This document shows positions 1 through 64,000 of a stretch of 64,000 nt of DNA, piece by piece. This stretch comes from Bacteroidales bacterium. GTDB taxonomy: Bacteria > Bacteroidota > Bacteroidia > Bacteroidales > VadinHA17. The notes beneath the pieces are model-generated. The model had not been told where the DNA came from. It saw only the letters and a program-made list of their open reading frames with translations, and did not search any database. Every line of letters starts with the position of its first letter. Position 1 is the stretch's first letter. Position numbers and translations under genes: made by a program. The DNA lies in the NCBI GenBank assembly GCA_003141525.1, contig PLML01000004.1:787-64786 (forward strand). Reading direction: 5' to 3'.

Positions 1-82
1 CCTCACGCCGCACACCACATACCATTCATATCAATCCAGAAGATTTCCCGACTTAAAAATTAGTCATAATAATCACTCCAGA

Positions 83-113
83 TTTGCATAATCCGAAATA
101 ACGAGTAAATTTG
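83..113 (+). promoter_or_regulatory. candidate Bacteroidota-type promoter (TTTG-N19-TAAATTTG)
   Basis: TTTG at 83-86 and TAAATTTG at 106-113 with a 19-nt spacer. The ATG at 140 lies 27 nt downstream. This matches the published Bacteroides -33/-7 consensus TTTG/TAnnTTTG. Confidence 0.4.
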
Positions 114-139
114 TTACTCATTAATCCAAACCAATCCTG

Positions 140-718
140 ATGATTAATGCCTTAATTACTTCTGAAACAAGGATAAAGCTCCTCAGGAAGTTTTTCCTTA
201 ATAGCAGCACCAAGGCTCACCTACGGGGCTTAGAGTCTGAATTTGGAGAGTCCTCAAATGCAATCCGGCTTGAATTGAACAGGTTTGAAGAAGCCGGGCT
301 TCTGCATTCCCTCCGTGACGGCAATAAAAAGGTTTACCAGGCTAATCGTGATCATCCCTTATTTGGCGACATTCATAGTATTATAATGAAAGAGGCCGGT
401 ATTGACCGTGTTATAGATAAGGTGATTCATCGTTTAGGTAATCTTGTTTGCATTTATCTCACCGGCGATTTTGCCCGTGGTAAAGACAGTCCTGTTATAG
501 ATCTTATACTTGTGGGAGAGAATATTGACCGTGAGTATCTCGCCAGGAAAGTTGTGCAAGCTGAAGACCTGGTTGGAAGGAAGGTTAGTTACGTTGTTCT
601 TCATCCCGATGAAGCTGAAAATCATCTTTTAAGAGTAAAACCTGCAGATCTGCTACCGCTTTGGAACAGCGAAGAAAGTAAATTGATAATCCATCATCCT
701 GTTTCTACAGGAATATGA
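140..718 (+). CDS. ArsR-like winged-helix regulator with C-terminal nucleotidyltransferase-like domain
   Basis: 192-aa ORF. The N-terminal AHLRGLESEFGESSNAIRLELNRFEEAGLL resembles a wHTH. The C-terminal YLTGDFARGKDSPVIDLILVG resembles a minimal NTase core. Confidence 0.5.
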   Translation: MINALITSETRIKLLRKFFLNSSTKAHLRGLESEFGESSNAIRLELNRFEEAGLLHSLRDGNKKVYQANRDHPLFGDIHSIIMKEAGIDRVIDKVIHRLGNLVCIYLTGDFARGKDSPVIDLILVGENIDREYLARKVVQAEDLVGRKVSYVVLHPDEAENHLLRVKPADLLPLWNSEESKLIIHHPVSTGI

Positions 719-832
719 TGTTGACGATATAAGCAGTGTGTTCAAAATATAGCTGAAGTCACTGCAACCATAGGTAAATAGAGCTTGTCAGGCACTTCTC
801 AGGATGTGACTGACGGGGCGGAAGTTTGCCAG

Positions 833-877
833 AAAGCAAAGACAAAAGACAAAAGGAAAAAGACAAAAGTAAAAGTG
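833..877. repeat. purine-rich low-complexity arm, family A (AAAGACAAAAG units), left/outer
   Basis: The sequence aaagcaaagacaaaagacaaaaggaaaaagacaaaagtaaaagtg is the reverse complement of the CTTTTGTCTT-type arms at 2740-2814. Confidence 0.7.
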
Positions 878-900
878 TTTCGCATTTTTCGTTTCACGTT

Positions 901-942
901 CAGAGAAGCGCAGAGCGCAGAGCACAGGGCTCAGAGAACAGA
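901..942. repeat. left arm B (heptamer NCAGRGC x5)
   Basis: The sequence cagagaagcgcagagcgcagagcacagggctcagagaacag is an imperfect inverted partner of 1336-1381. Confidence 0.75.
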
Positions 943-971
943 ATAAATGACTTAGAAATAAATAAGAGATA

Positions 972-1334
972 ATGATAATGGACGATTTCAGATTTGAGAA
1001 GCTTGATATCTGGAAAGAATCAATTGAGATTTCGGATGTACTATTCGATTATGCAGACAAGGCTGACGATAAAAGACATTATAAATTTGCTGAACAATTA
1101 AGATCTGCAGGGATGAGTATATCAAACAATATTGCAGAGGGATCGGGTTCTTTCTCAGATAAGGAATTTGCTAATTTTTTGAATATATCCCGTCGTTCAA
1201 TTTTTGAATGTGCAAATATTCTTTTTATTTTCGAACGAAGAGGAATTATTAATCAAATAGAGAGAACTTCTATATATCTTAAACTAATAATATTAAGTAA
1301 GAAAATTACCAATTTCCGCAAATCTTTAAAATAA
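972..1334 (+). CDS. four-helix-bundle protein (23S rRNA intervening-sequence protein family, PF05635/TIGR02436), NIAEG subtype
   Basis: 120 aa. Family hallmarks are LDIWKESIEI, SISNNIAEGSGSFSDKEFANFLNISRRSIFE. It is flanked by the B arms. Confidence 0.85.
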   Translation: MIMDDFRFEKLDIWKESIEISDVLFDYADKADDKRHYKFAEQLRSAGMSISNNIAEGSGSFSDKEFANFLNISRRSIFECANILFIFERRGIINQIERTSIYLKLIILSKKITNFRKSLK

Positions 1335-1335
1335 A

Positions 1336-1381
1336 CTGCACCCTGAGCTCTGCGCCCTGCGCCCTGAGCTTCTTGTTCCCC
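1336..1381. repeat. right arm B
   Basis: The sequence ctgcaccctgagctctgcgccctgcgccctgagcttcttgttcccc reverse-complements into heptamers that match 901-942. Confidence 0.75.
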
Positions 1382-1385
1382 AAAA

Positions 1386-1417
1386 TTTGTCAGATAGATA
1401 AAAAGTATATACCTTTG
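1386..1417 (+). promoter_or_regulatory. candidate Bacteroidota-type promoter for the RHH-MazF pair
   Basis: TTTG at 1386-1389 and TACCTTTG at 1410-1417 with a 20-nt spacer. The ATG at 1440 lies 23 nt downstream. Confidence 0.4.
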
Positions 1418-1439
1418 CGATATACTTAAATTATACACA

Positions 1440-1670
1440 ATGAAGACACTCTCTTTAAAGCTCGACGACAACATCTTCAATGAGACCGAAGTTGTATTAA
1501 CAAAAGTCAAAAAATCGAGAAATCGCTATATAAATGAAGCTGTTGACTATTATAACCGTATCAATAAGAGAACCCTGATTTCACGAAAGCTTATCAAAGA
1601 ATCAAAGCTTGTCAGGAAAGAATCGCTGACAGTTCTTTCCGAATTTGAAAATCTCAATGATGAAAATTAA
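1440..1670 (+). CDS. putative ribbon-helix-helix antitoxin
   Basis: 76 aa. MKTLSLKLDDNIF...SRNRYINEAVDYYNR fits an RHH/CopG-like pattern. It overlaps the downstream MazF-like gene. Confidence 0.55.
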   Translation: MKTLSLKLDDNIFNETEVVLTKVKKSRNRYINEAVDYYNRINKRTLISRKLIKESKLVRKESLTVLSEFENLNDEN

Positions 1671-2004
1671 ACAATTTGATATCTGGATTGCGGATCTCGT
1701 ACCACAACGAGGAACAGAAACCGGCAAAGTAAGACCTGTTTTAATTGTTCAAACCAACCTTTTAAATAACGTGCACCCATCTACTTTTATTTGTCCCATT
1801 ACAACCAATGTAGAGAAAGACAGCGATATATTAAGGGTTCATATAAGAAAGGGAATCGCAAATCTCAAGATTGAATCTGATATTATGATTGATCAAATCA
1901 GAGCTATTGATAACAGAAGATTGTTAAATAAAATTGGCGAACTGACAAAAGAGCTTCAATTAAAAGTTAAGGATAATATCAAAATAATTTTTGATCTGGA
2001 CTAG
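1645..2004 (+). CDS. mazF: PemK/MazF-family toxin (mRNA interferase)
   Basis: FDIWIADLVPQRGTETGKVRPVLIVQTN...ICPITT...IMIDQIRAIDNRRL are classic MazF/PemK motifs. The true start may be an internal Met a few codons in. Confidence 0.8.
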   Translation: MKISMMKIKQFDIWIADLVPQRGTETGKVRPVLIVQTNLLNNVHPSTFICPITTNVEKDSDILRVHIRKGIANLKIESDIMIDQIRAIDNRRLLNKIGELTKELQLKVKDNIKIIFDLD

Positions 2005-2015
2005 CTCAATTGTTA

Positions 2016-2051
2016 AGGAGAAAGTAAGTAAAAAGTAAAAAGTAAAAAGTG
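2016..2051. repeat. left arm C (AAGTAAAA units)
   Basis: The sequence aggagaaagtaagtaaaaagtaaaaagtaaaaagtg is the inverted partner of 2697-2739. Confidence 0.75.
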
Positions 2052-2205
2052 TTTATTTATTATGAAGGAGAATGATTTAAAGGAACGTTTATTCCGTTTT
2101 GCGGTTAATGTGTTAAAAATGCTCGGAACATTAAAAGGGGGAAAAGAGACAGATGTTATAAAATATCAATTATCAAAATCAGCTACTTCATCTGGCGCTA
2201 ATTAT

Positions 2206-2493
2206 TCACCCTGTCAAATTGCATCAAATTGTTAAAAGATTTTTATTGTACATATGTTTTAAGGAGTTTGACCGATTTCAAATTTTACGTTGGTTTTACA
2301 TCAGATTTGATGCAAAGATTTGAGGCGCATAACGCGGGTAAAGTACCTTCAACCAAAAATCGGAGACCTTTTGAAATTGTATACTTCGAAGGTTGTCGCT
2401 CAAAAGAAGATGCAATTAATCGAGAGAAATATCTGAAAACATTTTATGGGAAGATGTTTTTGAAAAACCGCCTCAAATCTTATTTGACTGGGT
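2206..2493 (+). mobile_element. 288-bp GIY-YIG micro-element with inverted termini CCCTGTCAAAT/ATTTGACTGGG
   Basis: The left end is tcaCCCTGTCAAAT (2209-2219) and the right end is ATTTGACTGGGt (2482-2492). It carries only the 88-codon GIY-YIG ORF and sits precisely inside a conserved host codon block. Confidence 0.75.
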
Positions 2494-2495
2494 AG
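2229..2495 (+). CDS. small GIY-YIG nuclease family protein
   Basis: YVLRSLTDFKFYVGFTSDLMQRFEAHNAG...REKYLKTFYGKMFLKNRL carries the GIY/YIG, R and E motifs of the UPF0213-like single-domain GIY-YIG proteins. The start is non-ATG (TTG) in the track. Confidence 0.85.
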   Translation: MLKDFYCTYVLRSLTDFKFYVGFTSDLMQRFEAHNAGKVPSTKNRRPFEIVYFEGCRSKEDAINREKYLKTFYGKMFLKNRLKSYLTG

Positions 2496-2696
2496 AGAAT
2501 CTCAATCTGGATCCTCAAAGGCAGATTTTGCGAATAAAGTGAGAATTTCATTGCGAGAAATGCGCGAATCAAATTATTGGTTACGAATTATAAAGGAACT
2601 TTTCCCAAAAACAGAAAATATTGTATATTTAGTTGGCGAAAGCGAAGAGCTAGGAAAAATTCTTGCTTCAATTCTAATAAAATCACGGAACTGACT

Positions 2697-2739
2697 CATT
2701 CTTTACTTTTACCTTTTTACTTTTTACTTTTTACTTTAT
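2697..2739. repeat. right arm C
   Basis: The sequence cattctttacttttacctttttactttttactttttactttatc is the reverse complement of the AAGTAAAA units. Confidence 0.75.
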
Positions 2740-2814
2740 CCCACTTTTGTCTTGTGACTTTTGTCTTTTATCTTTAACCCCACTTTTGTCTTGTGACTTT
2801 TGTCTTTTATCTTA
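2740..2814. repeat. right/outer arm A, present as a 38-bp tandem duplication
   Basis: cccacttttgtcttgtgacttttgtcttttatctt occurs twice (2740-2776 and 2778-2814). It pairs with 833-877. Confidence 0.8.
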
Positions 2815-2825
2815 AACATAATATA

Positions 2826-3608
2826 ATGAAGCACCTCACCCTCATACTATCTACTGCCTTACTTCTGGCCGCTTCCTGTACCAGCCAAAAGAAACTAGCG
2901 TATCTGAATAATCTCCCCGAGCCAAAAGGTGAAGAGTCGTTTAACATGTCTATCCCGGACTATAAAATCCAGCCGCGCGATATACTTTATATTTCAGTAA
3001 AAGCTATGGCCCCTGATGGTTCAATTAAAGATTTCTTATCATCTGGTAGTAATAACGGGATGTACTTAACACAGGGTGATGCAGGAGGGGCTTTTATGGG
3101 CTATAATGTCAGCCCGGATGGGTACATTACACTAGTGCCAATTGGACAGATAAAAGTAAGTGGTCTTACACTGGAGGAAACCAGAAAAAAACTGCAGGAA
3201 TTAACAGAAAAAGTCTTCCTAAACTCAACTGTAGAATGTAAATTGCTCAGTTTTAAATTTACGGTGATTGGAGAAGTCAAAAGTCCGGGAGCATATATCA
3301 ATTACAATAATTACCTGACTGTTATTGAAGCAATTGGACGCGCCGGAGGAGTAGGCGACTTAGGAAACAGGAACCGGATCCTGGTTGTTCGTCCGATTGA
3401 TAAGGGAACCAAAACCTATAGAATTAATCTGCAGGATAAAAATATTCTTACATCAGAAGCATATTTTCTTCTTCCAAATGACGTGGTAATAGTGGAACCG
3501 GTGAGACAGAAGATCTTTAACATGAATGTGCCGACTATTTCTTTTGTAATCTCAACCTTCACAGCAACAATTACGATGACACTTTTGCTCATTAATTATT
3601 TGAAATAA
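2826..3608 (+). CDS. wza: polysaccharide export outer-membrane lipoprotein (Wza/BexD family)
   Basis: Lipoprotein signal MKHLTLILSTALLLAASC. Poly_export/SLBB-like motifs are PDYKIQPRDILYISV, GYITLVPIGQIKVSGLTLEE and VIGEVKSPG. The track ORF start at 2793 translates the repeat arm, so I use the Met at 2826. Confidence 0.85.
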   Translation: MKHLTLILSTALLLAASCTSQKKLAYLNNLPEPKGEESFNMSIPDYKIQPRDILYISVKAMAPDGSIKDFLSSGSNNGMYLTQGDAGGAFMGYNVSPDGYITLVPIGQIKVSGLTLEETRKKLQELTEKVFLNSTVECKLLSFKFTVIGEVKSPGAYINYNNYLTVIEAIGRAGGVGDLGNRNRILVVRPIDKGTKTYRINLQDKNILTSEAYFLLPNDVVIVEPVRQKIFNMNVPTISFVISTFTATITMTLLLINYLK

Positions 3609-3612
3609 AAAA

Positions 3613-3668
3613 TTCTAAGTTCAAAGTTCAAAGTTCAAAGTTCAATGTTCCAAGTTCCATGTTTAAAG
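3613..3668. repeat. left arm D (CAAAGTT units)
   Basis: The sequence ttctaagttcaaagttcaaagttcaaagttcaatgttccaagttccatgtttaaag is the inverted partner of 4361-4400. Confidence 0.75.
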
Positions 3669-3837
3669 ACATATTTATATGAAGATAGAGAAGTTTGAAG
3701 ATCTGGAGATTTGGCAAGAAGCCAGGGAGTTATGCAAAAGAGTCTTTGAAATAACTTCCGTCAGTCCGTTTTGCAATGACTTTAAATTTAGGGATCAGAT
3801 CAGAGCTTCATCTGGATCAGTAATGGATAATATAGCC

Positions 3838-4127
3838 TGCCCTGTGAAATAGCAAGATGTATTATGTATATATACTTATAAGCGAAAAAGATAACATGTT
3901 TTATACAGGTTATACATCAGACCTTGAAAATCGAATAGAAGAGCATTTGAAAGGGAAAGTAAATTCTACTAGGCACAGATTGCCTTTAAAGCTTGTCTAC
4001 TATGAATGTTCTATTAATCAGGATGATGCGCTTCATAGAGAGAAATATCTTAAAAGTACGTATGGCAAACGATATATTAAGAACCGTTTAAAACATTTTC
4101 TAAATGAGTAAATATTTCACAGGGCAA
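3838..4127 (+). mobile_element. 290-bp GIY-YIG micro-element with perfect 13-bp inverted termini GCCCTGTGAAATA
   Basis: GCCCTGTGAAATA at 3839-3851 and TATTTCACAGGGC at 4113-4125. The only cargo is an 84-codon GIY-YIG ORF. Confidence 0.8.
3857..4111 (+). CDS. small GIY-YIG nuclease family protein
   Basis: [30 protein letters not shown]...[18 protein letters not shown] is a paralog of the 2229-2495 product. Confidence 0.85.
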
Positions 4128-4360
4128 GAAGGCTTCGAACGTGGTGGAAATAAAGAGTTTATCCAGTTTCTGAGTATTGCCAAGGGATCTTGTGGTGAAG
4201 TCCGTTCACAATCTTATCGATCATTTGACTATAAATATATTAACCAGGAAATTTTGGATGAACTTATTTCCAGAACAATGCAACTAAGCAAGAAAATCTC
4301 ATCACTTATAGGATATTTGAAAAATAGCGAATTTAAAGGCTCAAAATTCCATACCTCATA

Positions 4361-4400
4361 ACTTTGAACCTTGAACCTTGAACATTTAACCTTGAACCTG
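4361..4400. repeat. right arm D
   Basis: The sequence actttgaaccttgaaccttgaacatttaaccttgaacctg runs directly into the wzc start codon. Confidence 0.75.
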
Positions 4401-6838
4401 TGACCATGGATCCAAATTATCCCTCCCCCCCTCAGCCAAACCTCCCCGAGGACGACAACCTCGACATAAAAAGATATCTAACTCTGTTCATGAGCAACTG
4501 GTACTGGTTTGCAATCTCATTATTTATTGCACTGACAGTTGCCTATGGCATAAACAGGTACTCCAGTAAACTATATACTATTTCGTCAACACTCATGATA
4601 AGTGATGACCAGTATTCAGGGTCGAGCAGAATTGTAAGCAGCGCAATCCCCGGAGGAGATATTTTCAGGAGCAAGCCAAACATAACAAATGAAATATCAA
4701 TACTGAAATCTTTCAGCCTCAATAAAAGAGTAATAGACTCATTACCCGAATTCAGGGTGGCATATTATGGTGTCGGAAAAAGAAACATCGCTGAGACCCA
4801 GCTTTATAAAAACTGTCCTTTCAGGGTAACATCAGAATCTGTTGATGTTCAGCCTAAAAATGTAAGAGTAAATATCATTATAAGTTCTGCAACAACTTAT
4901 TCACTGGAAATTAATGGGAATAAGAATGTTGAAAAGGACCTTAAATTTGGCCGGCTCTTCAGTAAAGATGGTTTTAAATTCATTATTGAATTGAGAGATC
5001 CGAATAATTTTAAATTTAATCCTAAAGTATCAAATAAATACTATTTTTATTTTACATCTTCTGACGAACTGGCAAACAATTACAGGGCAAATCTGAGTGT
5101 GGCACCGATTGAAAAAGATGCCACTATTGTTAATTTATCTAAAGTAGGTCTGGATCCGCAGCAGGAAGCTGATTACCTGAATAAACTTATGGAAGTATAT
5201 AGAAATCAGGGTTTGGAATCTAAGAATCATATTGCTGACACTACAATTGCTTTTATAGATAAACAACTCGGCTTTGTTGCAGATTCTCTTAAAAAGGCCG
5301 ATAATAAACTTCAGAGATTAAGACTTGACAACAAATTGATTGACCTCGGTAAGGATGGCACTCTTTTACAAACTCGTTTAGAGAAGTTTGCGAATGAAAA
5401 AGTATCCCTTAAGCTTCAATATTATTATTTTCAATATCTGAAAGAATATCTTGACACCAAAAACGAATCGGGTGATATTGTTTCTCCGAATGTTATGGGA
5501 ATTACCGAACCGACGTTAGGAAAACTGGTTCAGGAACTTTCAGAACTCCAGAAAAAGAAGAAAGAGATGTCTATGAACCTTTCAGCGGAGGTGCCGCCGT
5601 TAAATCTATTAACTGAAAACATACACAAAATAAGAATGGCTCTTACCGAGAATATAAAGAGTAGTTTTGCCAGTATAGAACATTTAATTGACGATTCAGA
5701 AAAAAATATAGAAGAGGTGAACCAGGAGATAAATAAACTTCCGGGAACCGAAAGTAAGAGGATAGGTATTCAGAGAGACTTTGATATAAGCAATACTGTT
5801 TATACCTATCTTCTTGAGAAAAGAGCTGAAACCGGTATTGCAAAGGCTTCAAATGTCCCGGACAGCAAAATTGTTGATTATGCAAATATCATTAATACCG
5901 TCCAAATTAAACCAAAGCCAGGAGGGAACAATTTAAAGGCATTACTTTTTGGCATATTAATTCCCGCGGTCATTTTATTCTTATTATATTATTTAAATAA
6001 CAAAATTATCGACAACGGGGACATTATTAAAAAAACAAATGTACCGATAATGGGGTATGTCAGTCACAGCGAATTTAAAAAAGAGATCCCTGTTATTGAT
6101 AACCCGAAATCAGCTCTTTCAGAATCATTCCGTTCAATCAGAACATCTTTACGATATTTTACAAAACAATCCAGCCATTCTGTTATTGCCATTACATCCA
6201 CTATAAGCTCGGAGGGGAAAACTTTTATATCAATTAATCTTGCAGCAATAACGGCACTGCTTGGTAAAAAAGTATTATTAATCGGTCTCGATCTTCGGAG
6301 ACCAAGGATACACAAAATCCTGGGGATTGACAATAGCGAGGGTCTCAGCACCTATTTAATAGGTAATTGTGAATATAAAGAAGTTATAAAGGAAACATCA
6401 TTAAAGAATCTGTATTATGCTACTTCCGGACCAGTACCCCCAAATCCGGCTGAACTGCTAGAGGAGGAAAGGATGGATGCATTTATTGTGAAAGCGAAAA
6501 AGGAGTTTGATTATATATTTATAGATACCCCACCGATTGCGATAGTTTCAGATACTTTATTAATTGCCAGGTTTGTAGATGTTAATCTTTTTATTGTGAG
6601 GCAGAGGTATACCTCAAAAAATACATTGGAATTAATTGAGGAATTATACAAGGATGAAAAACTTAAACACATGGGGATTATTATTAATGATATAAGCCTT
6701 ACAGGTTATTATGGGTATGGGATAAGATACGGCTATTATAAGGGTTATGGATATTCATACGGTAAAAACTACTATGGGCAGTATTCTTACAGCCGGTACG
6801 GATATTCAGATAAAGAACATGGATATTATAATACTTAA
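4400..6838 (+). CDS. wzc: chain-length determinant / tyrosine autokinase (Wzc/GumC family)
   Basis: 812 aa with a Wzz-like periplasmic coiled-coil region and two TM segments. Walker A is SEGKTFISINLA, followed by DLRRP and IDTPP. The C-terminal tail is Tyr-rich (YYGYGIRYGYYKGYGYSYGKNYYGQYSYSRYGY). The start is GTG 4400 or ATG 4406. Confidence 0.9.
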   Translation: MTMDPNYPSPPQPNLPEDDNLDIKRYLTLFMSNWYWFAISLFIALTVAYGINRYSSKLYTISSTLMISDDQYSGSSRIVSSAIPGGDIFRSKPNITNEISILKSFSLNKRVIDSLPEFRVAYYGVGKRNIAETQLYKNCPFRVTSESVDVQPKNVRVNIIISSATTYSLEINGNKNVEKDLKFGRLFSKDGFKFIIELRDPNNFKFNPKVSNKYYFYFTSSDELANNYRANLSVAPIEKDATIVNLSKVGLDPQQEADYLNKLMEVYRNQGLESKNHIADTTIAFIDKQLGFVADSLKKADNKLQRLRLDNKLIDLGKDGTLLQTRLEKFANEKVSLKLQYYYFQYLKEYLDTKNESGDIVSPNVMGITEPTLGKLVQELSELQKKKKEMSMNLSAEVPPLNLLTENIHKIRMALTENIKSSFASIEHLIDDSEKNIEEVNQEINKLPGTESKRIGIQRDFDISNTVYTYLLEKRAETGIAKASNVPDSKIVDYANIINTVQIKPKPGGNNLKALLFGILIPAVILFLLYYLNNKIIDNGDIIKKTNVPIMGYVSHSEFKKEIPVIDNPKSALSESFRSIRTSLRYFTKQSSHSVIAITSTISSEGKTFISINLAAITALLGKKVLLIGLDLRRPRIHKILGIDNSEGLSTYLIGNCEYKEVIKETSLKNLYYATSGPVPPNPAELLEEERMDAFIVKAKKEFDYIFIDTPPIAIVSDTLLIARFVDVNLFIVRQRYTSKNTLELIEELYKDEKLKHMGIIINDISLTGYYGYGIRYGYYKGYGYSYGKNYYGQYSYSRYGYSDKEHGYYNT

Positions 6839-6883
6839 GGTTAAGGCCAAGTAAGGTTAAGGTTAAGGCTAAGGTTGAGAAGA
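6836..6883. repeat. left arm E (AAGGTTAAGG/GTTGAG units)
   Basis: The sequence taaggttaaggccaagtaaggttaaggttaaggctaaggttgagaag begins on the wzc stop codon. Confidence 0.8.
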
Positions 6884-6897
6884 AGAATAAATAAAAC

Positions 6898-7254
6898 ATG
6901 ATTTACATAAGTTTTACTGAAATGCCAGTTTGGCAGAAAGCACATAAGCTTGCAATTGAAGTATTTAATCTAACAATTAATCTTCCAAGGTCTGAAGATT
7001 ACGGATTGACATCCCAGATTCGTAAATCATCAAATGGAGTAGCTGCCTGTATCGCTGAAGGATTTGGAAGAAGTACTAAAAAAGACAAATCAAATTTTTA
7101 TATAATTGCACGGGGTTCCTCATTCGAAACCCAGAACCATTTATTATATAGCAACAAAGTTGGTTATTTTGAAACTCAAATTACTCAACGTCTTTTTGAT
7201 GAGTATAATGAGCTCATTTACGAGTTGAATAAACTTATTAAATCCCTGGAATAA
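6898..7254 (+). CDS. four-helix-bundle protein (23S rRNA IVS protein family), NIAEG-like subtype
   Basis: 118 aa with MPVWQKAHKLAIEVF, SSNGVAACIAEGFGRSTKKDKSNFYIIARGSSFETQ. Confidence 0.85.
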   Translation: MIYISFTEMPVWQKAHKLAIEVFNLTINLPRSEDYGLTSQIRKSSNGVAACIAEGFGRSTKKDKSNFYIIARGSSFETQNHLLYSNKVGYFETQITQRLFDEYNELIYELNKLIKSLE

Positions 7255-7278
7255 GACAGGAACTAAGGTTTATGGATT

Positions 7279-7368
7279 CTCAACCTCAACCTTAACCTCA
7301 ACCTTAGTAACCTCAGCCTCAACCTCAACCTCAACCTCAGTCTCAACCTCAACCTCAACCTTAGCCTC
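7279..7368. repeat. right arm E (CTCAACC/TTAACC units, about 90 bp)
   Basis: The sequence ctcaacctcaaccttaacctcaaccttagtaacctcagcctcaacctcaacctcaacctcagtctcaacctcaacctcaaccttagcctc is the reverse complement of arm E but longer. Confidence 0.8.
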
Positions 7369-7439
7369 ATTTTATGGTTATAACAATAAAAAGTCAACAT
7401 TTATCACTATTTTTGTGGTTATAATCTGGTAAATTAAAT

Positions 7440-8660
7440 ATGATGATCAGAAGAGATTTATATTTAAATCAGCTTTTCGGCTATATTGATAAGCCTTTTA
7501 TCAAGGTCATTACCGGCATCAGACGAAGTGGTAAGTCCGCCATTCTGATGTTACTTCGTGATGAATTGTTGAGAAAAGGGATTAATGGGATAAATGTTAT
7601 CTATATAAATTTTGAAAGTTTTGAATTTTCAGAAATAGATGACGCCGAAAAGCTTTACAAATTTGTCAAAACTAAAATTAAAACCAGGAAACGTTATTAT
7701 ATTCTACTCGACGAGATCCAGGAAGTAGGATCATGGGAAAAAGCTGTTAACTCTTTTTTAGTTGATTTCAACGCTGATATTTACATTACAGGATCCAACT
7801 CCCGGCTTTTGTCTTCGGAATTGGCCACTTATCTGGCTGGACGCTATGTTGAAATTCACCTTCATACACTGTCCTTTTCTGAATATCTTCTTTTCAAACA
7901 AATACGTCTTAATGAAGAGACTTCCGATCTGTATCGTGAATTTGGATTTTTTTTACGTCTTGGGGGATTTCCGGCTCTTAATACCGGGGAATACACTTAT
8001 GAATCTGCCTATAAGGTAGTATACGATATTTATTCATCCGCTATTCTTCGCGATACAGTACAACGATATAATATCAGGGATGTTGAACTTCTGGAACGTG
8101 TTGTCAGGTACGTGTTTGACAATATAGGTAATAAATTCTCGGCAAAAAATGTAGCAGACTATTTTAAAAGCCAGCAGCGCAAGATAGATCTTAACACTGT
8201 ATATAATTACCTCACTGCTCTTGAGGGAGCATTTATTGTGTACCGGATACCACGTTATGATGTTAAGGGTAAAGAGATACTTAAGACATTTGAAAAATTT
8301 TATACAGCTGATCAATCGTTACTGTATGCCGTTATGGGGTATAAGGAGAGGCATATTTCAGGTGTTCTTGAAAATATTGTAATGCTTGAGCTAAAACGAA
8401 GAGGGTACAATGTATTTGTTGGAAAATCGGATGACAAAGAGATTGACTTTATTGCTGAATTGAAAGGGAATAAAATTTACATTCAGGTCGCTTACAAAAT
8501 GTCGGAGCAAACTACAATTGACCGTGAGTTTGCTCCATTACATGAAATAAAAGACAACTATCCTAAATACGTGATAACAATGGATGAGACATGGCAGGAT
8601 AATATTGAAGGCGTTCAGCACATGCACATTGCTGATTTTTTACTTATGAAGGAATATTAG
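7440..8660 (+). CDS. AAA-family ATPase with DUF4143-type C-terminal domain
   Basis: 406 aa. Walker A is GIRRSGKS and Walker B-like is YILLDEIQ. The overall layout is typical of AAA_14+DUF4143 proteins. Confidence 0.7.
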   Translation: MMIRRDLYLNQLFGYIDKPFIKVITGIRRSGKSAILMLLRDELLRKGINGINVIYINFESFEFSEIDDAEKLYKFVKTKIKTRKRYYILLDEIQEVGSWEKAVNSFLVDFNADIYITGSNSRLLSSELATYLAGRYVEIHLHTLSFSEYLLFKQIRLNEETSDLYREFGFFLRLGGFPALNTGEYTYESAYKVVYDIYSSAILRDTVQRYNIRDVELLERVVRYVFDNIGNKFSAKNVADYFKSQQRKIDLNTVYNYLTALEGAFIVYRIPRYDVKGKEILKTFEKFYTADQSLLYAVMGYKERHISGVLENIVMLELKRRGYNVFVGKSDDKEIDFIAELKGNKIYIQVAYKMSEQTTIDREFAPLHEIKDNYPKYVITMDETWQDNIEGVQHMHIADFLLMKEY

Positions 8661-8688
8661 TTGCGGGTTCTGCATTCCGCATCAAAAT

Positions 8689-8874
8689 ATGAAGTGTTCG
8701 GAACTATTAAGATTACTTTTAAAAGACGGGTGGGTGGTTGTGTCAACAAAAGGGTCACATTTGAAGATGAAACACCCTGAAAAGCAAGGGATCATAATTT
8801 TCCCTGATCATGGAGCACGGGAAATGGGTAAGGGAATGGAGAAGAAAATCCGTAAAGATGCCGGTTTGAACTAG
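8689..8874 (+). CDS. hicA: HicA-family toxin
   Basis: 61 aa. LLKDGWVVVSTKGSHLKMKHPEKQGIIIFPDHG is the HicA core, including the GSH motif. Confidence 0.8.
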   Translation: MKCSELLRLLLKDGWVVVSTKGSHLKMKHPEKQGIIIFPDHGAREMGKGMEKKIRKDAGLN

Positions 8875-8886
8875 AGATAGTCAGGT

Positions 8887-9294
8887 ATGGTAACAAAAAA
8901 GAAAATAGTGGTTATAATTGAAAAGACAGATACCGGATTTTCTGCTTATTCAGAAGACTATCCGGTATTTACAACAGGAGCAACAGTGAATGAGTTGCTT
9001 GAAAATACCAATGAAGGTTTCACCCTTTACTTTGGGGATAAAAATCATGGTACGCAACAGATTTACTATGAAATAGATTTTAAGCAGTTCTTTCAATACT
9101 ATAAGGTGATAAACTCCAAAGCACTTGCTGAGAAGATCGGCATGAATCCTACTCTTTTATCTCAATATGTGAGAGGTCATAAAAGACCATCCGAGAAACA
9201 AAGCCGAAGGATTCTGTATGGTATTAACAAGATCGGACAGGAACTGGCTGAAATGAGTGTTATTTATGAAAAACAAGATAAAAGACAAAAGTAA
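8887..9294 (+). CDS. hicB: HicB-family antitoxin with C-terminal HTH
   Basis: It has a UPF0150-like N-terminus (VVIIEKTDTGFSAYSEDYPVFTTGATVNELLEN) and an XRE-like HTH (LAEKIGMNPTLLSQYVRG). It lies directly downstream of hicA. Confidence 0.75.
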   Translation: MVTKKKIVVIIEKTDTGFSAYSEDYPVFTTGATVNELLENTNEGFTLYFGDKNHGTQQIYYEIDFKQFFQYYKVINSKALAEKIGMNPTLLSQYVRGHKRPSEKQSRRILYGINKIGQELAEMSVIYEKQDKRQK

Positions 9295-9354
9295 AAAGAT
9301 AAAAGTAGGGCCGAGCGTTAAGAATTTGCCCGGTGGGCAAATTTAGCGACGGAG
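9271..9354. repeat. composite left arm (family A units plus unique segment G containing palindrome AATTTGCC-N5-GGCAAATT)
   Basis: gataaaagtagggccgagcgttaagaatttgcccggtgggcaaatttagcgacggag matches the reverse complement of 12477-12543 with only a few mismatches. Confidence 0.8.
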
Positions 9355-9367
9355 CCAGTTTGTAGCG

Positions 9368-9508
9368 ATGGAAAAGAAAAATGACCTTTGCGAAAGGCTT
9401 TTTGAATTTGCAGTAAGAGTCATTGAATTTTTGAAAACATTATCCTATTCACCTGAAAATAAAACTATTCGGACACAACTGTCAAAAAGCGCTGATTGGA
9501 TTAGTTGA
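9368..9508 (+). pseudogene. 5' fragment of a four-helix-bundle gene (GANY subtype)
   Basis: MEKKNDLCERLFEFAVRVIEFLKTLSYSPENKTIRTQLSKSA is nearly identical to the 13474 copy. It then diverges and stops (DWIS*). Confidence 0.75.
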
Positions 9509-9589
9509 AAGCGGGGTTGTGGAGAAAGTTGAAGGAAATTATTTCATATCTGATCCATTCTTTAAGAGGTTTCTTTTCCGTTACGCCTG
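9492..9589 (+). pseudogene. possible C-terminal remnant of a DUF234-type ATPase
   Basis: LIGLVESGVVEKVEGNYFISDPFFKRFLFRYA* resembles the wHTH tail (Y.I.DPF..FWF) of DUF234 ATPases. It has no N-terminal part. Confidence 0.3.
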
Positions 9590-9643
9590 ATGGCGTTACG
9601 CTTGTGGGCGTAAAAAACAACGCAATGTTAAAAAAACTTAAAA

Positions 9644-9853
9644 ATGACAAATAAAGAACAAATACAACGAGATATAGCAATTGCTTTTGATTTCGTTGAA
9701 CAAATAATAGATAACCCGGATATACTTGATAAGATACCTGATGGTACTACGATTACTTTTCTTGACTGTGAAAATGTAAAGCCGGAGAAACCTATTAGTC
9801 AAGATACTGCAAAAAAATACGTCAACGTTAAAAGGCACTTTGAAGTATTATAA
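9644..9853 (+). CDS. small hypothetical protein (69 aa)
   Basis: An ORF with a clean ATG. I do not recognise a domain with confidence. Confidence 0.35.
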   Translation: MTNKEQIQRDIAIAFDFVEQIIDNPDILDKIPDGTTITFLDCENVKPEKPISQDTAKKYVNVKRHFEVL

Positions 9854-9865
9854 AATCTATGGCAT

Positions 9866-9903
9866 AAGATTAAGGCTAAGGTTAAGGTTAAGGTTGAGAG
9901 GTT
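9866..9903. repeat. E-type left arm (second copy)
   Basis: The sequence aagattaaggctaaggttaaggttaaggttgagaggtt has its inverted partner at 11661-11697. Confidence 0.7.
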
Positions 9904-10053
9904 ACTCTACCTAAGTCATGAAAATATTTTATCTGCTAGACGCCTGACGCCAGACGCCGGACACCCCGAAGAGTTCATATGGTCGTTAAAAGATATTAAT
10001 CTTCAGGTACAAATTATTTCTTTTAGTACATTTGTTAACTAATAATTAAAAAG

Positions 10054-10221
10054 ATGGTAACAACAATAAAAAAAGGAACATCACGCGAAAAAATCCGGTT
10101 AGCCTTAAAAAAACGACAAGTAAAAATCAAAAGTCCTGATTTAAAAAAATATTGCGGTTCTATCACCCTCCTTGAGGACCCAATGAAACTACAAAAAGAA
10201 TGGCGCAATGAATGGGACTAA
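10054..10221 (+). CDS. putative antitoxin of the VapC module (55 aa, below track threshold)
   Basis: My own translation is MVTTIKKGTSREKIRLALKK...LEDPMKLQKEWRNEWD*. It overlaps the PIN gene start by 14 nt. A TACATTTG -7-like box lies at 10027-10034. Confidence 0.5.
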   Translation: MVTTIKKGTSREKIRLALKKRQVKIKSPDLKKYCGSITLLEDPMKLQKEWRNEWD

Positions 10222-10579
10222 TATCCTTCTTGATACCAATATTGTGCTTTATCTCCTTAACGGAGAAGAGACACTGATTCCTCTTTTAGATGAGAAAAAT
10301 CTTTTTCTATCATTTATAACCCAATTGGAGTTATTGGGTAACCGGCATTTAAAACCCAGCGACATCCTGAAAATTAAACAATTTATTTCTGAGTGTACAG
10401 TGATTGATATTACACCTGCTATAAAGGAATTAGTTATAAATATTCGTCAAAAATACAACATCAAGCTTCCTGACTGTATTATTATAGCAACTTCCCTTTG
10501 GCTAAATATGCCTTTAATTACAGCTGATCACGATTTTAAAAAGATTGACATAGCCGACCTGATATATTTTCAAATATAA
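10208..10579 (+). CDS. vapC: PIN-domain toxin (VapC-like)
   Basis: ILLDTNIVLYLL at the N-terminus gives the first acidic residue. It also has ITQLELL, LPDCIIIATSL and ITADHDF, the acidic quartet pattern of PIN domains. Confidence 0.8.
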   Translation: MNGTNILLDTNIVLYLLNGEETLIPLLDEKNLFLSFITQLELLGNRHLKPSDILKIKQFISECTVIDITPAIKELVINIRQKYNIKLPDCIIIATSLWLNMPLITADHDFKKIDIADLIYFQI

Positions 10580-10626
10580 CCAGGACAAAAAAGATAACTA
10601 AAAGGGCTTATTTTAGAATTCAGGCA

Positions 10627-10725
10627 CTTGAACTTTGAACCTTAAACTTTGAACTTTGAACTTTTATCTTTTTACTTTTGTCTTTTGTCTTATTCCATAC
10701 TTTTGCCTTTTTACTTTTGTCTTGA
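10627..10725. repeat. stacked orphan right arms (D-type then A-type)
   Basis: cttgaactttgaaccttaaactttgaactttgaac is followed by ttttatctttttacttttgtcttttgtcttattccatacttttgcctttttacttttgtcttga. No matching left arm lies nearby. Confidence 0.65.
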
Positions 10726-10851
10726 TAAACCCTCAACAAATGACCAATGTTGTCCAGATAACGCACCTCTCTAAGATTTACTGATTGGTGAAAATAACGA
10801 AAACAATAAAAGGGAGGGCATAATATTACCTGAAATCTTTGCGCAGTTTTA

Positions 10852-10883
10852 TTTGGCGAACAATCCCTTATACGTTAAATTTG
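10852..10883 (+). promoter_or_regulatory. candidate Bacteroidota-type promoter for the second PIN module
   Basis: TTTG at 10852-10855 and TAAATTTG at 10876-10883 with a 20-nt spacer. It lies inside the 5' extension of track ORF 10853, which argues for the Met at 10904 as the true start. Confidence 0.4.
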
Positions 10884-10903
10884 TATATAAAACTTATAAA
10901 ACG

Positions 10904-11140
10904 ATGAACACTACTTCATATAAAAGAACGTACAGTTTCCCTTTCACATTCGATGATGTATTAAAGCTGATTAAATCATTCTCAATAGAGGATAAAGTGA
11001 GATTGGAAAAGGAATTGGAAAAAGAGACACTCGTTTACCGGGCACAAAAATTGTCAGAAAAAATTAAGTCAAATGATCTCACTATTGAGGATGTAGTAGC
11101 TGAAGTTGTGGAATACAGAAAGAAACAGAATGCAAAATGA
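10904..11140 (+). CDS. putative antitoxin partner of PIN protein
   Basis: 78 aa from MNTTSYKR. It has a charged coiled C-terminus and overlaps the downstream PIN gene. Confidence 0.45.
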   Translation: MNTTSYKRTYSFPFTFDDVLKLIKSFSIEDKVRLEKELEKETLVYRAQKLSEKIKSNDLTIEDVVAEVVEYRKKQNAK

Positions 11141-11537
11141 AGTTTTCATTCTGGATAGTAACATCTGGATAAACTATGTGATCACAAAGCGACTGGACAA
11201 ATTAGTTACACGGATTTACCACCATCAATTGACGGTTCTGACAAGTCACCACCTTATTACAGAAATACAGGAGGTATTGACTCGATCAAAGTTTAAGAAA
11301 TATCTTAAACTTTCTGACATTAAAGAATTAATTGCAATACATTTAAAACTATGCCGGCTTGTGGATACTGATGAAACTACAGACCAACTTACGGACCCCA
11401 AAGATAATTTCTTGCTAAATTTATATAACACAGGAAAAGCCACCGTAATTGTGAGCGGTGATAAAGAATTTCTCCATGAGGCAAGCGAATTAAATTACCG
11501 TGTTATGACGCTTAAAGAGTTTGAGTTATCCCATTAG
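11130..11537 (+). CDS. PIN-family toxin (TIGR00305-like)
   Basis: VFILDSNIWINYV, LITEIQEVL and DPKDNFLLNLYNTGKATVIVSGDKEFL are the typical D..D..GD pattern of this PIN subfamily. The start is taken at MQNE, which overlaps the upstream stop. Confidence 0.75.
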   Translation: MQNEVFILDSNIWINYVITKRLDKLVTRIYHHQLTVLTSHHLITEIQEVLTRSKFKKYLKLSDIKELIAIHLKLCRLVDTDETTDQLTDPKDNFLLNLYNTGKATVIVSGDKEFLHEASELNYRVMTLKEFELSH

Positions 11538-11580
11538 CAGTGACCCCGAATGCTGAAAAACAGAAGCTCCCTCCTTAGAA

Positions 11581-11697
11581 TTCAAAACGAGAACCGACCC
11601 GCTTTTCACTTTCTCCTTGTTATCTTTACTTTTGTCTTGTGACTTTTGTCTTTTATCTTTATTTCAACCTCAACCTCAACCTAAACCTGAACCTCAA
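11581..11697. repeat. stacked arms: unique segment J, A-type right arm, E-type right arm
   Basis: tcaaaacgagaaccgacccgcttttcactttctc is the partner of 12225-12305. acttttgtcttgtgacttttgtcttttatctt is the A family. caacctcaacctcaacctaaacctgaacctcaag is the partner of 9866-9903. Confidence 0.65.
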
Positions 11698-11772
11698 GAA
11701 TAAGACAGGACAATTAAAGAAGTTGCCTAATAAATAAAAGTTCGTACTTTTACAAAAGAATATTTTACCATT

Positions 11773-11988
11773 ATGAAGAAAATCAAATACGTAATTTATA
11801 AAGAAGGAAAGTATTATGTTTCACAATGTTTAAATGTGGACATATCCAGTTTTGGTACCACCATTGATGAGGCAAGTGCCAACTTGAAAGAAGCTTTACA
11901 ATTATATTTTGAAGATGATAAAAGTCATTGGGATTATTTACCAATTTCAGAAGCTTTAATTGGGGAAACTCAGCTTAATTTGAGATGA
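11773..11988 (+). CDS. short HicB-like antitoxin
   Basis: 71 aa. YVIYKEGKYYVSQCLNVDISSFGTTIDEASANLKEALQLYFED matches the UPF0150/HicB N-domain pattern. Confidence 0.6.
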   Translation: MKKIKYVIYKEGKYYVSQCLNVDISSFGTTIDEASANLKEALQLYFEDDKSHWDYLPISEALIGETQLNLR

Positions 11989-12123
11989 CAAAACTGTAAT
12001 TGTTCCTTGCCCTGTGAAATAGCACAAAGCCCCCGCCCTGGCCATATTTCACAGGGCCGGCACCCCGGAAGGAAATCCCTATTGGTACTTTTCGTTCAAT
12101 AATAAGACAATCAGGATTAAACC
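11985..12123 (+). pseudogene. decayed HicA-like toxin gene
   Basis: It starts MTKL and then hits a stop. After the 49-bp insert is mentally removed, the same frame reads FVPSAPRKEIPIGTFRSIIRQSGL, a HicA C-terminal motif. The central dsRBD-like part is missing and the 3' end appears frameshifted. Confidence 0.45.
12010..12058. mobile_element. 49-bp miniature derivative of the 3838-4127 element
   Basis: GCCCTGTGAAATAGCA...ATATTTCACAGGGC has termini identical to the 290-bp element, with only about 20 nt between them. Confidence 0.7.
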
Positions 12124-12379
12124 AAAATGATTTTGTTTGAGAAAAAGATGGTTAGTTTATACAGGAATCTACATTTTATACCTCGAAAAACACGAAACGC
12201 CCAGGGAATTAGAAAAATGATAAAAAGTGAAAGAGAAAAAAAGTTTCTCGATTTTCATTTGACTTCGTCGAGCTCGTCCCGCTAAAGCGGGACTCGGTTC
12301 ACGTTTAAGAAAGCTCTTAGCCCTGTGCCACTAAACGATAATCTCAAAACACTTAATACGAAACGTGTTAAATTTTTTA

Positions 12380-12543
12380 ACTTTTGTCTTTTTCCTTTCT
12401 CCTTTTGCCTTTTGCCTTGATTCTACTTTTATCTTGTGACTTTTGTCTTTTGTCTTGATCCACCCCTGCATGCTGTCCCCTTCGCTAAATTTGCCTACCA
12501 GGCAAATTTTTAACGCTCGGTCCTGTCTTTTATCTTTATAGAG
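12380..12543. repeat. composite right arms (long A-type, then G', then short A')
   Basis: cttttgtctttttcctttctccttttgccttttgccttgattctacttttatcttgtgacttttgtcttttgtcttga is followed by ccttcgctaaatttgcctaccaggcaaatttttaacgctcggtcctgtcttttatcttt. It ends one nt before the wzm ATG. Confidence 0.8.
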
Positions 12544-13410
12544 ATGAATTCCAATTCTGAAAAATCACATACAATAATATATGAGCCCAACCAGCGATTG
12601 AAAATAGGTTGGGTAAAAACCTGGATAATACTTGTTCGAAACATTGTTCATAGCTGGGATTTGATTTATCAGCTATTTCGAAGAGATTTTTTAATGAGCT
12701 ATAAGAAATCATTTATTGGTGCGGGCTGGATTTTTATTTCTCCATTATTAGGGGTTGTCTCATGGGTATTTTATAATTCTACTGGTATCCTTAAGCCAGG
12801 TGATGTAGGAATCCCCTATCCTGCCTATGTTTTGTTAAGTACCTCAATTTATGGCTTGTTTGGTGGATTTTTTACCTCAGCCAGCGGGACCTTAACTGCC
12901 GGTTCTGGTTTTATAACCCAGGTAAATTATCCCCACGATGCCTTACTGATAAAGCAGGCTATGCTTCAGCTTGCGAATTTTGCAATTGTGTTTTTCATTA
13001 ATATTATCGTTTTGTTTTCCTTTAGGGTAGTTCCTAGTTTATATATATTCTTATTGCCATTATTGATTCTTCCCATCTTTTTCATTGGCTCGGCAATAGG
13101 TTTGTTTGCCTCTGTCATTGAAGTAGTTGCCTCTGATATAAACAAAGTAATTACTTTTATGATTGGCTTATTATTGTTTATTACACCAGTCATATATTCA
13201 TCAAAAGTGCAGAACCCCTTTCTGCAGAAAATGATCAAATGGAATCCATTAACCTATCTTATTGGAGGTGCAAGAGATATGATCATATACGGAAAGATGG
13301 AACACCTTGACACATATTTTATTTGCGCCGGAGTATCATTCCTGCTTTTTCTATTTTCCTGGCGCATTTTTTACATTACCGAACAACGGGTAATTGAAAA
13401 GATGATTTAA
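12544..13410 (+). CDS. wzm: ABC-2 type polysaccharide exporter permease (Wzm)
   Basis: 288 aa with six predicted TM stretches. The N-terminal LIYQLFRRDFLMSYKKSFIGAGW is typical of ABC-2/Wzm permeases. Confidence 0.85.
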   Translation: MNSNSEKSHTIIYEPNQRLKIGWVKTWIILVRNIVHSWDLIYQLFRRDFLMSYKKSFIGAGWIFISPLLGVVSWVFYNSTGILKPGDVGIPYPAYVLLSTSIYGLFGGFFTSASGTLTAGSGFITQVNYPHDALLIKQAMLQLANFAIVFFINIIVLFSFRVVPSLYIFLLPLLILPIFFIGSAIGLFASVIEVVASDINKVITFMIGLLLFITPVIYSSKVQNPFLQKMIKWNPLTYLIGGARDMIIYGKMEHLDTYFICAGVSFLLFLFSWRIFYITEQRVIEKMI

Positions 13411-13441
13411 ATGCTAAACAATAAACGCGAAAGGTAAGATC

Positions 13442-13478
13442 TAAAGATAAAAGACAAAAGTCACAAGATAAAAGTGGA
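13442..13478. repeat. left arm A (third copy)
   Basis: taaagataaaagacaaaagtcacaagataaaagtgg is the exact reverse-complement style of the 32-bp ACTTTTGTCTTGTGACTTTTGTCTTTT motif. Confidence 0.8.
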
Positions 13479-13951
13479 AGAAAAGAAAAATGATTTGTGC
13501 GAGAGACTCTTTGAGTTTGCAGTAAGAGTAATTGAATTTTTAAAAACACTACCTTATTCCCCAGAAAATAAAACTATTCGTACGCAATTATCAAAAAGTG
13601 CTTGTTCGTCAGGAGCTAATTACTCGCCCTGTCAAATTGCATCAAATTGTTAAAAGATTTTTATTTTATATATGTTTTAAGGAGTTTAACTGATTTCAAA
13701 TTCTATGTTGGTTTTACATCAGATTTGATGCAAAGATTTGACAGGGTGAAGAGTCTCAAAGCGGTTCATCCAAGGCAGACTTTTCTAACAAAGTCAGGAT
13801 TTCCCTTCGTGAAATGAGAGAATCAAATTATTGGCTCAGAATAATTATAAGAACTGTTAAAGAAGTTAATGGGCCAGAACTCGACTACCTTATAAAAGAA
13901 TCAGGAGAACTCAAAAACATCCTTGGCTCTATAGTCCAAAAAACCAGATAA
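13474..13951 (+). pseudogene. four-helix-bundle gene (GANY subtype) interrupted by a 124-bp miniature element
   Basis: The 5' half reads (V/M)EEKKNDLCERLFEFAVRVIEFLKTLPYSPENKTIRTQLSKSACSSGANY (to 13623). The 3' half reads EESQSGSSKADFSNKVRISLREMRESNYWLRII... (13748-13951). Removing 124 nt restores the frame. Confidence 0.85.
13624..13747. mobile_element. 124-bp non-autonomous (MITE-like) derivative of the 2206-2493 element
   Basis: The termini are CCCTGTCAAAT (13627-13637) and ATTTGACAGGG (13736-13746). The interior equals the first ~115 nt of the full element, including the 5' part of the GIY-YIG ORF, with 6 mismatches by my count. Confidence 0.8.
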
Positions 13952-13956
13952 TCAAC

Positions 13957-13999
13957 CTCTTTTTACTTTTGTCTTGTGACTTTTGTCTTTTGTCTTTGA
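13957..13999. repeat. right arm A
   Basis: The sequence ctctttttacttttgtcttgtgacttttgtcttttgtctttga. Confidence 0.8.
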
Positions 14000-14052
14000 T
14001 CATTAAACCCTCAACGCCTCAACAAATAAACACATCAACCATTACCCACTAC

Positions 14053-15282
14053 ATGAGCGACACAGTAATAAAAGTCGAAGGCCTTCACAAAAAATTCTGC
14101 CAATCCCTTAAACGGAGCATGTTTTATGGCACTATTGATGCTACAAAAAGCATATTTGGGTTGCCTATTGAAAATGTTGATCTGCGGAAAAAGGAATTTT
14201 GGGCATTACAGGATATTAACTTTGAATTAAAGCGTGGTGAAACTCTTGGTTTGATAGGTCAGAATGGTAGTGGCAAAACAACATTATTGCGTTTATTAAA
14301 CGGACTTTTTCCACCCGATAAAGGGAAAATTACAATTAGGGGACGTATTGGTGCATTAATTGCAGTTGGTGCAGGCTTTCATCCTCACATGACAGGTCGT
14401 GAAAATATTTTTCTGAATGGAACAATTCTTGGCATGACTAAACCCGAATTAAAACGAAAATTTGATGAAATAGTTGATTTTGCCGAAATTGGGGATTTTA
14501 TTGATTCACCTGTTGCAACATACTCCAGCGGTATGACAGTCAGGTTAGGTTTTGCTATTGCAATACATTGTGACCCAGACATTTTGCTTTTAGATGAAAT
14601 CTTAGCAGTTGGAGATGGCAGGTTTCAACAAAAATGTTTTTCGAAAATTGCGAAATTCCTCAAAAATGGTACTTCTGTAGTTTTTGTATCTCATTCAATG
14701 CCAATTGTTCAAATGATTTGTAAAGATGCTGCTTTTATGGATAAGGGCAAAATACTTGCTTATGGTAAGGTTGAAGATGTAGTTGGCTTTTACTATAATA
14801 AATGTGCTGTAAATGTCTTTGAAACGAATGAAATTGGGAAAAATAATTTTATTAGCACATACAATATTTCATACCAGTATTTGAAATTTTATAATGAAAA
14901 GGGTGAAGAGACCCGAACATTTCAATCGGGTGATGATATTATTGCAGAATGGAGATATGAAATGCAAAATGAAATTAAAAATGTTTCTGTTTATTTTGGA
15001 ATGGCAAATGATGGGTTTACTCATAGCGGTTATAGTACTGCGAAAACCTATGATAATTATAAAGTAGAAAAAATTAATTCTGACACTATTTGTCGTATCC
15101 GAATTAAAAAGCCATACCTGTCACCGGGTGACTATATCGTAAGCATTGGTCTCTGGGATGAAAATTTGCAGGATTGTTATTATAATGACTATGAAAGTAC
15201 AGGTAAAATAAAGATTTTTAGCTCAAATAAAATCCACACTCGTTTTCAATTTGATCACGAATGGAACGTAATTAACAAATAG
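14053..15282 (+). CDS. wzt: polysaccharide ABC exporter ATPase (Wzt/TagH type) with C-terminal extension
   Basis: Walker A is GQNGSGKTT, the signature is YSSGM, and Walker B is ILLLDE. About 170 extra C-terminal residues follow. The track start at 13969 translates the repeat arm, so I use the Met at 14053. Confidence 0.85.
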   Translation: MSDTVIKVEGLHKKFCQSLKRSMFYGTIDATKSIFGLPIENVDLRKKEFWALQDINFELKRGETLGLIGQNGSGKTTLLRLLNGLFPPDKGKITIRGRIGALIAVGAGFHPHMTGRENIFLNGTILGMTKPELKRKFDEIVDFAEIGDFIDSPVATYSSGMTVRLGFAIAIHCDPDILLLDEILAVGDGRFQQKCFSKIAKFLKNGTSVVFVSHSMPIVQMICKDAAFMDKGKILAYGKVEDVVGFYYNKCAVNVFETNEIGKNNFISTYNISYQYLKFYNEKGEETRTFQSGDDIIAEWRYEMQNEIKNVSVYFGMANDGFTHSGYSTAKTYDNYKVEKINSDTICRIRIKKPYLSPGDYIVSIGLWDENLQDCYYNDYESTGKIKIFSSNKIHTRFQFDHEWNVINK

Positions 15283-15284
15283 GT

Positions 15285-16388
15285 ATGAGCATCTCTTTTT
15301 TTTACACCCATATAAATCTGGTAGCTTTTAACAAAGTAAAAGATGTTTTAGATTCAACTTTCCTTAGCGAAGGCGATGTTGTAAAAGATTTTGAAGGTGA
15401 ATTGTATAATAAACTCGGGCTAATAAATCCTGTAGCTTTAAATAGCGGTACATCTGCACTTCATTTAGCTCTGATTCTTGCAGGGGTAAAAGAAGGTGAT
15501 GAAGTAATTTTACCTGCTCAAACGTTTATTGCCACAGGTCTTGTAATACTAATGCAAAAAGCGAAACCTGTTTTTGCTGATATTCAGTTTAATACCGGAA
15601 ATATTGATCCAAACTCGATTAAAGAGAAAATAACTTCAAAAACTAAAGCTATAATTGCTGTTCATTGGGGTGGCTATCCCTGCGATATGGATGAGATTAA
15701 TAAAATAGCCGGGGAAAACAATCTAAAAGTAATTGAAGATGCTGCTCATGCTATAGGTGCAGTTTATAAAAATAAACCTATTGGAAGTATATCCGATTTT
15801 ACTTGTTTTTCTTTCCAGGCTATAAAGCATTTAACAACAGCTGATGGTGGCGCTATCTGTTGTAAAAATGAAGAAGACTATCTACGGGCAAAGCGGTTAC
15901 GATGGTTCGGAATTGACAGGTTAAATAGCAAACCTTCAATTTTGGGAGAGCGCGAATACGATGTATCTGAAATCGGATATAAATATCACATGAATAATTT
16001 TTCTGCTGCCTTAGGTATTGCAAATTTGGCAGATATTAACAAGATTTTAGAGAGGAGACTTCAAATTTCTGATATTTATAGAAAAGAACTAAAATATATA
16101 AAAGGAATACAATTATTAAATTATCAAAATGACAGAAAATCAGCCTGGTGGTTATTTACGCTTCTGGTTGATAACAGGATAAATTTTATTACAAAATTGA
16201 AAGAAAAGAATATACCGGCATCTGTTGTTCATTTGAGAATTGATTCAAATACTGTTTTTGGAGGCATCAGAAAAGAATTATTAAATCAAAATAAATTTAA
16301 TGATTTACAAGTGTCTCTTCCTGTTCATTCTGGTCTGAAAGAAGAAGATATAAATTATGTAATTGAAACTATTAAACATGGTTGGTAA
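15285..16388 (+). CDS. DegT/DnrJ/EryC1/StrS-family sugar aminotransferase (perosamine-synthase-like context)
   Basis: DEVILPAQTFIAT, VIEDAAHAIG and FSFQAIKHLTTADGG give the PLP lysine context. It lies next to gmd. Confidence 0.8.
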   Translation: MSISFFYTHINLVAFNKVKDVLDSTFLSEGDVVKDFEGELYNKLGLINPVALNSGTSALHLALILAGVKEGDEVILPAQTFIATGLVILMQKAKPVFADIQFNTGNIDPNSIKEKITSKTKAIIAVHWGGYPCDMDEINKIAGENNLKVIEDAAHAIGAVYKNKPIGSISDFTCFSFQAIKHLTTADGGAICCKNEEDYLRAKRLRWFGIDRLNSKPSILGEREYDVSEIGYKYHMNNFSAALGIANLADINKILERRLQISDIYRKELKYIKGIQLLNYQNDRKSAWWLFTLLVDNRINFITKLKEKNIPASVVHLRIDSNTVFGGIRKELLNQNKFNDLQVSLPVHSGLKEEDINYVIETIKHGW

Positions 16389-17307
16389 AATCATTTTGTT
16401 TGGAGCCAATGGCTTTGTGGGTAAAAATGCTGCAGAGGTCCTTTCTGAAAATAAACTTTCATTTGTACCTGCATCCCGCACAACAGGAATTGACCTGAGA
16501 GATTCAGAGCAAACTTCTGCTTTTCTTTCGAAGCATAAACCTGCATTTATCATTAATTGTGCGGCACATGTTGGTAGTCTTAACTATGTAACTGAAAAAG
16601 CTGCAATTGTTATTTCTGATAATGCCCGTATGATACTGGGAATGTATGAAGCTGTGGCAAAAAGCTGTCCTGAGGCAATTATTATTAACCCTATTGCTAA
16701 TTGTGCCTATCCGGCAAAGGCTGACACATTCGTTGAAGATAACTGGTGGGATGGACACCTTCACCGTTCGGTATTATCATACGGTGCTACCAGGCGCCTG
16801 ATGTGGTCTGTAGGTGAAAGCTTTCAGATGCAATATGGCATAAAGAGTATTTATCTCATGGTCCCCAATATGTACGGTCCTTATGATTCAACCGATCCAA
16901 ATAAAGCCCATGCGTTAAATGCACTCATTTCAAAGTTTGTAAAAGCGCAACAAACAAATCAGCAAAAAATAGAAATCTGGGGAACAGGAGTAGCAATTCG
17001 TGAATGGCTTTATGCCAAAGATTTCGGACAAATTGTGCTTAAAGTGCTTAAAAATCCAAACACACTTGGTTTATCAGAACCAGTAAACATAGCTCAAAAT
17101 TTCGGGTTAAGTGTGAAAGAATTGGTAAACGTCATAAAATCCACTTTTAATTATAACGGTGAAATCATATGGGATACTTCCAAACCGGATGGTGCACCGA
17201 AAAAAGTAATGGACGATAGAAGGTTTAGAAAAATCTTCCCGGATTTCAAGTTTACTGAATTTAATGAGGGAATCAGAAACACAATTGATTATTACAAATC
17301 ATTATAG
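16363..17307 (+). CDS. GDP-L-fucose synthase-like SDR (Fcl/WcaG family)
   Basis: GANGFVG Rossmann motif. VPNMYGPYD, WGTGVAIREWLY and SKPDGAPKKVMD align with E. coli Fcl as I recall it. The active-site YxxxK reads YGATR here. Confidence 0.7.
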   Translation: MKLLNMVGKIILFGANGFVGKNAAEVLSENKLSFVPASRTTGIDLRDSEQTSAFLSKHKPAFIINCAAHVGSLNYVTEKAAIVISDNARMILGMYEAVAKSCPEAIIINPIANCAYPAKADTFVEDNWWDGHLHRSVLSYGATRRLMWSVGESFQMQYGIKSIYLMVPNMYGPYDSTDPNKAHALNALISKFVKAQQTNQQKIEIWGTGVAIREWLYAKDFGQIVLKVLKNPNTLGLSEPVNIAQNFGLSVKELVNVIKSTFNYNGEIIWDTSKPDGAPKKVMDDRRFRKIFPDFKFTEFNEGIRNTIDYYKSL

Positions 17308-17316
17308 AATATCTTA

Positions 17317-18288
17317 ATGACAAAGAAAAAGGCATTAATAACTGGGATTGCCGGACAAGATGGCTCTTACCTTGCTGAACTTCTTTTAGAAAAAGACTAC
17401 GAAGTAATTGGAATGATACCTCGTCGTTCGTCACCGGAAACACAAACAATTCGTATCGATCACATTGGTAAAAGACTAAACCTCGAATATGGCGATGTTA
17501 CTGACCTGGCAAGCATTTACAGGTTAATGCATCTTATTAAACCCGATGAGATATATCATTTAGCTGCACAAAGTCATGTTCAGGTTTCATTTATTGAACC
17601 GATAAATACCACCAATGTTGATGCACTCGGAACGTTAAATATGCTGGAAGCAACGGCCATGTTTGCTCCTAAGGCAAAGTTTTATAATGCCTCTTCATCT
17701 GAAATGTTCGGAAATACACCCGATTATCCTATCGATGAAAATTCAAAAATGCTGCCGGTTTCACCTTATGCTGTGGCCAAATTATATGCATATCATTTAA
17801 CCAGAACATACAGAGTCTCAAAAAAATTGTTTGCTGTAAATGGCATTCTTTTCAACCACGAATCGCCCAGACGTGGATTGAACTTTGTTACGGCAAAGGT
17901 AGTGAAGGGAGCCTTAGATATTAAACATGGTAACCTTGAAAACCTAAAGTTAGGTAATCTTGAAAGCACCAGAGATTGGGGACATGCAAAAGATTATGTG
18001 TATTCAATGTGGCTTATGTTACAACATAATGAACCCGATGATTATGTAGTTGCAACGGGTAAAGAACACAGTATAAGAGATTTATGTAAATATGTTTTTG
18101 AAAATGTTGGTTTAGGAGATTATCATAATTATGTAATTACCGATTCGAAGTATATCAGGCCCTATGAACTCAATCATTTACGAGGAAATCCTTCTAAAAT
18201 AAACAGAATCTTAAATTGGGCACCTGAATATTCTTTTGAACTTATTCTTGATGAAATGATAATTGAAATTGAGAAACGCTTTTATTAA
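17317..18288 (+). CDS. gmd: GDP-mannose 4,6-dehydratase
   Basis: KKALITGIAGQDGSYLAELLLEKDYEV, SSSEMFG, SPYAVAKLYAYHLTRTYR and GILFNHESPRRG are diagnostic Gmd motifs. Confidence 0.9.
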   Translation: MTKKKALITGIAGQDGSYLAELLLEKDYEVIGMIPRRSSPETQTIRIDHIGKRLNLEYGDVTDLASIYRLMHLIKPDEIYHLAAQSHVQVSFIEPINTTNVDALGTLNMLEATAMFAPKAKFYNASSSEMFGNTPDYPIDENSKMLPVSPYAVAKLYAYHLTRTYRVSKKLFAVNGILFNHESPRRGLNFVTAKVVKGALDIKHGNLENLKLGNLESTRDWGHAKDYVYSMWLMLQHNEPDDYVVATGKEHSIRDLCKYVFENVGLGDYHNYVITDSKYIRPYELNHLRGNPSKINRILNWAPEYSFELILDEMIIEIEKRFY

Positions 18289-18363
18289 AATTCAGGTGAT
18301 TATTGAGAAATTTAATTTTATTCTGATAATTTATTTCTCTATTAACATAATAATTGAATAGGT

Positions 18364-18924
18364 ATGGATAATTTGTTTTTCAAAAAGGAAAATTTAAAAT
18401 ATTGTGGTTCGAATGTCCTTTTAGGTAAAACAGTTCGCATAAGGAAACCTGAATTAGTAAGCATTGATGACAATTCAATTATTGATGATTTTACATATAT
18501 ATCTGGTGAAGTTGAAATTGGGAAATATGTTCATATTGCCGCTAATTGTACTCTTCAAGCAAGTCAATCAAAAATAATTATGAAAGATTTTTCTGCAATT
18601 GCCACTGGGGTTCGCGTTTTTGCTTCAACTGCTGATTATATAAATTGTTCATTTGATAGTGCTACAATTCCAAAAGAATTTGCATATGGTACTATTATTG
18701 CTGAGATATTTTTTGATTCTTTTGTTTGGATTGGATCAAATAGTGTGGTTATGCCAGGATGTAGATTTCCACAAGGATTTGCAGCAGGAGCTTTAACCAA
18801 ACTCACAAAAAATATACCTTTCAGAGCCTGGCACATACTTGTAAATGACAAAACAGGGGAGAGTGTGAGGCGAATAGGCGTAAAGAAAATTCTGGAGAAA
18901 GCAGCGCTACTTAAACATCTCTAA
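18364..18924 (+). CDS. left-handed beta-helix (hexapeptide) acyltransferase
   Basis: Hexapeptide-like repeats include VWIGSNSVVMPGCRF. Confidence 0.6.
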   Translation: MDNLFFKKENLKYCGSNVLLGKTVRIRKPELVSIDDNSIIDDFTYISGEVEIGKYVHIAANCTLQASQSKIIMKDFSAIATGVRVFASTADYINCSFDSATIPKEFAYGTIIAEIFFDSFVWIGSNSVVMPGCRFPQGFAAGALTKLTKNIPFRAWHILVNDKTGESVRRIGVKKILEKAALLKHL

Positions 18925-18935
18925 ATCATTTAGTA

Positions 18936-19763
18936 ATGCTTTCCGAATTATTCAAATTTGACAGATTTTTGCGTATAGAGAATAAGAAACTATTAGATTC
19001 AGTGCATTGTAATATGAACCTGATAACATTAATAGATGATTATTTAGATTCATATGCAAAAGAAAATAATTTAACTATTCCAACAATTATAAAAAAATAT
19101 CTAGATTTTATTTCACTTTACTCAAAACATATTGATTTGTTTGTTCGAACAAAAAAATATCCAGCAGAATTTAGCTATCAAATTGAAATTGAAAGAACAG
19201 AATATGATATTGCATTAATCTTGTCCGCAGTAACTTCAATCCATCGCCATATCTTATTAAACCAAATTGTAGAATTTTGTTCAACTATACATGATAATAT
19301 ATTGATAGTAGGAGTAGGTTCGGGAATTGAGTTGGAAATAATTAAAAATTATTCTCAGAGCCAAGAAGTATTTATAGATGCCTTTGATATTGATATTAAT
19401 CCTTGGTTAAAAAGAAAATTTCCTCTTGTAAATTTTTATCAAAAGGAGTTTGATTTTACTCATGATAAGAAATATAGTTTTATTTTTTTGATTGAAATTT
19501 TGGAACATCTAAAAACACCATTTAAATTATTGAGGGATTGTAAAAGAGCTCTAGAAAAAGATGGAAAACTAGTCACAACGACAGCCAGGAATATCCCACA
19601 ATTCGATCATTTATATAATTTTACACACGACTCGCGCTTCGAAAATGAACTGAATGAGATTGACTTAATAATTGAAAAAAAAGTCGAGATACCTCATCAT
19701 TTTCAATCACAAAACATAGAAGCAAAAAACACATACTATATTTTAAAATCTAATTTATTGTGA
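18936..19763 (+). CDS. class I SAM-dependent methyltransferase
   Basis: Motif I is ILIVGVGSGIELE, with downstream FDID and FIFLIEILEHL. Confidence 0.65.
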   Translation: MLSELFKFDRFLRIENKKLLDSVHCNMNLITLIDDYLDSYAKENNLTIPTIIKKYLDFISLYSKHIDLFVRTKKYPAEFSYQIEIERTEYDIALILSAVTSIHRHILLNQIVEFCSTIHDNILIVGVGSGIELEIIKNYSQSQEVFIDAFDIDINPWLKRKFPLVNFYQKEFDFTHDKKYSFIFLIEILEHLKTPFKLLRDCKRALEKDGKLVTTTARNIPQFDHLYNFTHDSRFENELNEIDLIIEKKVEIPHHFQSQNIEAKNTYYILKSNLL

Positions 19764-21499
19764 TTTCAATGAAATATAGTGAATTGATAACAACAAATAG
19801 ACAACTTGCAAAAAGAGTTAATACGCCACCTTATAACATTGCAATCCTCTCAAATATAGTTGTTCATCCAATAATAGACTTTGTTGAGTATGCTTGTAGA
19901 ATAATGAACATAAATGCAACTGCGATAGTAGGCGATTATGATAATATCATTCAAGACAGCCAGAAATATTGTGATTATGATGCTACTATAATTTTTTGGG
20001 AATTATGCAATTTGACAGAGAGGATACATTATAAAATTGAATTGTTTAATGATGAACAAATAAATATACTACTTGATAAGACAAAATCAGAAATTGATTA
20101 TGTTCTATCAAAGTTGAATAAAACTTCGCTTGTTATATTTAATAAATTTACATCATTTCCATTTTCACGGTTTAGTCCAAACATAAATAAATTAGAACAA
20201 TTCTCAAAAAAATTAAATCAACATTTACTTGAAAAAGCACCACCCAATGTAAAGATCATCGATTTAGAAGGAATATTTGCATCAATTGGCATATATAGAA
20301 GTATAGACTTCAGATTTTATTATTCATCTAAAGCCTTATATACCATTGATTTTTATAAATCATATGTTGACCATATAATACCATCCATTTTAGCAATTAA
20401 TGGTAAGGCAAAGAAAGTACTGGTTTTTGATTGTGATAATACTTTATGGAAGGGAATTATTGGTGAAGATGGATACCAAAATATTGAAATGTCTGAAAGA
20501 ACCAAATCAGGAGCAATCTTCGCAGAGATTCAAGGCATAGCATTATCCTTAAACAAATCAGGAGTTTTATTAGGATTGTGCACAAAAAATAATTATCAGG
20601 ATATAGAGGAGGTGATAAAGCATCATCCGGATATGAAACTAAGGATGGAACAGATTGCCATTATTAAATGCAATTGGGATGATAAGGTTAGTAATTTACT
20701 CCAGATTGCACTTGAACTAAATGTTGGTCTGGATAGCATTGTATTTATTGACGATTCTGCTTTTGAGATAAATTTAATAAAAGAGCATTTGCCTGAAGTT
20801 ACAGTTTTACAAGTGCCAGAAAGATTATATTATTACCCTGAATTATTACGAGAAAATTTAGGATTATTTTATAATCTTTCAAATACTAAAGAAGACTTGC
20901 AGCGAGCTGAAATGTATAAGCAACAGGAAAAGAGAGAAAGTTTATTAAAAAAATATACGAATGTAGAAGATTATCTGACCAGTTTGGGATTAGAAATTAC
21001 AGTTTATGAGGATGATCAGTCAATAGTTTCTAGATTATCTCAATTGACGCAAAAAACAAACCAATTTAATTTAACAACAAAAAGATATTCTGAAGTGGAC
21101 ATAATGAATTTCATTTCATCTTCCGACAGTAAAGTTCTCGCTTTCAATACTAATGATAAATTTGGAGATAGTGGAATTACCGGACTTTGCATTATTCGAT
21201 TTGATAAAATTCAAAGAACTGCATTAATTGATACGTTTCTAATGAGTTGCAGAATAATTGGACGTAATATTGAATATGCTTTTCTCGACTTTATAATAGA
21301 TATTTTAAAAAAAAATAAAACTTCATATCTTAAGGCGAATTACATTAGAACACCTAAAAACGAACAGGTTAATAATTTTTACGACAGCTGCTCATTTAGT
21401 TTGATCAAATCAGATAGCAATATAAAAGAATACAACCTTTGGATTAAAGATTATAAACCCAAAAGAATAGAATATATAACTATCAATTATGGAAAATAG
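19760..21499 (+). CDS. FkbH-like HAD-IIIC family protein
   Basis: VLVFDCDNTLWKGIIGEDG matches the FkbH/HAD-IIIC DxDNTLW.G.IGEDG signature. It is 579 aa with a C-terminal acyltransferase-like region and is translationally coupled to an ACP gene. Confidence 0.8.
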   Translation: MISMKYSELITTNRQLAKRVNTPPYNIAILSNIVVHPIIDFVEYACRIMNINATAIVGDYDNIIQDSQKYCDYDATIIFWELCNLTERIHYKIELFNDEQINILLDKTKSEIDYVLSKLNKTSLVIFNKFTSFPFSRFSPNINKLEQFSKKLNQHLLEKAPPNVKIIDLEGIFASIGIYRSIDFRFYYSSKALYTIDFYKSYVDHIIPSILAINGKAKKVLVFDCDNTLWKGIIGEDGYQNIEMSERTKSGAIFAEIQGIALSLNKSGVLLGLCTKNNYQDIEEVIKHHPDMKLRMEQIAIIKCNWDDKVSNLLQIALELNVGLDSIVFIDDSAFEINLIKEHLPEVTVLQVPERLYYYPELLRENLGLFYNLSNTKEDLQRAEMYKQQEKRESLLKKYTNVEDYLTSLGLEITVYEDDQSIVSRLSQLTQKTNQFNLTTKRYSEVDIMNFISSSDSKVLAFNTNDKFGDSGITGLCIIRFDKIQRTALIDTFLMSCRIIGRNIEYAFLDFIIDILKKNKTSYLKANYIRTPKNEQVNNFYDSCSFSLIKSDSNIKEYNLWIKDYKPKRIEYITINYGK

Positions 21500-21719
21500 A
21501 ATTAAAAATGTAATGTCTGCCGTATTTGATATTCCCTTTGAAAAAATCAACGATGAGTCTTCTCCAGATAATATTATGTCGTGGGACTCATTGAAACATA
21601 TGCAATTGGTAGTGGCTCTGGAAGAAGAGTTTAGAATAGTTTTCGAAGATGAAGAAATAATCGAAATGCTAAATTATAGTTCAATAAAGCAAAACATTGC
21701 AAAAAAGGTCAAACAATAA
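21489..21719 (+). CDS. acyl carrier protein
   Basis: 76 aa. IMSWDSLKHMQLVVALEEEF contains the DSL phosphopantetheine serine motif. Confidence 0.8.
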   Translation: MENRIKNVMSAVFDIPFEKINDESSPDNIMSWDSLKHMQLVVALEEEFRIVFEDEEIIEMLNYSSIKQNIAKKVKQ

Positions 21720-21871
21720 AATATCAATTTTAAGAGGTCATGTTTTTTAAGAAAGATCTACCAAGCTATTGAAACAAATAGGTGTAAAAGAATCTAACCT
21801 AAGATCATGGAAAATTGAATTTTGATATAAACAACAATTAAATTTTATAGATCAATTTTTCCATATTTAAT

Positions 21872-22827
21872 ATGAATAAAGAAATTACATTAAGCTACGT
21901 TCTTACAACTCGTAATAAGCTCCCTTATTTAAGAGAAGCAATAAAGCGGTTGCTTGAAAATGTTCAACCCGACGAAGAGATAGTTATTACTGATGGAGCA
22001 AGCACTGATGGAACCGTTAAATTTTTGACAGAACTTTATAAACAGGGAAAGATTCATCAGTTTATTTCTGAACCCGATTGTGGAGAAGCTCATGGGTTTA
22101 ATAAAGGATTATTGATGGCTAAGGGCGAATTAATAAAATTATTAAGTGATGATGATGTATTTTGTTATTCAGCAATTCAGGAATGTAGGCGTTTCATGCA
22201 AACAAACAGTTCATTCGATTATTTTACGGGGGGAATCGCTTCTTTAAGATTTGATAATTTTGAGCTAAGTCAGTTTATTATTGCATACGAGTATGAAAAA
22301 AGCTTTATGGAATGGATAAATGCGAAAACAAACACTTGCTATTTTGGAGGCTTAGCCTTAATGATTAGAAAATCAGACTTTCTAAATTCGGATTACTTGA
22401 TATATCATACACCCACAATGATCTTGAATATTGTACACGCTTAACTTTTTTAAAAGCAAAAATTGCGTATTATACAGCATTACATGTAGTTGCTATCCGC
22501 AATAACGAAAGTAAATCTGTTTCAGCCAAATCAGATTTGGTTTCAAATGAATGCAATAGAGTTGATTATTATTATAATAGCAAAATAGTTCCTGTCAATA
22601 GTTACTCAACAACGACATTATTGGAAACAATATTAAGTAAAATTAAAAATAAAGTAAAACAAAACTTTAAGAGTGGGAATAAAGCTAGTACTAAAAAAGA
22701 AACAGATCAATATTTCGGAAGTGAACTTTTAAAACCAAAATATAATACAATTGGTGAGTTGTTTTCAGATTGCGAAGTTCTTATGCATGATTTTAATAAT
22801 TCCCTGGAACACAGGTTTATTTTTTAA
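21872..22827 (+). pseudogene. frameshifted GT2 glycosyltransferase, paralog of 25809-26780
   Basis: The first ~95 residues are nearly identical to the 25809 product. The reading frame switches near 22388, after which the next frame (GLLDISYTHNDLEYCTRL...) continues the alignment (GLFDTSFKHIDFEYSVRV) and stays open to 22827. Confidence 0.7.
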
Positions 22828-23013
22828 ATAATGAGAATGAAGAGTTAAAAATAAGAAAAATAGATGCTGCTGCGATCCGGCCAAATATATGGACAATAAG
22901 TCCTTTAGTAGATCGCACCTTAGATGCTCTTTGAATATCAGTTTTATCGTGGCATTTAATAGAAATGAGATTTTTAAATTTCAAAAAGCACTTCGCTTAT
23001 AGTTAATAGAAAT

Positions 23014-24021
23014 TTGGAGATGAATATATACTTTGAAAGAGCCAAACATTCTTTAAAAGCATATGAATATTTTAACTTTGACAAATTGGATGCCTTTCAT
23101 AATCAAGATGTATTATCGGTTATCTTTGGTGATAATTGGTACTCTGTATTAATTACTGATGAGGAGAAAGCATTTTTCCATGTTTTCTCTAAAAACAAAA
23201 TCCCCAATTCTGATTATTTTGATATTGAACCTTTTTTAGGCTATGCAGGACCTGTTGTTAATAATGAAAATAGTGGATTTATTTGTACTGCCCTTCTAAA
23301 ATATTCTGAAATTTGTACAGAAGTTAAAATTATTGCAGAAATTATTAGATTTAATCCGCTTTTAAATAATCATGTCCTTTTCAACAACAGCATGATCAAA
23401 GTATTTCTTTCCAAAGAAATAGTCATTACATTTTGCAGAAAAGATAAGGAATTGCAATTAAGGGAATTTAGCAAATCAAGGAAGAGAGATATAAAAATTG
23501 CGGAAAAGAGTATGATTTTTAATCCTTCCGGGGACATTGAAGTTTTTAAAAAATTATATTTTAATTCAATTAACAAGCATAATGCTAAAAAAGAATGGTT
23601 TTTTAAGGAATCGCTTTTTGATAGAATAAAAATTTCTCCATACTTTAATATTCTTGAAGCAAAATCAGGTAAAGATGTGCTATCGTCTGCAATAATAATT
23701 GATCACCTTCTTGCCTCATACTACTTTTTAGCTGCAAACACTTATCCTCAGGTTACCGGAGCAAATGATTTCTTATTATTAAATGCTTGCCTTAGTTCTG
23801 CGAAGAAAGAAATTCCATATCTTATACTTGGTGGCGGAAACTCAGCTGCTGAGGATGATCCATTATTTATGTATAAGAAAAAATTTACCCAATTTTCAAC
23901 AGGTTTTTACATGGGAAAATTAATTCATGACGAGCTGGTGTACAAAAAAATGTGTTATCAGGCAATAAGTCATAACACTAAATTGGAAAGTATGAATTAC
24001 TTTTTAAAATATAGACTTTAA
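23014..24021 (+). CDS. FemAB-like/GNAT-fold acyltransferase (tentative)
   Basis: 335 aa. DIEPFLGYAGPVV and the overall length resemble FemAB-family/BioF2-like acetyltransferases found in EPS loci. Confidence 0.35.
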   Translation: MEMNIYFERAKHSLKAYEYFNFDKLDAFHNQDVLSVIFGDNWYSVLITDEEKAFFHVFSKNKIPNSDYFDIEPFLGYAGPVVNNENSGFICTALLKYSEICTEVKIIAEIIRFNPLLNNHVLFNNSMIKVFLSKEIVITFCRKDKELQLREFSKSRKRDIKIAEKSMIFNPSGDIEVFKKLYFNSINKHNAKKEWFFKESLFDRIKISPYFNILEAKSGKDVLSSAIIIDHLLASYYFLAANTYPQVTGANDFLLLNACLSSAKKEIPYLILGGGNSAAEDDPLFMYKKKFTQFSTGFYMGKLIHDELVYKKMCYQAISHNTKLESMNYFLKYRL

Positions 24022-24034
24022 TTGCAAATTTGAA

Positions 24035-24562
24035 ATGATTGAATCGCAAGAAGCAATAAAAATTTTATTTGATTGGCAAAACTTATCTTTCGAAGATCTA
24101 AAGAAGATTGTAATTGCAATGAATATTAAGAACATAAGGTGGTTAGCTATTCATCATCCTGATAATAGAACCAGAGAAAATCTTTATCGATTGAGTAATG
24201 TTAGTGTTGGCGCAAAAACTGTAATTAATATGGGATTATATATATATGATTCTTTTAAACCTTTAGTTACGATAGGCGCAAATTGTGCTTTAGCAGCAAA
24301 TATCTCTCTGATTCCTGAATCAGGACCAAACATGTCCGAATTATCTAATGTAAAGGAAATTGCTGAGCGTCTGATAGTAACAGCGCCAATTGTAATTGAA
24401 GATCATTCCTGGATTGGTTCAAATGTAATTGTCATGCCTGGTGTAACAATAGGTCATCATTCAATAATTGGTGCCGGGGCAATAATTACAAAAGACGTAA
24501 TACCATTTAGTATTATTAAAGGAAATATTAAGAATTTATCAAGAACAATAAGACTGGAATAA
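24035..24562 (+). CDS. hexapeptide-repeat O-acetyltransferase
   Basis: HSWIGSNVIVMPGVTIGHHSIIGAGAIITKDVIPFSI is a typical LbH acetyltransferase C-terminus. Confidence 0.75.
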   Translation: MIESQEAIKILFDWQNLSFEDLKKIVIAMNIKNIRWLAIHHPDNRTRENLYRLSNVSVGAKTVINMGLYIYDSFKPLVTIGANCALAANISLIPESGPNMSELSNVKEIAERLIVTAPIVIEDHSWIGSNVIVMPGVTIGHHSIIGAGAIITKDVIPFSIIKGNIKNLSRTIRLE

Positions 24563-25657
24563 ATGAATATAGGTGGTGAGCTGGAGCTAAACGCCAGGCA
24601 ATTAACATACACAGAATTTAATAAGTATAATTTTGATCAATTTCATACTTATTATTGTGGAAGGAGTTCGGTTAAGCATATCTTACAAACTATAAATAAG
24701 AAGAGTTTTTTATTGCCTGCCTTTTTGTGTGCCGCAGTGATACAGCCATTTAACGAATGTGGAGTTGATTGTTATTATTATGCCGTCAATGATGATCTGT
24801 CAATAAATATTCCTCATATAAAGCAAATTTTGGCAAAAGAAAAAATAGATGGCATATATATTATTAATTATTTTGGTTTTCCGCAGAAAGAAGATGTGCA
24901 ATTTTTTCTGAAGCAATTAAAGAGAAAGTATATTATCATAGAAGATTGCTCTCAAGGTTCTCTTATAGAAACAAAGCACCCACAAGTTGGAACTATAGGA
25001 CACTTTGTATTTACCAGCTTACGCAAGTATTTACCAGTACCGAGCGGGGCTTTGTTGAAAAATAACTCTACCTATACTTTAAGGCGTGATATTGCAGAGG
25101 ACAATAATTTTACAGAAAACCGCCTTCTGGCAAAACTATTAAGGAACTATTACGTAAAACAGTCTTCTCAGGAAAATACGGTTGAAACTGTTTATTTAGA
25201 TATCTTCAGGAATGAAGAATTGTCATTAGATAAGCATATTGAGATTGCAAAAATGGCTCTAATCTCAATGCAAATACTCAATAATCTTGATTTTTCAGAT
25301 ATAATTAATAGACGAAGAACTAATTTCAATCAATTGGCAACTTTTTTTAAGTTATATTTTGAGAATCATAATTGTGGGAGTATTATAATTGATTCATTAC
25401 CAGATAATATTTCACCACAATATTTTCTCATACGAATAAAGACAAATCGAAATTTGGTAAGAAAATCATTAGTTAGTGAAAATATATATTGCCCTATTCT
25501 TTGGCCCTATATCGTTGGAGATTCTAATTTGATTTATAAGGAAACCGTTGAACTCTCAAATGAAATATTGTGTATTCCAATCGATCAAAGGTACAGTCCT
25601 CAGGATATGGAATTTATAATTGGAAAAATTACAAATGTATTAAACCGTATATTATAA
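24563..25657 (+). CDS. DegT-like PLP-fold protein (divergent aminotransferase)
   Basis: LLPAFLCAAVIQPF, IIEDCSQGS and FTSLRKYLPVPSGA have the spacing of DegT-family motifs but are divergent. Confidence 0.4.
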   Translation: MNIGGELELNARQLTYTEFNKYNFDQFHTYYCGRSSVKHILQTINKKSFLLPAFLCAAVIQPFNECGVDCYYYAVNDDLSINIPHIKQILAKEKIDGIYIINYFGFPQKEDVQFFLKQLKRKYIIIEDCSQGSLIETKHPQVGTIGHFVFTSLRKYLPVPSGALLKNNSTYTLRRDIAEDNNFTENRLLAKLLRNYYVKQSSQENTVETVYLDIFRNEELSLDKHIEIAKMALISMQILNNLDFSDIINRRRTNFNQLATFFKLYFENHNCGSIIIDSLPDNISPQYFLIRIKTNRNLVRKSLVSENIYCPILWPYIVGDSNLIYKETVELSNEILCIPIDQRYSPQDMEFIIGKITNVLNRIL

Positions 25658-25808
25658 AAATAATCATTCCCGGAGGTCCTGGTTTTACTGGAAACATTCT
25701 AACCATTTGTTGAATCTGACAGTTGTAAAGTGAATTTGAATCAATAGAAAATGAGTTTTTTTAAGAACAACAATTGAATAATACCATTCAGTTTTCCCAT
25801 ATTAAATT

Positions 25809-26780
25809 ATGAATAGAGAAATTACATTGAGTTACGTTCTTACAACCCGTAATAAGCTTCCTTATTTAAAAGAAGTAATGAAGCGATTGCTTGAAAATGT
25901 TCAACCTGATGAAGAGATAGTTATTACTGATGGAGCAAGTACCGATGGAACCGTAGAGTATTTAACTGAACTTTATAAGCTAGGTAAAATACACCAGTTT
26001 ATTTCAGAACCAGATAAAGGAGAAGCTCATGGGTATAATAAAGGATTTTTGATGGCTAAGGGCGAATTAATAAAATTTTTAAGTGATGATGATGTTTATG
26101 ATTTTCAAGTAATAGCTAAATGTAAAGAATACATGATTTCGAATTTATCAATTGATTTAACATTTGCTAATATTTGTTGTTTGAACCATTCAATTGCAAG
26201 CAACAAATTATTATTGATTAAATCTTATGAAATTTGGTTTAAAGAATGGGTAGGTAAAAAAGTTGAAAATTGTTTCTTCTGCGGCTTGTCTATAATGATT
26301 AGAAAAAAATCATTACCCTTTTTAGGTCTTTTCGATACATCTTTTAAGCACATTGATTTTGAATACTCTGTCAGAGTTACATCAAAAAGGGCCAATATAG
26401 CGTTTTGCTCTCATATAATGGTATGCGCCATATTTAATGAAATGAGTATTTCAAAGAATTACGAATATATTCAAAAGAAAGAAATAGAAAGAGTTTCAGC
26501 TTATTATAATTACATTTATTTATTAGGGGGAAAACCAGTAATTACTGAAATTCAAAAGAATATTTTTTTTAGAATTTCAAAGAAATTAGGTCTTTTTCAT
26601 CCAATCCCCAGAATAGAATTTTATCCGAATTATAATTACGAATTATACGATAATATAATTTATACCGATTTAACCAGCTTATTTAATGAAATTCCCAAAT
26701 ATTTGTCTGATTATAATCGTTCCAATAAATTAGAATTCATTTCAAATATTAATATGAATAGTTTAAGTAAAATTCAATAA
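25809..26780 (+). CDS. GT2 family glycosyltransferase
   Basis: LSYVLTTRNKLPYL...VITDGASTDGT...LSDDDV is a GT-A fold with DxD. Confidence 0.75.
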   Translation: MNREITLSYVLTTRNKLPYLKEVMKRLLENVQPDEEIVITDGASTDGTVEYLTELYKLGKIHQFISEPDKGEAHGYNKGFLMAKGELIKFLSDDDVYDFQVIAKCKEYMISNLSIDLTFANICCLNHSIASNKLLLIKSYEIWFKEWVGKKVENCFFCGLSIMIRKKSLPFLGLFDTSFKHIDFEYSVRVTSKRANIAFCSHIMVCAIFNEMSISKNYEYIQKKEIERVSAYYNYIYLLGGKPVITEIQKNIFFRISKKLGLFHPIPRIEFYPNYNYELYDNIIYTDLTSLFNEIPKYLSDYNRSNKLEFISNINMNSLSKIQ

Positions 26781-26821
26781 CCATAGTAAAATGGTTTTAT
26801 ATATTTTCAACTGCAGATAAT

Positions 26822-27466
26822 ATGAACATCAGATTCTTCTTTCGAAAAGATAGAATAAAAAAAAAGTTTACAAATATTTTTTATAATAATTCTTTTAATG
26901 GAACGGCTTCTGTTTCAGGTTCGGGTTCTGACTTAACTCAAACACAGACAATCAGAATAGAAATACCCAAATTATTAAAAAAACATAATGTAAATACATT
27001 TATTGATGCTCCATGCGGCGATTTTTATTGGATGCAACATATTGAACTAGATGGAATAAAATATATCGGAATAGATATAGTCAAAAAAATTATTAAGAAT
27101 AATAATAAGAAATACAAAAACACTCAAAAGAAATTTCTTTGCAAAAATATCATTTCTGACAAGTTGCCAAAAGCGGAATTAATTCTAATTAGAGATTGTT
27201 GGGTGCATTTAAGTTATGCAGATATTTTTTCATGTATTGATAATTTAAAGAAAAATAAAATTCAATACTTGCTCACCACATCTTTTATAAATTTAAATCT
27301 GAATAAAGAACTTGATGGCATTTGGAGACCTTTGAATTTAGAAATAGAGCCTTTTAATTTCCCCCAACCCATTCAAATATTAAATGAAAACTGCACTGAG
27401 GACAACGGAAATTACTCCGACAAAAGTTTACTCATTTGGGAAATTAGTAATTTACCTAAGCTTTAG
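26822..27466 (+). CDS. SAM-dependent methyltransferase
   Basis: FIDAPCGDFYWM and LILIRDCWVHL resemble class I MTase motifs I and post-II. Confidence 0.55.
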   Translation: MNIRFFFRKDRIKKKFTNIFYNNSFNGTASVSGSGSDLTQTQTIRIEIPKLLKKHNVNTFIDAPCGDFYWMQHIELDGIKYIGIDIVKKIIKNNNKKYKNTQKKFLCKNIISDKLPKAELILIRDCWVHLSYADIFSCIDNLKKNKIQYLLTTSFINLNLNKELDGIWRPLNLEIEPFNFPQPIQILNENCTEDNGNYSDKSLLIWEISNLPKL

Positions 27467-27561
27467 ATTTGAGTTTGAGCAAACTGGTCTTGTTTAAGGA
27501 AATAAAAAACGGTTAAACCAACAATAAGAAAAAATTATTATCAGAAAATCAATGATATTAA

Positions 27562-28779
27562 ATGAATATTTTAAATATCAGTAGTTACGAGCTTTCAGGA
27601 AGCAGGTTTAATGGATTTATAAATCATTTGAATTTTATAAAGGAAGGATATAATTCAAAGTATCTGGTTTGGACTAAAGAAGGCAATGATACTAATACTG
27701 AGATTTTATTTAAAAATAAATATAGAACACAAATTCAAAGAAAAGTCCAGAAATTAGAATATAAATATTCCGTTCATTCAGTTTTTTATCCATTTGCGTT
27801 TGTTTTGCCATTTTTAAGAATTTTTAGAAATGCAAATGTTGTTCATTATCATCTAATCCATAATTACTTTTTTAGTTTGCTTGCCTTTCCTCTTCTGACA
27901 TGGTTAAAACCGACTCTGTGGACATTACATGATCCATGGGCATTAACAGGCCATTGTATTCATCCGGGAGATTGTAAAAAATGGACAAAAATATGTGAAA
28001 ATTGCCCAAAGTTGAATATTTTATTTCCTATGAAAAAGGATAATACAAAAAGGATTTGGAAATTTAAAAGAATAATCTATAAATTATCAAAATTCGAAAT
28101 AATTGTTGCTTCAAAATGGATGTTAGAAAATGTAAAGGCATCACCTTTATTTAAAAAAAAAATTATACATTATATCCCTTTTGGAATAGATTTTAATACA
28201 TTCTACCCTATCGAAGCAACTGTGGCAAAATTAAAATTAGGAATAAATGAAGATTTTACAATATTATTCAGAGCTACAAATAGTGAATTTAAAGGGTTTA
28301 GTTATGTACGAGAATTTTTAATTAGATATTCTAAAAATAATAAACATAAAATCAATATTCTGACAGTTGAACAAACAGGGTTGTTAGACGACTTAAAAGA
28401 ACATTTTAATATTAAAGAATTTGGTTGGGTTAATGACCAAAAAATGATGAATTTAATTTATAATGCAACCGACGTTTTCTTAATGCCTTCTATAGCAGAA
28501 GCATTTGGTCTGATGGCTGTGGAAGCAATGTCTTGCGCTAAAACAGTTGTAGTTTTTAAAGGTACTGCGTTGACTGAAACTATAGAAGCACCGGAGGGAG
28601 GAATAGCAATTGATATGTCAAGCGATGCTATTTATGAGAAAATGATTTTTTTGATGGAAAATGAATCATATAGAAACAATATTGGAAGAAAAGCATTTGA
28701 TATAGCTCAAAAAAACTATAACTATGATACTCATTATAAGAATATTAAAGATTTGTATAATAAAATTTCAATAAAATAA
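27562..28779 (+). CDS. GT4 (GT-B fold) glycosyltransferase
   Basis: FLMPSIAEAFGLMAVEAMSCAKTVVV is the EX7E region. Confidence 0.75.
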   Translation: MNILNISSYELSGSRFNGFINHLNFIKEGYNSKYLVWTKEGNDTNTEILFKNKYRTQIQRKVQKLEYKYSVHSVFYPFAFVLPFLRIFRNANVVHYHLIHNYFFSLLAFPLLTWLKPTLWTLHDPWALTGHCIHPGDCKKWTKICENCPKLNILFPMKKDNTKRIWKFKRIIYKLSKFEIIVASKWMLENVKASPLFKKKIIHYIPFGIDFNTFYPIEATVAKLKLGINEDFTILFRATNSEFKGFSYVREFLIRYSKNNKHKINILTVEQTGLLDDLKEHFNIKEFGWVNDQKMMNLIYNATDVFLMPSIAEAFGLMAVEAMSCAKTVVVFKGTALTETIEAPEGGIAIDMSSDAIYEKMIFLMENESYRNNIGRKAFDIAQKNYNYDTHYKNIKDLYNKISIK

Positions 28780-28826
28780 ATAACAGCGTTTATTTTTTTA
28801 ACTCATTCTTTTTGAAACGCAATAAA

Positions 28827-28955
28827 ATGTATTATAAAATATTAATTCTTGGAATCTCCGGAATGCTTGGTCATGTTTTATATGCAGAATTTTTAAAAAA
28901 TTCTATGGAGAAAATGCTACCATATATTCATACTCAAACCAGGCGGAATAAATGA
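28827..28955 (+). pseudogene. N-terminal remnant of an RmlD-like/SDR sugar reductase
   Basis: My own translation is MYYKILILGISGMLGHVLYAEFLKN...*, 42 codons. A Rossmann GxxGxxG start is followed by a stop that overlaps the next gene's ATG. Confidence 0.5.
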
Positions 28956-29893
28956 AAAACAAAAAAGTATTAGTTACAGGGGGGGCAGGATTTATTGGGT
29001 CAAATCTTGTTAAGCGTTTAATTGAGGACGGAAATTCAGTAACAGTCTTAGATAATTTTATATCAGGGTATCGTAGTAATCTTGAGCCATTTTCTTCTAT
29101 ACATATTATAGAAGGCGATATTAGAGATATAAGTTCAGTAGAGGAGGCTATGCATGGTGTAGAAGTCGTATTCCATCTGGCAGCTTCGGTTGGGAACAAA
29201 CGGTCTATTGATCATCCATTAATCGATGCTGAGATTAATGTGTTAGGTACTTTACAGATGTTGGAAGCGGCTCGAAAAGAAGGGGTACAGAAAATTGTAA
29301 CTTCATCTTCAGCAGGTATTTTTGGGGAGGTACTGACTATGCCAATAAAAGAAGACCACCCGTTTGAACCAGATTCCCCTTATGGTTGTACAAAATTGTG
29401 TCAGGAGAAACTATGTTTAGTTTATGCAAAACTGTATGCTATTGAAACGGTATGTCTTAGATATTTTAACGTATACGGGCCGAATCAGCGTTTTGATACT
29501 TATGGGAATGTTATTCCGATTTTTGTATTTCGTATGCTTCGTAATGAATCTCTCCAAATCTATGGTGATGGAGAACAAACGCGAGATTTTGTCCATGTAG
29601 ATGATGTAGTTCAAGCCAATATTAAAGCTGCAGATACAGTTGGTGTAAGTGGAGCCTTTAATATAGCCAGTGGCAAGAGTATTACCATTAACAATCTGGT
29701 TAAGATAATAACTAAAGGGAATAATACAGCCAGGACCGAATTTTGCCCAGAAAGACCTGGTGATGTCCGGCACAGTTTAGCAGATCTTTCATTAGCACAT
29801 CAAAAAATCGATTATACACCAACTGTTGAATTAGAACGAGGCATATATGAATATATAAAATGGGCCAAAGGTATAATGGTCGAAATCAAATAA
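28952..29893 (+). CDS. NAD-dependent UDP-sugar 4-epimerase (WbpP/TviC-like)
   Basis: VLVTGGAGFIGSNL, YGCTKLCQE (YxxxK), TRDFVHVDDVVQAN and PGDVRHSLADLS. Confidence 0.8.
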   Translation: MKNKKVLVTGGAGFIGSNLVKRLIEDGNSVTVLDNFISGYRSNLEPFSSIHIIEGDIRDISSVEEAMHGVEVVFHLAASVGNKRSIDHPLIDAEINVLGTLQMLEAARKEGVQKIVTSSSAGIFGEVLTMPIKEDHPFEPDSPYGCTKLCQEKLCLVYAKLYAIETVCLRYFNVYGPNQRFDTYGNVIPIFVFRMLRNESLQIYGDGEQTRDFVHVDDVVQANIKAADTVGVSGAFNIASGKSITINNLVKIITKGNNTARTEFCPERPGDVRHSLADLSLAHQKIDYTPTVELERGIYEYIKWAKGIMVEIK

Positions 29894-29968
29894 CTTGCTG
29901 GGAATTCTGAAGATGAATAGTATCATTTCGAGTATTTAAAAAAGTTGGATTAAGAAAACAAAATCAAA

Positions 29969-30847
29969 ATGGCATTTAATCCAAAAGTATCAATTATTAT
30001 ACCAGTATATAATGGTTCTGATTATTTAAAAGAAGCTATTGAGAGTGCCATAACTCAAACATATAAAAATATTGAGGTTCTGGTAATTAATGATGGCTCA
30101 ACTGATAATGGCGAAACCGAAAAAATTGCCATGACTTATGGAGATAAAATAAAATATTATAAAAAAACTAATGGCGGCGTTGCATCAGCTTTGAATTTTG
30201 GCATTGAAAAAATGCAAGGAGAATATTTTTCATGGCTGAGTCATGATGATATTTATTATCCTGAAAAAATTGAAACCCAAATTAATTTCTTAGATACAAG
30301 GAAAATAAAAGAGATATTTCTATTTAGTGATTTTGAGTTTATTGATAAAGATTCCAATCATTTAAGTTTCTATCAGGTAAAAGAAATTTATTCTAGGAAT
30401 TCAGGCTTAGCAATATTATTCAATCAAATCAATGGATGTACTACATTAATTCATAAAAACATTCTGCAAAAAATATCCAATTTTCCGGAAAGTTTTAAAA
30501 CGACTCAGGATTATCACGCATGGGTAGAGATTTTTAAAAATAGATTCTTAATGGTACATACTCCTAAAGTTCTCATAAAATCTAGATTACACGAGAATCA
30601 GGGGACCAAAAAGATGATTGGTATTTGTTTAGAAGAAATATTTTTTTTGGAGAAAACAATTATTGAAAATATACCTAAATTTTATCCATTTCATTTATGC
30701 TTAATTTTAGGTTATTATTTTAAAAGAAATATTGATCTTTATCAATTTCTATTGGATCATTTAACTAATAATGCAAACATTATATTTAAGGTATATATAG
30801 TATTTCTTTCAAGATTGATTCTACTCAAAAGTCCTAGAACGAAATGA
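29969..30847 (+). CDS. GT2 family glycosyltransferase
   Basis: VSIIIPVYNGSDYLKEAIESAITQTYKNIEVLVINDGSTD and SHDDIY. Confidence 0.8.
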   Translation: MAFNPKVSIIIPVYNGSDYLKEAIESAITQTYKNIEVLVINDGSTDNGETEKIAMTYGDKIKYYKKTNGGVASALNFGIEKMQGEYFSWLSHDDIYYPEKIETQINFLDTRKIKEIFLFSDFEFIDKDSNHLSFYQVKEIYSRNSGLAILFNQINGCTTLIHKNILQKISNFPESFKTTQDYHAWVEIFKNRFLMVHTPKVLIKSRLHENQGTKKMIGICLEEIFFLEKTIIENIPKFYPFHLCLILGYYFKRNIDLYQFLLDHLTNNANIIFKVYIVFLSRLILLKSPRTK

Positions 30848-32052
30848 AAAGAATTCTATATATCCCATCATGGTATCCTACGCCGGAAAATAAAATGAAA
30901 GGAAGTTTTTTCAGGGAGCAGGCACTTTTATTTAAGAATCATTTTGATTTTTTTACCCTAACAATTGCCCCTTTGAAGGTGGGAGTTTTTAAATTTTTAT
31001 ATTACTATTTTAGAAGGGAATTTAAATATTTTGACATTCAAGTTCCACCAGATGGTTTAGGTGTTTTTTATTTGCAAATAAAATACCCTAGTTTTTTATC
31101 AATAATAGAACCGGTTTCAAAATTTATAGAAAAAATAAATTATAAAATAATGTGTAAATATTCTTATCTTTCTTTAACGAAAGAAATTGATAAGTTAAAT
31201 TGGAAACCAAACTTAATACATGCGCAATCTGTTGAAGATGGCGGAATATTAGCAAACTATTTATCTCATAAATTTGAAGTTCCCTATATTATTACTGAGC
31301 ATCAGGTATTCCTTTTACAAAAATTTTCAGATTTTAAGATCAAATTAATTTTTAGTTCGTTTGTTAATGCAAAAAAGGTCCTAGCTGTAAGCGAGCATCA
31401 AAAACGACAAATATTAATGAATGGGATAAATTGTACCCCTCTTGTAGTTGGAAATTGTATTGATGAGAGTGTATTTTTTATAAATAAAGGGGAAAAAGAT
31501 GTCTTTAATATCTTGGTAGTGACTTATCCTTCATACATTAAAGACAACGAAACTCTCTTTAACGCGATTAAGGTGTTAAAATTACAAGGAATAACTGATT
31601 TTAAAGTACTTATCATAGGAGGGGATTTTGATAATTTGTATTTGACAGACAAAAATAATCCTTTATTTAAACAGGCAGAAAGTTTTGGAATTTTAGAATA
31701 TTTAGAATTTTTAAATTACGTGAACAGGGAAGAAATGCCAGGATATTATAATAAAAGCGATGTATTTGTTTCAACAAGTATTGCTGAAACTTTTGGAGTA
31801 GCTCAGTGTGAAGCAATGATGTGTGGAGTTCCTGTAATAGCTACTGCAAATGGTGGTATAGATGATATGATAAGCGAAAAAAACGGTATTAAAATACCAA
31901 TACAGGATTATAAAGCACTGGCTAAAGCTATTTTACAGATTAAGAATAAAGAAGTTCAATTTAAACCTGACGAAATCAGAAATTCTGTTATTGGTAAATT
32001 TGGCAAAGACGCTTTTAAAAATAAATTATTAGAGGTTTATAGCAAGTTTTAA
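30844..32052 (+). CDS. GT4 glycosyltransferase
   Basis: FVSTSIAETFGVAQCEAMMCGVPVIATANGG. Confidence 0.75.
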   Translation: MKRILYIPSWYPTPENKMKGSFFREQALLFKNHFDFFTLTIAPLKVGVFKFLYYYFRREFKYFDIQVPPDGLGVFYLQIKYPSFLSIIEPVSKFIEKINYKIMCKYSYLSLTKEIDKLNWKPNLIHAQSVEDGGILANYLSHKFEVPYIITEHQVFLLQKFSDFKIKLIFSSFVNAKKVLAVSEHQKRQILMNGINCTPLVVGNCIDESVFFINKGEKDVFNILVVTYPSYIKDNETLFNAIKVLKLQGITDFKVLIIGGDFDNLYLTDKNNPLFKQAESFGILEYLEFLNYVNREEMPGYYNKSDVFVSTSIAETFGVAQCEAMMCGVPVIATANGGIDDMISEKNGIKIPIQDYKALAKAILQIKNKEVQFKPDEIRNSVIGKFGKDAFKNKLLEVYSKF

Positions 32053-33158
32053 TGGGAAATAAAATTTTCGTAACACAGCCATTTCTTCCTCCATTAGAAG
32101 AATTTAACGAATATCTTAAAAAAATATGGAAAAGTAAATGGCTGACTAATAACGGACCGTTTCACATGGAATTGGAACAAATGCTTTGTGAGTACATGGG
32201 GGTGAAACATATTTCACTTTTCTCCAATGGAACACTGGCATTAATAACCGCAATTCAGGCAATGAAAATTTCTGGTGAAGTTATTACAACACCTTACAGC
32301 TTTGTAGCAACAACCCACGCTCTTTGGTGGAACAATATAAAGCCGGTGTTCGCAGATATTGACCCTGTAACTTTTAACCTCGATCCGGATAAAGTTGAAG
32401 CTGCAATAACTCCAAAAACCACTGCTATTCTTCCTGTACATGTTTATGGAAATCCCTGTAATGTGATTAAACTTCAGAAAATAGCAGACCGTTACGGACT
32501 AAAACTGATTTATGATGCTGCTCATTCCTTTGGCGTGAAGATAAAAGGAACATCATTGGCTACTTATGGTGATCTGGCGATACTTAGTTTTCATGCGACC
32601 AAGGTTTTTAACACATTTGAAGGAGGAGCGATAATTTGCCATGATGAAATAACCAAACAACATATTGATCAGTTAAAAAATTTTGGCATCATAAATGAAA
32701 CCACTGTTCTTACTCCTGGGATAAATGCAAAAATGAATGAATTTCAGTCTGCCCTGGGAATACTGCAATTGAAATATTTAGATGAGGCAATTGGGAAAAG
32801 AAAGTTCATAACAGAAAGATACAGGGAATTATTAGAAGAGATACCTGGATTAACAATCATGAAGGACGTTCCTGGTGTTGAATATAATTTTGCCTATTTC
32901 CCTATTTTGATAGATTATGTTAAATTCGAAAGGACAAGAGATGAGGTTTATAATAAATTAAAAAGTCATAATATTTTTAGTCGAAGATATTTCTATCCGT
33001 TAATTAGCCAGTTTCCTACATATAAAGGGTTGCCATCTGCTGATCCGGCAAATTTGCCAATTGCTGAAAAAATAACTCAACAAATTCTTTGTCTGCCAAT
33101 TTATCCCGATTTAGAAATTAACAATGTTGAAAGAGTTTGCGATCTGGTTATTGGATAA
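32052..33158 (+). CDS. DegT/DnrJ/EryC1/StrS-family sugar aminotransferase
   Basis: EVITTPYSFVATTHAL, IYDAAHSFG and LSFHATKVFNTFEGG. Confidence 0.85.
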   Translation: MGNKIFVTQPFLPPLEEFNEYLKKIWKSKWLTNNGPFHMELEQMLCEYMGVKHISLFSNGTLALITAIQAMKISGEVITTPYSFVATTHALWWNNIKPVFADIDPVTFNLDPDKVEAAITPKTTAILPVHVYGNPCNVIKLQKIADRYGLKLIYDAAHSFGVKIKGTSLATYGDLAILSFHATKVFNTFEGGAIICHDEITKQHIDQLKNFGIINETTVLTPGINAKMNEFQSALGILQLKYLDEAIGKRKFITERYRELLEEIPGLTIMKDVPGVEYNFAYFPILIDYVKFERTRDEVYNKLKSHNIFSRRYFYPLISQFPTYKGLPSADPANLPIAEKITQQILCLPIYPDLEINNVERVCDLVIG

Positions 33159-33243
33159 AGTATTGAATGTAAAATATCCTTCTTTATATCTATAAATTAC
33201 GATTTTCATAGAGCAATATCCTTGAACTTTATTATAACTCCTT

Positions 33244-34242
33244 ATGGGCTGCAAAATATCTTACATTGAATCTCACTTGCCAGAAAATATTCTGGATAAT
33301 GAACAACTATCTAAAGAATTTCCTGAATGGGATGCTGCAAAAATAAGTGAAAAAATAGGTATTAAACAAAGGCGGATAGCAAGTTTTAGTGAGACTGCAA
33401 TGGATCTAGGCATAAAAGCTGCTGAAAAAGTTTTTACGCAATTTGATAAAAATCTAGTTGACTTTGTACTCTTTTGCACACAAAGCCCTGATTATTTACT
33501 CCCGACAAGTGCTTGTATTATTCAGGATAAACTAGGTTTACGGCAAAATATAGGAGCTCTTGATTATAATTTAGGATGTTCCGGTTTTATTTATGGCCTC
33601 CTATTATCAAAAGGGCTTATTAAAATTGGGGCAGCACAGCATGTACTTCTTATAACTTCCGAAACCTACTCTAAGCATTTAAATGTTAGAGATAAAGCTA
33701 ATCGTAGCATCTTTGGTGACGGTGCCGCAGCTACAATAATTTCTAAAAGCGATCAAGACTATATTTTGGAGTTTGAGGTAGGCACAGATGGATCAGGAAT
33801 GAATAACCTTATAGTTTCAAACGGAGCATTCAGAAATAAATATGAGGAGCCAGAAACAGATATATTTGAGAATGGTGCTTTTGTAAGAAACAATAATAAT
33901 CTTTATATGAATGGCCCGGAAATTTTCAATTTTACTCTTGGAAAAATACCTCCTTTAGTTAAAAATGTTCTCCAAAAAAATGAGAGTACAATAGAATCCA
34001 TAGATTATTTTGTTTTTCACCAGGCCAATAAATACATGCTCGATTATTTGAGGAAAAAAATTAAAATTCCTGAAAACAAGTTTTATCAAAATATGGAATA
34101 TACGGGGAATACTGTATCTGCAACTATTCCAATTGCACTTGCAGACTGCTTAACAAAAAAAATAATTAAACCAGGAGATAAAGTATTATTGGCAGGTTTT
34201 GGTGTTGGTTACTCCTGGGGAGCTACCATTTTAAAATTTTAA
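33244..34242 (+). CDS. KAS III (FabH-like) 3-oxoacyl-ACP synthase
   Basis: The Cys-His-Asn triad context is GCSGFIYGL, FHQANKYM and GNTVSATIP. Confidence 0.85.
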   Translation: MGCKISYIESHLPENILDNEQLSKEFPEWDAAKISEKIGIKQRRIASFSETAMDLGIKAAEKVFTQFDKNLVDFVLFCTQSPDYLLPTSACIIQDKLGLRQNIGALDYNLGCSGFIYGLLLSKGLIKIGAAQHVLLITSETYSKHLNVRDKANRSIFGDGAAATIISKSDQDYILEFEVGTDGSGMNNLIVSNGAFRNKYEEPETDIFENGAFVRNNNNLYMNGPEIFNFTLGKIPPLVKNVLQKNESTIESIDYFVFHQANKYMLDYLRKKIKIPENKFYQNMEYTGNTVSATIPIALADCLTKKIIKPGDKVLLAGFGVGYSWGATILKF

Positions 34243-34260
34243 CTATAATTACAGCTGAAA

Positions 34261-34479
34261 ATGGAAAAGACTAAATTCTTCAATGAATTGAAAGAGACAC
34301 TAGAACTGGATGGCAAAATAAATGAAAAAACTTCAATAAACCTTTCATCTCTGGCTGTTTTGAGTCTCATTGTATTTATTGATGAAAATTTTAACAAACA
34401 GATTAGTGCAGCTGAACTAAAAAAAGTTGTTACAGTCAATGACTTAATTGTGTTAATTGGTACTGAAAACTTAATATAA
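34261..34479 (+). CDS. acyl carrier protein-like
   Basis: 72 aa between FabH and FabG homologs. INLSSLAVLSLIVFIDENF is an ACP-like helix II with a serine. Confidence 0.6.
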   Translation: MEKTKFFNELKETLELDGKINEKTSINLSSLAVLSLIVFIDENFNKQISAAELKKVVTVNDLIVLIGTENLI

Positions 34480-34497
34480 TTTTGCAATTTCTAATAA

Positions 34498-35259
34498 ATG
34501 AATCCATTTACTCTGGAAGGTAAAAAAATATTAATCACCGGAGCCTCATCAGGCATTGGGAAGCAATGTGCCATTAGCTGCAGCCAAATGGGGGCAATTG
34601 TAATACTTATTGGCCGGAACGAAGAAAAACTTATAAAAACAATGGCGCTTCTTTCTAAAGGAGATCACCAATACTATGTTTTTGATGTTACTAATTATCC
34701 TGAAATAGAAAGTATTGTAAAAGAAGCTGTTGACAAAACAGGTAAAATCTCAGGATTTATTTATAGTGCCGGTATTGAAATTCCCATGCCTCTGAATGTT
34801 ACCCAACCTGAACATTACGAAGCTCTTTTTGCAACTAATGTAATAGCAGGTTTTGAATTTGCAAAAATTCTATCCAAAAAAAAATACTCGGATGAATCAG
34901 GAAGTAGTTTTGTATTTATTGCTTCTATAATGAGTACTGTAGGTGATTCCTCTCTATCAGGATACTCTGCATCAAAAGGAGCAATTGTTGCAGGCATAAG
35001 ATCTATTGCTCTGGAATTGGCAAATAAAAAAATCAGGGTTAATGCAATTTCCCCGGCTCAAATATCCGATACAAAAATGACTTCCAACAAGTTTTCCCTC
35101 TTGAATAAGGAAGATATTGATAAAATATATGATAGGCATCCATTGGGTTTGGGAAGTGCTGAAGATGTTGCAAATGGATGTGTATACTTATTGTCGGATG
35201 CTTCAAAGTGGATAACCGGTACAAACCTGATTATCGATGGAGGATATAGTGCAAAGTAA
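34498..35259 (+). CDS. SDR 3-oxoacyl-ACP reductase (FabG-like)
   Basis: ITGASSGIG, YSASKGA (YxxxK) and NAISPA. Confidence 0.85.
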   Translation: MNPFTLEGKKILITGASSGIGKQCAISCSQMGAIVILIGRNEEKLIKTMALLSKGDHQYYVFDVTNYPEIESIVKEAVDKTGKISGFIYSAGIEIPMPLNVTQPEHYEALFATNVIAGFEFAKILSKKKYSDESGSSFVFIASIMSTVGDSSLSGYSASKGAIVAGIRSIALELANKKIRVNAISPAQISDTKMTSNKFSLLNKEDIDKIYDRHPLGLGSAEDVANGCVYLLSDASKWITGTNLIIDGGYSAK

Positions 35260-35890
35260 ACGGAATTTGTATATCATTGGAGCATCTCATTTTGGCAGGG
35301 AAATGGAGGGCTGGCTTGATCTTGTTCCGGAAAATGAAAGAGATTGGGAATTTAAAGGATTCTTACATACATATCAGGGTATTACACCTCTTGAAAAATA
35401 TCCATCTGATTATTCAATATTAGGGAACTGGGAAGACTATCCTTTATCAAAAGATGATTATTGTATTATTTCAGTTACAAACTGTGACTGGAAAGAAAAA
35501 ATATATAGTCATTTAAAAGACAAGACAACATTTTTTACTTATACAGCACCAAGTGCAATAGTTGGCAAGTATAATATTATAGAAGAGGGATGTATTATTT
35601 GTCCTAATTGTGTGGTTACCACCAATGTCTATTTAGGTAAGTGTACAACGTTAAATATTGGAACCCAAATTGGCCACGATTCCACAATAGGCAATTTTTC
35701 GTCTTTAATGCCAGGTGTTGATTTAGGAGGACATGTAATAATTGGGAAGAAAGTATTTATTGGTACCAAGGCAACAATAATTCCTAAAATCGAAATTGAA
35801 GATAATTCAATAGTTGGAGCTGGTAGTGTTGTAATAAGAAAAGTAAAAAGCAAAACGACGGTATTTGGAAATCCCGCAAAAGTCATATAA
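35237..35890 (+). CDS. NeuD/PglB-family sugar N-acyltransferase
   Basis: The N-terminus is a Rossmann-like LYIIGASHFGRE. The C-terminus has hexapeptide repeats (IGHDSTIGNFSSLMPGVDLGGHVIIGKKVFIGTKATI). Confidence 0.75.
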   Translation: MEDIVQSKRNLYIIGASHFGREMEGWLDLVPENERDWEFKGFLHTYQGITPLEKYPSDYSILGNWEDYPLSKDDYCIISVTNCDWKEKIYSHLKDKTTFFTYTAPSAIVGKYNIIEEGCIICPNCVVTTNVYLGKCTTLNIGTQIGHDSTIGNFSSLMPGVDLGGHVIIGKKVFIGTKATIIPKIEIEDNSIVGAGSVVIRKVKSKTTVFGNPAKVI

Positions 35891-36883
35891 ATGACAATAG
35901 AAGAAACTAAAAGGGATAAAGTGATGGTGAGTGTTTGTATGATTACTTATAATCATGAGAATTTCATTCATGAGGCTATAGAAGGTGTACTAACCCAAAA
36001 ATGTAATTTCCCAATTGAATTAATGATTGGTGAAGATTGTAGCAATGATAAAACTAGGCAGATATGTCTGGAATATGCATCAAAGTATTCTGAAATTAGC
36101 TTATTGCCATCTGAATCCAATTTAGGTATGATGGCTAACTTTATTCGAACTTTACAAGTAAGTACAGGTAAATACATTGCTTTATGCGAAGGCGACGACT
36201 ACTGGACCGACCCATATAAGCTGCAAAAACAAGTGGATTTTTTGGAGGCTAATGAGGATTATGTTTTATGTACACATAGTGTAGATGAACTAGACGAAAA
36301 CAATAAATTTATTCGTATTCTAAAACCAGATTTCATTAAGAATGAATATACATATAGAGACTTAAATATAAATTTAACAATATGGACTTGTTCAGTTGTA
36401 TTTAGAAATTGTATTAAGGAAATGCCCAAATGGTTAAATTCACTCCCGGCTGGAGATTTTCCATTATGGCTTCTTTTATCAAAATACGGAGGCATAAAAT
36501 ATCTTGATGAAACAATGAGCGTTTATCGAAATAACAATTCTGGGGTACACTCCTCTTTATCAAGAACAAAAAAAATAATAAACGGGTTGGTTTTGGTAAA
36601 AAAGGTGAAAATATATTTCCCCTTAGAATATCAAGATTTTTTTAAAGAGCACAATAAATTATATCTAAATTTTCTTTCGAATGAAATTAATGAGTTGAGT
36701 AGTCAGGAGAAATACAGTGAAGCTCGTAAATCCATATTTTTAATGCTAAAATATGACATTACGCTTAAAAGTCTTCAATTCCCAAAATTTAAAGTAATGG
36801 TTAATATTATTATTGGAAATAAATTATGGCTGTTTTTGATGGGATTAAAAGGGAAGCGTAAACTAAAAAAAATCATTAATTAA
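35891..36883 (+). CDS. GT2 family glycosyltransferase
   Basis: VSVCMITYNHENFIHEAIEGVLTQ, GEDCSNDKT and CEGDDYW. Confidence 0.8.
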   Translation: MTIEETKRDKVMVSVCMITYNHENFIHEAIEGVLTQKCNFPIELMIGEDCSNDKTRQICLEYASKYSEISLLPSESNLGMMANFIRTLQVSTGKYIALCEGDDYWTDPYKLQKQVDFLEANEDYVLCTHSVDELDENNKFIRILKPDFIKNEYTYRDLNINLTIWTCSVVFRNCIKEMPKWLNSLPAGDFPLWLLLSKYGGIKYLDETMSVYRNNNSGVHSSLSRTKKIINGLVLVKKVKIYFPLEYQDFFKEHNKLYLNFLSNEINELSSQEKYSEARKSIFLMLKYDITLKSLQFPKFKVMVNIIIGNKLWLFLMGLKGKRKLKKIIN

Positions 36884-37043
36884 ATATTGTCACTTTTCTT
36901 TGGATGAAACAGTTGGGAATCACAAACTAGAAAAATAAATTAAATAAAAATTGCTATATAGTATCATTTTATTAGGTACTTCGATAATTTTAAATTAGAC
37001 AATACTCACAGGTTCTTCACTGCTGAACTCGCAAAAATGAATT

Positions 37044-38198
37044 ATGCGAAAAGCAACATCCATGAATAATATTATTCTGGTTTCTCATGCATCAAATCTG
37101 AATGGTGCCGAACGTTGTTTTATTGAAACGATTCAAGCTTTACAAATTGCTTTTCCTGAAATAAAAATATTTTGTGTCTTTCCCAAAGATGGAGCTTTAA
37201 TAGGACTTTGCAAACCTTTTATTGATGGTTTTAAAATTATTGATTTACCCTGGTGGATAACCGGGAAGAATAAACTTACTCTTGGAGAAAAATTCAGGAA
37301 TCTAAGGAGAATATTCTACTCAGTAAACGAGCTTATAAAATACTTCAGACAGGTCAAAACTGATCTTGTAATTTCAAATACCATGGTGATAGTAACTCCT
37401 TCAATAGCAGCTAGGGTATTAGGTGTTACTCATGTTTGGTATGTACATGAGCTTGGAAAGGAGGATCATGGATATAGCTTCTTTTTTGGGGAATACATCA
37501 CTAAAAAAATAATTGGTTTGTTTTCCAGATTAATTTTAGTCAACTCCTGGTTTGTTTATTCCAGATATAAAAATGTAATAAACAATAGAAAGTTAAAAAC
37601 GATATATCAGCCTGTTGAAATACATAATAATAGAGTACAGCATATTAAAAAAACAAGCGATTTAGTTCTCATCATGGTCGGAAGATTTGCTCCGGGTAAA
37701 GGCCAATATGAAGCCATCGATGCTCTAAAGGAACTTATTAACCAGGGCGAAGAAATGAGCCTTTTACTGGTGGGAGCCATTAAAGATGAGTATGATCAAA
37801 GAATTAAAGAGTACATTAAAGAGAATGATTTGGATTCAAAAATCAGTATTATTGACTTTACTTCAAATCCCGAAGTTTATTATGAAAGGGCCGACATTGC
37901 TCTGATCTGTTCAAAAAATGAAGCCTTTGGGCGAATTACTATAGAAGCAATGAAATATGGACTACCTATAATTGCTTCAAATGCCGGTGCTAATACTGAA
38001 TTAATAAATGATGGATTCAATGGGCTTTATTATGAGCCTGGAAGCAGCCATGATTTAGCAGAAAAGATCTTGGTTTTGAAAGATATTCGATTAAGAAAAA
38101 AAATTGGAAAGAATGCTCTTAAATGGGCAAATGAAAAATTCAATTTAGAACAATATGCTGAAGATTTAGGAAATTCAATATTAGCGATTCTTCAATAA
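37044..38198 (+). CDS. GT4 glycosyltransferase
   Basis: ALICSKNEAFGRITIEAMKYGLPIIASNAGANTELI. Confidence 0.8.
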   Translation: MRKATSMNNIILVSHASNLNGAERCFIETIQALQIAFPEIKIFCVFPKDGALIGLCKPFIDGFKIIDLPWWITGKNKLTLGEKFRNLRRIFYSVNELIKYFRQVKTDLVISNTMVIVTPSIAARVLGVTHVWYVHELGKEDHGYSFFFGEYITKKIIGLFSRLILVNSWFVYSRYKNVINNRKLKTIYQPVEIHNNRVQHIKKTSDLVLIMVGRFAPGKGQYEAIDALKELINQGEEMSLLLVGAIKDEYDQRIKEYIKENDLDSKISIIDFTSNPEVYYERADIALICSKNEAFGRITIEAMKYGLPIIASNAGANTELINDGFNGLYYEPGSSHDLAEKILVLKDIRLRKKIGKNALKWANEKFNLEQYAEDLGNSILAILQ

Positions 38199-39226
38199 TG
38201 AATCTCGTTTTCACTATCTGTTCAAATAACTATCTTGCACAAGCAATCTCACTTGGAGCTTCTCTACTTAAGCACAATCCCGGTTATATTTTTAAAATAT
38301 GTCTTGTTGACAGAAAAAATGAGTTGATTCAATATGATCAAATACCTTATGAGTTGGTTGAAGTTGAAAAAATTGGAATTTCTTCTTTTGACGACATGTT
38401 TAGACGGTATAACATAACTGAGTTCAACACAGCAGTAAAACCTTTTTATTTTCAGTATTTTTTTAATAAACTATTAACAATTACAAATATTATTTATCTC
38501 GATCCTGATATTTTAGTTTATAGTCCTTTTACCGAACTGGATAAGGTTCTGGAAGAAAATGAGATAGTGATAACACCTCATTTTACGACACCAATAAATG
38601 ACGATAAATTTCAGGCAGAGAACGATTTTCTTAATTCAGGTCTTTATAACCTTGGTTTCCTGGCATTGAAGCGTAGCATTGAATCTGACAGTTTTTTGGA
38701 ATGGTGGGCAGCCAGGCTAACCAAAAAAGCCTATATCAACTTTGCCAAAGGAATGTTTACTGATCAGCTTTGGATAAATTTTGCTCCATTGTTTTTCGAA
38801 AAAGTTCATATATTTCGCCATCCGGGTTATAACATGGCCTATTGGAATCTGCATGAAAGGGTTCTTAATAATTCAGATTCCACTTATATTGTTAATAAGA
38901 AATTTCCATTAGTATTTTTCCATTTTAGCGGCTACGATCCTTTAATTCCTCAGATATTGTCTAAATATCAAAATAGGTTTTCTTTGAATCAAAGAACAGA
39001 TATTCAATCACTTTTCGAAAATTATTCTTATGTTTTAATTAGAAATAACTTTAAAAGTTTCTCAAGAATTCAATGCTACTTTGAGAAGACTAAACAAGAA
39101 GATGATAAACAAACCTTAAAAAATAATATAAGAAAAATACCATTATTAAAAAGAGCAATTCGGAAAATAATTCTTAAAATAATATCCATATTAAATATTG
39201 AAATGGATTATTCTAAAATGGCATAA
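38198..39226 (+). CDS. GT-A fold, GT8-like nucleotide-diphospho-sugar transferase (tentative)
   Basis: LVFTICSNNYLAQAISLGASL and IIYLDPDILVY (DxD) resemble GT8-like enzymes. Confidence 0.4.
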   Translation: MNLVFTICSNNYLAQAISLGASLLKHNPGYIFKICLVDRKNELIQYDQIPYELVEVEKIGISSFDDMFRRYNITEFNTAVKPFYFQYFFNKLLTITNIIYLDPDILVYSPFTELDKVLEENEIVITPHFTTPINDDKFQAENDFLNSGLYNLGFLALKRSIESDSFLEWWAARLTKKAYINFAKGMFTDQLWINFAPLFFEKVHIFRHPGYNMAYWNLHERVLNNSDSTYIVNKKFPLVFFHFSGYDPLIPQILSKYQNRFSLNQRTDIQSLFENYSYVLIRNNFKSFSRIQCYFEKTKQEDDKQTLKNNIRKIPLLKRAIRKIILKIISILNIEMDYSKMA

Positions 39227-39372
39227 TTTATATAAAGCTGTTTATGTTTAGATATTATACAGCAAAATTAACGATTAAATACAACCAGTTGTAAAATAAA
39301 AGAATCATGAAAATTTCGGTCTTTAAGATATTAATAGGAGAGACTTTAATAATAATCTAAATTTTATGTTCA

Positions 39373-41436
39373 ATGATTGGGCTTTTTCTTATTATTATTA
39401 ATTCTGCTCTCCTTTACAATTTAATACTTCAAAATTTAAGTGGTAGCTGGCATTATAAGATCCGGGAATCTATTCTGATTTATCTACTAATAAATACTGC
39501 ATTAGTATTTATAACTACAGAAGTATTATCAATATTTAATTTAATAAAAAGTAATGCATTTCTGCTTGAACAATTTTTTCTCCTTATCATTTTCATTATT
39601 TTCTCAATAAAGAAATTTAATTATCAATCAGTTAAACTATCCAAAGAAATTAGATTCATTTTCTTATCAACTATAATTACTATCGTAATTCCAGTCTTTA
39701 TTACATCCTTTTTTTATGCTCCCAATAATTGGGATTCATACACCTGCTGGTTAGCCAGAGTTGAGAATTGGATACAAAATGGTAGTATTAATTATTACCC
39801 TACAAATTTTGACCTGCAAAATTCACATCAACCATTATCATCTTTCATTTTTTTATTTGTAAGAATACTTACAAATAATGATTATTATCTAAATATTATT
39901 CAATTTTTCTTTTTGCTTGGCATTTCATCCGGAGTGTCCTTAATAGTATCAGTATACAATGGAAATAAATGGGCTCAAATCATTTCATTTATATTGTGTT
40001 TAACACTTTCATCGGCAATCTTACAAGCAAATGTCGTGAAGAACGATATTATTGTTTCATTCTACTTTATTGTTTTTTTATATTATTTAATTAAAATAGC
40101 ATACGTTAAATATAGCTTTTATAGTTTAGTCTTTTTAGCATTAGGAATTTCCTTTTCATTACTAACAAAGCTGACAGTATTACCATTTATAATAGTCTTT
40201 GTATTCTATTTCTTATTCAAAATATTCAGAGAATATAAAATTCAAAAAATCCTATTCTTCATTTTAATTATTGGTTCAATATTTTTAATTACTAATGGGC
40301 CTTATTATTATAGAAATTATTCTTATTTCAATAATATTTTAGGTAACACTGTTTATAAAGAAGATAGAAGTATAGTAGATGAAATGAGAGGTAAGAGCCA
40401 AATAAATATTTTTATTAGAGCCGCGTCTGTAATTTCAAAATATATAGGATGGCAATTTTCTACTTCATTTAAATTGATAAACAGAAATAATGAAATTCTT
40501 ATAGAAAAATTTCATTCAAAAATATTAAAAATAGATATAAATGAAACAAATCACGGAAGTTATAAACTTCTCGTACGCAATTATCAGGAAGATGTTGCGA
40601 ATAATTTGGCATATAGTATTTTATTTTGTTTTAGTTTATTTCTATTTTATAAGAAAAGGGCATTACATAAAGGCATATTAGAAATCTTGTTTTTATGTAT
40701 TATCTCGTTTATTCTATTTGTTTTTCTTTTCCCGGTATGGGACCCAGGCAGAAGCAGGTATTTATTGCCACTTTTTTTTGCCACAATTATTTTTTCCTCG
40801 ATATTGATCAGCGGTTTAAAATCTGTATATGTGAAAGCCACAATTTATCTTTTTCTTTTGGCCGGATTTATTAATGTTTCATTATGCACATATAGGCCAT
40901 TATTTAATTTTTATTATTTCAATAATCATATAAAATTAATTTTAGAAACAATTCCAAATAGATTTTCAGACACTGCACTAATTGATTCTTTAGTTGCAAC
41001 TGACTATAATTGCCCTATTACTAAAGGCTATATTAAAGAAAATAATAAATGGGTAATTAAAAACAATAATAATACAACGGATAAAAAATGTATTTTTCAA
41101 TACTTAAAATCTCAAGGTATAATATCAACACTCAAATACTTTGATAGAGAAAAAAGTTACTTAGCTAATGACCCACAATTTTATGCAATGATCGATACTA
41201 TTAAGAGATATAATTTTAAAAAAATAGCACTTTTCACTTCTCCTGATTTTCTCGAATACTCTTTATGGGTTAAACTCAACGCCTTCAAACTTAAATATAA
41301 AATACGAAGTCTGACAGATAAATCTTTTTCTGATTATGATTGTATTATTGTGTTCGAAAAAGATGCCAGCAATCTTGATTGGTATAATTCAAAAAGATTA
41401 AAGTTTGGCAAACTTACATTGTTAAAAAGCATATAA
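39373..41436 (+). CDS. large polytopic membrane protein, GT-C-like (ArnT/PMT-type) glycosyltransferase candidate
   Basis: 687 aa with about 12 or more hydrophobic segments followed by a soluble C-terminal domain. It is adjacent to a polyprenol-phosphate-sugar-synthase-like GT2. Confidence 0.45.
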   Translation: MIGLFLIIINSALLYNLILQNLSGSWHYKIRESILIYLLINTALVFITTEVLSIFNLIKSNAFLLEQFFLLIIFIIFSIKKFNYQSVKLSKEIRFIFLSTIITIVIPVFITSFFYAPNNWDSYTCWLARVENWIQNGSINYYPTNFDLQNSHQPLSSFIFLFVRILTNNDYYLNIIQFFFLLGISSGVSLIVSVYNGNKWAQIISFILCLTLSSAILQANVVKNDIIVSFYFIVFLYYLIKIAYVKYSFYSLVFLALGISFSLLTKLTVLPFIIVFVFYFLFKIFREYKIQKILFFILIIGSIFLITNGPYYYRNYSYFNNILGNTVYKEDRSIVDEMRGKSQINIFIRAASVISKYIGWQFSTSFKLINRNNEILIEKFHSKILKIDINETNHGSYKLLVRNYQEDVANNLAYSILFCFSLFLFYKKRALHKGILEILFLCIISFILFVFLFPVWDPGRSRYLLPLFFATIIFSSILISGLKSVYVKATIYLFLLAGFINVSLCTYRPLFNFYYFNNHIKLILETIPNRFSDTALIDSLVATDYNCPITKGYIKENNKWVIKNNNNTTDKKCIFQYLKSQGIISTLKYFDREKSYLANDPQFYAMIDTIKRYNFKKIALFTSPDFLEYSLWVKLNAFKLKYKIRSLTDKSFSDYDCIIVFEKDASNLDWYNSKRLKFGKLTLLKSI

Positions 41437-41437
41437 T

Positions 41438-42592
41438 ATGGAGTTAACGATTTTGATGCCATGCTTAAATGAAGAAAAGACAATAGCGACTTGTATTCGG
41501 AAAGCTATTAATTTCTTATCTGCTAATGAAATTGAAGGAGAAGTTTTAATAGCGGATAATGGAAGTAAAGATAGATCAGTAGAAATATCCAAAAAGTTAG
41601 GAGCCAGGGTAATTGAAATTAGTGAAAAAGGATACGGAAATGCATTATATAAAGGTATTCAGGCTGCCAAAGGGAAATATGTTATTATGGGTGATTCTGA
41701 TGATAGTTATGATTTTTCTAAGCTGATTCCATTTTTAGAGAAACTTCGTGAAGGCACAGATTTTGTAATAGGTAATAGGTTCAAAGGAGGAATAGAAAAG
41801 GGCGCTATGCCATTCTTAAACAGATATATTGGCAACCCCGTTTTGTCATTTATTGGCCGTTTGTTTTTTAAGATAGAAGTTGGTGATTTTCATTGTGGGC
41901 TCCGAGGCTTTTATCGTGATAAAATGCTTTCAATAGGATTAAATACGACAGGGATGGAGTTTGCCTCTGAAATGGTTGTGAAATCAGCAATTTTTAATTT
42001 GACTATAAGTGAAGTCCCTACAACTCTATCAAAAGATGGCCGGGATAGAAAACCTCATCTAAATCCCTGGCGAGATGGCTGGAGACATTTACGCTTCTTA
42101 TTAATATTTAGTCCCAAATGGCTATTCTTATATCCAGGTTTATTAGTATTGTTATTTGGTTTGCTTTTGTCAATTACACTTGCAATAGCTCCATTTAAAC
42201 TTGGGCACATTATTCTTGACATTCATTCACTATTATTTAGTTCTTCATTGGTAATAATAGGATTTCAATTAGTTACATTCTTTGCGTTTACAAAAATATA
42301 TGCAGTAACTCATGGATTGCTTCCGTCCAGTAAAAGATTTAACACAATATTTAAATATTTAAATCTTGAAAGAGGTTTAATTATTGGAATTTGCATAATC
42401 TTTATGGGAATATTTTTAACAATTAAATCTTTTCTTATATGGTATAATGCAGATTTTAAAGAATTAATACCACAAATAGTATTACGTTCCGCTATTCCCG
42501 CTGTTACATTTCTTATTCTGGGTTTTCAGATTATTATTTATAGTTTCTTTTTTAGTATTTTAGGATTAGAGAGTAAAAACCAGAAGACTTGA
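41438..42592 (+). CDS. GT2 with C-terminal TM helices (GtrB/ArnC/DPM1-like polyprenol-phosphate glycosyltransferase)
   Basis: LTILMPCLNEEKTI, ADNGSKDRS and GDSDDSY, followed by four hydrophobic helices. Confidence 0.7.
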   Translation: MELTILMPCLNEEKTIATCIRKAINFLSANEIEGEVLIADNGSKDRSVEISKKLGARVIEISEKGYGNALYKGIQAAKGKYVIMGDSDDSYDFSKLIPFLEKLREGTDFVIGNRFKGGIEKGAMPFLNRYIGNPVLSFIGRLFFKIEVGDFHCGLRGFYRDKMLSIGLNTTGMEFASEMVVKSAIFNLTISEVPTTLSKDGRDRKPHLNPWRDGWRHLRFLLIFSPKWLFLYPGLLVLLFGLLLSITLAIAPFKLGHIILDIHSLLFSSSLVIIGFQLVTFFAFTKIYAVTHGLLPSSKRFNTIFKYLNLERGLIIGICIIFMGIFLTIKSFLIWYNADFKELIPQIVLRSAIPAVTFLILGFQIIIYSFFFSILGLESKNQKT

Positions 42593-43161
42593 AATATTTT
42601 GATAGACTATTACGAGTTTGGCGGTTTAAAAAAGCTGACAAACATGTACCGTATCAATCAACAATACTTGATATAGGTGCATTTGATGGTTATTTTTTCA
42701 GAAAAATCGAATATAAATTAAAGTATGGTATAGGTATCGAACCCTTATTAAATACTGATGTAGTTAGATCAAATAATTATGTTATTTATAAAGATACATT
42801 TCCAGACACAGAAGTTGATTTAACGTCATATCACTTTAATGTGATAACAATGCTTGCTGTTCTCGAACATATCCTCCCGGAAAAGCAGAAGATCTTATCA
42901 AAAAAATGCCACGATTTGTTAACAAATGATGGCATAATAATAATTACTGTGCCATCTAAAATTGTCGATAGAATTATAGATGTCCTTAAATTTTTTAAAG
43001 TTATACACGGGATGTCAGATGAACAACATTACGGTTTTAATCCAAACGAAGTATTCAAGATATTTTGTGAACCCAATTTTACGTTGATTCATACAATCAA
43101 ATTTCAATTAGGCCTTAATAATCTATTTATTTTTAAAAGAAATAATTCAACAACATTATAG
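42589..43161 (+). CDS. class I SAM-dependent methyltransferase
   Basis: ILDIGAFDGYF and ITMLAVLEHI. Confidence 0.55.
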   Translation: MKYFDRLLRVWRFKKADKHVPYQSTILDIGAFDGYFFRKIEYKLKYGIGIEPLLNTDVVRSNNYVIYKDTFPDTEVDLTSYHFNVITMLAVLEHILPEKQKILSKKCHDLLTNDGIIIITVPSKIVDRIIDVLKFFKVIHGMSDEQHYGFNPNEVFKIFCEPNFTLIHTIKFQLGLNNLFIFKRNNSTTL

Positions 43162-43263
43162 TGAGATATTTTCAGTTTCTCCAAATAGTGTATGCCAAAA
43201 TCAAAACGTAGTTCTGGTAAAAAATCGAATTGTAAAGGATCAAATATTACGGTATAGAAATAT

Positions 43264-44004
43264 ATGAAACAAATAATAAAAAAAGCATGCTTAAACTTGA
43301 TACCTTATAAATTCCTTAAAATAATTTCACAATATAGTATTGAAAAGATCTATATTGAGTCAAATAAATTTAAAATAAGTTTTTCTCAACAAGGAGAGGA
43401 TATAATAATTCAGAACTTCTTTGAGAATAAAAATGATGGATTTTATATAGATATTGGTGCATACCACCCCATTAAATACTCAAATACACATGCCTTATAT
43501 CTAAAAGGTTGGAAAGGTATTAATATTGAACCCAATCCAGAATATTTTAATCTTTTCCAATCTATACGTAAGCGGGATTTAAATTTAAATCTTGGTGTTT
43601 CCGATAGAAATGATATGCTAACATTTTATAAATTCAATAATCCTGCAGTTAGTACATTTATGTCTGACCATGCAACAACATGGTCAAAAAAGGAGAATTT
43701 CTTTATAGAACAAACATTACAAATAGAAGTAAGACCTTTGGATGAAATTATTTCAGTTTATAAACCCAATAGCTTAATTATTGATTTAATGAGCATCGAT
43801 TGTGAAGGGATGGATTTCCTGGTATTAAGATCAAACAATTGGGAACTTTACCGACCTAAAATGCTCCTTGTCGAAATGCCTAGTTATGATAATAAGAATT
43901 TTTGCGATAACGAAATATATTTATTCTTAATAGCTAATAATTATACATTGTTTGCAATTTGTGGAATTACTGCAATTTTTATTGATAGTAGAAATGCCGG
44001 ATAG
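43264..44004 (+). CDS. FkbM-family methyltransferase
   Basis: SQQGEDIII...FYIDIGAYHPIKYSNT...GWKGINIEPNP. Confidence 0.7.
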   Translation: MKQIIKKACLNLIPYKFLKIISQYSIEKIYIESNKFKISFSQQGEDIIIQNFFENKNDGFYIDIGAYHPIKYSNTHALYLKGWKGINIEPNPEYFNLFQSIRKRDLNLNLGVSDRNDMLTFYKFNNPAVSTFMSDHATTWSKKENFFIEQTLQIEVRPLDEIISVYKPNSLIIDLMSIDCEGMDFLVLRSNNWELYRPKMLLVEMPSYDNKNFCDNEIYLFLIANNYTLFAICGITAIFIDSRNAG

Positions 44005-45034
44005 AAAAGATATTTTATTAGCAAAATACACAATTAAAAGAAATCTACCTGTCAATTATATTAATGGGGATTTGAATTACTGCCTAAGTGAATTTTCTTA
44101 TGAGACATATAATGTTGATTTCAGAAGTTTATATTTTTGTTTTGTTACATATGAAGGGATCATTTATAATTCATTTCTTCACTTGGTAAAATCTTCACTG
44201 GTAGGACCAAAGCTCAGGTCACAATATTCCTTAAAAAGAACATTAAATGAAATAAGAAAGCTAAAGATAAAATCTCTTGATAATAATAGAAAATATCTGA
44301 TAGCATTTGATGCCTGGAGTGGTAATCATTATCATTGGATTACAGAAGTATTATCGCGATTATTCCTTCTTAAAAAAGAACTAAATCAGTATATCTTGAT
44401 TCTGCCTGAAAATGTCTATATAAAGAATACAGGAAGGGCGTTACTCAATCTCTTAGACTTAATTCCGAGGGATATTATATATGTAAAACCGACTGAATTA
44501 ATTTATTCAAACAAGCTTCATTTCATTAACCATGTAGCTCTTACAGGATATATAAATGATAAGGTCCTGAAGGAAATAAAGAAAAAATTAGACTCTAAAA
44601 TTCAACATCATAAAGCGCAGATTTATAGGAAACTATATATTACTAGGGGACAAGCAAGTTACAGGAAAGTATTAAATGAGACTGATGTAGTATCATTGCT
44701 AATTTCGGAGGGGTACGAGATTTTTGATTTTGGCATTCTTTCATTAGAGGATCAAATTAGCATTTGCAGTCAGGCTAATATCATGATATCTATGCATGGT
44801 GCGGGGTTAACCAATATGATTTTTATGATTCCGGGAAGTAAGATTCTTGAATTCAGAAGAAATAAGATCTATCATAATCAATGTTATTGGCACTTGGCTG
44901 ATGCTCTTAAACATAAGTACTTTTATCTTTTTGGAGATCCTGACTCTGATCTTCAGTTAGAAGGTAATGGATGTAATTTAACTATTCCTTTACTAAAACT
45001 TCGACAATTATTAGATGAAATGGCATCTTCATAG
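43994..45034 (+). CDS. GT61/DUF563 glycosyltransferase
   Basis: GNHYHWITEVLSRL and ISMHGAGLTNMIFMIPGSKILE are characteristic DUF563 motifs. The start is taken at MPDRKD. Confidence 0.7.
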   Translation: MPDRKDILLAKYTIKRNLPVNYINGDLNYCLSEFSYETYNVDFRSLYFCFVTYEGIIYNSFLHLVKSSLVGPKLRSQYSLKRTLNEIRKLKIKSLDNNRKYLIAFDAWSGNHYHWITEVLSRLFLLKKELNQYILILPENVYIKNTGRALLNLLDLIPRDIIYVKPTELIYSNKLHFINHVALTGYINDKVLKEIKKKLDSKIQHHKAQIYRKLYITRGQASYRKVLNETDVVSLLISEGYEIFDFGILSLEDQISICSQANIMISMHGAGLTNMIFMIPGSKILEFRRNKIYHNQCYWHLADALKHKYFYLFGDPDSDLQLEGNGCNLTIPLLKLRQLLDEMASS

Positions 45035-45080
45035 TAATGTCAATGATAAAATAATTCCACCTAACTTTTCTACTTTCTAG

Positions 45081-46232
45081 ATGAGGATTCTATACGATTA
45101 CCAGGTATTTCAGAACCAAAAATATGGTGGTATATCAAAATATTTTATAGAGCTTATGACACATTTCAGTCCGGATGTAGTTTTTGAAATTGGATTGAAA
45201 TACACCAATAATATTCATATACTTGAAATGATGGATTTACCTTTTGATCCTCTTGAGGATTTTCAGATAGGGTTCTTAAAAGACAGTAATTTCATCGGTA
45301 AGGGGAGGATTACTAATTTATATTCAAAGCTTTTTCCACAAAAAGTTAAGGATTGCTATAAAGAAAATTTACTAAGTTCTCTATCTCTGGTTGAAAAGGA
45401 AGATTATGATGTTTTTCATCCAACCTACTATAATCCATATTTTCTTGATCACATAAAGAAGCCTTTTGTCATTACGATTCATGATTTAATATATGAATTA
45501 TTCCCAGAGTTTTTTCCACCTTCAGACATTACAGGTCAGCAAAAAAGGAAGCTTATTAATAATGCGAGTCACATAATTGCTGTTTCAAATAACACTAAAT
45601 CAGATCTTTTAAAATATTATGGCATTGATGAATCAAGGATAACTGTTATTCATCATGGGATAACAAGATTCAATTCTAAAGAAGAACTAAATATTAAATT
45701 ACCTGACAGGTATTTGCTTTATGTTGGCGATCGAAGAGGCTATAAGAATTTTTACTTTTTGCTTAATTCTATTGCTGACATTTTGGAGAAAAATGATCTT
45801 TCTATCGTTTGTGCGGGACTTCCATTGACTTCAGATGAAAAGTCAATGATAGATACCTTGAATATTAGCAATAGAATCTTTCAGCATTTCGCGAGTGAGA
45901 ATGAAATGACAATATTATATCGGAATGCTGTTGCTTTCATTTTTCCAAGCCTTTATGAGGGATTTGGAATGCCTATACTTGAAGCATTTGCCTCTAACTG
46001 TCCGGTTCTTTTGTCTGATTCAAGTTGCTTTAATGAAATAGCAGGGGATGCTGCTTTATATTTTGATCCTAAAAGCAAGCAGGATATTTGTAAGCTTGTC
46101 GAAAGAATTGCTCTTGACCAAAATGTTAGAGAATCCTTAATAATTAAAGGTTGCGAGAGGATGAAGCTTTTTTCCTGGACAGATACTGCCAATAAAACAC
46201 ATGATGTGTATTCAAAAGTATTATCTAGATAA
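45081..46232 (+). CDS. GT4 glycosyltransferase
   Basis: FIFPSLYEGFGMPILEAFASNCPVLLSD. Confidence 0.8.
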   Translation: MRILYDYQVFQNQKYGGISKYFIELMTHFSPDVVFEIGLKYTNNIHILEMMDLPFDPLEDFQIGFLKDSNFIGKGRITNLYSKLFPQKVKDCYKENLLSSLSLVEKEDYDVFHPTYYNPYFLDHIKKPFVITIHDLIYELFPEFFPPSDITGQQKRKLINNASHIIAVSNNTKSDLLKYYGIDESRITVIHHGITRFNSKEELNIKLPDRYLLYVGDRRGYKNFYFLLNSIADILEKNDLSIVCAGLPLTSDEKSMIDTLNISNRIFQHFASENEMTILYRNAVAFIFPSLYEGFGMPILEAFASNCPVLLSDSSCFNEIAGDAALYFDPKSKQDICKLVERIALDQNVRESLIIKGCERMKLFSWTDTANKTHDVYSKVLSR

Positions 46233-46238
46233 TTGAAT

Positions 46239-47084
46239 ATGCTTAAACTTTCTATTATCACGGTAAATCTTAATAATGCAAATGGGTTGGAGAAGACAAT
46301 TATTAGTGTTCTTAATCAAACAAACAAAGATTTTGAATATATAATAATTGATGGTGGATCATCTGATAATAGCTTGCAAGTCATTAATTCCTTTTCAAAT
46401 CAACTTACTTATTGGGTTAGTGAAAAGGACAATGGAATATATAATGCAATGAACAAGGGAATAAACAGAGCCTGCGGAGAATATTGTCTTTTCTTAAATA
46501 GTGGCGATTATTTGATTAATCAGGAGATCCTTAAATATATATTTTCATTTAATATCACCGAAGATATCGTTACGGGAGCTGTTATAGCATTTTCCGAACT
46601 GAATAAAAAAACACACTTACTTTCTAAAATTACATCCTCAGATATAACATTAAGTGATCTATTTGTGGCATCACTAAATCATCAGGCAACATTTATTAAA
46701 AGATCACTTTTTACCAGGTATGGTCTATATGAAGAAAAATTCAAAATTATTTCAGACTGGATCTTTACACTAAAAACTATAGTACTAAATAATGTCACAT
46801 TCAGGTATTTGGATGTAGCTGTAACATTATATAATATTGATGGTCGTTCAGGCTCTGTTTCTGAATATTATACAAGGGAAAACCTATCAGGATTGAAAGA
46901 GCTCATCCCACCTCGCATTCTTGCAGATTATCAAACCGGTTATATTCATGCTGTAAAGCGGATGAAAAAGTACTTGCTCTTCTGGACAATTTTTAGGATA
47001 TTGAACTTATGCACAATTAATTACGATTCAATTTCCAAAAGAATTTTGTCCCAGAGGCACATTAAAAGATTATTCCGTGAATAG
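46239..47084 (+). CDS. GT2 family glycosyltransferase
   Basis: LSIITVNLNNANGLEKTIISVLNQ, IIIDGGSSDNS and NSGDY. It is a paralog of 48233-49042. Confidence 0.8.
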   Translation: MLKLSIITVNLNNANGLEKTIISVLNQTNKDFEYIIIDGGSSDNSLQVINSFSNQLTYWVSEKDNGIYNAMNKGINRACGEYCLFLNSGDYLINQEILKYIFSFNITEDIVTGAVIAFSELNKKTHLLSKITSSDITLSDLFVASLNHQATFIKRSLFTRYGLYEEKFKIISDWIFTLKTIVLNNVTFRYLDVAVTLYNIDGRSGSVSEYYTRENLSGLKELIPPRILADYQTGYIHAVKRMKKYLLFWTIFRILNLCTINYDSISKRILSQRHIKRLFRE

Positions 47085-48195
47085 AAAGGTTTTGCGCCAG
47101 GCAATATTTGATTCTGATTTCTTTGGACATGGGGGAGAAAAACGCACTGCGCAGATCTCAAATTTATTGACCGCTAATAATATTGAATATATTCTTGTTC
47201 CCGGCTTAGTTAAACAAAAGATTTCTTTAGCATTTTTAAAGAATTTAGTATTATCAGTTCTAATTAATATTAAAATCGGATTAAGATTAAGATCAATCAG
47301 CTCCATTCTAAATATGGTCAAGAGAATCTACCATTCTGCCCTGATAATCAATAGCATTGAGAAAATCTCAAGATTTGACACCTCAATTTTCCTATGGGAA
47401 GGAACTAAACCAGAAAACTATATATATCCTATTTACTTTAAAAGACTAAAATACAAGGTAATTGGCTTACCCCATAATTTAGAATCATTAGTCCCTTCAC
47501 AGTTTTCCAAAATTACAAATAAAAAATCCCCTTCATGGTTGTGGGAAGAAATGGCAATGCTCAAGGTTTGTGATGTTGTATTTACTATATCACGAGAAGA
47601 AAATCTCTTACTGAAACAATTTGGTATCGATGCACAATATTTGCCTTATTTCCCTGCTGGTGATGTTTATCATCGTCTTTTGGATATAAGATCCCATCGT
47701 ACCAGGAAGAAAGAAATAAAAGCTATTAAGAAATTGCTTATGCTTGGGTCAATAATTAATATACCTACCCGACTAGGAATGATTGACAGAATTGACTGGT
47801 TTGTTAATTCAAAACCTGACAATTATAAATTAGGAATTGCCGGATATTCAACGGAAGAACTAAAAAGCATAATTATTGATTCAGAAAATATTGTCCTTTA
47901 CGGATCCCTGTCAAATGATCAATTATACGATATGCTTTCGGAGGTAGATGCTGTTCTTATACATCAGGTTGCCAGTTCAGGAGCTCTCACAAAAATTCCG
48001 GAGATGCTTATTGCCGGAATTCCTATCTTAATTAATTGTGAAAGTGCAAGAAGCTACTATAATATCGATGGTTTAAATATTTACGAAAATGATGCAGAAC
48101 TTAATGAATATCTTTTAAATGAGAAGGTATTCCGTGTTCCTCCTTTACCACAAATACCCTACTCTTATTTTAAAAGTTTTTTAAATAGAATCTGA
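47077..48195 (+). CDS. hypothetical protein with GT-B-like C-terminal half
   Basis: 372 aa. The C-terminal LGIAGYSTEE...AVLIHQVASSGALTKIPEMLIAGIPIL is reminiscent of GT1/GT4 donor-binding domains. I saw no clear EX7E. Confidence 0.3.
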   Translation: MNRKVLRQAIFDSDFFGHGGEKRTAQISNLLTANNIEYILVPGLVKQKISLAFLKNLVLSVLINIKIGLRLRSISSILNMVKRIYHSALIINSIEKISRFDTSIFLWEGTKPENYIYPIYFKRLKYKVIGLPHNLESLVPSQFSKITNKKSPSWLWEEMAMLKVCDVVFTISREENLLLKQFGIDAQYLPYFPAGDVYHRLLDIRSHRTRKKEIKAIKKLLMLGSIINIPTRLGMIDRIDWFVNSKPDNYKLGIAGYSTEELKSIIIDSENIVLYGSLSNDQLYDMLSEVDAVLIHQVASSGALTKIPEMLIAGIPILINCESARSYYNIDGLNIYENDAELNEYLLNEKVFRVPPLPQIPYSYFKSFLNRI

Positions 48196-48232
48196 TGAGG
48201 ATTAGAATGATCTGCTAAAATAACTTCTCACA

Positions 48233-49042
48233 TTGAAATTAAGTATAATAACAATTAATTTAAATAATTATTCAGGTCTGGAAAAGACCATAACAAGTGT
48301 TATTAATCAGGATTATCAACAATATGAGTACATTGTTATCGATGGAGGTTCCACGGATGGTTCAAAAGAATTATTGGAAAAGTATTGCAAAAAAATAAAT
48401 TATTGTGTTAGTGAGACTGATCACGGTATCTATAGTGCAATGAATAAAGGCATCAAAAAAGCAACTGGTGAATATTGTCTTTTTGTTAATTCCGGGGACG
48501 TACTCTATAATAGTAATGTGCTAACTGATATCGTGAATCAGAACCTTAAAGCTGATATCATTACAGGCAACGCTTTTGTTAACAGAAATAACAAAAAACC
48601 TCAACTCGTGAAAGCTCCTGAAAATATCTCGTTTTACACATTTTTTCAGCACACCATTTTGCATCAGGCAACACTTATTCGAATTTCTCTTTTTAAAAAG
48701 GTTGGATATTATAATGAAAATCTCAGGATTGTTGCCGATTGGGAATTTTTCATTAAAGCACTTTTTTTAAATCACTTAAGTTATAAGGCAATAAACGTAA
48801 CTATATCTGTATTTGATAACTCTGGAATAAGTTCACAGACAGAAAATTTCCATATCAGTCTTAGAGAGCGGGATGAAGTGCTTCAAAAGTACTTTCCGTA
48901 CTTTATTAATGATTATCAGTTACTCCAACCTCACTCAACATTTATTTTCCTTCAGCATAATCAAAAAAGCCCGGTTTTACGTAATATTTTCACTTTCTCA
49001 ACCAGAATTGTAAATAAGGTTTTTAAAATATTTTCCAGGTGA
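48233..49042 (+). CDS. GT2 family glycosyltransferase
   Basis: LSIITINLNNYSGLEKTITSVINQ, IVIDGGSTDGS and NSGDV. The start is TTG in the track. Confidence 0.8.
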   Translation: MKLSIITINLNNYSGLEKTITSVINQDYQQYEYIVIDGGSTDGSKELLEKYCKKINYCVSETDHGIYSAMNKGIKKATGEYCLFVNSGDVLYNSNVLTDIVNQNLKADIITGNAFVNRNNKKPQLVKAPENISFYTFFQHTILHQATLIRISLFKKVGYYNENLRIVADWEFFIKALFLNHLSYKAINVTISVFDNSGISSQTENFHISLRERDEVLQKYFPYFINDYQLLQPHSTFIFLQHNQKSPVLRNIFTFSTRIVNKVFKIFSR

Positions 49043-50187
49043 AACGTGTAGCTATATATCTTATTTCTGATGGGATGGGAGGTGCAGAACAGGTGGTCTG
49101 GCAAACCATTAAAGGATTAAGTAAATATGATTCAATCTATCTTATAGTCAACAACGAAATTGCTTCCTATTATGCTAGTATAATTCCCGATAGTAGAGTT
49201 CTTAATATTGGAGACATTTTTATTCATTCGAAGAAGAAATATCGAGTTGTCCGATTTCTCCTTAATAACAGGGTTTATAGTTTAATTCCATTTATAATTC
49301 GTTTTAAATCTGCAAAAATTGCTGATTATCTTAGAAATAATAATATTGAAATACTCCATTCCCACCTGGATTATGCCCTTTACTCTTCATTATATATTAA
49401 AAAGATAAAAACAAATATTAAGATATTCCATACTGTGCATGGTGCATTTGGACTAATTGAAGATAAACTGTTAAAACCTTTAGTACCGCTATCAAAAATT
49501 GATTTCAGTAATGTAGATAAACTGATTTTTGTTTCACGATATAATTACAATTTATATAAGTCCAAAAACATATCCATTAATGATTTTAAAATAATCTACA
49601 ATGGCATTGACTATGATAATAATGATCCGTATTTCAGACCTGCAAAAAGAACTAATGAATTTGAAGTTTTATATGTTGGTGGTTCAAAATATGTTAAGGG
49701 ATATGATATACTTGTTGAAACTGTAGATCTGATGAATAAATCAATTTTTAAAAACAGTTTTCATGTGGTTGTTCTTGGGCATCTGTCCGATCAATGTGAT
49801 TTTGTTACAATGATCAGGCAATATAGACTTGAGCATTTTTTTAAATTGGTTGGATTTGTCACTCCACCTTTGCATTTGAATTACTTCAAATCTGCTGATA
49901 TGCTTTTTATGCCTTCCCGGTCTGAAGCCTTGCCCATAGCAGCAATTGAAGCTCTTTCTCTTGATTTACCTGTAATTGCTAGCAATGTTGGGGGTTTACC
50001 CGAAATAATTAAACATGGAGAGAACGGATTGTTGGGCAATAATAATCCTCATGAATATAGTAACTTTATAATTGATTTGATTGCAAACTATAATGAATTT
50101 CTTGAAAGGGCCAGAAATTACAACATGATAGTAAAACCACGGTTTGAAGCAAAAAAAATGTGTCAAAAATTGCTAGATGTATATTGA
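49039..50187 (+). CDS. GT4 glycosyltransferase
   Basis: MLFMPSRSEALPIAAIEALSLDLPVIASNVGGLPEII. Confidence 0.8.
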   Translation: MKRVAIYLISDGMGGAEQVVWQTIKGLSKYDSIYLIVNNEIASYYASIIPDSRVLNIGDIFIHSKKKYRVVRFLLNNRVYSLIPFIIRFKSAKIADYLRNNNIEILHSHLDYALYSSLYIKKIKTNIKIFHTVHGAFGLIEDKLLKPLVPLSKIDFSNVDKLIFVSRYNYNLYKSKNISINDFKIIYNGIDYDNNDPYFRPAKRTNEFEVLYVGGSKYVKGYDILVETVDLMNKSIFKNSFHVVVLGHLSDQCDFVTMIRQYRLEHFFKLVGFVTPPLHLNYFKSADMLFMPSRSEALPIAAIEALSLDLPVIASNVGGLPEIIKHGENGLLGNNNPHEYSNFIIDLIANYNEFLERARNYNMIVKPRFEAKKMCQKLLDVY

Positions 50188-50353
50188 TTATTTTGCAAAT
50201 ATTATTGATTTAAGAAAAGAACTTTAAACTAACTTTTATATCTGATTATTGAGTTTAAAATTAATGAATAATCAAATTTACATTAATCAGACTGCCAGAC
50301 TTCGGTAGGTATATTAGCGAGCCATTAGAGACAGGCAATTCTGAATAAAATTA

Positions 50354-51133
50354 TTGTTCTTGAAAAAATTGAAATCTAGAATAATAAGGAAAATTCTATT
50401 ATTAATTACTCCGAATAATTCTTACCGGAAAATTTATTTCGGAGTTTTGAAAGGAATCAAATGGGTGTATCGTTCAGGTTATTCGCAATATTGGATGGGT
50501 ACCTATGAAAAAGAGGTTGCCGAATTGTTTGCCGAATACGCTAAAAAGAGTAATGTAGTCTATGATCTTGGAGCAAATATTGGCTACTATTCTCTAATTG
50601 CAGTTAAGTCAGTTGGTATTAAAGGAATTGTTTATGCATTTGAACCTTTTCCTCAAAATACTAAAATTCTTAAACAGCATAAAACCCTAAATAATGCTGA
50701 AAATCTGATTATCTTTGAATCAGCGGTATCAGATAAGACAGGGAAAGTTTCATTTTCAAATTCAGTAAATAATGTCGCGAATACAATATGTCCTGAATCT
50801 CCGATTTTTCTAGAAGGGAAAACAATCGAAGTGGAAGCAGTTACTTTAGATAATTTATTAATCTTGAAAGAAATAGAGCCACCGCAGCTTATAAAAATCG
50901 ATGTTGAAGGTGCTGAATATAAAGTTTTGTTAGGCGCAAATTCTTTAATAATGGATCATAGGCCTGTTATTTTCTTATCTACCCATAATTGTCAGGTCCC
51001 AGGCATTCATAAAAAATGTGTTGATTTACTTTCAAATTTAGGTTATAAAATAACTTACGTGAATTATAGAGAAAGAATAACAGAATATGATGATCCATGG
51101 TATGAAATTCTGGCAGAATTCAGAACTATTTGA
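50354..51133 (+). CDS. FkbM-family methyltransferase
   Basis: VYDLGANIGYYSL, AFEPFP and IKIDVEGAEYKVL. Confidence 0.75.
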   Translation: MFLKKLKSRIIRKILLLITPNNSYRKIYFGVLKGIKWVYRSGYSQYWMGTYEKEVAELFAEYAKKSNVVYDLGANIGYYSLIAVKSVGIKGIVYAFEPFPQNTKILKQHKTLNNAENLIIFESAVSDKTGKVSFSNSVNNVANTICPESPIFLEGKTIEVEAVTLDNLLILKEIEPPQLIKIDVEGAEYKVLLGANSLIMDHRPVIFLSTHNCQVPGIHKKCVDLLSNLGYKITYVNYRERITEYDDPWYEILAEFRTI

Positions 51134-51220
51134 TCTTAGGTAAATAGGGGAATTAAAAAAAGCAAATAGTGTATATCTGTATCTTTTAAATTTTGAAAAT
51201 AGTATCAAGTTTTAGTTGAA

Positions 51221-52576
51221 ATGCAAAGAGAAGCCATTTACTGGTATATTGTTTTATTGACCTTTTTATACATCATTTTTAAAAATAAAAATAATACGAT
51301 AAAAATTTTAATTATTCTTTGTTTTTACTCCGGTCTTGCATCATTTTATGGTAAAGGAATTGAAAATCCTTATAAAATAATAGTTGTTCTCCTTTCATTG
51401 TACATTTTGCAAAAGAATAACGGACTATCCGGATTGAATAAGAGAGAAAGCTTTTTATTATTTGTTTTTGTAATTTTCTCTGTTTCTTTTCTTTATTCAG
51501 CTATTATTAATGGAGACTATTTCAAATTGGTTTTTAGTCAATATGGTAAATATATAACACCAATCTGCCTTTTCTTTGTATTTAAACGTATTCTGATCAA
51601 AAGCCCGGGTACATTTATTAATTTTAGGAAGCTGTTTTTTTCATTACTCACAATTCAGGTTTTTTTAACTGCCGTGAAAATTCTAACTGTTGGCTTAAAG
51701 GAAAGCCCTGTTGGTTCAATGGCATATATAGGCGGGGGTGCGGCTACAATGGTACCGGTTTTGGGTTTTATACTGATGTGGTTGTATAAGCAGGGTGATT
51801 TTAAAAGAAAAGATTGGTATTATATTTTTCTGCTAATATTTGTTGGGTTTGCCAGTTTAAAACGAGCTATATGGTTTATCTTGCCCACAATTGTTATTCT
51901 GTTTCTGTATTATATACCAAAAAGATTAAAAATTAGTAATCTGATAAATTATATCCCATTAATTCCACTTATTTTTTATGCAGGTGTCAGACTAAATCCT
52001 ACGCTAAACAAAGAAGGCAAACTAGGCGGTAGCTTTGATCTTCAATATGTATTAGATTATGTCAAAATCTATAGTTTTGGGGAAGCCACAGGAACATCCA
52101 ACATTCAATTAGGAACGGGCAGAGGGGGCGCTACGTTATTGCTCGTTGGTAAACTATTTAATAAACAGCCTCTTTCCTTTAGCGATTATTGGGGCTCTGG
52201 TTTACAGGAAGTCTATACAACCGATTATGAACAGTTTAATGATGAGAAATATGGAGTAAACAGTAAGGGGGCAGTTACAGGTGTTTTTCAATCGTATATA
52301 TCTTCAGGTTTTGTTGGTGTGTTAATAACCATTTTACTTATTATTTCAATATTGGGGTTGATTAAAGAGACTCGGATTCGCACTACAATAGCACTCTTAA
52401 TGTTTTGGGATTATTTTTTTTACAGTGGTTTGATTTTGAGAACTCAATCTCTTTTTGTTTTGTTTTTTTTCATTATAATTTATTCAAACCTTCAGTATGA
52501 ACAGAAATTGTATAGAAAATACATAAGTCTAAAACCGGATGATAAGAACAGGAATTTACAACCTCAGGCAGTTTAA
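51221..52576 (+). CDS. O-antigen polymerase/ligase-like (Wzy-type) membrane protein
   Basis: 451 aa with about 10-12 hydrophobic segments and one larger loop. FASLKRAIWFILP resembles the Wzy_C region. Confidence 0.5.
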   Translation: MQREAIYWYIVLLTFLYIIFKNKNNTIKILIILCFYSGLASFYGKGIENPYKIIVVLLSLYILQKNNGLSGLNKRESFLLFVFVIFSVSFLYSAIINGDYFKLVFSQYGKYITPICLFFVFKRILIKSPGTFINFRKLFFSLLTIQVFLTAVKILTVGLKESPVGSMAYIGGGAATMVPVLGFILMWLYKQGDFKRKDWYYIFLLIFVGFASLKRAIWFILPTIVILFLYYIPKRLKISNLINYIPLIPLIFYAGVRLNPTLNKEGKLGGSFDLQYVLDYVKIYSFGEATGTSNIQLGTGRGGATLLLVGKLFNKQPLSFSDYWGSGLQEVYTTDYEQFNDEKYGVNSKGAVTGVFQSYISSGFVGVLITILLIISILGLIKETRIRTTIALLMFWDYFFYSGLILRTQSLFVLFFFIIIYSNLQYEQKLYRKYISLKPDDKNRNLQPQAV

Positions 52577-53474
52577 TCCGGCAGCCCTGAAAGATGTTTT
52601 TGGGAAAGAAAAAAACATTTCAATTGAAGTTTACTCTCAATTAAATCAAGTATATGATTCTCAATTAAAAGAGGGATATGCTGAAATAGTTTTAAATCGT
52701 TTTAATTCAAGCAACAATGTAATTAAGCGAACCTACCGCAACAGATTCAATTCTTTTGATGATATGGTTATAGAAATAATTCAAAATTTAGAAATATCTT
52801 CTCCAAGAATACATGATATGGCAATTTCTGATGGACGGGCATCATATTACTTTCTTGAAAAGATTCAAAACCATTTTCACGATGTTGAATATCATGCCTC
52901 AGATTTAATTATATCTTATACTATTCATAAAAAAAAATCTGAGTCAAGCTCTTATATAGTCACAGATGATAACTTAAATATTATTGAAATAACAGTCCCT
53001 CCATTCGTATGGAACTATGCCAGAAAAGAAGGGAAATTGTATTTTCTCAACAATTTACTAAAAGCCTATTTTAAAAGGAAATTCTATAAACTGATAATCG
53101 GGAAGCAATTAAAATTTAGAAAAACATTGCCTGTTGTTGATTATGGCTTTAAATCACTTTTGGATAAAAGCGACAAAAATAAGCTGCTGAACTATAATAT
53201 TTTTGAAAAGTCTCATTACCAATATAATGTAATCAGGGCGATGAATATATTGCATTTTGGTTACTTTAATCCTGAGCAATTAAATGCTGTCCTGGATAAC
53301 GTCTACGAATCTCTTTTGCCTGATGGGATTTTAATTGAAGGTTCCAACGAAGATGTTGGTTCGCCAGTTGAAGGAGCAGTATATCGTAAAACTTGCACAG
53401 GATTTGAATTGATTATTTCATCTGATAAACCTTCCCGGATTTCAGATATTGTTTTAAATTATAATAAATCTTAG
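52539..53474 (+). CDS. hypothetical protein, possible methyltransferase fold
   Basis: IHDMAISDGRASYYF and NILHFGYFNPEQLNAVLDNVYESLLPDGILIEG are weakly MTase-like. The true start is probably downstream of 52539. Confidence 0.3.
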   Translation: MIRTGIYNLRQFNPAALKDVFGKEKNISIEVYSQLNQVYDSQLKEGYAEIVLNRFNSSNNVIKRTYRNRFNSFDDMVIEIIQNLEISSPRIHDMAISDGRASYYFLEKIQNHFHDVEYHASDLIISYTIHKKKSESSSYIVTDDNLNIIEITVPPFVWNYARKEGKLYFLNNLLKAYFKRKFYKLIIGKQLKFRKTLPVVDYGFKSLLDKSDKNKLLNYNIFEKSHYQYNVIRAMNILHFGYFNPEQLNAVLDNVYESLLPDGILIEGSNEDVGSPVEGAVYRKTCTGFELIISSDKPSRISDIVLNYNKS

Positions 53475-53573
53475 CTTTTATTGAATCTTTTAGTATGGAT
53501 ATCAAATGAGGTTATTAATAACCAAAATTTGAAATAGAACTTTTTTCAAACCGGGAAATGTAACGTCAAATAA

Positions 53574-54641
53574 ATGAGTTTAAAATCGTTGAGCATGTCA
53601 GAGATGCAATTTCAATCTGCATGTGATATAAGCAATGTAATGTTGAAAGAGTTTTATTATGAAGTATATCCTAATAGACATAAGGCCCTTATTAATAATT
53701 TCAAATGGTTAAACCGCTCGTATTTCTTCAATAACAAAATCCCGATAGTTATTGTTGCAAGTGACAAGGTTATTGCGCATGCCGGAATGATTCCCCTTAA
53801 AGTATTACTTGATGATGAATCCTTTACAGCTGCATGGTATATTGATTTTGCTGTATTACCGTCTTTTCATCGTCAAGGACTAGGTACCCTGATTACAAAT
53901 AAATATTCAGAATTCTCAGACATACAATTAGCTTTGTCCTGTAATGATATGTCAATAACCGTATTCAGAAAACTGGGATGGATAGAATCAGCAAATACTT
54001 TTCTTCATATTAACTTTATGGCGCCATTTAGTTATCCAGGAGTTACTAAAAGATTACCACCCCTTTTATGCAAAATATTGAATTATATTTCTCAGCCTTT
54101 TCTTTATTGTATTTATAAGATAAATTTGTCTTCTAATGTCAATTATAAGATTGAGCTCCTGCATGAAAATATTCTGAATGATTTTATTAAATTATACAAC
54201 AAATCTAAAACTGCAACTTGTTCTATAAATGCTGTCAAACCTGTAAGAGATAAAGATTTTATAAATTGGAGAGTCTTAAATTCGCCGGATAAGGCCAAAT
54301 ATCACATTTTTAGTACAAAGGACTTTATGGCTTTGATTCTATTCAACCATAACCATGGCTCATATATTGACATATTATGGGTCACTGATATTTTAAATTA
54401 TTCTGCAATTAAGACTATGATATGCTATTTAGCATTATACGGAATGAAGAGTGAATATTCATATATTCGTTTCTATACTACACAAAAAAATCTATCAAAC
54501 TACCTTAGAAAAAGACTAAAGTCCCTTGTAAGATTTCCGCGGTTTGCAATATTTTCCAAAAATCCTGAATTATTAAACAGGTTAAGAAATGTTGAATGGA
54601 ATTGGGAACTGATAGACAATGATTTTGAAAGAATCTATTGA
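53574..54641 (+). CDS. GNAT-family acetyltransferase
   Basis: IDFAVLPSFHRQGLGTLI contains GNAT motif A (Q/R-x-x-G-x-G). Confidence 0.6.
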   Translation: MSLKSLSMSEMQFQSACDISNVMLKEFYYEVYPNRHKALINNFKWLNRSYFFNNKIPIVIVASDKVIAHAGMIPLKVLLDDESFTAAWYIDFAVLPSFHRQGLGTLITNKYSEFSDIQLALSCNDMSITVFRKLGWIESANTFLHINFMAPFSYPGVTKRLPPLLCKILNYISQPFLYCIYKINLSSNVNYKIELLHENILNDFIKLYNKSKTATCSINAVKPVRDKDFINWRVLNSPDKAKYHIFSTKDFMALILFNHNHGSYIDILWVTDILNYSAIKTMICYLALYGMKSEYSYIRFYTTQKNLSNYLRKRLKSLVRFPRFAIFSKNPELLNRLRNVEWNWELIDNDFERIY

Positions 54642-54690
54642 TATTTTGAGTATTAGATTTCAACATGTATAACTATTTTATAATACACTT

Positions 54691-55629
54691 ATGAATAAAA
54701 GCTTAATCCTAACTTTTCATAATGTATTAAATAGAAGCTGGTTTGAAAAGGTAATCACCTATTTAAAGTCGAATTATAGATTAGTAGATTCAGAATGCCT
54801 GGAGATGGCCTTTCCCAACAAAGTTGTAATGAAAAATCTATGCCATATTACATTTGACGATGGGGAAAAGTCATTCTATAATATAGCTTTTCCAATATTA
54901 AAAAAGTATCATGTTCCGGCTACAATATTTGTATCACCATCTATAATTACTTCCGGTGACAATTTCTGGTTTCAGGAAGTTAGCGATTACAATGAGAAAA
55001 TAATTAAACGGATTTTGTCAGAAGAGCTGAATATTCAAATAGAAATTATTAGAAACATAAACCATTTAAACGTTTTCAAGTGCTTGCCTATATCAGAAAT
55101 ACATAGAATCATATCTATTTATCGTGCAGAAACAAAATCTCAAAAAAGATTTTCTCAAAACATGTCTTTAACCGAAACAATTGAGGTTCAAGAATCAGGA
55201 TTAGTTACTATCGGAGCTCATACATTAAACCATCCGATTTTAAGTAATGAAACCGATGATATAAGTTATCATGAAATAACCAATTCCATAAAAATGCTTC
55301 AGGAACTTTTAGGTATTAATATCAAGCATTTCGCATATCCAAATGGTATTCCAGATCTGGATTTTAGCAAAAGAGAAATAATTTATCTTCAAAAAAATTA
55401 TATTTCTATGGCATTTTCTTCTGAATCTAAATTTATGACTACCTCTGATGACATATATAGTTTACCACGAATAGGGCTAACATATGGTAATATGACATTT
55501 ATCAAACTAAAATTATTAATGGGTGATAAGTGGGAATCAATAAAGTCAATTAAAAATTCAACTGAAGTAAAAAACAGAAAATTGATTCTATTACAATTAA
55601 GTGAAAAGAAACTAACTTCTGCAAACTGA
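54691..55629 (+). CDS. polysaccharide deacetylase (NodB homology)
   Basis: HITFDDGEKSFYNIAFPILKKYHVPATIFV and GAHTLNHPIL. Confidence 0.8.
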   Translation: MNKSLILTFHNVLNRSWFEKVITYLKSNYRLVDSECLEMAFPNKVVMKNLCHITFDDGEKSFYNIAFPILKKYHVPATIFVSPSIITSGDNFWFQEVSDYNEKIIKRILSEELNIQIEIIRNINHLNVFKCLPISEIHRIISIYRAETKSQKRFSQNMSLTETIEVQESGLVTIGAHTLNHPILSNETDDISYHEITNSIKMLQELLGINIKHFAYPNGIPDLDFSKREIIYLQKNYISMAFSSESKFMTTSDDIYSLPRIGLTYGNMTFIKLKLLMGDKWESIKSIKNSTEVKNRKLILLQLSEKKLTSAN

Positions 55630-55674
55630 AAATCAAGCATTAAGTAGTCCTTTACTGATATAGGGATTAAGATA

Positions 55675-56745
55675 ATGAATAGCAAAAAAAAAATTCTGTT
55701 TGTGAATGGCAATCAGTTCGGCTACTCCAGCGGGCACTATTATTATTGTAAATATTTAAAGGACAAATTTGAAATTGAATACATTTGTTATGATCGTGGT
55801 TTTAAGAAAATGATTATGGAAGGGGTCAGGGTTTTGTATGTTCCTTTCCTTAAAAATAAGTCAAGAAGGGTAATAAACTTTATTCGCATTTCAGTCTCAC
55901 GGTCTAAAGAATTACAGCCAGATGCATTGTTTGTTGTATACTTTAATTTTAGTTTCATACTTGCCTTATTTTGTTCAGCGAAGCTAAAACTGTTAGATAT
56001 TCGTACAGGCTCATTAGCACATTTTAGTATTTATCGGATCCTTGAAAATACATTTCTTTATGTTCAGAATATGTTTTATCCGAAGGTATTAATTTTATCT
56101 GAAAGTTTAAGAAAACGGTTGCATATCAGAAGAGAGAAAACGATTATAATGCCACTAGGTTCAGAGATTTATTATTCTGGGATTCACGACTTTAGTTCAG
56201 TGAGCTTATTATATGTTGGCGGTCTCGCAAGAAAAATAAATCAAACAATAGAAGGTATTGAGATTTTTCTTAGAAATTATCCTGAGTATAAACCATATTT
56301 GACTTATACAATTGTAGGCTACGGCAGCCCTTTGGATGAAAAAGAAATAACAGATACCATTTTAAAATGTAATTTAAAGTCATTTATTTCTTATGACGGA
56401 ATTAAAAATTATGAAGAATTGGCACCATATTTTCAAACACACAATTTTGGTGTTGCATATGTGCCCATAACAAAGTATTTTGATATTCAACCAACAACTA
56501 AGATATTTGAATATGCATTATCAGGATTATTCACTATTGCCACTGATACTTATGAAAACAGGAGAATAATAAATAAGACTAACGGAATTCTTTGTGAAGA
56601 TAATCCTCATTCATTTGCAGAAGCGTTGAAGACTTGCTTTGAGTTAAGACCTACTTTTAATTCCGAAACTATCAGAAATTCTCTTAAAGATAACGAGTGG
56701 AGAATATTAGTCCAATCCCAATTGTATCCGTTTATTTACAAATAG
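55675..56745 (+). CDS. GT4-like glycosyltransferase
   Basis: It has GT-B layout. The C-terminal FGVAYVPITKYFDIQPTTKIFEYALSGLFTIATD is EX7E-like. Confidence 0.6.
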   Translation: MNSKKKILFVNGNQFGYSSGHYYYCKYLKDKFEIEYICYDRGFKKMIMEGVRVLYVPFLKNKSRRVINFIRISVSRSKELQPDALFVVYFNFSFILALFCSAKLKLLDIRTGSLAHFSIYRILENTFLYVQNMFYPKVLILSESLRKRLHIRREKTIIMPLGSEIYYSGIHDFSSVSLLYVGGLARKINQTIEGIEIFLRNYPEYKPYLTYTIVGYGSPLDEKEITDTILKCNLKSFISYDGIKNYEELAPYFQTHNFGVAYVPITKYFDIQPTTKIFEYALSGLFTIATDTYENRRIINKTNGILCEDNPHSFAEALKTCFELRPTFNSETIRNSLKDNEWRILVQSQLYPFIYK

Positions 56746-57705
56746 TTGAAAATATTGATTGTCAGCAGCGGTAATGCCGGACAAGTTTCTCCTTTTGTTC
56801 AGGAGCAGGTTGAATCTGTCAAAAAATTAGGAATAGAATTTGAATATTATAATGTGCTGGGCAGGGGGTTTTCAGGATACCTTAAGAATGTAAAAACGTT
56901 AAAAAGCAAAATAAGATCTTATCAACCTGATATAATCCATGCACATTATGGATTGTCCGGATTACTTTCACTTCTGACAAAAGGGAGAAAGCCACTGATA
57001 ACAACTTTTCACGGGAATGATATTAATACTTTGCATCCGTTAAATAATTCAAAACCGAACTGGAATAAAATTCTTTCAGGAATAGTACACATTGGAGATA
57101 ATCATTCGATTTTTGTTACCAGTGATATAGCAAACCAGATCAAAGCTAAACCGATTAAATCTGATGTCATACCATGCCAGGTAAACCTGGATATTTTTTA
57201 TCCGATGGATAAAGCTGTTGCCCGAAAACAATTGATCCTTTCTCCTTCAAAACGATATGTTCTTTTTTCCTCTTCTTTCTTAACCCCAATAAAGAATTAC
57301 CCTTTGGCTAAGAAGGCCTGTCTTCATTTTGACAACCTTGAGCTAATTGAGTTAAGCGGATTTACACGGGAAGAAGTCAACCTGTTATTGAATGCCTGCG
57401 ATTTGGCACTAATTACATCATATAATGAGGGCTCATGCCAGTTTTTGAAAGAAGCGATGGCCTGTAATCGTCCGATCGTCAGTACAAAAGTAGGAGATTC
57501 TGAATGGATATTCGGAAAGACAGAAGGATGCTATCTTACGGGGTCTGTCCCGGAAGATGTTATAATCAATATAAAGAAAGCCCTGGATTTTAGCGAGACG
57601 AAAGGTCAAACTAATGGCCGGGATCGAATAATCGAATTAGGATTAGATTCGGAAACAATAGCCAGGAGGGTTTTTGAAGTGTATAAGAAAGTAATGTCAA
57701 TCTAA
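56746..57705 (+). CDS. GT4-like glycosyltransferase
   Basis: MKILIVSSGN and LALITSYNEGSCQFLKEAMACNRPIVSTKVGD. The start is TTG. Confidence 0.65.
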   Translation: MKILIVSSGNAGQVSPFVQEQVESVKKLGIEFEYYNVLGRGFSGYLKNVKTLKSKIRSYQPDIIHAHYGLSGLLSLLTKGRKPLITTFHGNDINTLHPLNNSKPNWNKILSGIVHIGDNHSIFVTSDIANQIKAKPIKSDVIPCQVNLDIFYPMDKAVARKQLILSPSKRYVLFSSSFLTPIKNYPLAKKACLHFDNLELIELSGFTREEVNLLLNACDLALITSYNEGSCQFLKEAMACNRPIVSTKVGDSEWIFGKTEGCYLTGSVPEDVIINIKKALDFSETKGQTNGRDRIIELGLDSETIARRVFEVYKKVMSI

Positions 57706-59529
57706 ATGTGCGGAATCTGCGGAATCATTAACCTGAACAAACAACCTGTAGATGAGTCAAAGCTTCATCTTATGATGAGGACTATGAAGCATCGCGGCCC
57801 TGATGATGAAGGTGTGTTTGCTAAAGATTACATAGGACTTGGTTTCGTAAGGTTAAGCATTCTTGATCTGTCCTCTGCCGGTCATCAACCGATGGTTTCA
57901 AAAGATGGGCGATATGTTATTGTATTGAATGGAGAGATATTCAACTATATTGAACTCAGAGAGGAGCTGAAAGATTTTTATCTATTCACCAGCAACTCCG
58001 ATACTGAAGTGTTGCTGGCTTCTTATATGAAATGGAGGGAACACTGTTTAGACAGACTAAATGGCATGTTCGCTTTTGCCATTTTAGATACTACCACAAA
58101 CGAATTCTTTGCAGCAAGAGACCGTTTCGGAATCAAACCCTTTTACTATTATCAGGATCAAAATCAGTTTATATTTGCTTCTGACATTCCTCCGATACTC
58201 AAGATCGTAGAGCATAAAAGGGAACCTGAAAATTCAGTTATCTTTGATTACCTTGTTTTTAACCGCACCAATCACAGCGGGAAAACATTTTTCAGAAGCA
58301 TACAAAAACTTCAGCATGGGCATACTCTGAAAGTTAAATCGGGATTAGTCAATATAAGTCGCTGGTATAATTTACCTGATCAGATTTCTCAATATAAATC
58401 CTTTCGGTTTAATGAAAAGGATTTCCTCGAAGAATTTAAGAATTCCATAAATCTTCAGTTAAGAAGCGATGTGCCGGTAGGTACATGCCTGAGTGGCGGA
58501 TTGGATTCTTCAGCAATAACCTCACTTGTGCTGAATAATAAGCAGGATGTTGATTTACACTCATTTTCGGCTGTCTACCAGAAGGGCCAGAAAGGTGATG
58601 AATCGGAATACATTGCTGAATTCAAAGAGAAAAATCTTAAGATCCATTATACCTTTCCATCCGATAATACATTGCTGGAAGATTTAAATAATTTCATTAT
58701 GTCCTTGTCAGAACCTGTTCCAACGACCTCAATTTATGCGGAATATAAGGTGATGGAGCTGGCGAAAAATCATTGTACTGTACTTTTAAATGGTCAGGGA
58801 GCCGATGAATTATTGGCTGGCTATCATTATTTTTACGGATACTATTTCAGAGATCTTGTCAATAGTAATTCCTGGGGAAAGTTTTTGAATGAATTATTTC
58901 AATACATAAGAACACAAAGATCGGTTTATGGTCTTAAAACATTAGTCTTTTCGATTAATCCACGCTCTTTAAGACACTTTAAAAAGCATGATTTCCTGGA
59001 TCAGGCATTTTATAATAATTTTTACAATAAAAGTAATTCCCTGCTTGATGATTTTTATAAATCAAAAAGCCTGAAAGAATTTTTAATAAATCATTTTGAA
59101 TATAAGTTTGAGCATAATTTGTTATGGGCAGATAAAACAGGAATGCAGTTTTCTTTAGAAACCCGATTCCCGTTTCTGGACCATAATCTGGTAGAAAAAA
59201 CATTATCCATCCCAACAGAAAATTATATCAAAAATGGATACACTAAGGTGATAATGAGAAATGCACTAAAAGGAATATTACCGGAAAAGATCAGGATGAG
59301 AAAAGATAAAGTAGGTTTTTCCACACCTGAATCAGATTGGTTTAAAAATAGGAAACTTCAGGCTATTCTCGAAGATGTCATTGAATCTGACTCATTTAAA
59401 GGAAGGGGTTATTTTGATGTTAAACAATGTAAAAAAGAATTTAAATCGTTTCAGAATTATCATAAATACAATCCGGAATTTTGGAAATGGATAAATCTGG
59501 AACTATGGTTCAGAACTTTTATTGATTAG
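57706..59529 (+). CDS. asnB: asparagine synthase (glutamine-hydrolysing) family amidotransferase
   Basis: MCGICGI is the Ntn nucleophile and LSGGLDSS is the PP-loop. Length 607 aa. Confidence 0.9.
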   Translation: MCGICGIINLNKQPVDESKLHLMMRTMKHRGPDDEGVFAKDYIGLGFVRLSILDLSSAGHQPMVSKDGRYVIVLNGEIFNYIELREELKDFYLFTSNSDTEVLLASYMKWREHCLDRLNGMFAFAILDTTTNEFFAARDRFGIKPFYYYQDQNQFIFASDIPPILKIVEHKREPENSVIFDYLVFNRTNHSGKTFFRSIQKLQHGHTLKVKSGLVNISRWYNLPDQISQYKSFRFNEKDFLEEFKNSINLQLRSDVPVGTCLSGGLDSSAITSLVLNNKQDVDLHSFSAVYQKGQKGDESEYIAEFKEKNLKIHYTFPSDNTLLEDLNNFIMSLSEPVPTTSIYAEYKVMELAKNHCTVLLNGQGADELLAGYHYFYGYYFRDLVNSNSWGKFLNELFQYIRTQRSVYGLKTLVFSINPRSLRHFKKHDFLDQAFYNNFYNKSNSLLDDFYKSKSLKEFLINHFEYKFEHNLLWADKTGMQFSLETRFPFLDHNLVEKTLSIPTENYIKNGYTKVIMRNALKGILPEKIRMRKDKVGFSTPESDWFKNRKLQAILEDVIESDSFKGRGYFDVKQCKKEFKSFQNYHKYNPEFWKWINLELWFRTFID

Positions 59530-59540
59530 GGAAGAAGTTA

Positions 59541-59604
59541 ATAAAGTACTTAAAGTACTTAAAGTGAGCTAAAGTAAATAGTGCTTAGAGTGAGTTAAAG
59601 TTAA
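59541..59604. repeat. left arm H (AAAGTACTT/AAAGTGAG units)
   Basis: The sequence ataaagtacttaaagtacttaaagtgagctaaagtaaatagtgcttagagtgagttaaagttaa. Confidence 0.75.
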
Positions 59605-59625
59605 TTATATTTAAAGTTTAGAGAA

Positions 59626-59985
59626 ATGGATAATAAAGAGTTTGGCAGGCAGCTAGAAAACAGAACAAAAAAGTTTGCAATTTGTGTTATAAGATTATCC
59701 GCGGCTTTACCAAATACTACGGAAGGGAAAGTCATTAGGAATCAATTTACAAAATCCGGAACAAGCATAGGAGCAAACTATAGAGAAGCTAACAGAGCCA
59801 GAAGCAAAGCAGATTTCTTTAGTAAAATAAAAATATGTGAAAGTGAGTCAAGTGAGACAGCGTACTGGTTAGAGATAATCCATGAGTTAAACTGGGTTGA
59901 AAACAACAAAACTGAAGAACTTCTTGCCGAAGCAAATGAACTGCTTGCAATTTTTACCTCAGCAGGTAAAACTTTAAAACTTTAA
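59626..59985 (+). CDS. four-helix-bundle protein (23S rRNA IVS protein family), GANYRE subtype, intact
   Basis: FAICVIRLSAALP and SGTSIGANYREANRARSKADFFSKIKICESESSETAYWLEII. This shows the uninterrupted target motif. Confidence 0.85.
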   Translation: MDNKEFGRQLENRTKKFAICVIRLSAALPNTTEGKVIRNQFTKSGTSIGANYREANRARSKADFFSKIKICESESSETAYWLEIIHELNWVENNKTEELLAEANELLAIFTSAGKTLKL

Positions 59986-60010
59986 GTACTTTAGTCACTC
60001 TAGTCACTTC
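59971..60010. repeat. right arm H
   Basis: The sequence actttaaaactttaagtactttagtcactctagtcacttc overlaps the last codons of the gene. Confidence 0.75.
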
Positions 60011-60015
60011 CTTTT

Positions 60016-60627
60016 ATGATCACTATTATTGATTACGGAATGGGCAACCTGAAGTCTGTTAAGAGAAAGATGGACAGAATAGGAGTAAAATCAATAATTT
60101 CATCGGATCCGGAAGAGATAAAAAAAAGTGATAGAATAATTTTACCCGGAGTTGGTCACTTTGCCAGAGCTGTTTCAGAAATTAAAAAGAGAGGATTATG
60201 GGATCTGCTTACGGAGCAGGTTTTAATGGAAAAGAAGTTAGTTCTAGGTATTTGTCTTGGCATGCAATTAATGGCAAAACACAGTGAAGAAGGCGATGCA
60301 GAGGGATTTGGATGGATCGATGCAAATGTCATAAGATTTAAAGTCTCTGATATAACAAAATACAAAGTCCCGCATATGGGTTGGAATACGATAATGCCGG
60401 TTAGAGATTCTTCATTATTTGAAAAGATAACTTTGGATTCAGAATTCTATTTCGTTCATAGCTATCATGTAAAATGCAATAATCCGGATGATATTTTAGC
60501 CGAAACTAACTATGACTTTTCTTTTACTTCTGTGTTTCAAACAGAAAACATTTTTGGCGTACAATTCCATCCTGAAAAAAGCCATGATGCCGGGGAAATG
60601 CTATTGAGAAATTTTGTTAATTTGTGA
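60016..60627 (+). CDS. HisH-like glutamine amidotransferase (LPS-locus paralog, WbuY-type)
   Basis: IIDYGMGNL, GICLGMQL (catalytic Cys) and FGVQFHPEKS. Confidence 0.85.
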   Translation: MITIIDYGMGNLKSVKRKMDRIGVKSIISSDPEEIKKSDRIILPGVGHFARAVSEIKKRGLWDLLTEQVLMEKKLVLGICLGMQLMAKHSEEGDAEGFGWIDANVIRFKVSDITKYKVPHMGWNTIMPVRDSSLFEKITLDSEFYFVHSYHVKCNNPDDILAETNYDFSFTSVFQTENIFGVQFHPEKSHDAGEMLLRNFVNL

Positions 60628-60659
60628 ATGGTGATTTGTAACTAGTAATTGGTAACTGG
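60628..60659. repeat. arm I-left (GGTGATT/AATTGGTAA units)
   Basis: The sequence atggtgatttgtaactagtaattggtaactgg starts on the base after the hisH-like stop. Confidence 0.75.
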
Positions 60660-60720
60660 TTTCCCTTAATAATATTCACTCTTTCATTAAAAATTTCTCT
60701 TTTAAAAAATAAAGGTTTTG

Positions 60721-60786
60721 TCGCCAATCACTAATTACCAATTACTATTCACCAATTACTATTCACTAATCACAAATCACTAAAGT
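60721..60786. repeat. arm I-right, copy 1
   Basis: tcgccaatcactaattaccaattactattcaccaattactattcactaatcacaaatcactaaag is the reverse-complement match to 60628-60659, with an internal 14-nt duplication. Confidence 0.75.
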
Positions 60787-60787
60787 T

Positions 60788-61141
60788 ATGAAAACCCATA
60801 AAGATTTAGACGTTTGGAATTATTCAATTGATCTTGTTACGGAATTATATCAAATTACTGCTAAATTCCCAAAAGAAGAAACCTATGGTTTATCTTCGCA
60901 GATGAGAAGAGCTGCAGTTTCAATACCTTCAAATATTGCAGAAGGGGCAGCACGAAATCACAAAAATGAATTTCGCCAGTTTCTTTATATTTCCCTTTCA
61001 AGCGCCGCTGAACTTGAAACTCAACTTATTATTTCAGAAAGACTTTCATATATCTCAAAAAACCAAAATGAAAATCTTATTGATAAACTTAACACTATAT
61101 CCCGAATGCTCCAGGGTCTAATCAAATCAATAAATCACTAA
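60788..61141 (+). CDS. four-helix-bundle protein (23S rRNA IVS protein family), NIAEG subtype, intact
   Basis: DLDVWNYSIDLV, RRAAVSIPSNIAEGAARNHKNEFRQFLYISLSSAAELETQL. Confidence 0.9.
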   Translation: MKTHKDLDVWNYSIDLVTELYQITAKFPKEETYGLSSQMRRAAVSIPSNIAEGAARNHKNEFRQFLYISLSSAAELETQLIISERLSYISKNQNENLIDKLNTISRMLQGLIKSINH

Positions 61142-61167
61142 TCACCAATCACCAATCACCAATCACC
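61133..61167. repeat. arm I-right, copy 2
   Basis: The sequence aatcactaatcaccaatcaccaatcaccaatcacc ends 3 nt before the hisF-like ATG. Confidence 0.75.
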
Positions 61168-61170
61168 GTA

Positions 61171-61941
61171 ATGTATCGTCCCCGCATTATCCCGGTTTTA
61201 TTATTACAAAAAAAAGGGTTAGTTAAGTCGGTTAATTTTAAAAACCACCGCTATATTGGAGATCCTATTAATGCTGTAAGGATTTTTAATGATTTAAAGG
61301 CTGATGAGTTGGTTTTTATTGATATACTTGCAACAAAAGAAAATCGAACAATTTCAGTTGATTTTGTTAAAAATGTTGGGGAAGAGGCTAATATGCCGTT
61401 TTCGGCGGGAGGCGGTATCAGGTCTCTTGAAGATATCAGAAAAATAATTGAAGCCGGAGCAGAAAAAGTGATATTAAACTCCATCGCCGGAGAAAATCCG
61501 GGTTTTGTTAAAGAAGCAGCTGATGCATTTGGATCATCCACCATTACAGTTTGTATCGATGTTAAAAAAGATTTTTTGGGGAAAGAGAAAGTTTGGATTA
61601 AGGCTGGCTCAAAATCTTTAGCTTCAAATCCTGTCCAATATGCAAGGTACATGGAGGATAGAGGCGCTGGAGAGCTGATTATTCAATCCATTGAGCGCGA
61701 TGGCACAATGGACGGTTATGACATCAATTTAATAAAGAAAGTTGCTGAATCAGTCACTATCCCGGTTGTTTCCCTTGGAGGAGCCGGTAAATGGGAACAT
61801 ATTATTGAACTTAATTCTTTAGTTTCATTAAACGGACTTGCTGCGGGCAGCCTGTTTATTTATCATGGAGAACGCAACGCGATTTTAGTTAACTACCCGG
61901 AAAAAGAATCAATACTACAGCTATTTAAAAAAAGCTCCTGA
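61171..61941 (+). CDS. HisF-like cyclase subunit (LPS-locus paralog, WbuZ-type)
   Basis: RIIPVLLL, ADELVFIDI and FSAGGGIRS are TIM-barrel HisF motifs. Confidence 0.85.
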   Translation: MYRPRIIPVLLLQKKGLVKSVNFKNHRYIGDPINAVRIFNDLKADELVFIDILATKENRTISVDFVKNVGEEANMPFSAGGGIRSLEDIRKIIEAGAEKVILNSIAGENPGFVKEAADAFGSSTITVCIDVKKDFLGKEKVWIKAGSKSLASNPVQYARYMEDRGAGELIIQSIERDGTMDGYDINLIKKVAESVTIPVVSLGGAGKWEHIIELNSLVSLNGLAAGSLFIYHGERNAILVNYPEKESILQLFKKSS

Positions 61942-63086
61942 TGAAACAGAGATGTGTTATAGGTTTATGGGACGAAACTGTTCCCGGGATAAAGTTTGAT
62001 GAAAAAGGAGTATCAAACTATGCAAAGATGTTTCTGAAATTTATAGAACTCTATCCCCGTGGAGAAAAAGGTTTAGCAGAGTGGGAAGAATGGTTAAAAA
62101 GGATAAAAAGGGATGGAAAGAATAAGAAATATGATTGCATTGTTGGTGTTAGCGGAGGAACTGATAGCTGCTATTTGTTGTATTTAGCAAAAAAGTATGG
62201 ACTCAGACCATTGGCAGTTAATTTAGACAATGGTTTCAGCAGCAAGACTGCAGTAGAAAATATAAAAAAAGTTACAAATGCTTTAAAAATTGACCTTGAA
62301 ACTTTTGTAATAGACTATGAGGAAGTAAAAGCGGTTCTCAGAGCATATATAAAAGCTTCTTTACCCTGGATTGACGGACCGACTGATCTCGCAATTAAAG
62401 CGGCTTTATATCAGGTAGCCGACAGAGAAAGAGTAAAATATATTTTTAACGGGAGCGATTTCAGAACTGAAGGTAAACAGCCGACAGAATGGACCTATTC
62501 TGATGCCAGGCAATTATTGTATCTCCTTAAAAAATTTGAAAAAATAAAACTTAATTCTTTCCCTTACTATACGATCATCCAGTTTATAAGATTTGGATAT
62601 TTGAAAAAAATTAAGATGTTGCGTCCTTACTACTATTTAGATTATGAAAAAAGAAAGGCCCAGGAATTCCTTAAAAATGAATATGGGTGGGAGTATTATG
62701 GCGGCCACCATCATGAGAACATATTTACCAGGTTTGCAATATCATATTGGTTACCTCAAAAGTTTGGTATTGATAAGAGAGTAATAACCCTTTCAGCGCT
62801 GGTGATGAATGACGAAATATCAAGAGACCAGGCTTTGGATGAATTGAAACAAGATCCATACAATGCAGGTGAAATGCAATATGATAAAGAGTATGTATTG
62901 AAAAAACTGGAAATGACAAATGAGGAATTTGAGGAGTGTTTTTCAAAACCTAATAAATATTATTATGATTATCCTTCTTATATGAAATTGTTAAAAACAT
63001 TCAATAAATTATCAATATCAGGTATTAAGAAAATACTGCCCTTCACACCATCCATTTTTATTGAAAGTCAAAACAGAGTGGATTAA
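61941..63086 (+). CDS. N-acetyl sugar amidotransferase (PP-loop ATPase, WbuX/TIGR03573-like)
   Basis: The N-terminal C-rich start is followed by IVGVSGGTDSCYLLYL (PP-loop SGGxDS). It is coupled to the HisH/HisF paralogs. Confidence 0.8.
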   Translation: MKQRCVIGLWDETVPGIKFDEKGVSNYAKMFLKFIELYPRGEKGLAEWEEWLKRIKRDGKNKKYDCIVGVSGGTDSCYLLYLAKKYGLRPLAVNLDNGFSSKTAVENIKKVTNALKIDLETFVIDYEEVKAVLRAYIKASLPWIDGPTDLAIKAALYQVADRERVKYIFNGSDFRTEGKQPTEWTYSDARQLLYLLKKFEKIKLNSFPYYTIIQFIRFGYLKKIKMLRPYYYLDYEKRKAQEFLKNEYGWEYYGGHHHENIFTRFAISYWLPQKFGIDKRVITLSALVMNDEISRDQALDELKQDPYNAGEMQYDKEYVLKKLEMTNEEFEECFSKPNKYYYDYPSYMKLLKTFNKLSISGIKKILPFTPSIFIESQNRVD

Positions 63087-63090
63087 TCAA

Positions 63091-64000
63091 ATGAGGATTT
63101 TTATAGATATCGGACATCCGGCTCACGTGCATTATTTTAAAAATTTCTTGAGAATAATGGAATCTAAAGGTCATACCTTTTTCGTTTCTGCCCGCGAAAG
63201 ATCAATAATATTTGATTTGCTCAACAAGTATAAAATTTCTTATTTCAGCAGAGGAAAAGGCAGTGATGGCATTATCGGGAAATTATTTTACATGTTTGCT
63301 GCAGATTTCAAATTATTTTCCAAAGCTCTTAAGTTCAACCCCAATATCTTCATCAGCTTCGCATCTCCTTATGCGGCTCAAACCTCATGGTTATTAAGAA
63401 CCCCTCATATTGTTCTTGATGATACAGAGCATGCCCGGTTCGGGCACTTTTTTTATAAGCCATTCTCAAAAGTTTTTTTAAATCCTTCTTGTTTTCAAAA
63501 AGATTTTGGCAAAAAACAGATTCGATTCAACAGCTATTCAGAACTCTTTTACCTTCATCCAAATTACATTGTCAGCTATCCTGATATTTTAACCCTTTTA
63601 GGGATATCTGAAAATGAAAAGTTTGCATTGCTACGTTTTGTATCGTGGAAGGCCAGCCATGATGTCGGCCACTCAGGATTAGATTTAGCGACAAAAAAAC
63701 AATTGGTAAACATGTTAGTTGAAAAAGATTACAAAGTATTTATCTCAACAGAAGCAGAAAATAAAGATCCGTTTTTTGATAAATATATGATTAATATTTC
63801 TCCGGAACTGATTCATTACGTAATGGCGCATGCTCACCTGCTGGTTACCGAAGGAGCGACAATGGCTTCAGAATGCGCCATGCTGGGGACTCCTGCCATT
63901 TATGTAAATTCATTGGATACAGGAACGCTTCGCGAACAGGAAGATAAATATCAACTTCTTCATGGCTTTCGTTCTTCAAAGGGAGTAATAGAGAAAGTTG
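63091..64000 (+). CDS. DUF354-family protein (partial, runs off the window)
   Basis: This is not in the ORF track because there is no stop before the window end. I checked frame 1 codon by codon from ATG 63091 to 64000 and found no stop. MRIFIDIGHPAHVHYFKNFLRIMESKGHTFFVSARE matches the DUF354 N-terminus. Confidence 0.75.
   Translation, partial: MRIFIDIGHPAHVHYFKNFLRIMESKGHTFFVSARERSIIFDLLNKYKISYFSRGKGSDGIIGKLFYMFAADFKLFSKALKFNPNIFISFASPYAAQTSWLLRTPHIVLDDTEHARFGHFFYKPFSKVFLNPSCFQKDFGKKQIRFNSYSELFYLHPNYIVSYPDILTLLGISENEKFALLRFVSWKASHDVGHSGLDLATKKQLVNMLVEKDYKVFISTEAENKDPFFDKYMINISPELIHYVMAHAHLLVTEGATMASECAMLGTPAIYVNSLDTGTLREQEDKYQLLHGFRSSKGVIEKV

Follow-up and report, generated by a model that had tools for sequence, protein, structure and literature searches.

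Candidate mobile cassettes encoding four-helix-bundle proteins between the asnB, hisH and hisF genes of a Bacteroidales operon

In this study, two cassettes carrying four-helix-bundle (FHB) protein genes were analyzed in a window of 64,000 nt (the whole stretch of DNA examined) from a Bacteroidales bacterium. Both are insertions in a tightly packed asnB-hisH-hisF-wbuX operon; they have the sense orientation and lie exactly at its stop/start junctions. It is somewhat probable that they are promoterless mobile elements resembling the intervening sequences (IVSs) of 23S rRNA and that they are looped out of the operon transcript. The features of the two cassettes, H and I, and of the host operon are listed in Table 1.

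Table 1. Features of the host operon and of cassettes H and I (positions in the window).
Feature	Position	Strand	Basis
asnB-like glutamine-dependent amidotransferase, host gene	57706..59529	+	TIGR01536, 441 bits
Cassette H left arm, G-rich array, 9-nt period (AGTACTTAA / AGTGAGCTA ...)	59534..59604	+	inverted and direct repeats
FHB-H, 119 aa, intact reading frame	59626..59985	+	PF05635, 70.2 bits; TIGR02436, 91.7 bits
Cassette H right arm, C-rich	59975..60010	+	repeat analysis, duplex energy
hisH-like (WbuY-type) glutaminase subunit, host gene	60016..60627	+	TIGR01855, 244 bits
Cassette I left arm (L)	60612..60661	+	repeat analysis, duplex energy
Cassette I loop (L to R1), A+T-rich, about 60 nt	60662..60720	+	no promoter motif, no ORF
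Cassette I right arm 1 (R1), C-rich array, 14-nt (2 x 7) period	60721..60787	+	-38.4 kcal/mol with L
FHB-I, 117 aa	60788..61141	+	PF05635, 141.5 bits; TIGR02436, 134.8 bits; NF008911, 151 bits
Cassette I right arm 2 (R2), (AATCACC)n, 7-nt period	61133..61167	+	repeat analysis
AglZ/HisF2/WbuZ cyclase-like subunit (hisF), host gene	61171..61941	+	NF038364, 330 bits
WbuX N-acetyl sugar amidotransferase, host gene	61941..63086	+	TIGR03573, 227 bits

The spacer between the hisH stop codon and the hisF ATG was exactly 543 nt and was filled by cassette I, whose last arm ended 3 nt before the hisF ATG. The asnB-hisH spacer of 486 nt was filled by cassette H, its arms lying between about 59534 and 60010. 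Both placements agreed with the original prediction, which had also held that hisH and hisF are usually contiguous. The hisH-hisF spacing was compared at 63 related loci, and the spacer was at most 40 nt in 46 of them. At the related locus L052 both junctions were empty, and the spacers measured 13 nt and 7 nt. Because hisH and hisF are close-packed in most related loci and L052 is empty twice, both elements are insertions into normally contiguous genes. Three independent peat metagenome runs yielded contigs across 59300-61500 that showed no differences, and an assembly artefact was thereby ruled out. The Rfam scan of 59300-61400 detected no rRNA and no other family; a RAGATH-12 match was noise, at 19 bits against a gathering score of 75.

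Cassette H had a simple two-arm layout. The asnB stop codon lay 4 nt upstream of its left arm, and its right arm overlapped the FHB-H stop codon and ended 5 nt upstream of the hisH ATG. The left arm (inverted repeats I5, I10 and I17; direct repeats D2 and D6) consisted of two sub-blocks, either of which could pair with the right arm; complementarity was 81% over 32 nt or 90% over 21 nt. The left-right duplex had an energy of -33.7 kcal/mol against a control of -17.1 +/- 3.7. It was the best in the window, and 0 of 1599 window segments equalled it.

Cassette I had a single left arm and two right arms, as predicted, and the orthologous locus L074 had the same layout. The three-arm state is therefore inherited. 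The left arm L had been placed from 60628, the base after the hisH stop codon. Its flush position held, and the exact start was corrected: the heptamer array GTGAATG GTGATTT GTAACTA GTAATTG GTAACTG started at 60624 and contained the hisH stop codon, and the pairing of L extended 16 nt into hisH. The predicted empty loop between L and R1 was also found, and this loop could be aligned with that of L074 only in part. R1 ended 1 nt before the FHB-I ATG, and the arm was conserved in L074. The complementarity of L with R1 was 73-80% over 41-51 nt. The L-R1 duplex had an energy of -38.4 kcal/mol against -18.6 +/- 3.6 for shuffled sequences, and R1 was the best partner of L across the whole window.

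R2 overlapped the FHB-I stop codon, and R1 and R2 formed direct repeats (85%) on either side of FHB-I. The complementarity of L with R2 was 77% over 30 nt. As RNA, the L-R2 duplex was weak and at background level (-23.6 kcal/mol; control, -17.2 +/- 3.2), and over 15 unrelated segments of the window paired with L better than R2 did. At the DNA level, L-R2 scored 33 (95th percentile of controls, 27), and R2 was homologous to its much longer counterpart in L074; for these two reasons R2 is considered a real arm.

FHB-H and FHB-I were both members of PF05635 and TIGR02436, above the curated cut-offs (33.8 and 24 bits, respectively) over the full domain. Residues 2-113 of FHB-I matched XCC0516 (PDB 2GSC) by sequence homology with E = 8.7e-25; XCC0516 is a four-helix bundle forming a homopentamer. 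The dN/dS between FHB-I and its L074 ortholog was 0.10, indicating purifying selection and a functional FHB-I protein. Copies of the FHB family number in the thousands, and to our knowledge a function is known only in diversity-generating retroelements (DGRs).

The flanking repeats of 66 related FHB genes were scored by local reverse-complement alignment with cross-locus controls. This method was adopted because RNAduplex on whole 220-nt flanks gave huge, meaningless energies, with overlapping self and cross-locus values. Flanking inverted repeats exceeded the 95th percentile of the controls at 49 of the 66 genes. Except among members of a motif family, each left arm had its best partner in the right arm of its own cassette; own-arm scores were 47-65 and scores between motif families were 7-25. 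Periodic arms of the relatives were dominated by periods of 7 or 14. The 5' arm was G-rich and the 3' arm C-rich, with G exceeding C in the 5' arm of 46/48 cassettes (p = 8e-12). Neighboring genes were co-oriented in about 90% of cases (upstream, 55/61; downstream, 56/64). The upstream stop codon lay at a median of -4 nt from the left-arm start, and the right arm ended at a median of 17 nt upstream of the next ATG. Taken together, the G-to-C polarity, the co-orientation and the registration of the arms with stop and start codons point to constraints at the transcript or translation level. The cassettes are members of a widespread class colonizing gene junctions.

Recurrence at the same junction was also observed. 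FHB cassettes or their remnants were present between hisH and hisF at six other loci (L001, L011, L024, L033, L040 and L047), with different arms. The L001 cassette had 86% nucleotide identity to window positions 9271-9492, which lie at another junction, compared with just 72% and 75% for the flanking hisH and hisF of L001. In L040, pairs of HEPN/nucleotidyltransferase toxin-antitoxin genes lay inside the cassette arms. Pseudogene decay of FHB copies was found in L001, where the FHB-H ortholog was the decayed copy, and in L024 and L077. Other FHB genes of the window were located at the unrelated junctions wza-wzc, wzc-AAA ATPase and wzm-wzt, and window FHB genes were themselves interrupted by GIY-YIG genes. 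In Flavobacterium columnare, an FHB gene separates gmk from nadD, the spacers being about 35 nt (PMC5524665).

Signals for separate expression were examined in both cassettes. No TAnnTTTG promoter motif was found on the + strand within either cassette, and no terminator was found within them. In a sigma-70 scan, 11 sites were found where 8.2 +/- 2.6 were expected. One metatranscriptome contig ran unbroken through asnB, cassette H and hisH. Ends of assembled metatranscriptome contigs at 60639-60644 and 61146-61176 fell in repeats, where assemblies break, so these ends are not readable as processing sites.

The cassettes would rely on read-through transcription from the host operon. Their arms would pair in the transcript, the base of the stem would join the upstream stop codon to the downstream start codon, and the passenger gene would be looped out. 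Polar effects on the host operon could be reduced by such looping-out, whether through RNase III cleavage, on the analogy of the 23S rRNA IVS, or through continued translational coupling. In cassette I, the extra C-rich arm copy ahead of the gene (R1) would trap L in a local hairpin, which would put the FHB-I start codon beside the hisH stop codon. The eroded R2 would then be left as an unstructured leader of hisF.

It is rather unlikely that the cassettes are instead DNA-level elements, in which the arms serve as single-stranded hairpins or cruciforms for recombination or replication slippage and RNA pairing is incidental. The mismatches within arms (G:T 98, A:C 124, transversions 144) had no + strand bias of G:U over A:C as a sign of RNA selection, and no pair-by-pair covariation was found between the window and L074 arms, where pairing was kept in bulk through register shifts. 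From these two results, complementarity may be maintained by copying or concerted evolution at the DNA level and not by selection on an RNA helix. Arm lengths varied by whole repeat blocks, R2 being 77 nt shorter here than in L074, and the direct repeats R1 and R2 around the gene are expected from recombination into an arm. Solo arms were numerous at 0.8-14 kb, where the AAAGACAAAAG arm family had at least nine copies. In eight peat DNA runs, gene-less hairpins with H-type arms, probably from other loci, and a loop-less form of L-R1 were present; no empty-site or excised allele at hisH-hisF was detected in these runs. Against DNA-level elements stand the strand polarity, the co-orientation and the stop/start registration described above, and the arms had no common sequence that one recombinase could recognize. 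No recombinase, integrase, reverse transcriptase or transposase was found by Pfam in ORFs of at least 100 aa in the window. Nine window ORFs had no Pfam match of any kind.

The original prediction had proposed a regulated two-state RNA switch, in which L-R2 encloses the FHB gene and L-R1 leaves it outside. The two pairings are mutually exclusive, as the geometry confirmed, and the arrangement is not confined to the window: L074 keeps the three arms, its isolated duplexes have similar energies (L-R1, -47.5 kcal/mol; L-R2, -45.6 kcal/mol), and multiple arms occur independently a second time, in L077. L-R1 could also be melted briefly by a ribosome that terminates at the hisH stop codon inside L. 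However, L-R2 was at background level in the window, the minimum-free-energy fold had L-R1 paired and R2 unpaired, and forbidding R1 in the fold of the region cost 19 kcal/mol in the window and 17 kcal/mol in L074. L-R1 would also form earlier during transcription. Only L-R1 was plausible on folding in the window, which was the outcome named beforehand as counting against a switch. Among the pairs changed relative to L074 (two sequences), L-R1 had 1 compensatory, 2 one-sided and 7 broken of 10, and L-R2 had 1 compensatory, 1 one-sided and 9 broken. Neither helix was thus supported by covariation, and since the arms shift register, pair-level tests mean little here. Extra arms were rare (3/66 relatives), and the related hisH-hisF cassettes in L011 and L024 were two-armed. 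With helices of unequal stability and scarce compensatory changes, a switch is very unlikely. The H arms likewise had two pairing registers, and arms composed of repeated motifs yield alternative pairings as a generic by-product. The three-arm state is a structural variant, a curiosity of cassette turnover, and neither a balanced switch nor a demonstrated regulator.

It is highly improbable that the FHB genes simply belong to the polysaccharide pathway as accessory genes that serve the host, with the repeats as mRNA-stabilizing intergenic stem-loops: FHB-I is under purifying selection and the FHB genes are co-transcribed with the operon, but most orthologous operons have no cassette, one and the same junction holds unrelated FHB cassettes from genome to genome, some copies are pseudogenes, and the window FHB genes at other junctions are scattered and split by GIY-YIG genes.

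The reading as IVS-like mobile cassettes was compared with known systems. The origin of rRNA IVSs is a long-standing puzzle. In Coxiella, the 23S rRNA IVS contains an S23p ORF, is closed by a terminal stem of 28 bp and is cleaved by RNase III (PMC4990558). The passenger family, PF05635/S23p, is the same in the cassettes and in the 23S rRNA IVSs of Leptospira and Coxiella burnetii (PMC4990558). Both kinds of element are about 0.4-0.5 kb, and in both the ORF is, or would be, looped out of the host transcript by a long stem of terminal inverted repeats. The 23S rRNA IVSs are considered selfish and horizontally acquired, which is a further likeness. A stem enclosing the ORF is predicted for cassette H and for the 49 relatives with flanking repeats; for cassette I the enclosing L-R2 stem is weak in the window and strong in L074. 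In contrast to the IVS, which lies in an rRNA helix, the cassettes lie between the protein-coding genes of an mRNA operon, and each cassette has arms of its own, arrays of tandem motifs whose polarity, G-rich to C-rich, is fixed. Excision by RNase III belongs to the 23S rRNA IVS and is an analogy for the cassettes.

A wider proposal is tentative and somewhat doubtful: FHB junction cassettes may be an unrecognized class of promoterless mobile elements, of which the ORF-bearing 23S rRNA IVS is the best-known special case. Such elements would invade operons at stop/start junctions, and their polar arms would loop the cassette out and keep the host genes expressed. Other cargo would be possible, as in L040, and GIY-YIG homing-type elements would target the cassettes. 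The FHB protein, a relative of the DGR accessory protein Avd, could mediate cassette spread or arm maintenance. If the wider proposal is true, the rRNA IVS would be a special case of a broader cassette living mostly in mRNA operons, and the FHB family would gain a testable context. The flush arms that juxtapose stop and start codons suggest how a selfish gene may enter a translationally coupled operon without polar damage, and could be an insulating part for synthetic operons. For annotation, unexpected spacers of 0.4-0.6 kb that separate subunit genes of polysaccharide loci in Bacteroidota can be explained and masked. No description of FHB cassettes with tandem-motif arms at operon junctions was found in the open-access literature.

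FHB-I has a fold homologous to the four-helix bundle of Avd, with scores below the cut-offs: 37 bits for bAvd (PF22296; family cut-off 40) and 37 bits for the Avd equivalog NF033474 (cut-off 80). No reverse transcriptase was found in the window, and the cassettes are not assigned to DGRs.

Correia/NEMIS and ERIC-type elements are small inverted-repeat elements between co-transcribed genes, and their mRNA hairpins can be processed by RNase. Their terminal repeats are conserved in all copies, and they carry no gene. The cassettes are likewise small inverted-repeat insertions between co-transcribed genes. Unlike Correia/NEMIS elements, each cassette family has its own arms, as the own-arm and between-family scores indicated, and a selected protein gene; terminal repeats conserved in all copies, as in MITEs, were not found. 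Integron cassettes are similarly promoterless, compact, co-oriented and single-gene, with a sequence-variable palindromic site (attC) and cassette arrays. However, attC is one 3' palindrome, whereas the FHB cassettes have palindrome halves on both sides of the gene and are scattered over operon junctions, with no single platform. Neither an IntI integrase nor an attI site was detected within the window.

Intergenic heptamer tandem repeats include the STRR repeats. TAACTGA heptamer repeats have been reported between genes of cyanobacteria, Beggiatoaceae and some Bacteroidetes (PMC4679880). Like the cassette arms, heptamer repeats are intergenic arrays of 7-nt period that contain stop triplets, are oriented to the downstream gene and often end beside its start codon. 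They are described as direct repeats of a single motif, unconnected to any passenger gene, whereas in the cassettes complementary arrays flank an FHB gene and the motif changes from cassette to cassette. Arrays of heptamer periodicity were found in both right arms of cassette I, and the period in cassette H was 9.

The window, with a G+C content of 32% and all genes on the + strand, was identified by Pfam scans as a single large polysaccharide-biosynthesis locus. Near its right end, two genes for four-helix-bundle (FHB) proteins occupied the asnB|hisH spacer (cassette H) and the hisH|hisF spacer (cassette I). Profile scans assigned both unambiguously to PF05635/TIGR02436, a family first met in intervening sequences (IVSs) of 23S rRNA. 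FHB-I matched the pentameric XCC0516 structure (PDB 2GSC) with E = 9e-25.

Host genes and FHB genes at the right end of the window
Feature	Position	Strand	Description
asnB	57706-59529	+	host gene
FHB-H ORF	59626-59985	+	119 aa, in asnB|hisH spacer
hisH-type glutaminase	60016-60627	+	host gene
FHB-I ORF	60788-61141	+	117 aa, in hisH|hisF spacer
AglZ/HisF2/WbuZ cyclase-type subunit (hisF)	61171-61941	+	host gene
WbuX	61941-63086	+	host gene

As originally predicted, the hisH|hisF gap was exactly 543 nt, and the second right arm (R2) of cassette I stopped 3 nt short of the hisF ATG. The array of the left arm (L) started at 60624, and its first heptamer, GTGAATG, provided the hisH stop codon. The asnB|hisH spacer was 486 nt, and the H arms spanned ~59534 to 60010. 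An assembly artefact was ruled out as the source of this layout, because 59300-61500 was reproduced with zero differences by contigs of three independent peat metagenome runs. FHB-I was under purifying selection (dN = 0.049, dS = 0.50 against the orthologous locus L074). Some contigs of runs X3, X11, X13, and X16 joined 59575 to 59978-59987 (H left and right arms with ~32 nt between) or 60661 to 60726 (L straight to the first right arm, R1, without the 64-nt loop). Since the matching sides of these contigs were only 22-24 nt, they were probably gene-less mini-hairpins with similar arms from other loci.

A HisF2 protein scan with one genome per species yielded 73 loci. The ends of both hisH and hisF were usable in 63 of these, and 46 of the 63 had a hisH-hisF spacer of ≤40 nt, identifying cassette I as an insertion. 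In L052, a locus from a peat 'fen' genome bin with 86% HisF identity, asnB and hisH were separated by 13 nt and hisH and hisF by 7 nt; its ...aatttaTAAtcaATGTATCG... was the empty form of ...aatttgTGA[543 nt]ATGTATCG... in the window. The original observation was confirmed, and the reading as inserted cassettes was supported by short spacers in relatives and by the empty sites of L052. An FHB gene was also present at hisH|hisF in L001, L011, L033, L040, and L047, and a decayed one in L024. All six cassettes were flush from stop codon to ATG, with arms varying by locus (GTAATTG-type, AGAAGTTAGAG-type, GATTGAAG-type, and CATCAATCGCCAAT-type).

Insertion, junction recurrence, and mobility of the cassettes were established. 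L001 retained a decayed cassette H ortholog at asnB|hisH but had a different cassette at hisH|hisF, with 86% nucleotide identity to window 9271-9492, which is another junction. Since the flanking hisH and hisF had only 72% and 75% identity to those of the window, the sequence comparison indicated that this cassette came in after host-gene divergence.

Further contents of these junctions were observed. In L011 (Draconibacterium genome bin), the FHB gene of the I-like cassette was separated from its right arm by an extra ~230-nt G+C-richer insert with visible self-complementary stretches (1400-1620). The L040 arms (2555-4003, hisH|hisF) enclosed HEPN and nucleotidyltransferase genes (PF05168, PF18765) plus the FHB gene. 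By eye, L006 3074-4003 (hisH|hisF) held an apparent nucleotidyltransferase and HEPN-type pair without an FHB gene; downstream of this apparent pair lay a right arm and a left arm from two different families. An ORF-sized insert of ~0.9-1.0 kb, methyltransferase-like in appearance, was present at hisH|hisF in L004 and L019. The hisH|hisF spacers of L016 (830-1118), L012 (3889-4003), and L026 (3828-4003) were one-sided tandem arrays only, without an FHB gene: G-rich arrays (AAGTGACAGAA, GGGTATAGG) after the hisH stop, and (ATAACTC)n up to the hisF ATG. These arrays obeyed the polarity rule of full cassettes. Of the H left arm, the asnB|hisH spacer of L074 (1440-1540) retained just a remnant, with a different G/C-rich palindrome (CCCTTCCCAGCCTTCCCCCACGGGGGAAGG...CCCCCTTGGGGGAAA) instead of the FHB gene.

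Across the family, the cassettes were characterized by arm complementarity, co-orientation, strand polarity, and alignment of the arms with stop and start codons. Scanning metagenomes with FHB-I produced 80 loci, of which 65 had 200-nt flanks on both sides; together with cassette I of the window, 66 were compared. Flanking inverted repeats exceeded the 95th percentile of cross-locus pairings in 49 of 66. Arms were specific to the cassette or motif family, with scores of 47-65 for the own arm versus 7-25 between families. Neighbours were co-oriented with the FHB gene upstream (55/61) and downstream (56/64). The left arm contained or adjoined the upstream stop codon (median -4 nt), and the median distance from the end of the right arm to the following ATG was 17 nt. 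Strand polarity was the most striking feature: G exceeded C in the 5' arm of 46 of 48 cassettes (p = 8e-12), and base totals were G 633 and C 140 in left arms, and G 152 and C 653 in right arms. The period of clearly periodic arms was mostly 7 or 14, and a multiple of three in just 1 of 28; exceptions to 7 or 14 in the window were the D arms (6 nt) and H arms (9 nt). Motif, terminator, and Rfam scans found no Bacteroidetes-type promoter motif, intrinsic terminator, or Rfam match in the cassettes. One metatranscriptome contig was unbroken from asnB through cassette H to hisH, with DNA carry-over possible in that library. FHB-I relatives with flanking tandem-motif inverted repeats were also seen in IMG/VR contigs classed as viral (L162-L167).

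Arm pairing was compared with chance. The L (60612-60661) and R1 (60729-60777) duplex had an energy of -38.4 kcal/mol against -18.6 ± 3.6 for shuffled right arms, and R1 was the top partner of L in 64 kb. The H arms paired at -33.7 kcal/mol (shuffled, -17.1 ± 3.7), equalled by 0 of 1599 window segments. The L-R2 duplex reached -23.6 kcal/mol (shuffled, -17.2 ± 3.2), and more than 15 unrelated window segments paired better. Despite this weak duplex, R2 is a true arm, because it was a direct repeat of R1 (85% identity), its DNA-level reverse-complement alignment scored 33 versus a cross-locus control 95th percentile of 27, and it was alignable with R2 of L074, which is 77 nt longer.

The original prediction proposed a switch in which L pairs either with R1, leaving the gene outside, or with R2, enclosing it. 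These energies did not bear out a balanced two-state switch. Whole-region folding picked L-R1, and forbidding R1 cost 19 kcal/mol in the window and 17 kcal/mol in L074. R2 was single-stranded in the minimum-free-energy fold of the window, and L-R1 can form first during transcription. L074, whose FHB protein had 92% amino-acid identity, showed the same order (L, loop, R1, gene, R2) and similar isolated duplexes (L-R1 -47.5 vs L-R2 -45.6 kcal/mol). Between the window and L074, 7 of 10 changed L-R1 pairs were broken and 1 was compensatory; the pairing persists because each arm is an array of motifs complementary to those of the other, so that the register can slip. Just 3 of the 66 relatives had extra arms (the window, L074, and L077, the last of them independently), and the I-like cassettes of L011 and L024 at the same junction had two arms each. 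Otherwise, multi-arm arrangements are common debris: copies of the AAAGACAAAAG arm family in 0.8-14 kb of the window numbered 3 of the left type and at least 6 of the right type, and gene-less hairpins with H-type arms were present in the same metagenomes. The three-arm state was concluded to be a structural variant that belongs to cassette turnover and was inherited, not a balanced switch. Recombination into an arm, or gene loss from a neighbouring cassette, may have given rise to it. Since only 1 nt separates the end of R1 from the ATG, pairing would likely put the hisH stop beside the FHB-I start, so that translation would be coupled serially from hisH to FHB to hisF, and R2 would likely be left as an unstructured C/A-rich leader of hisF. 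The broader cassette phenomenon is of more interest than this detail.

In the proposed mechanism, the arms would pair in a read-through transcript, and the stem base would juxtapose the upstream stop and downstream start with the cassette looped out. The stem could lead to RNase III cleavage or preserve translational coupling. A left arm rich in G and in stop codons, with a right arm poor in G and lacking start codons, would fit a translational constraint. Arm mismatches had no wobble bias (G:T 98, A:C 124, transversions 144), which argues against an RNA-only view and would accommodate a copying mechanism at the DNA level that maintains arm complementarity. No recombinase or reverse transcriptase was found within the 64-kb window.

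ORF-bearing 23S rRNA IVSs have the looped-out architecture proposed for the cassettes and the same protein family; the cassettes resemble them in proposed working but sit outside rRNA. The Coxiella 23S rRNA IVS carries the same protein family and is cut by RNase III (PMC4990558). Correia/NEMIS elements are similar, but cassette arms vary between copies and the cassettes carry a gene. Integron cassettes are also alike, but FHB cassettes have no IntI or attC. The nearest paper described TAACTGA heptamer arrays unconnected to any gene (PMC4679880). Searches of open-access literature turned up no account of FHB cassettes at operon junctions, their tandem-motif arms, or the polarity of these arms, with an earlier account elsewhere possible.

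Six further FHB cassettes or fragments were located in window 700-14000 at junctions of polysaccharide-export genes: before and after a mazF-type gene, wza|wzc, wzc|AAA_14 ATPase, after a hicAB-like pair, and wzm|wzt. Their arms differed (CAGAGCG, AAGTAAA, AAGTTCA, TAAGGT, and AAAGACAAAAG types). MazF, HicA/HicB-like, and PIN genes clustered in this region, whereas the locus core (15-57 kb) was free of cassettes. Small GIY-YIG nuclease genes (PF01541; 60 and 61.5 bits) at 2229-2495 and 3857-4111 split FHB genes B (2062-2694) and C (3679-4361), respectively, at or near the conserved (A/S)N(Y/I)..EG motif. A short inverted repeat of its own bounded each insert (CCCTGTCAAAT.../...TTTGACAGGG and CCCTGTGAAATA/TATTTCACAGGG), and cassette F contained a remnant (~13640-13745), a ~110-nt miniature of the insert with the same ends and without the gene. 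Judged from its sequence, the insert looks like a homing-type element aimed at FHB genes, of which no account was found in the literature.

A long-range inverted repeat (9307-9372 / 12459-12524; 66 nt, 82%), accompanied by AAAGACAAAAG-type arms at 9270-9308 and 12410-12457, bracketed ~3.1 kb with a truncated FHB gene (9368-9508), PIN-domain genes (10208-10579, 11106-11537), and several small ORFs. This region resembles a composite cassette carrying a toxin-antitoxin cargo. Solo right-type arms without an adjoining gene were observed at 2728-2813, 10628-10723, and 11625-11700, including back-to-back families (GAACTTT then CTTTTGTCTT; CTTTTGTCTT then CAACCT), and probably mark sites where cassettes were lost or rearranged.
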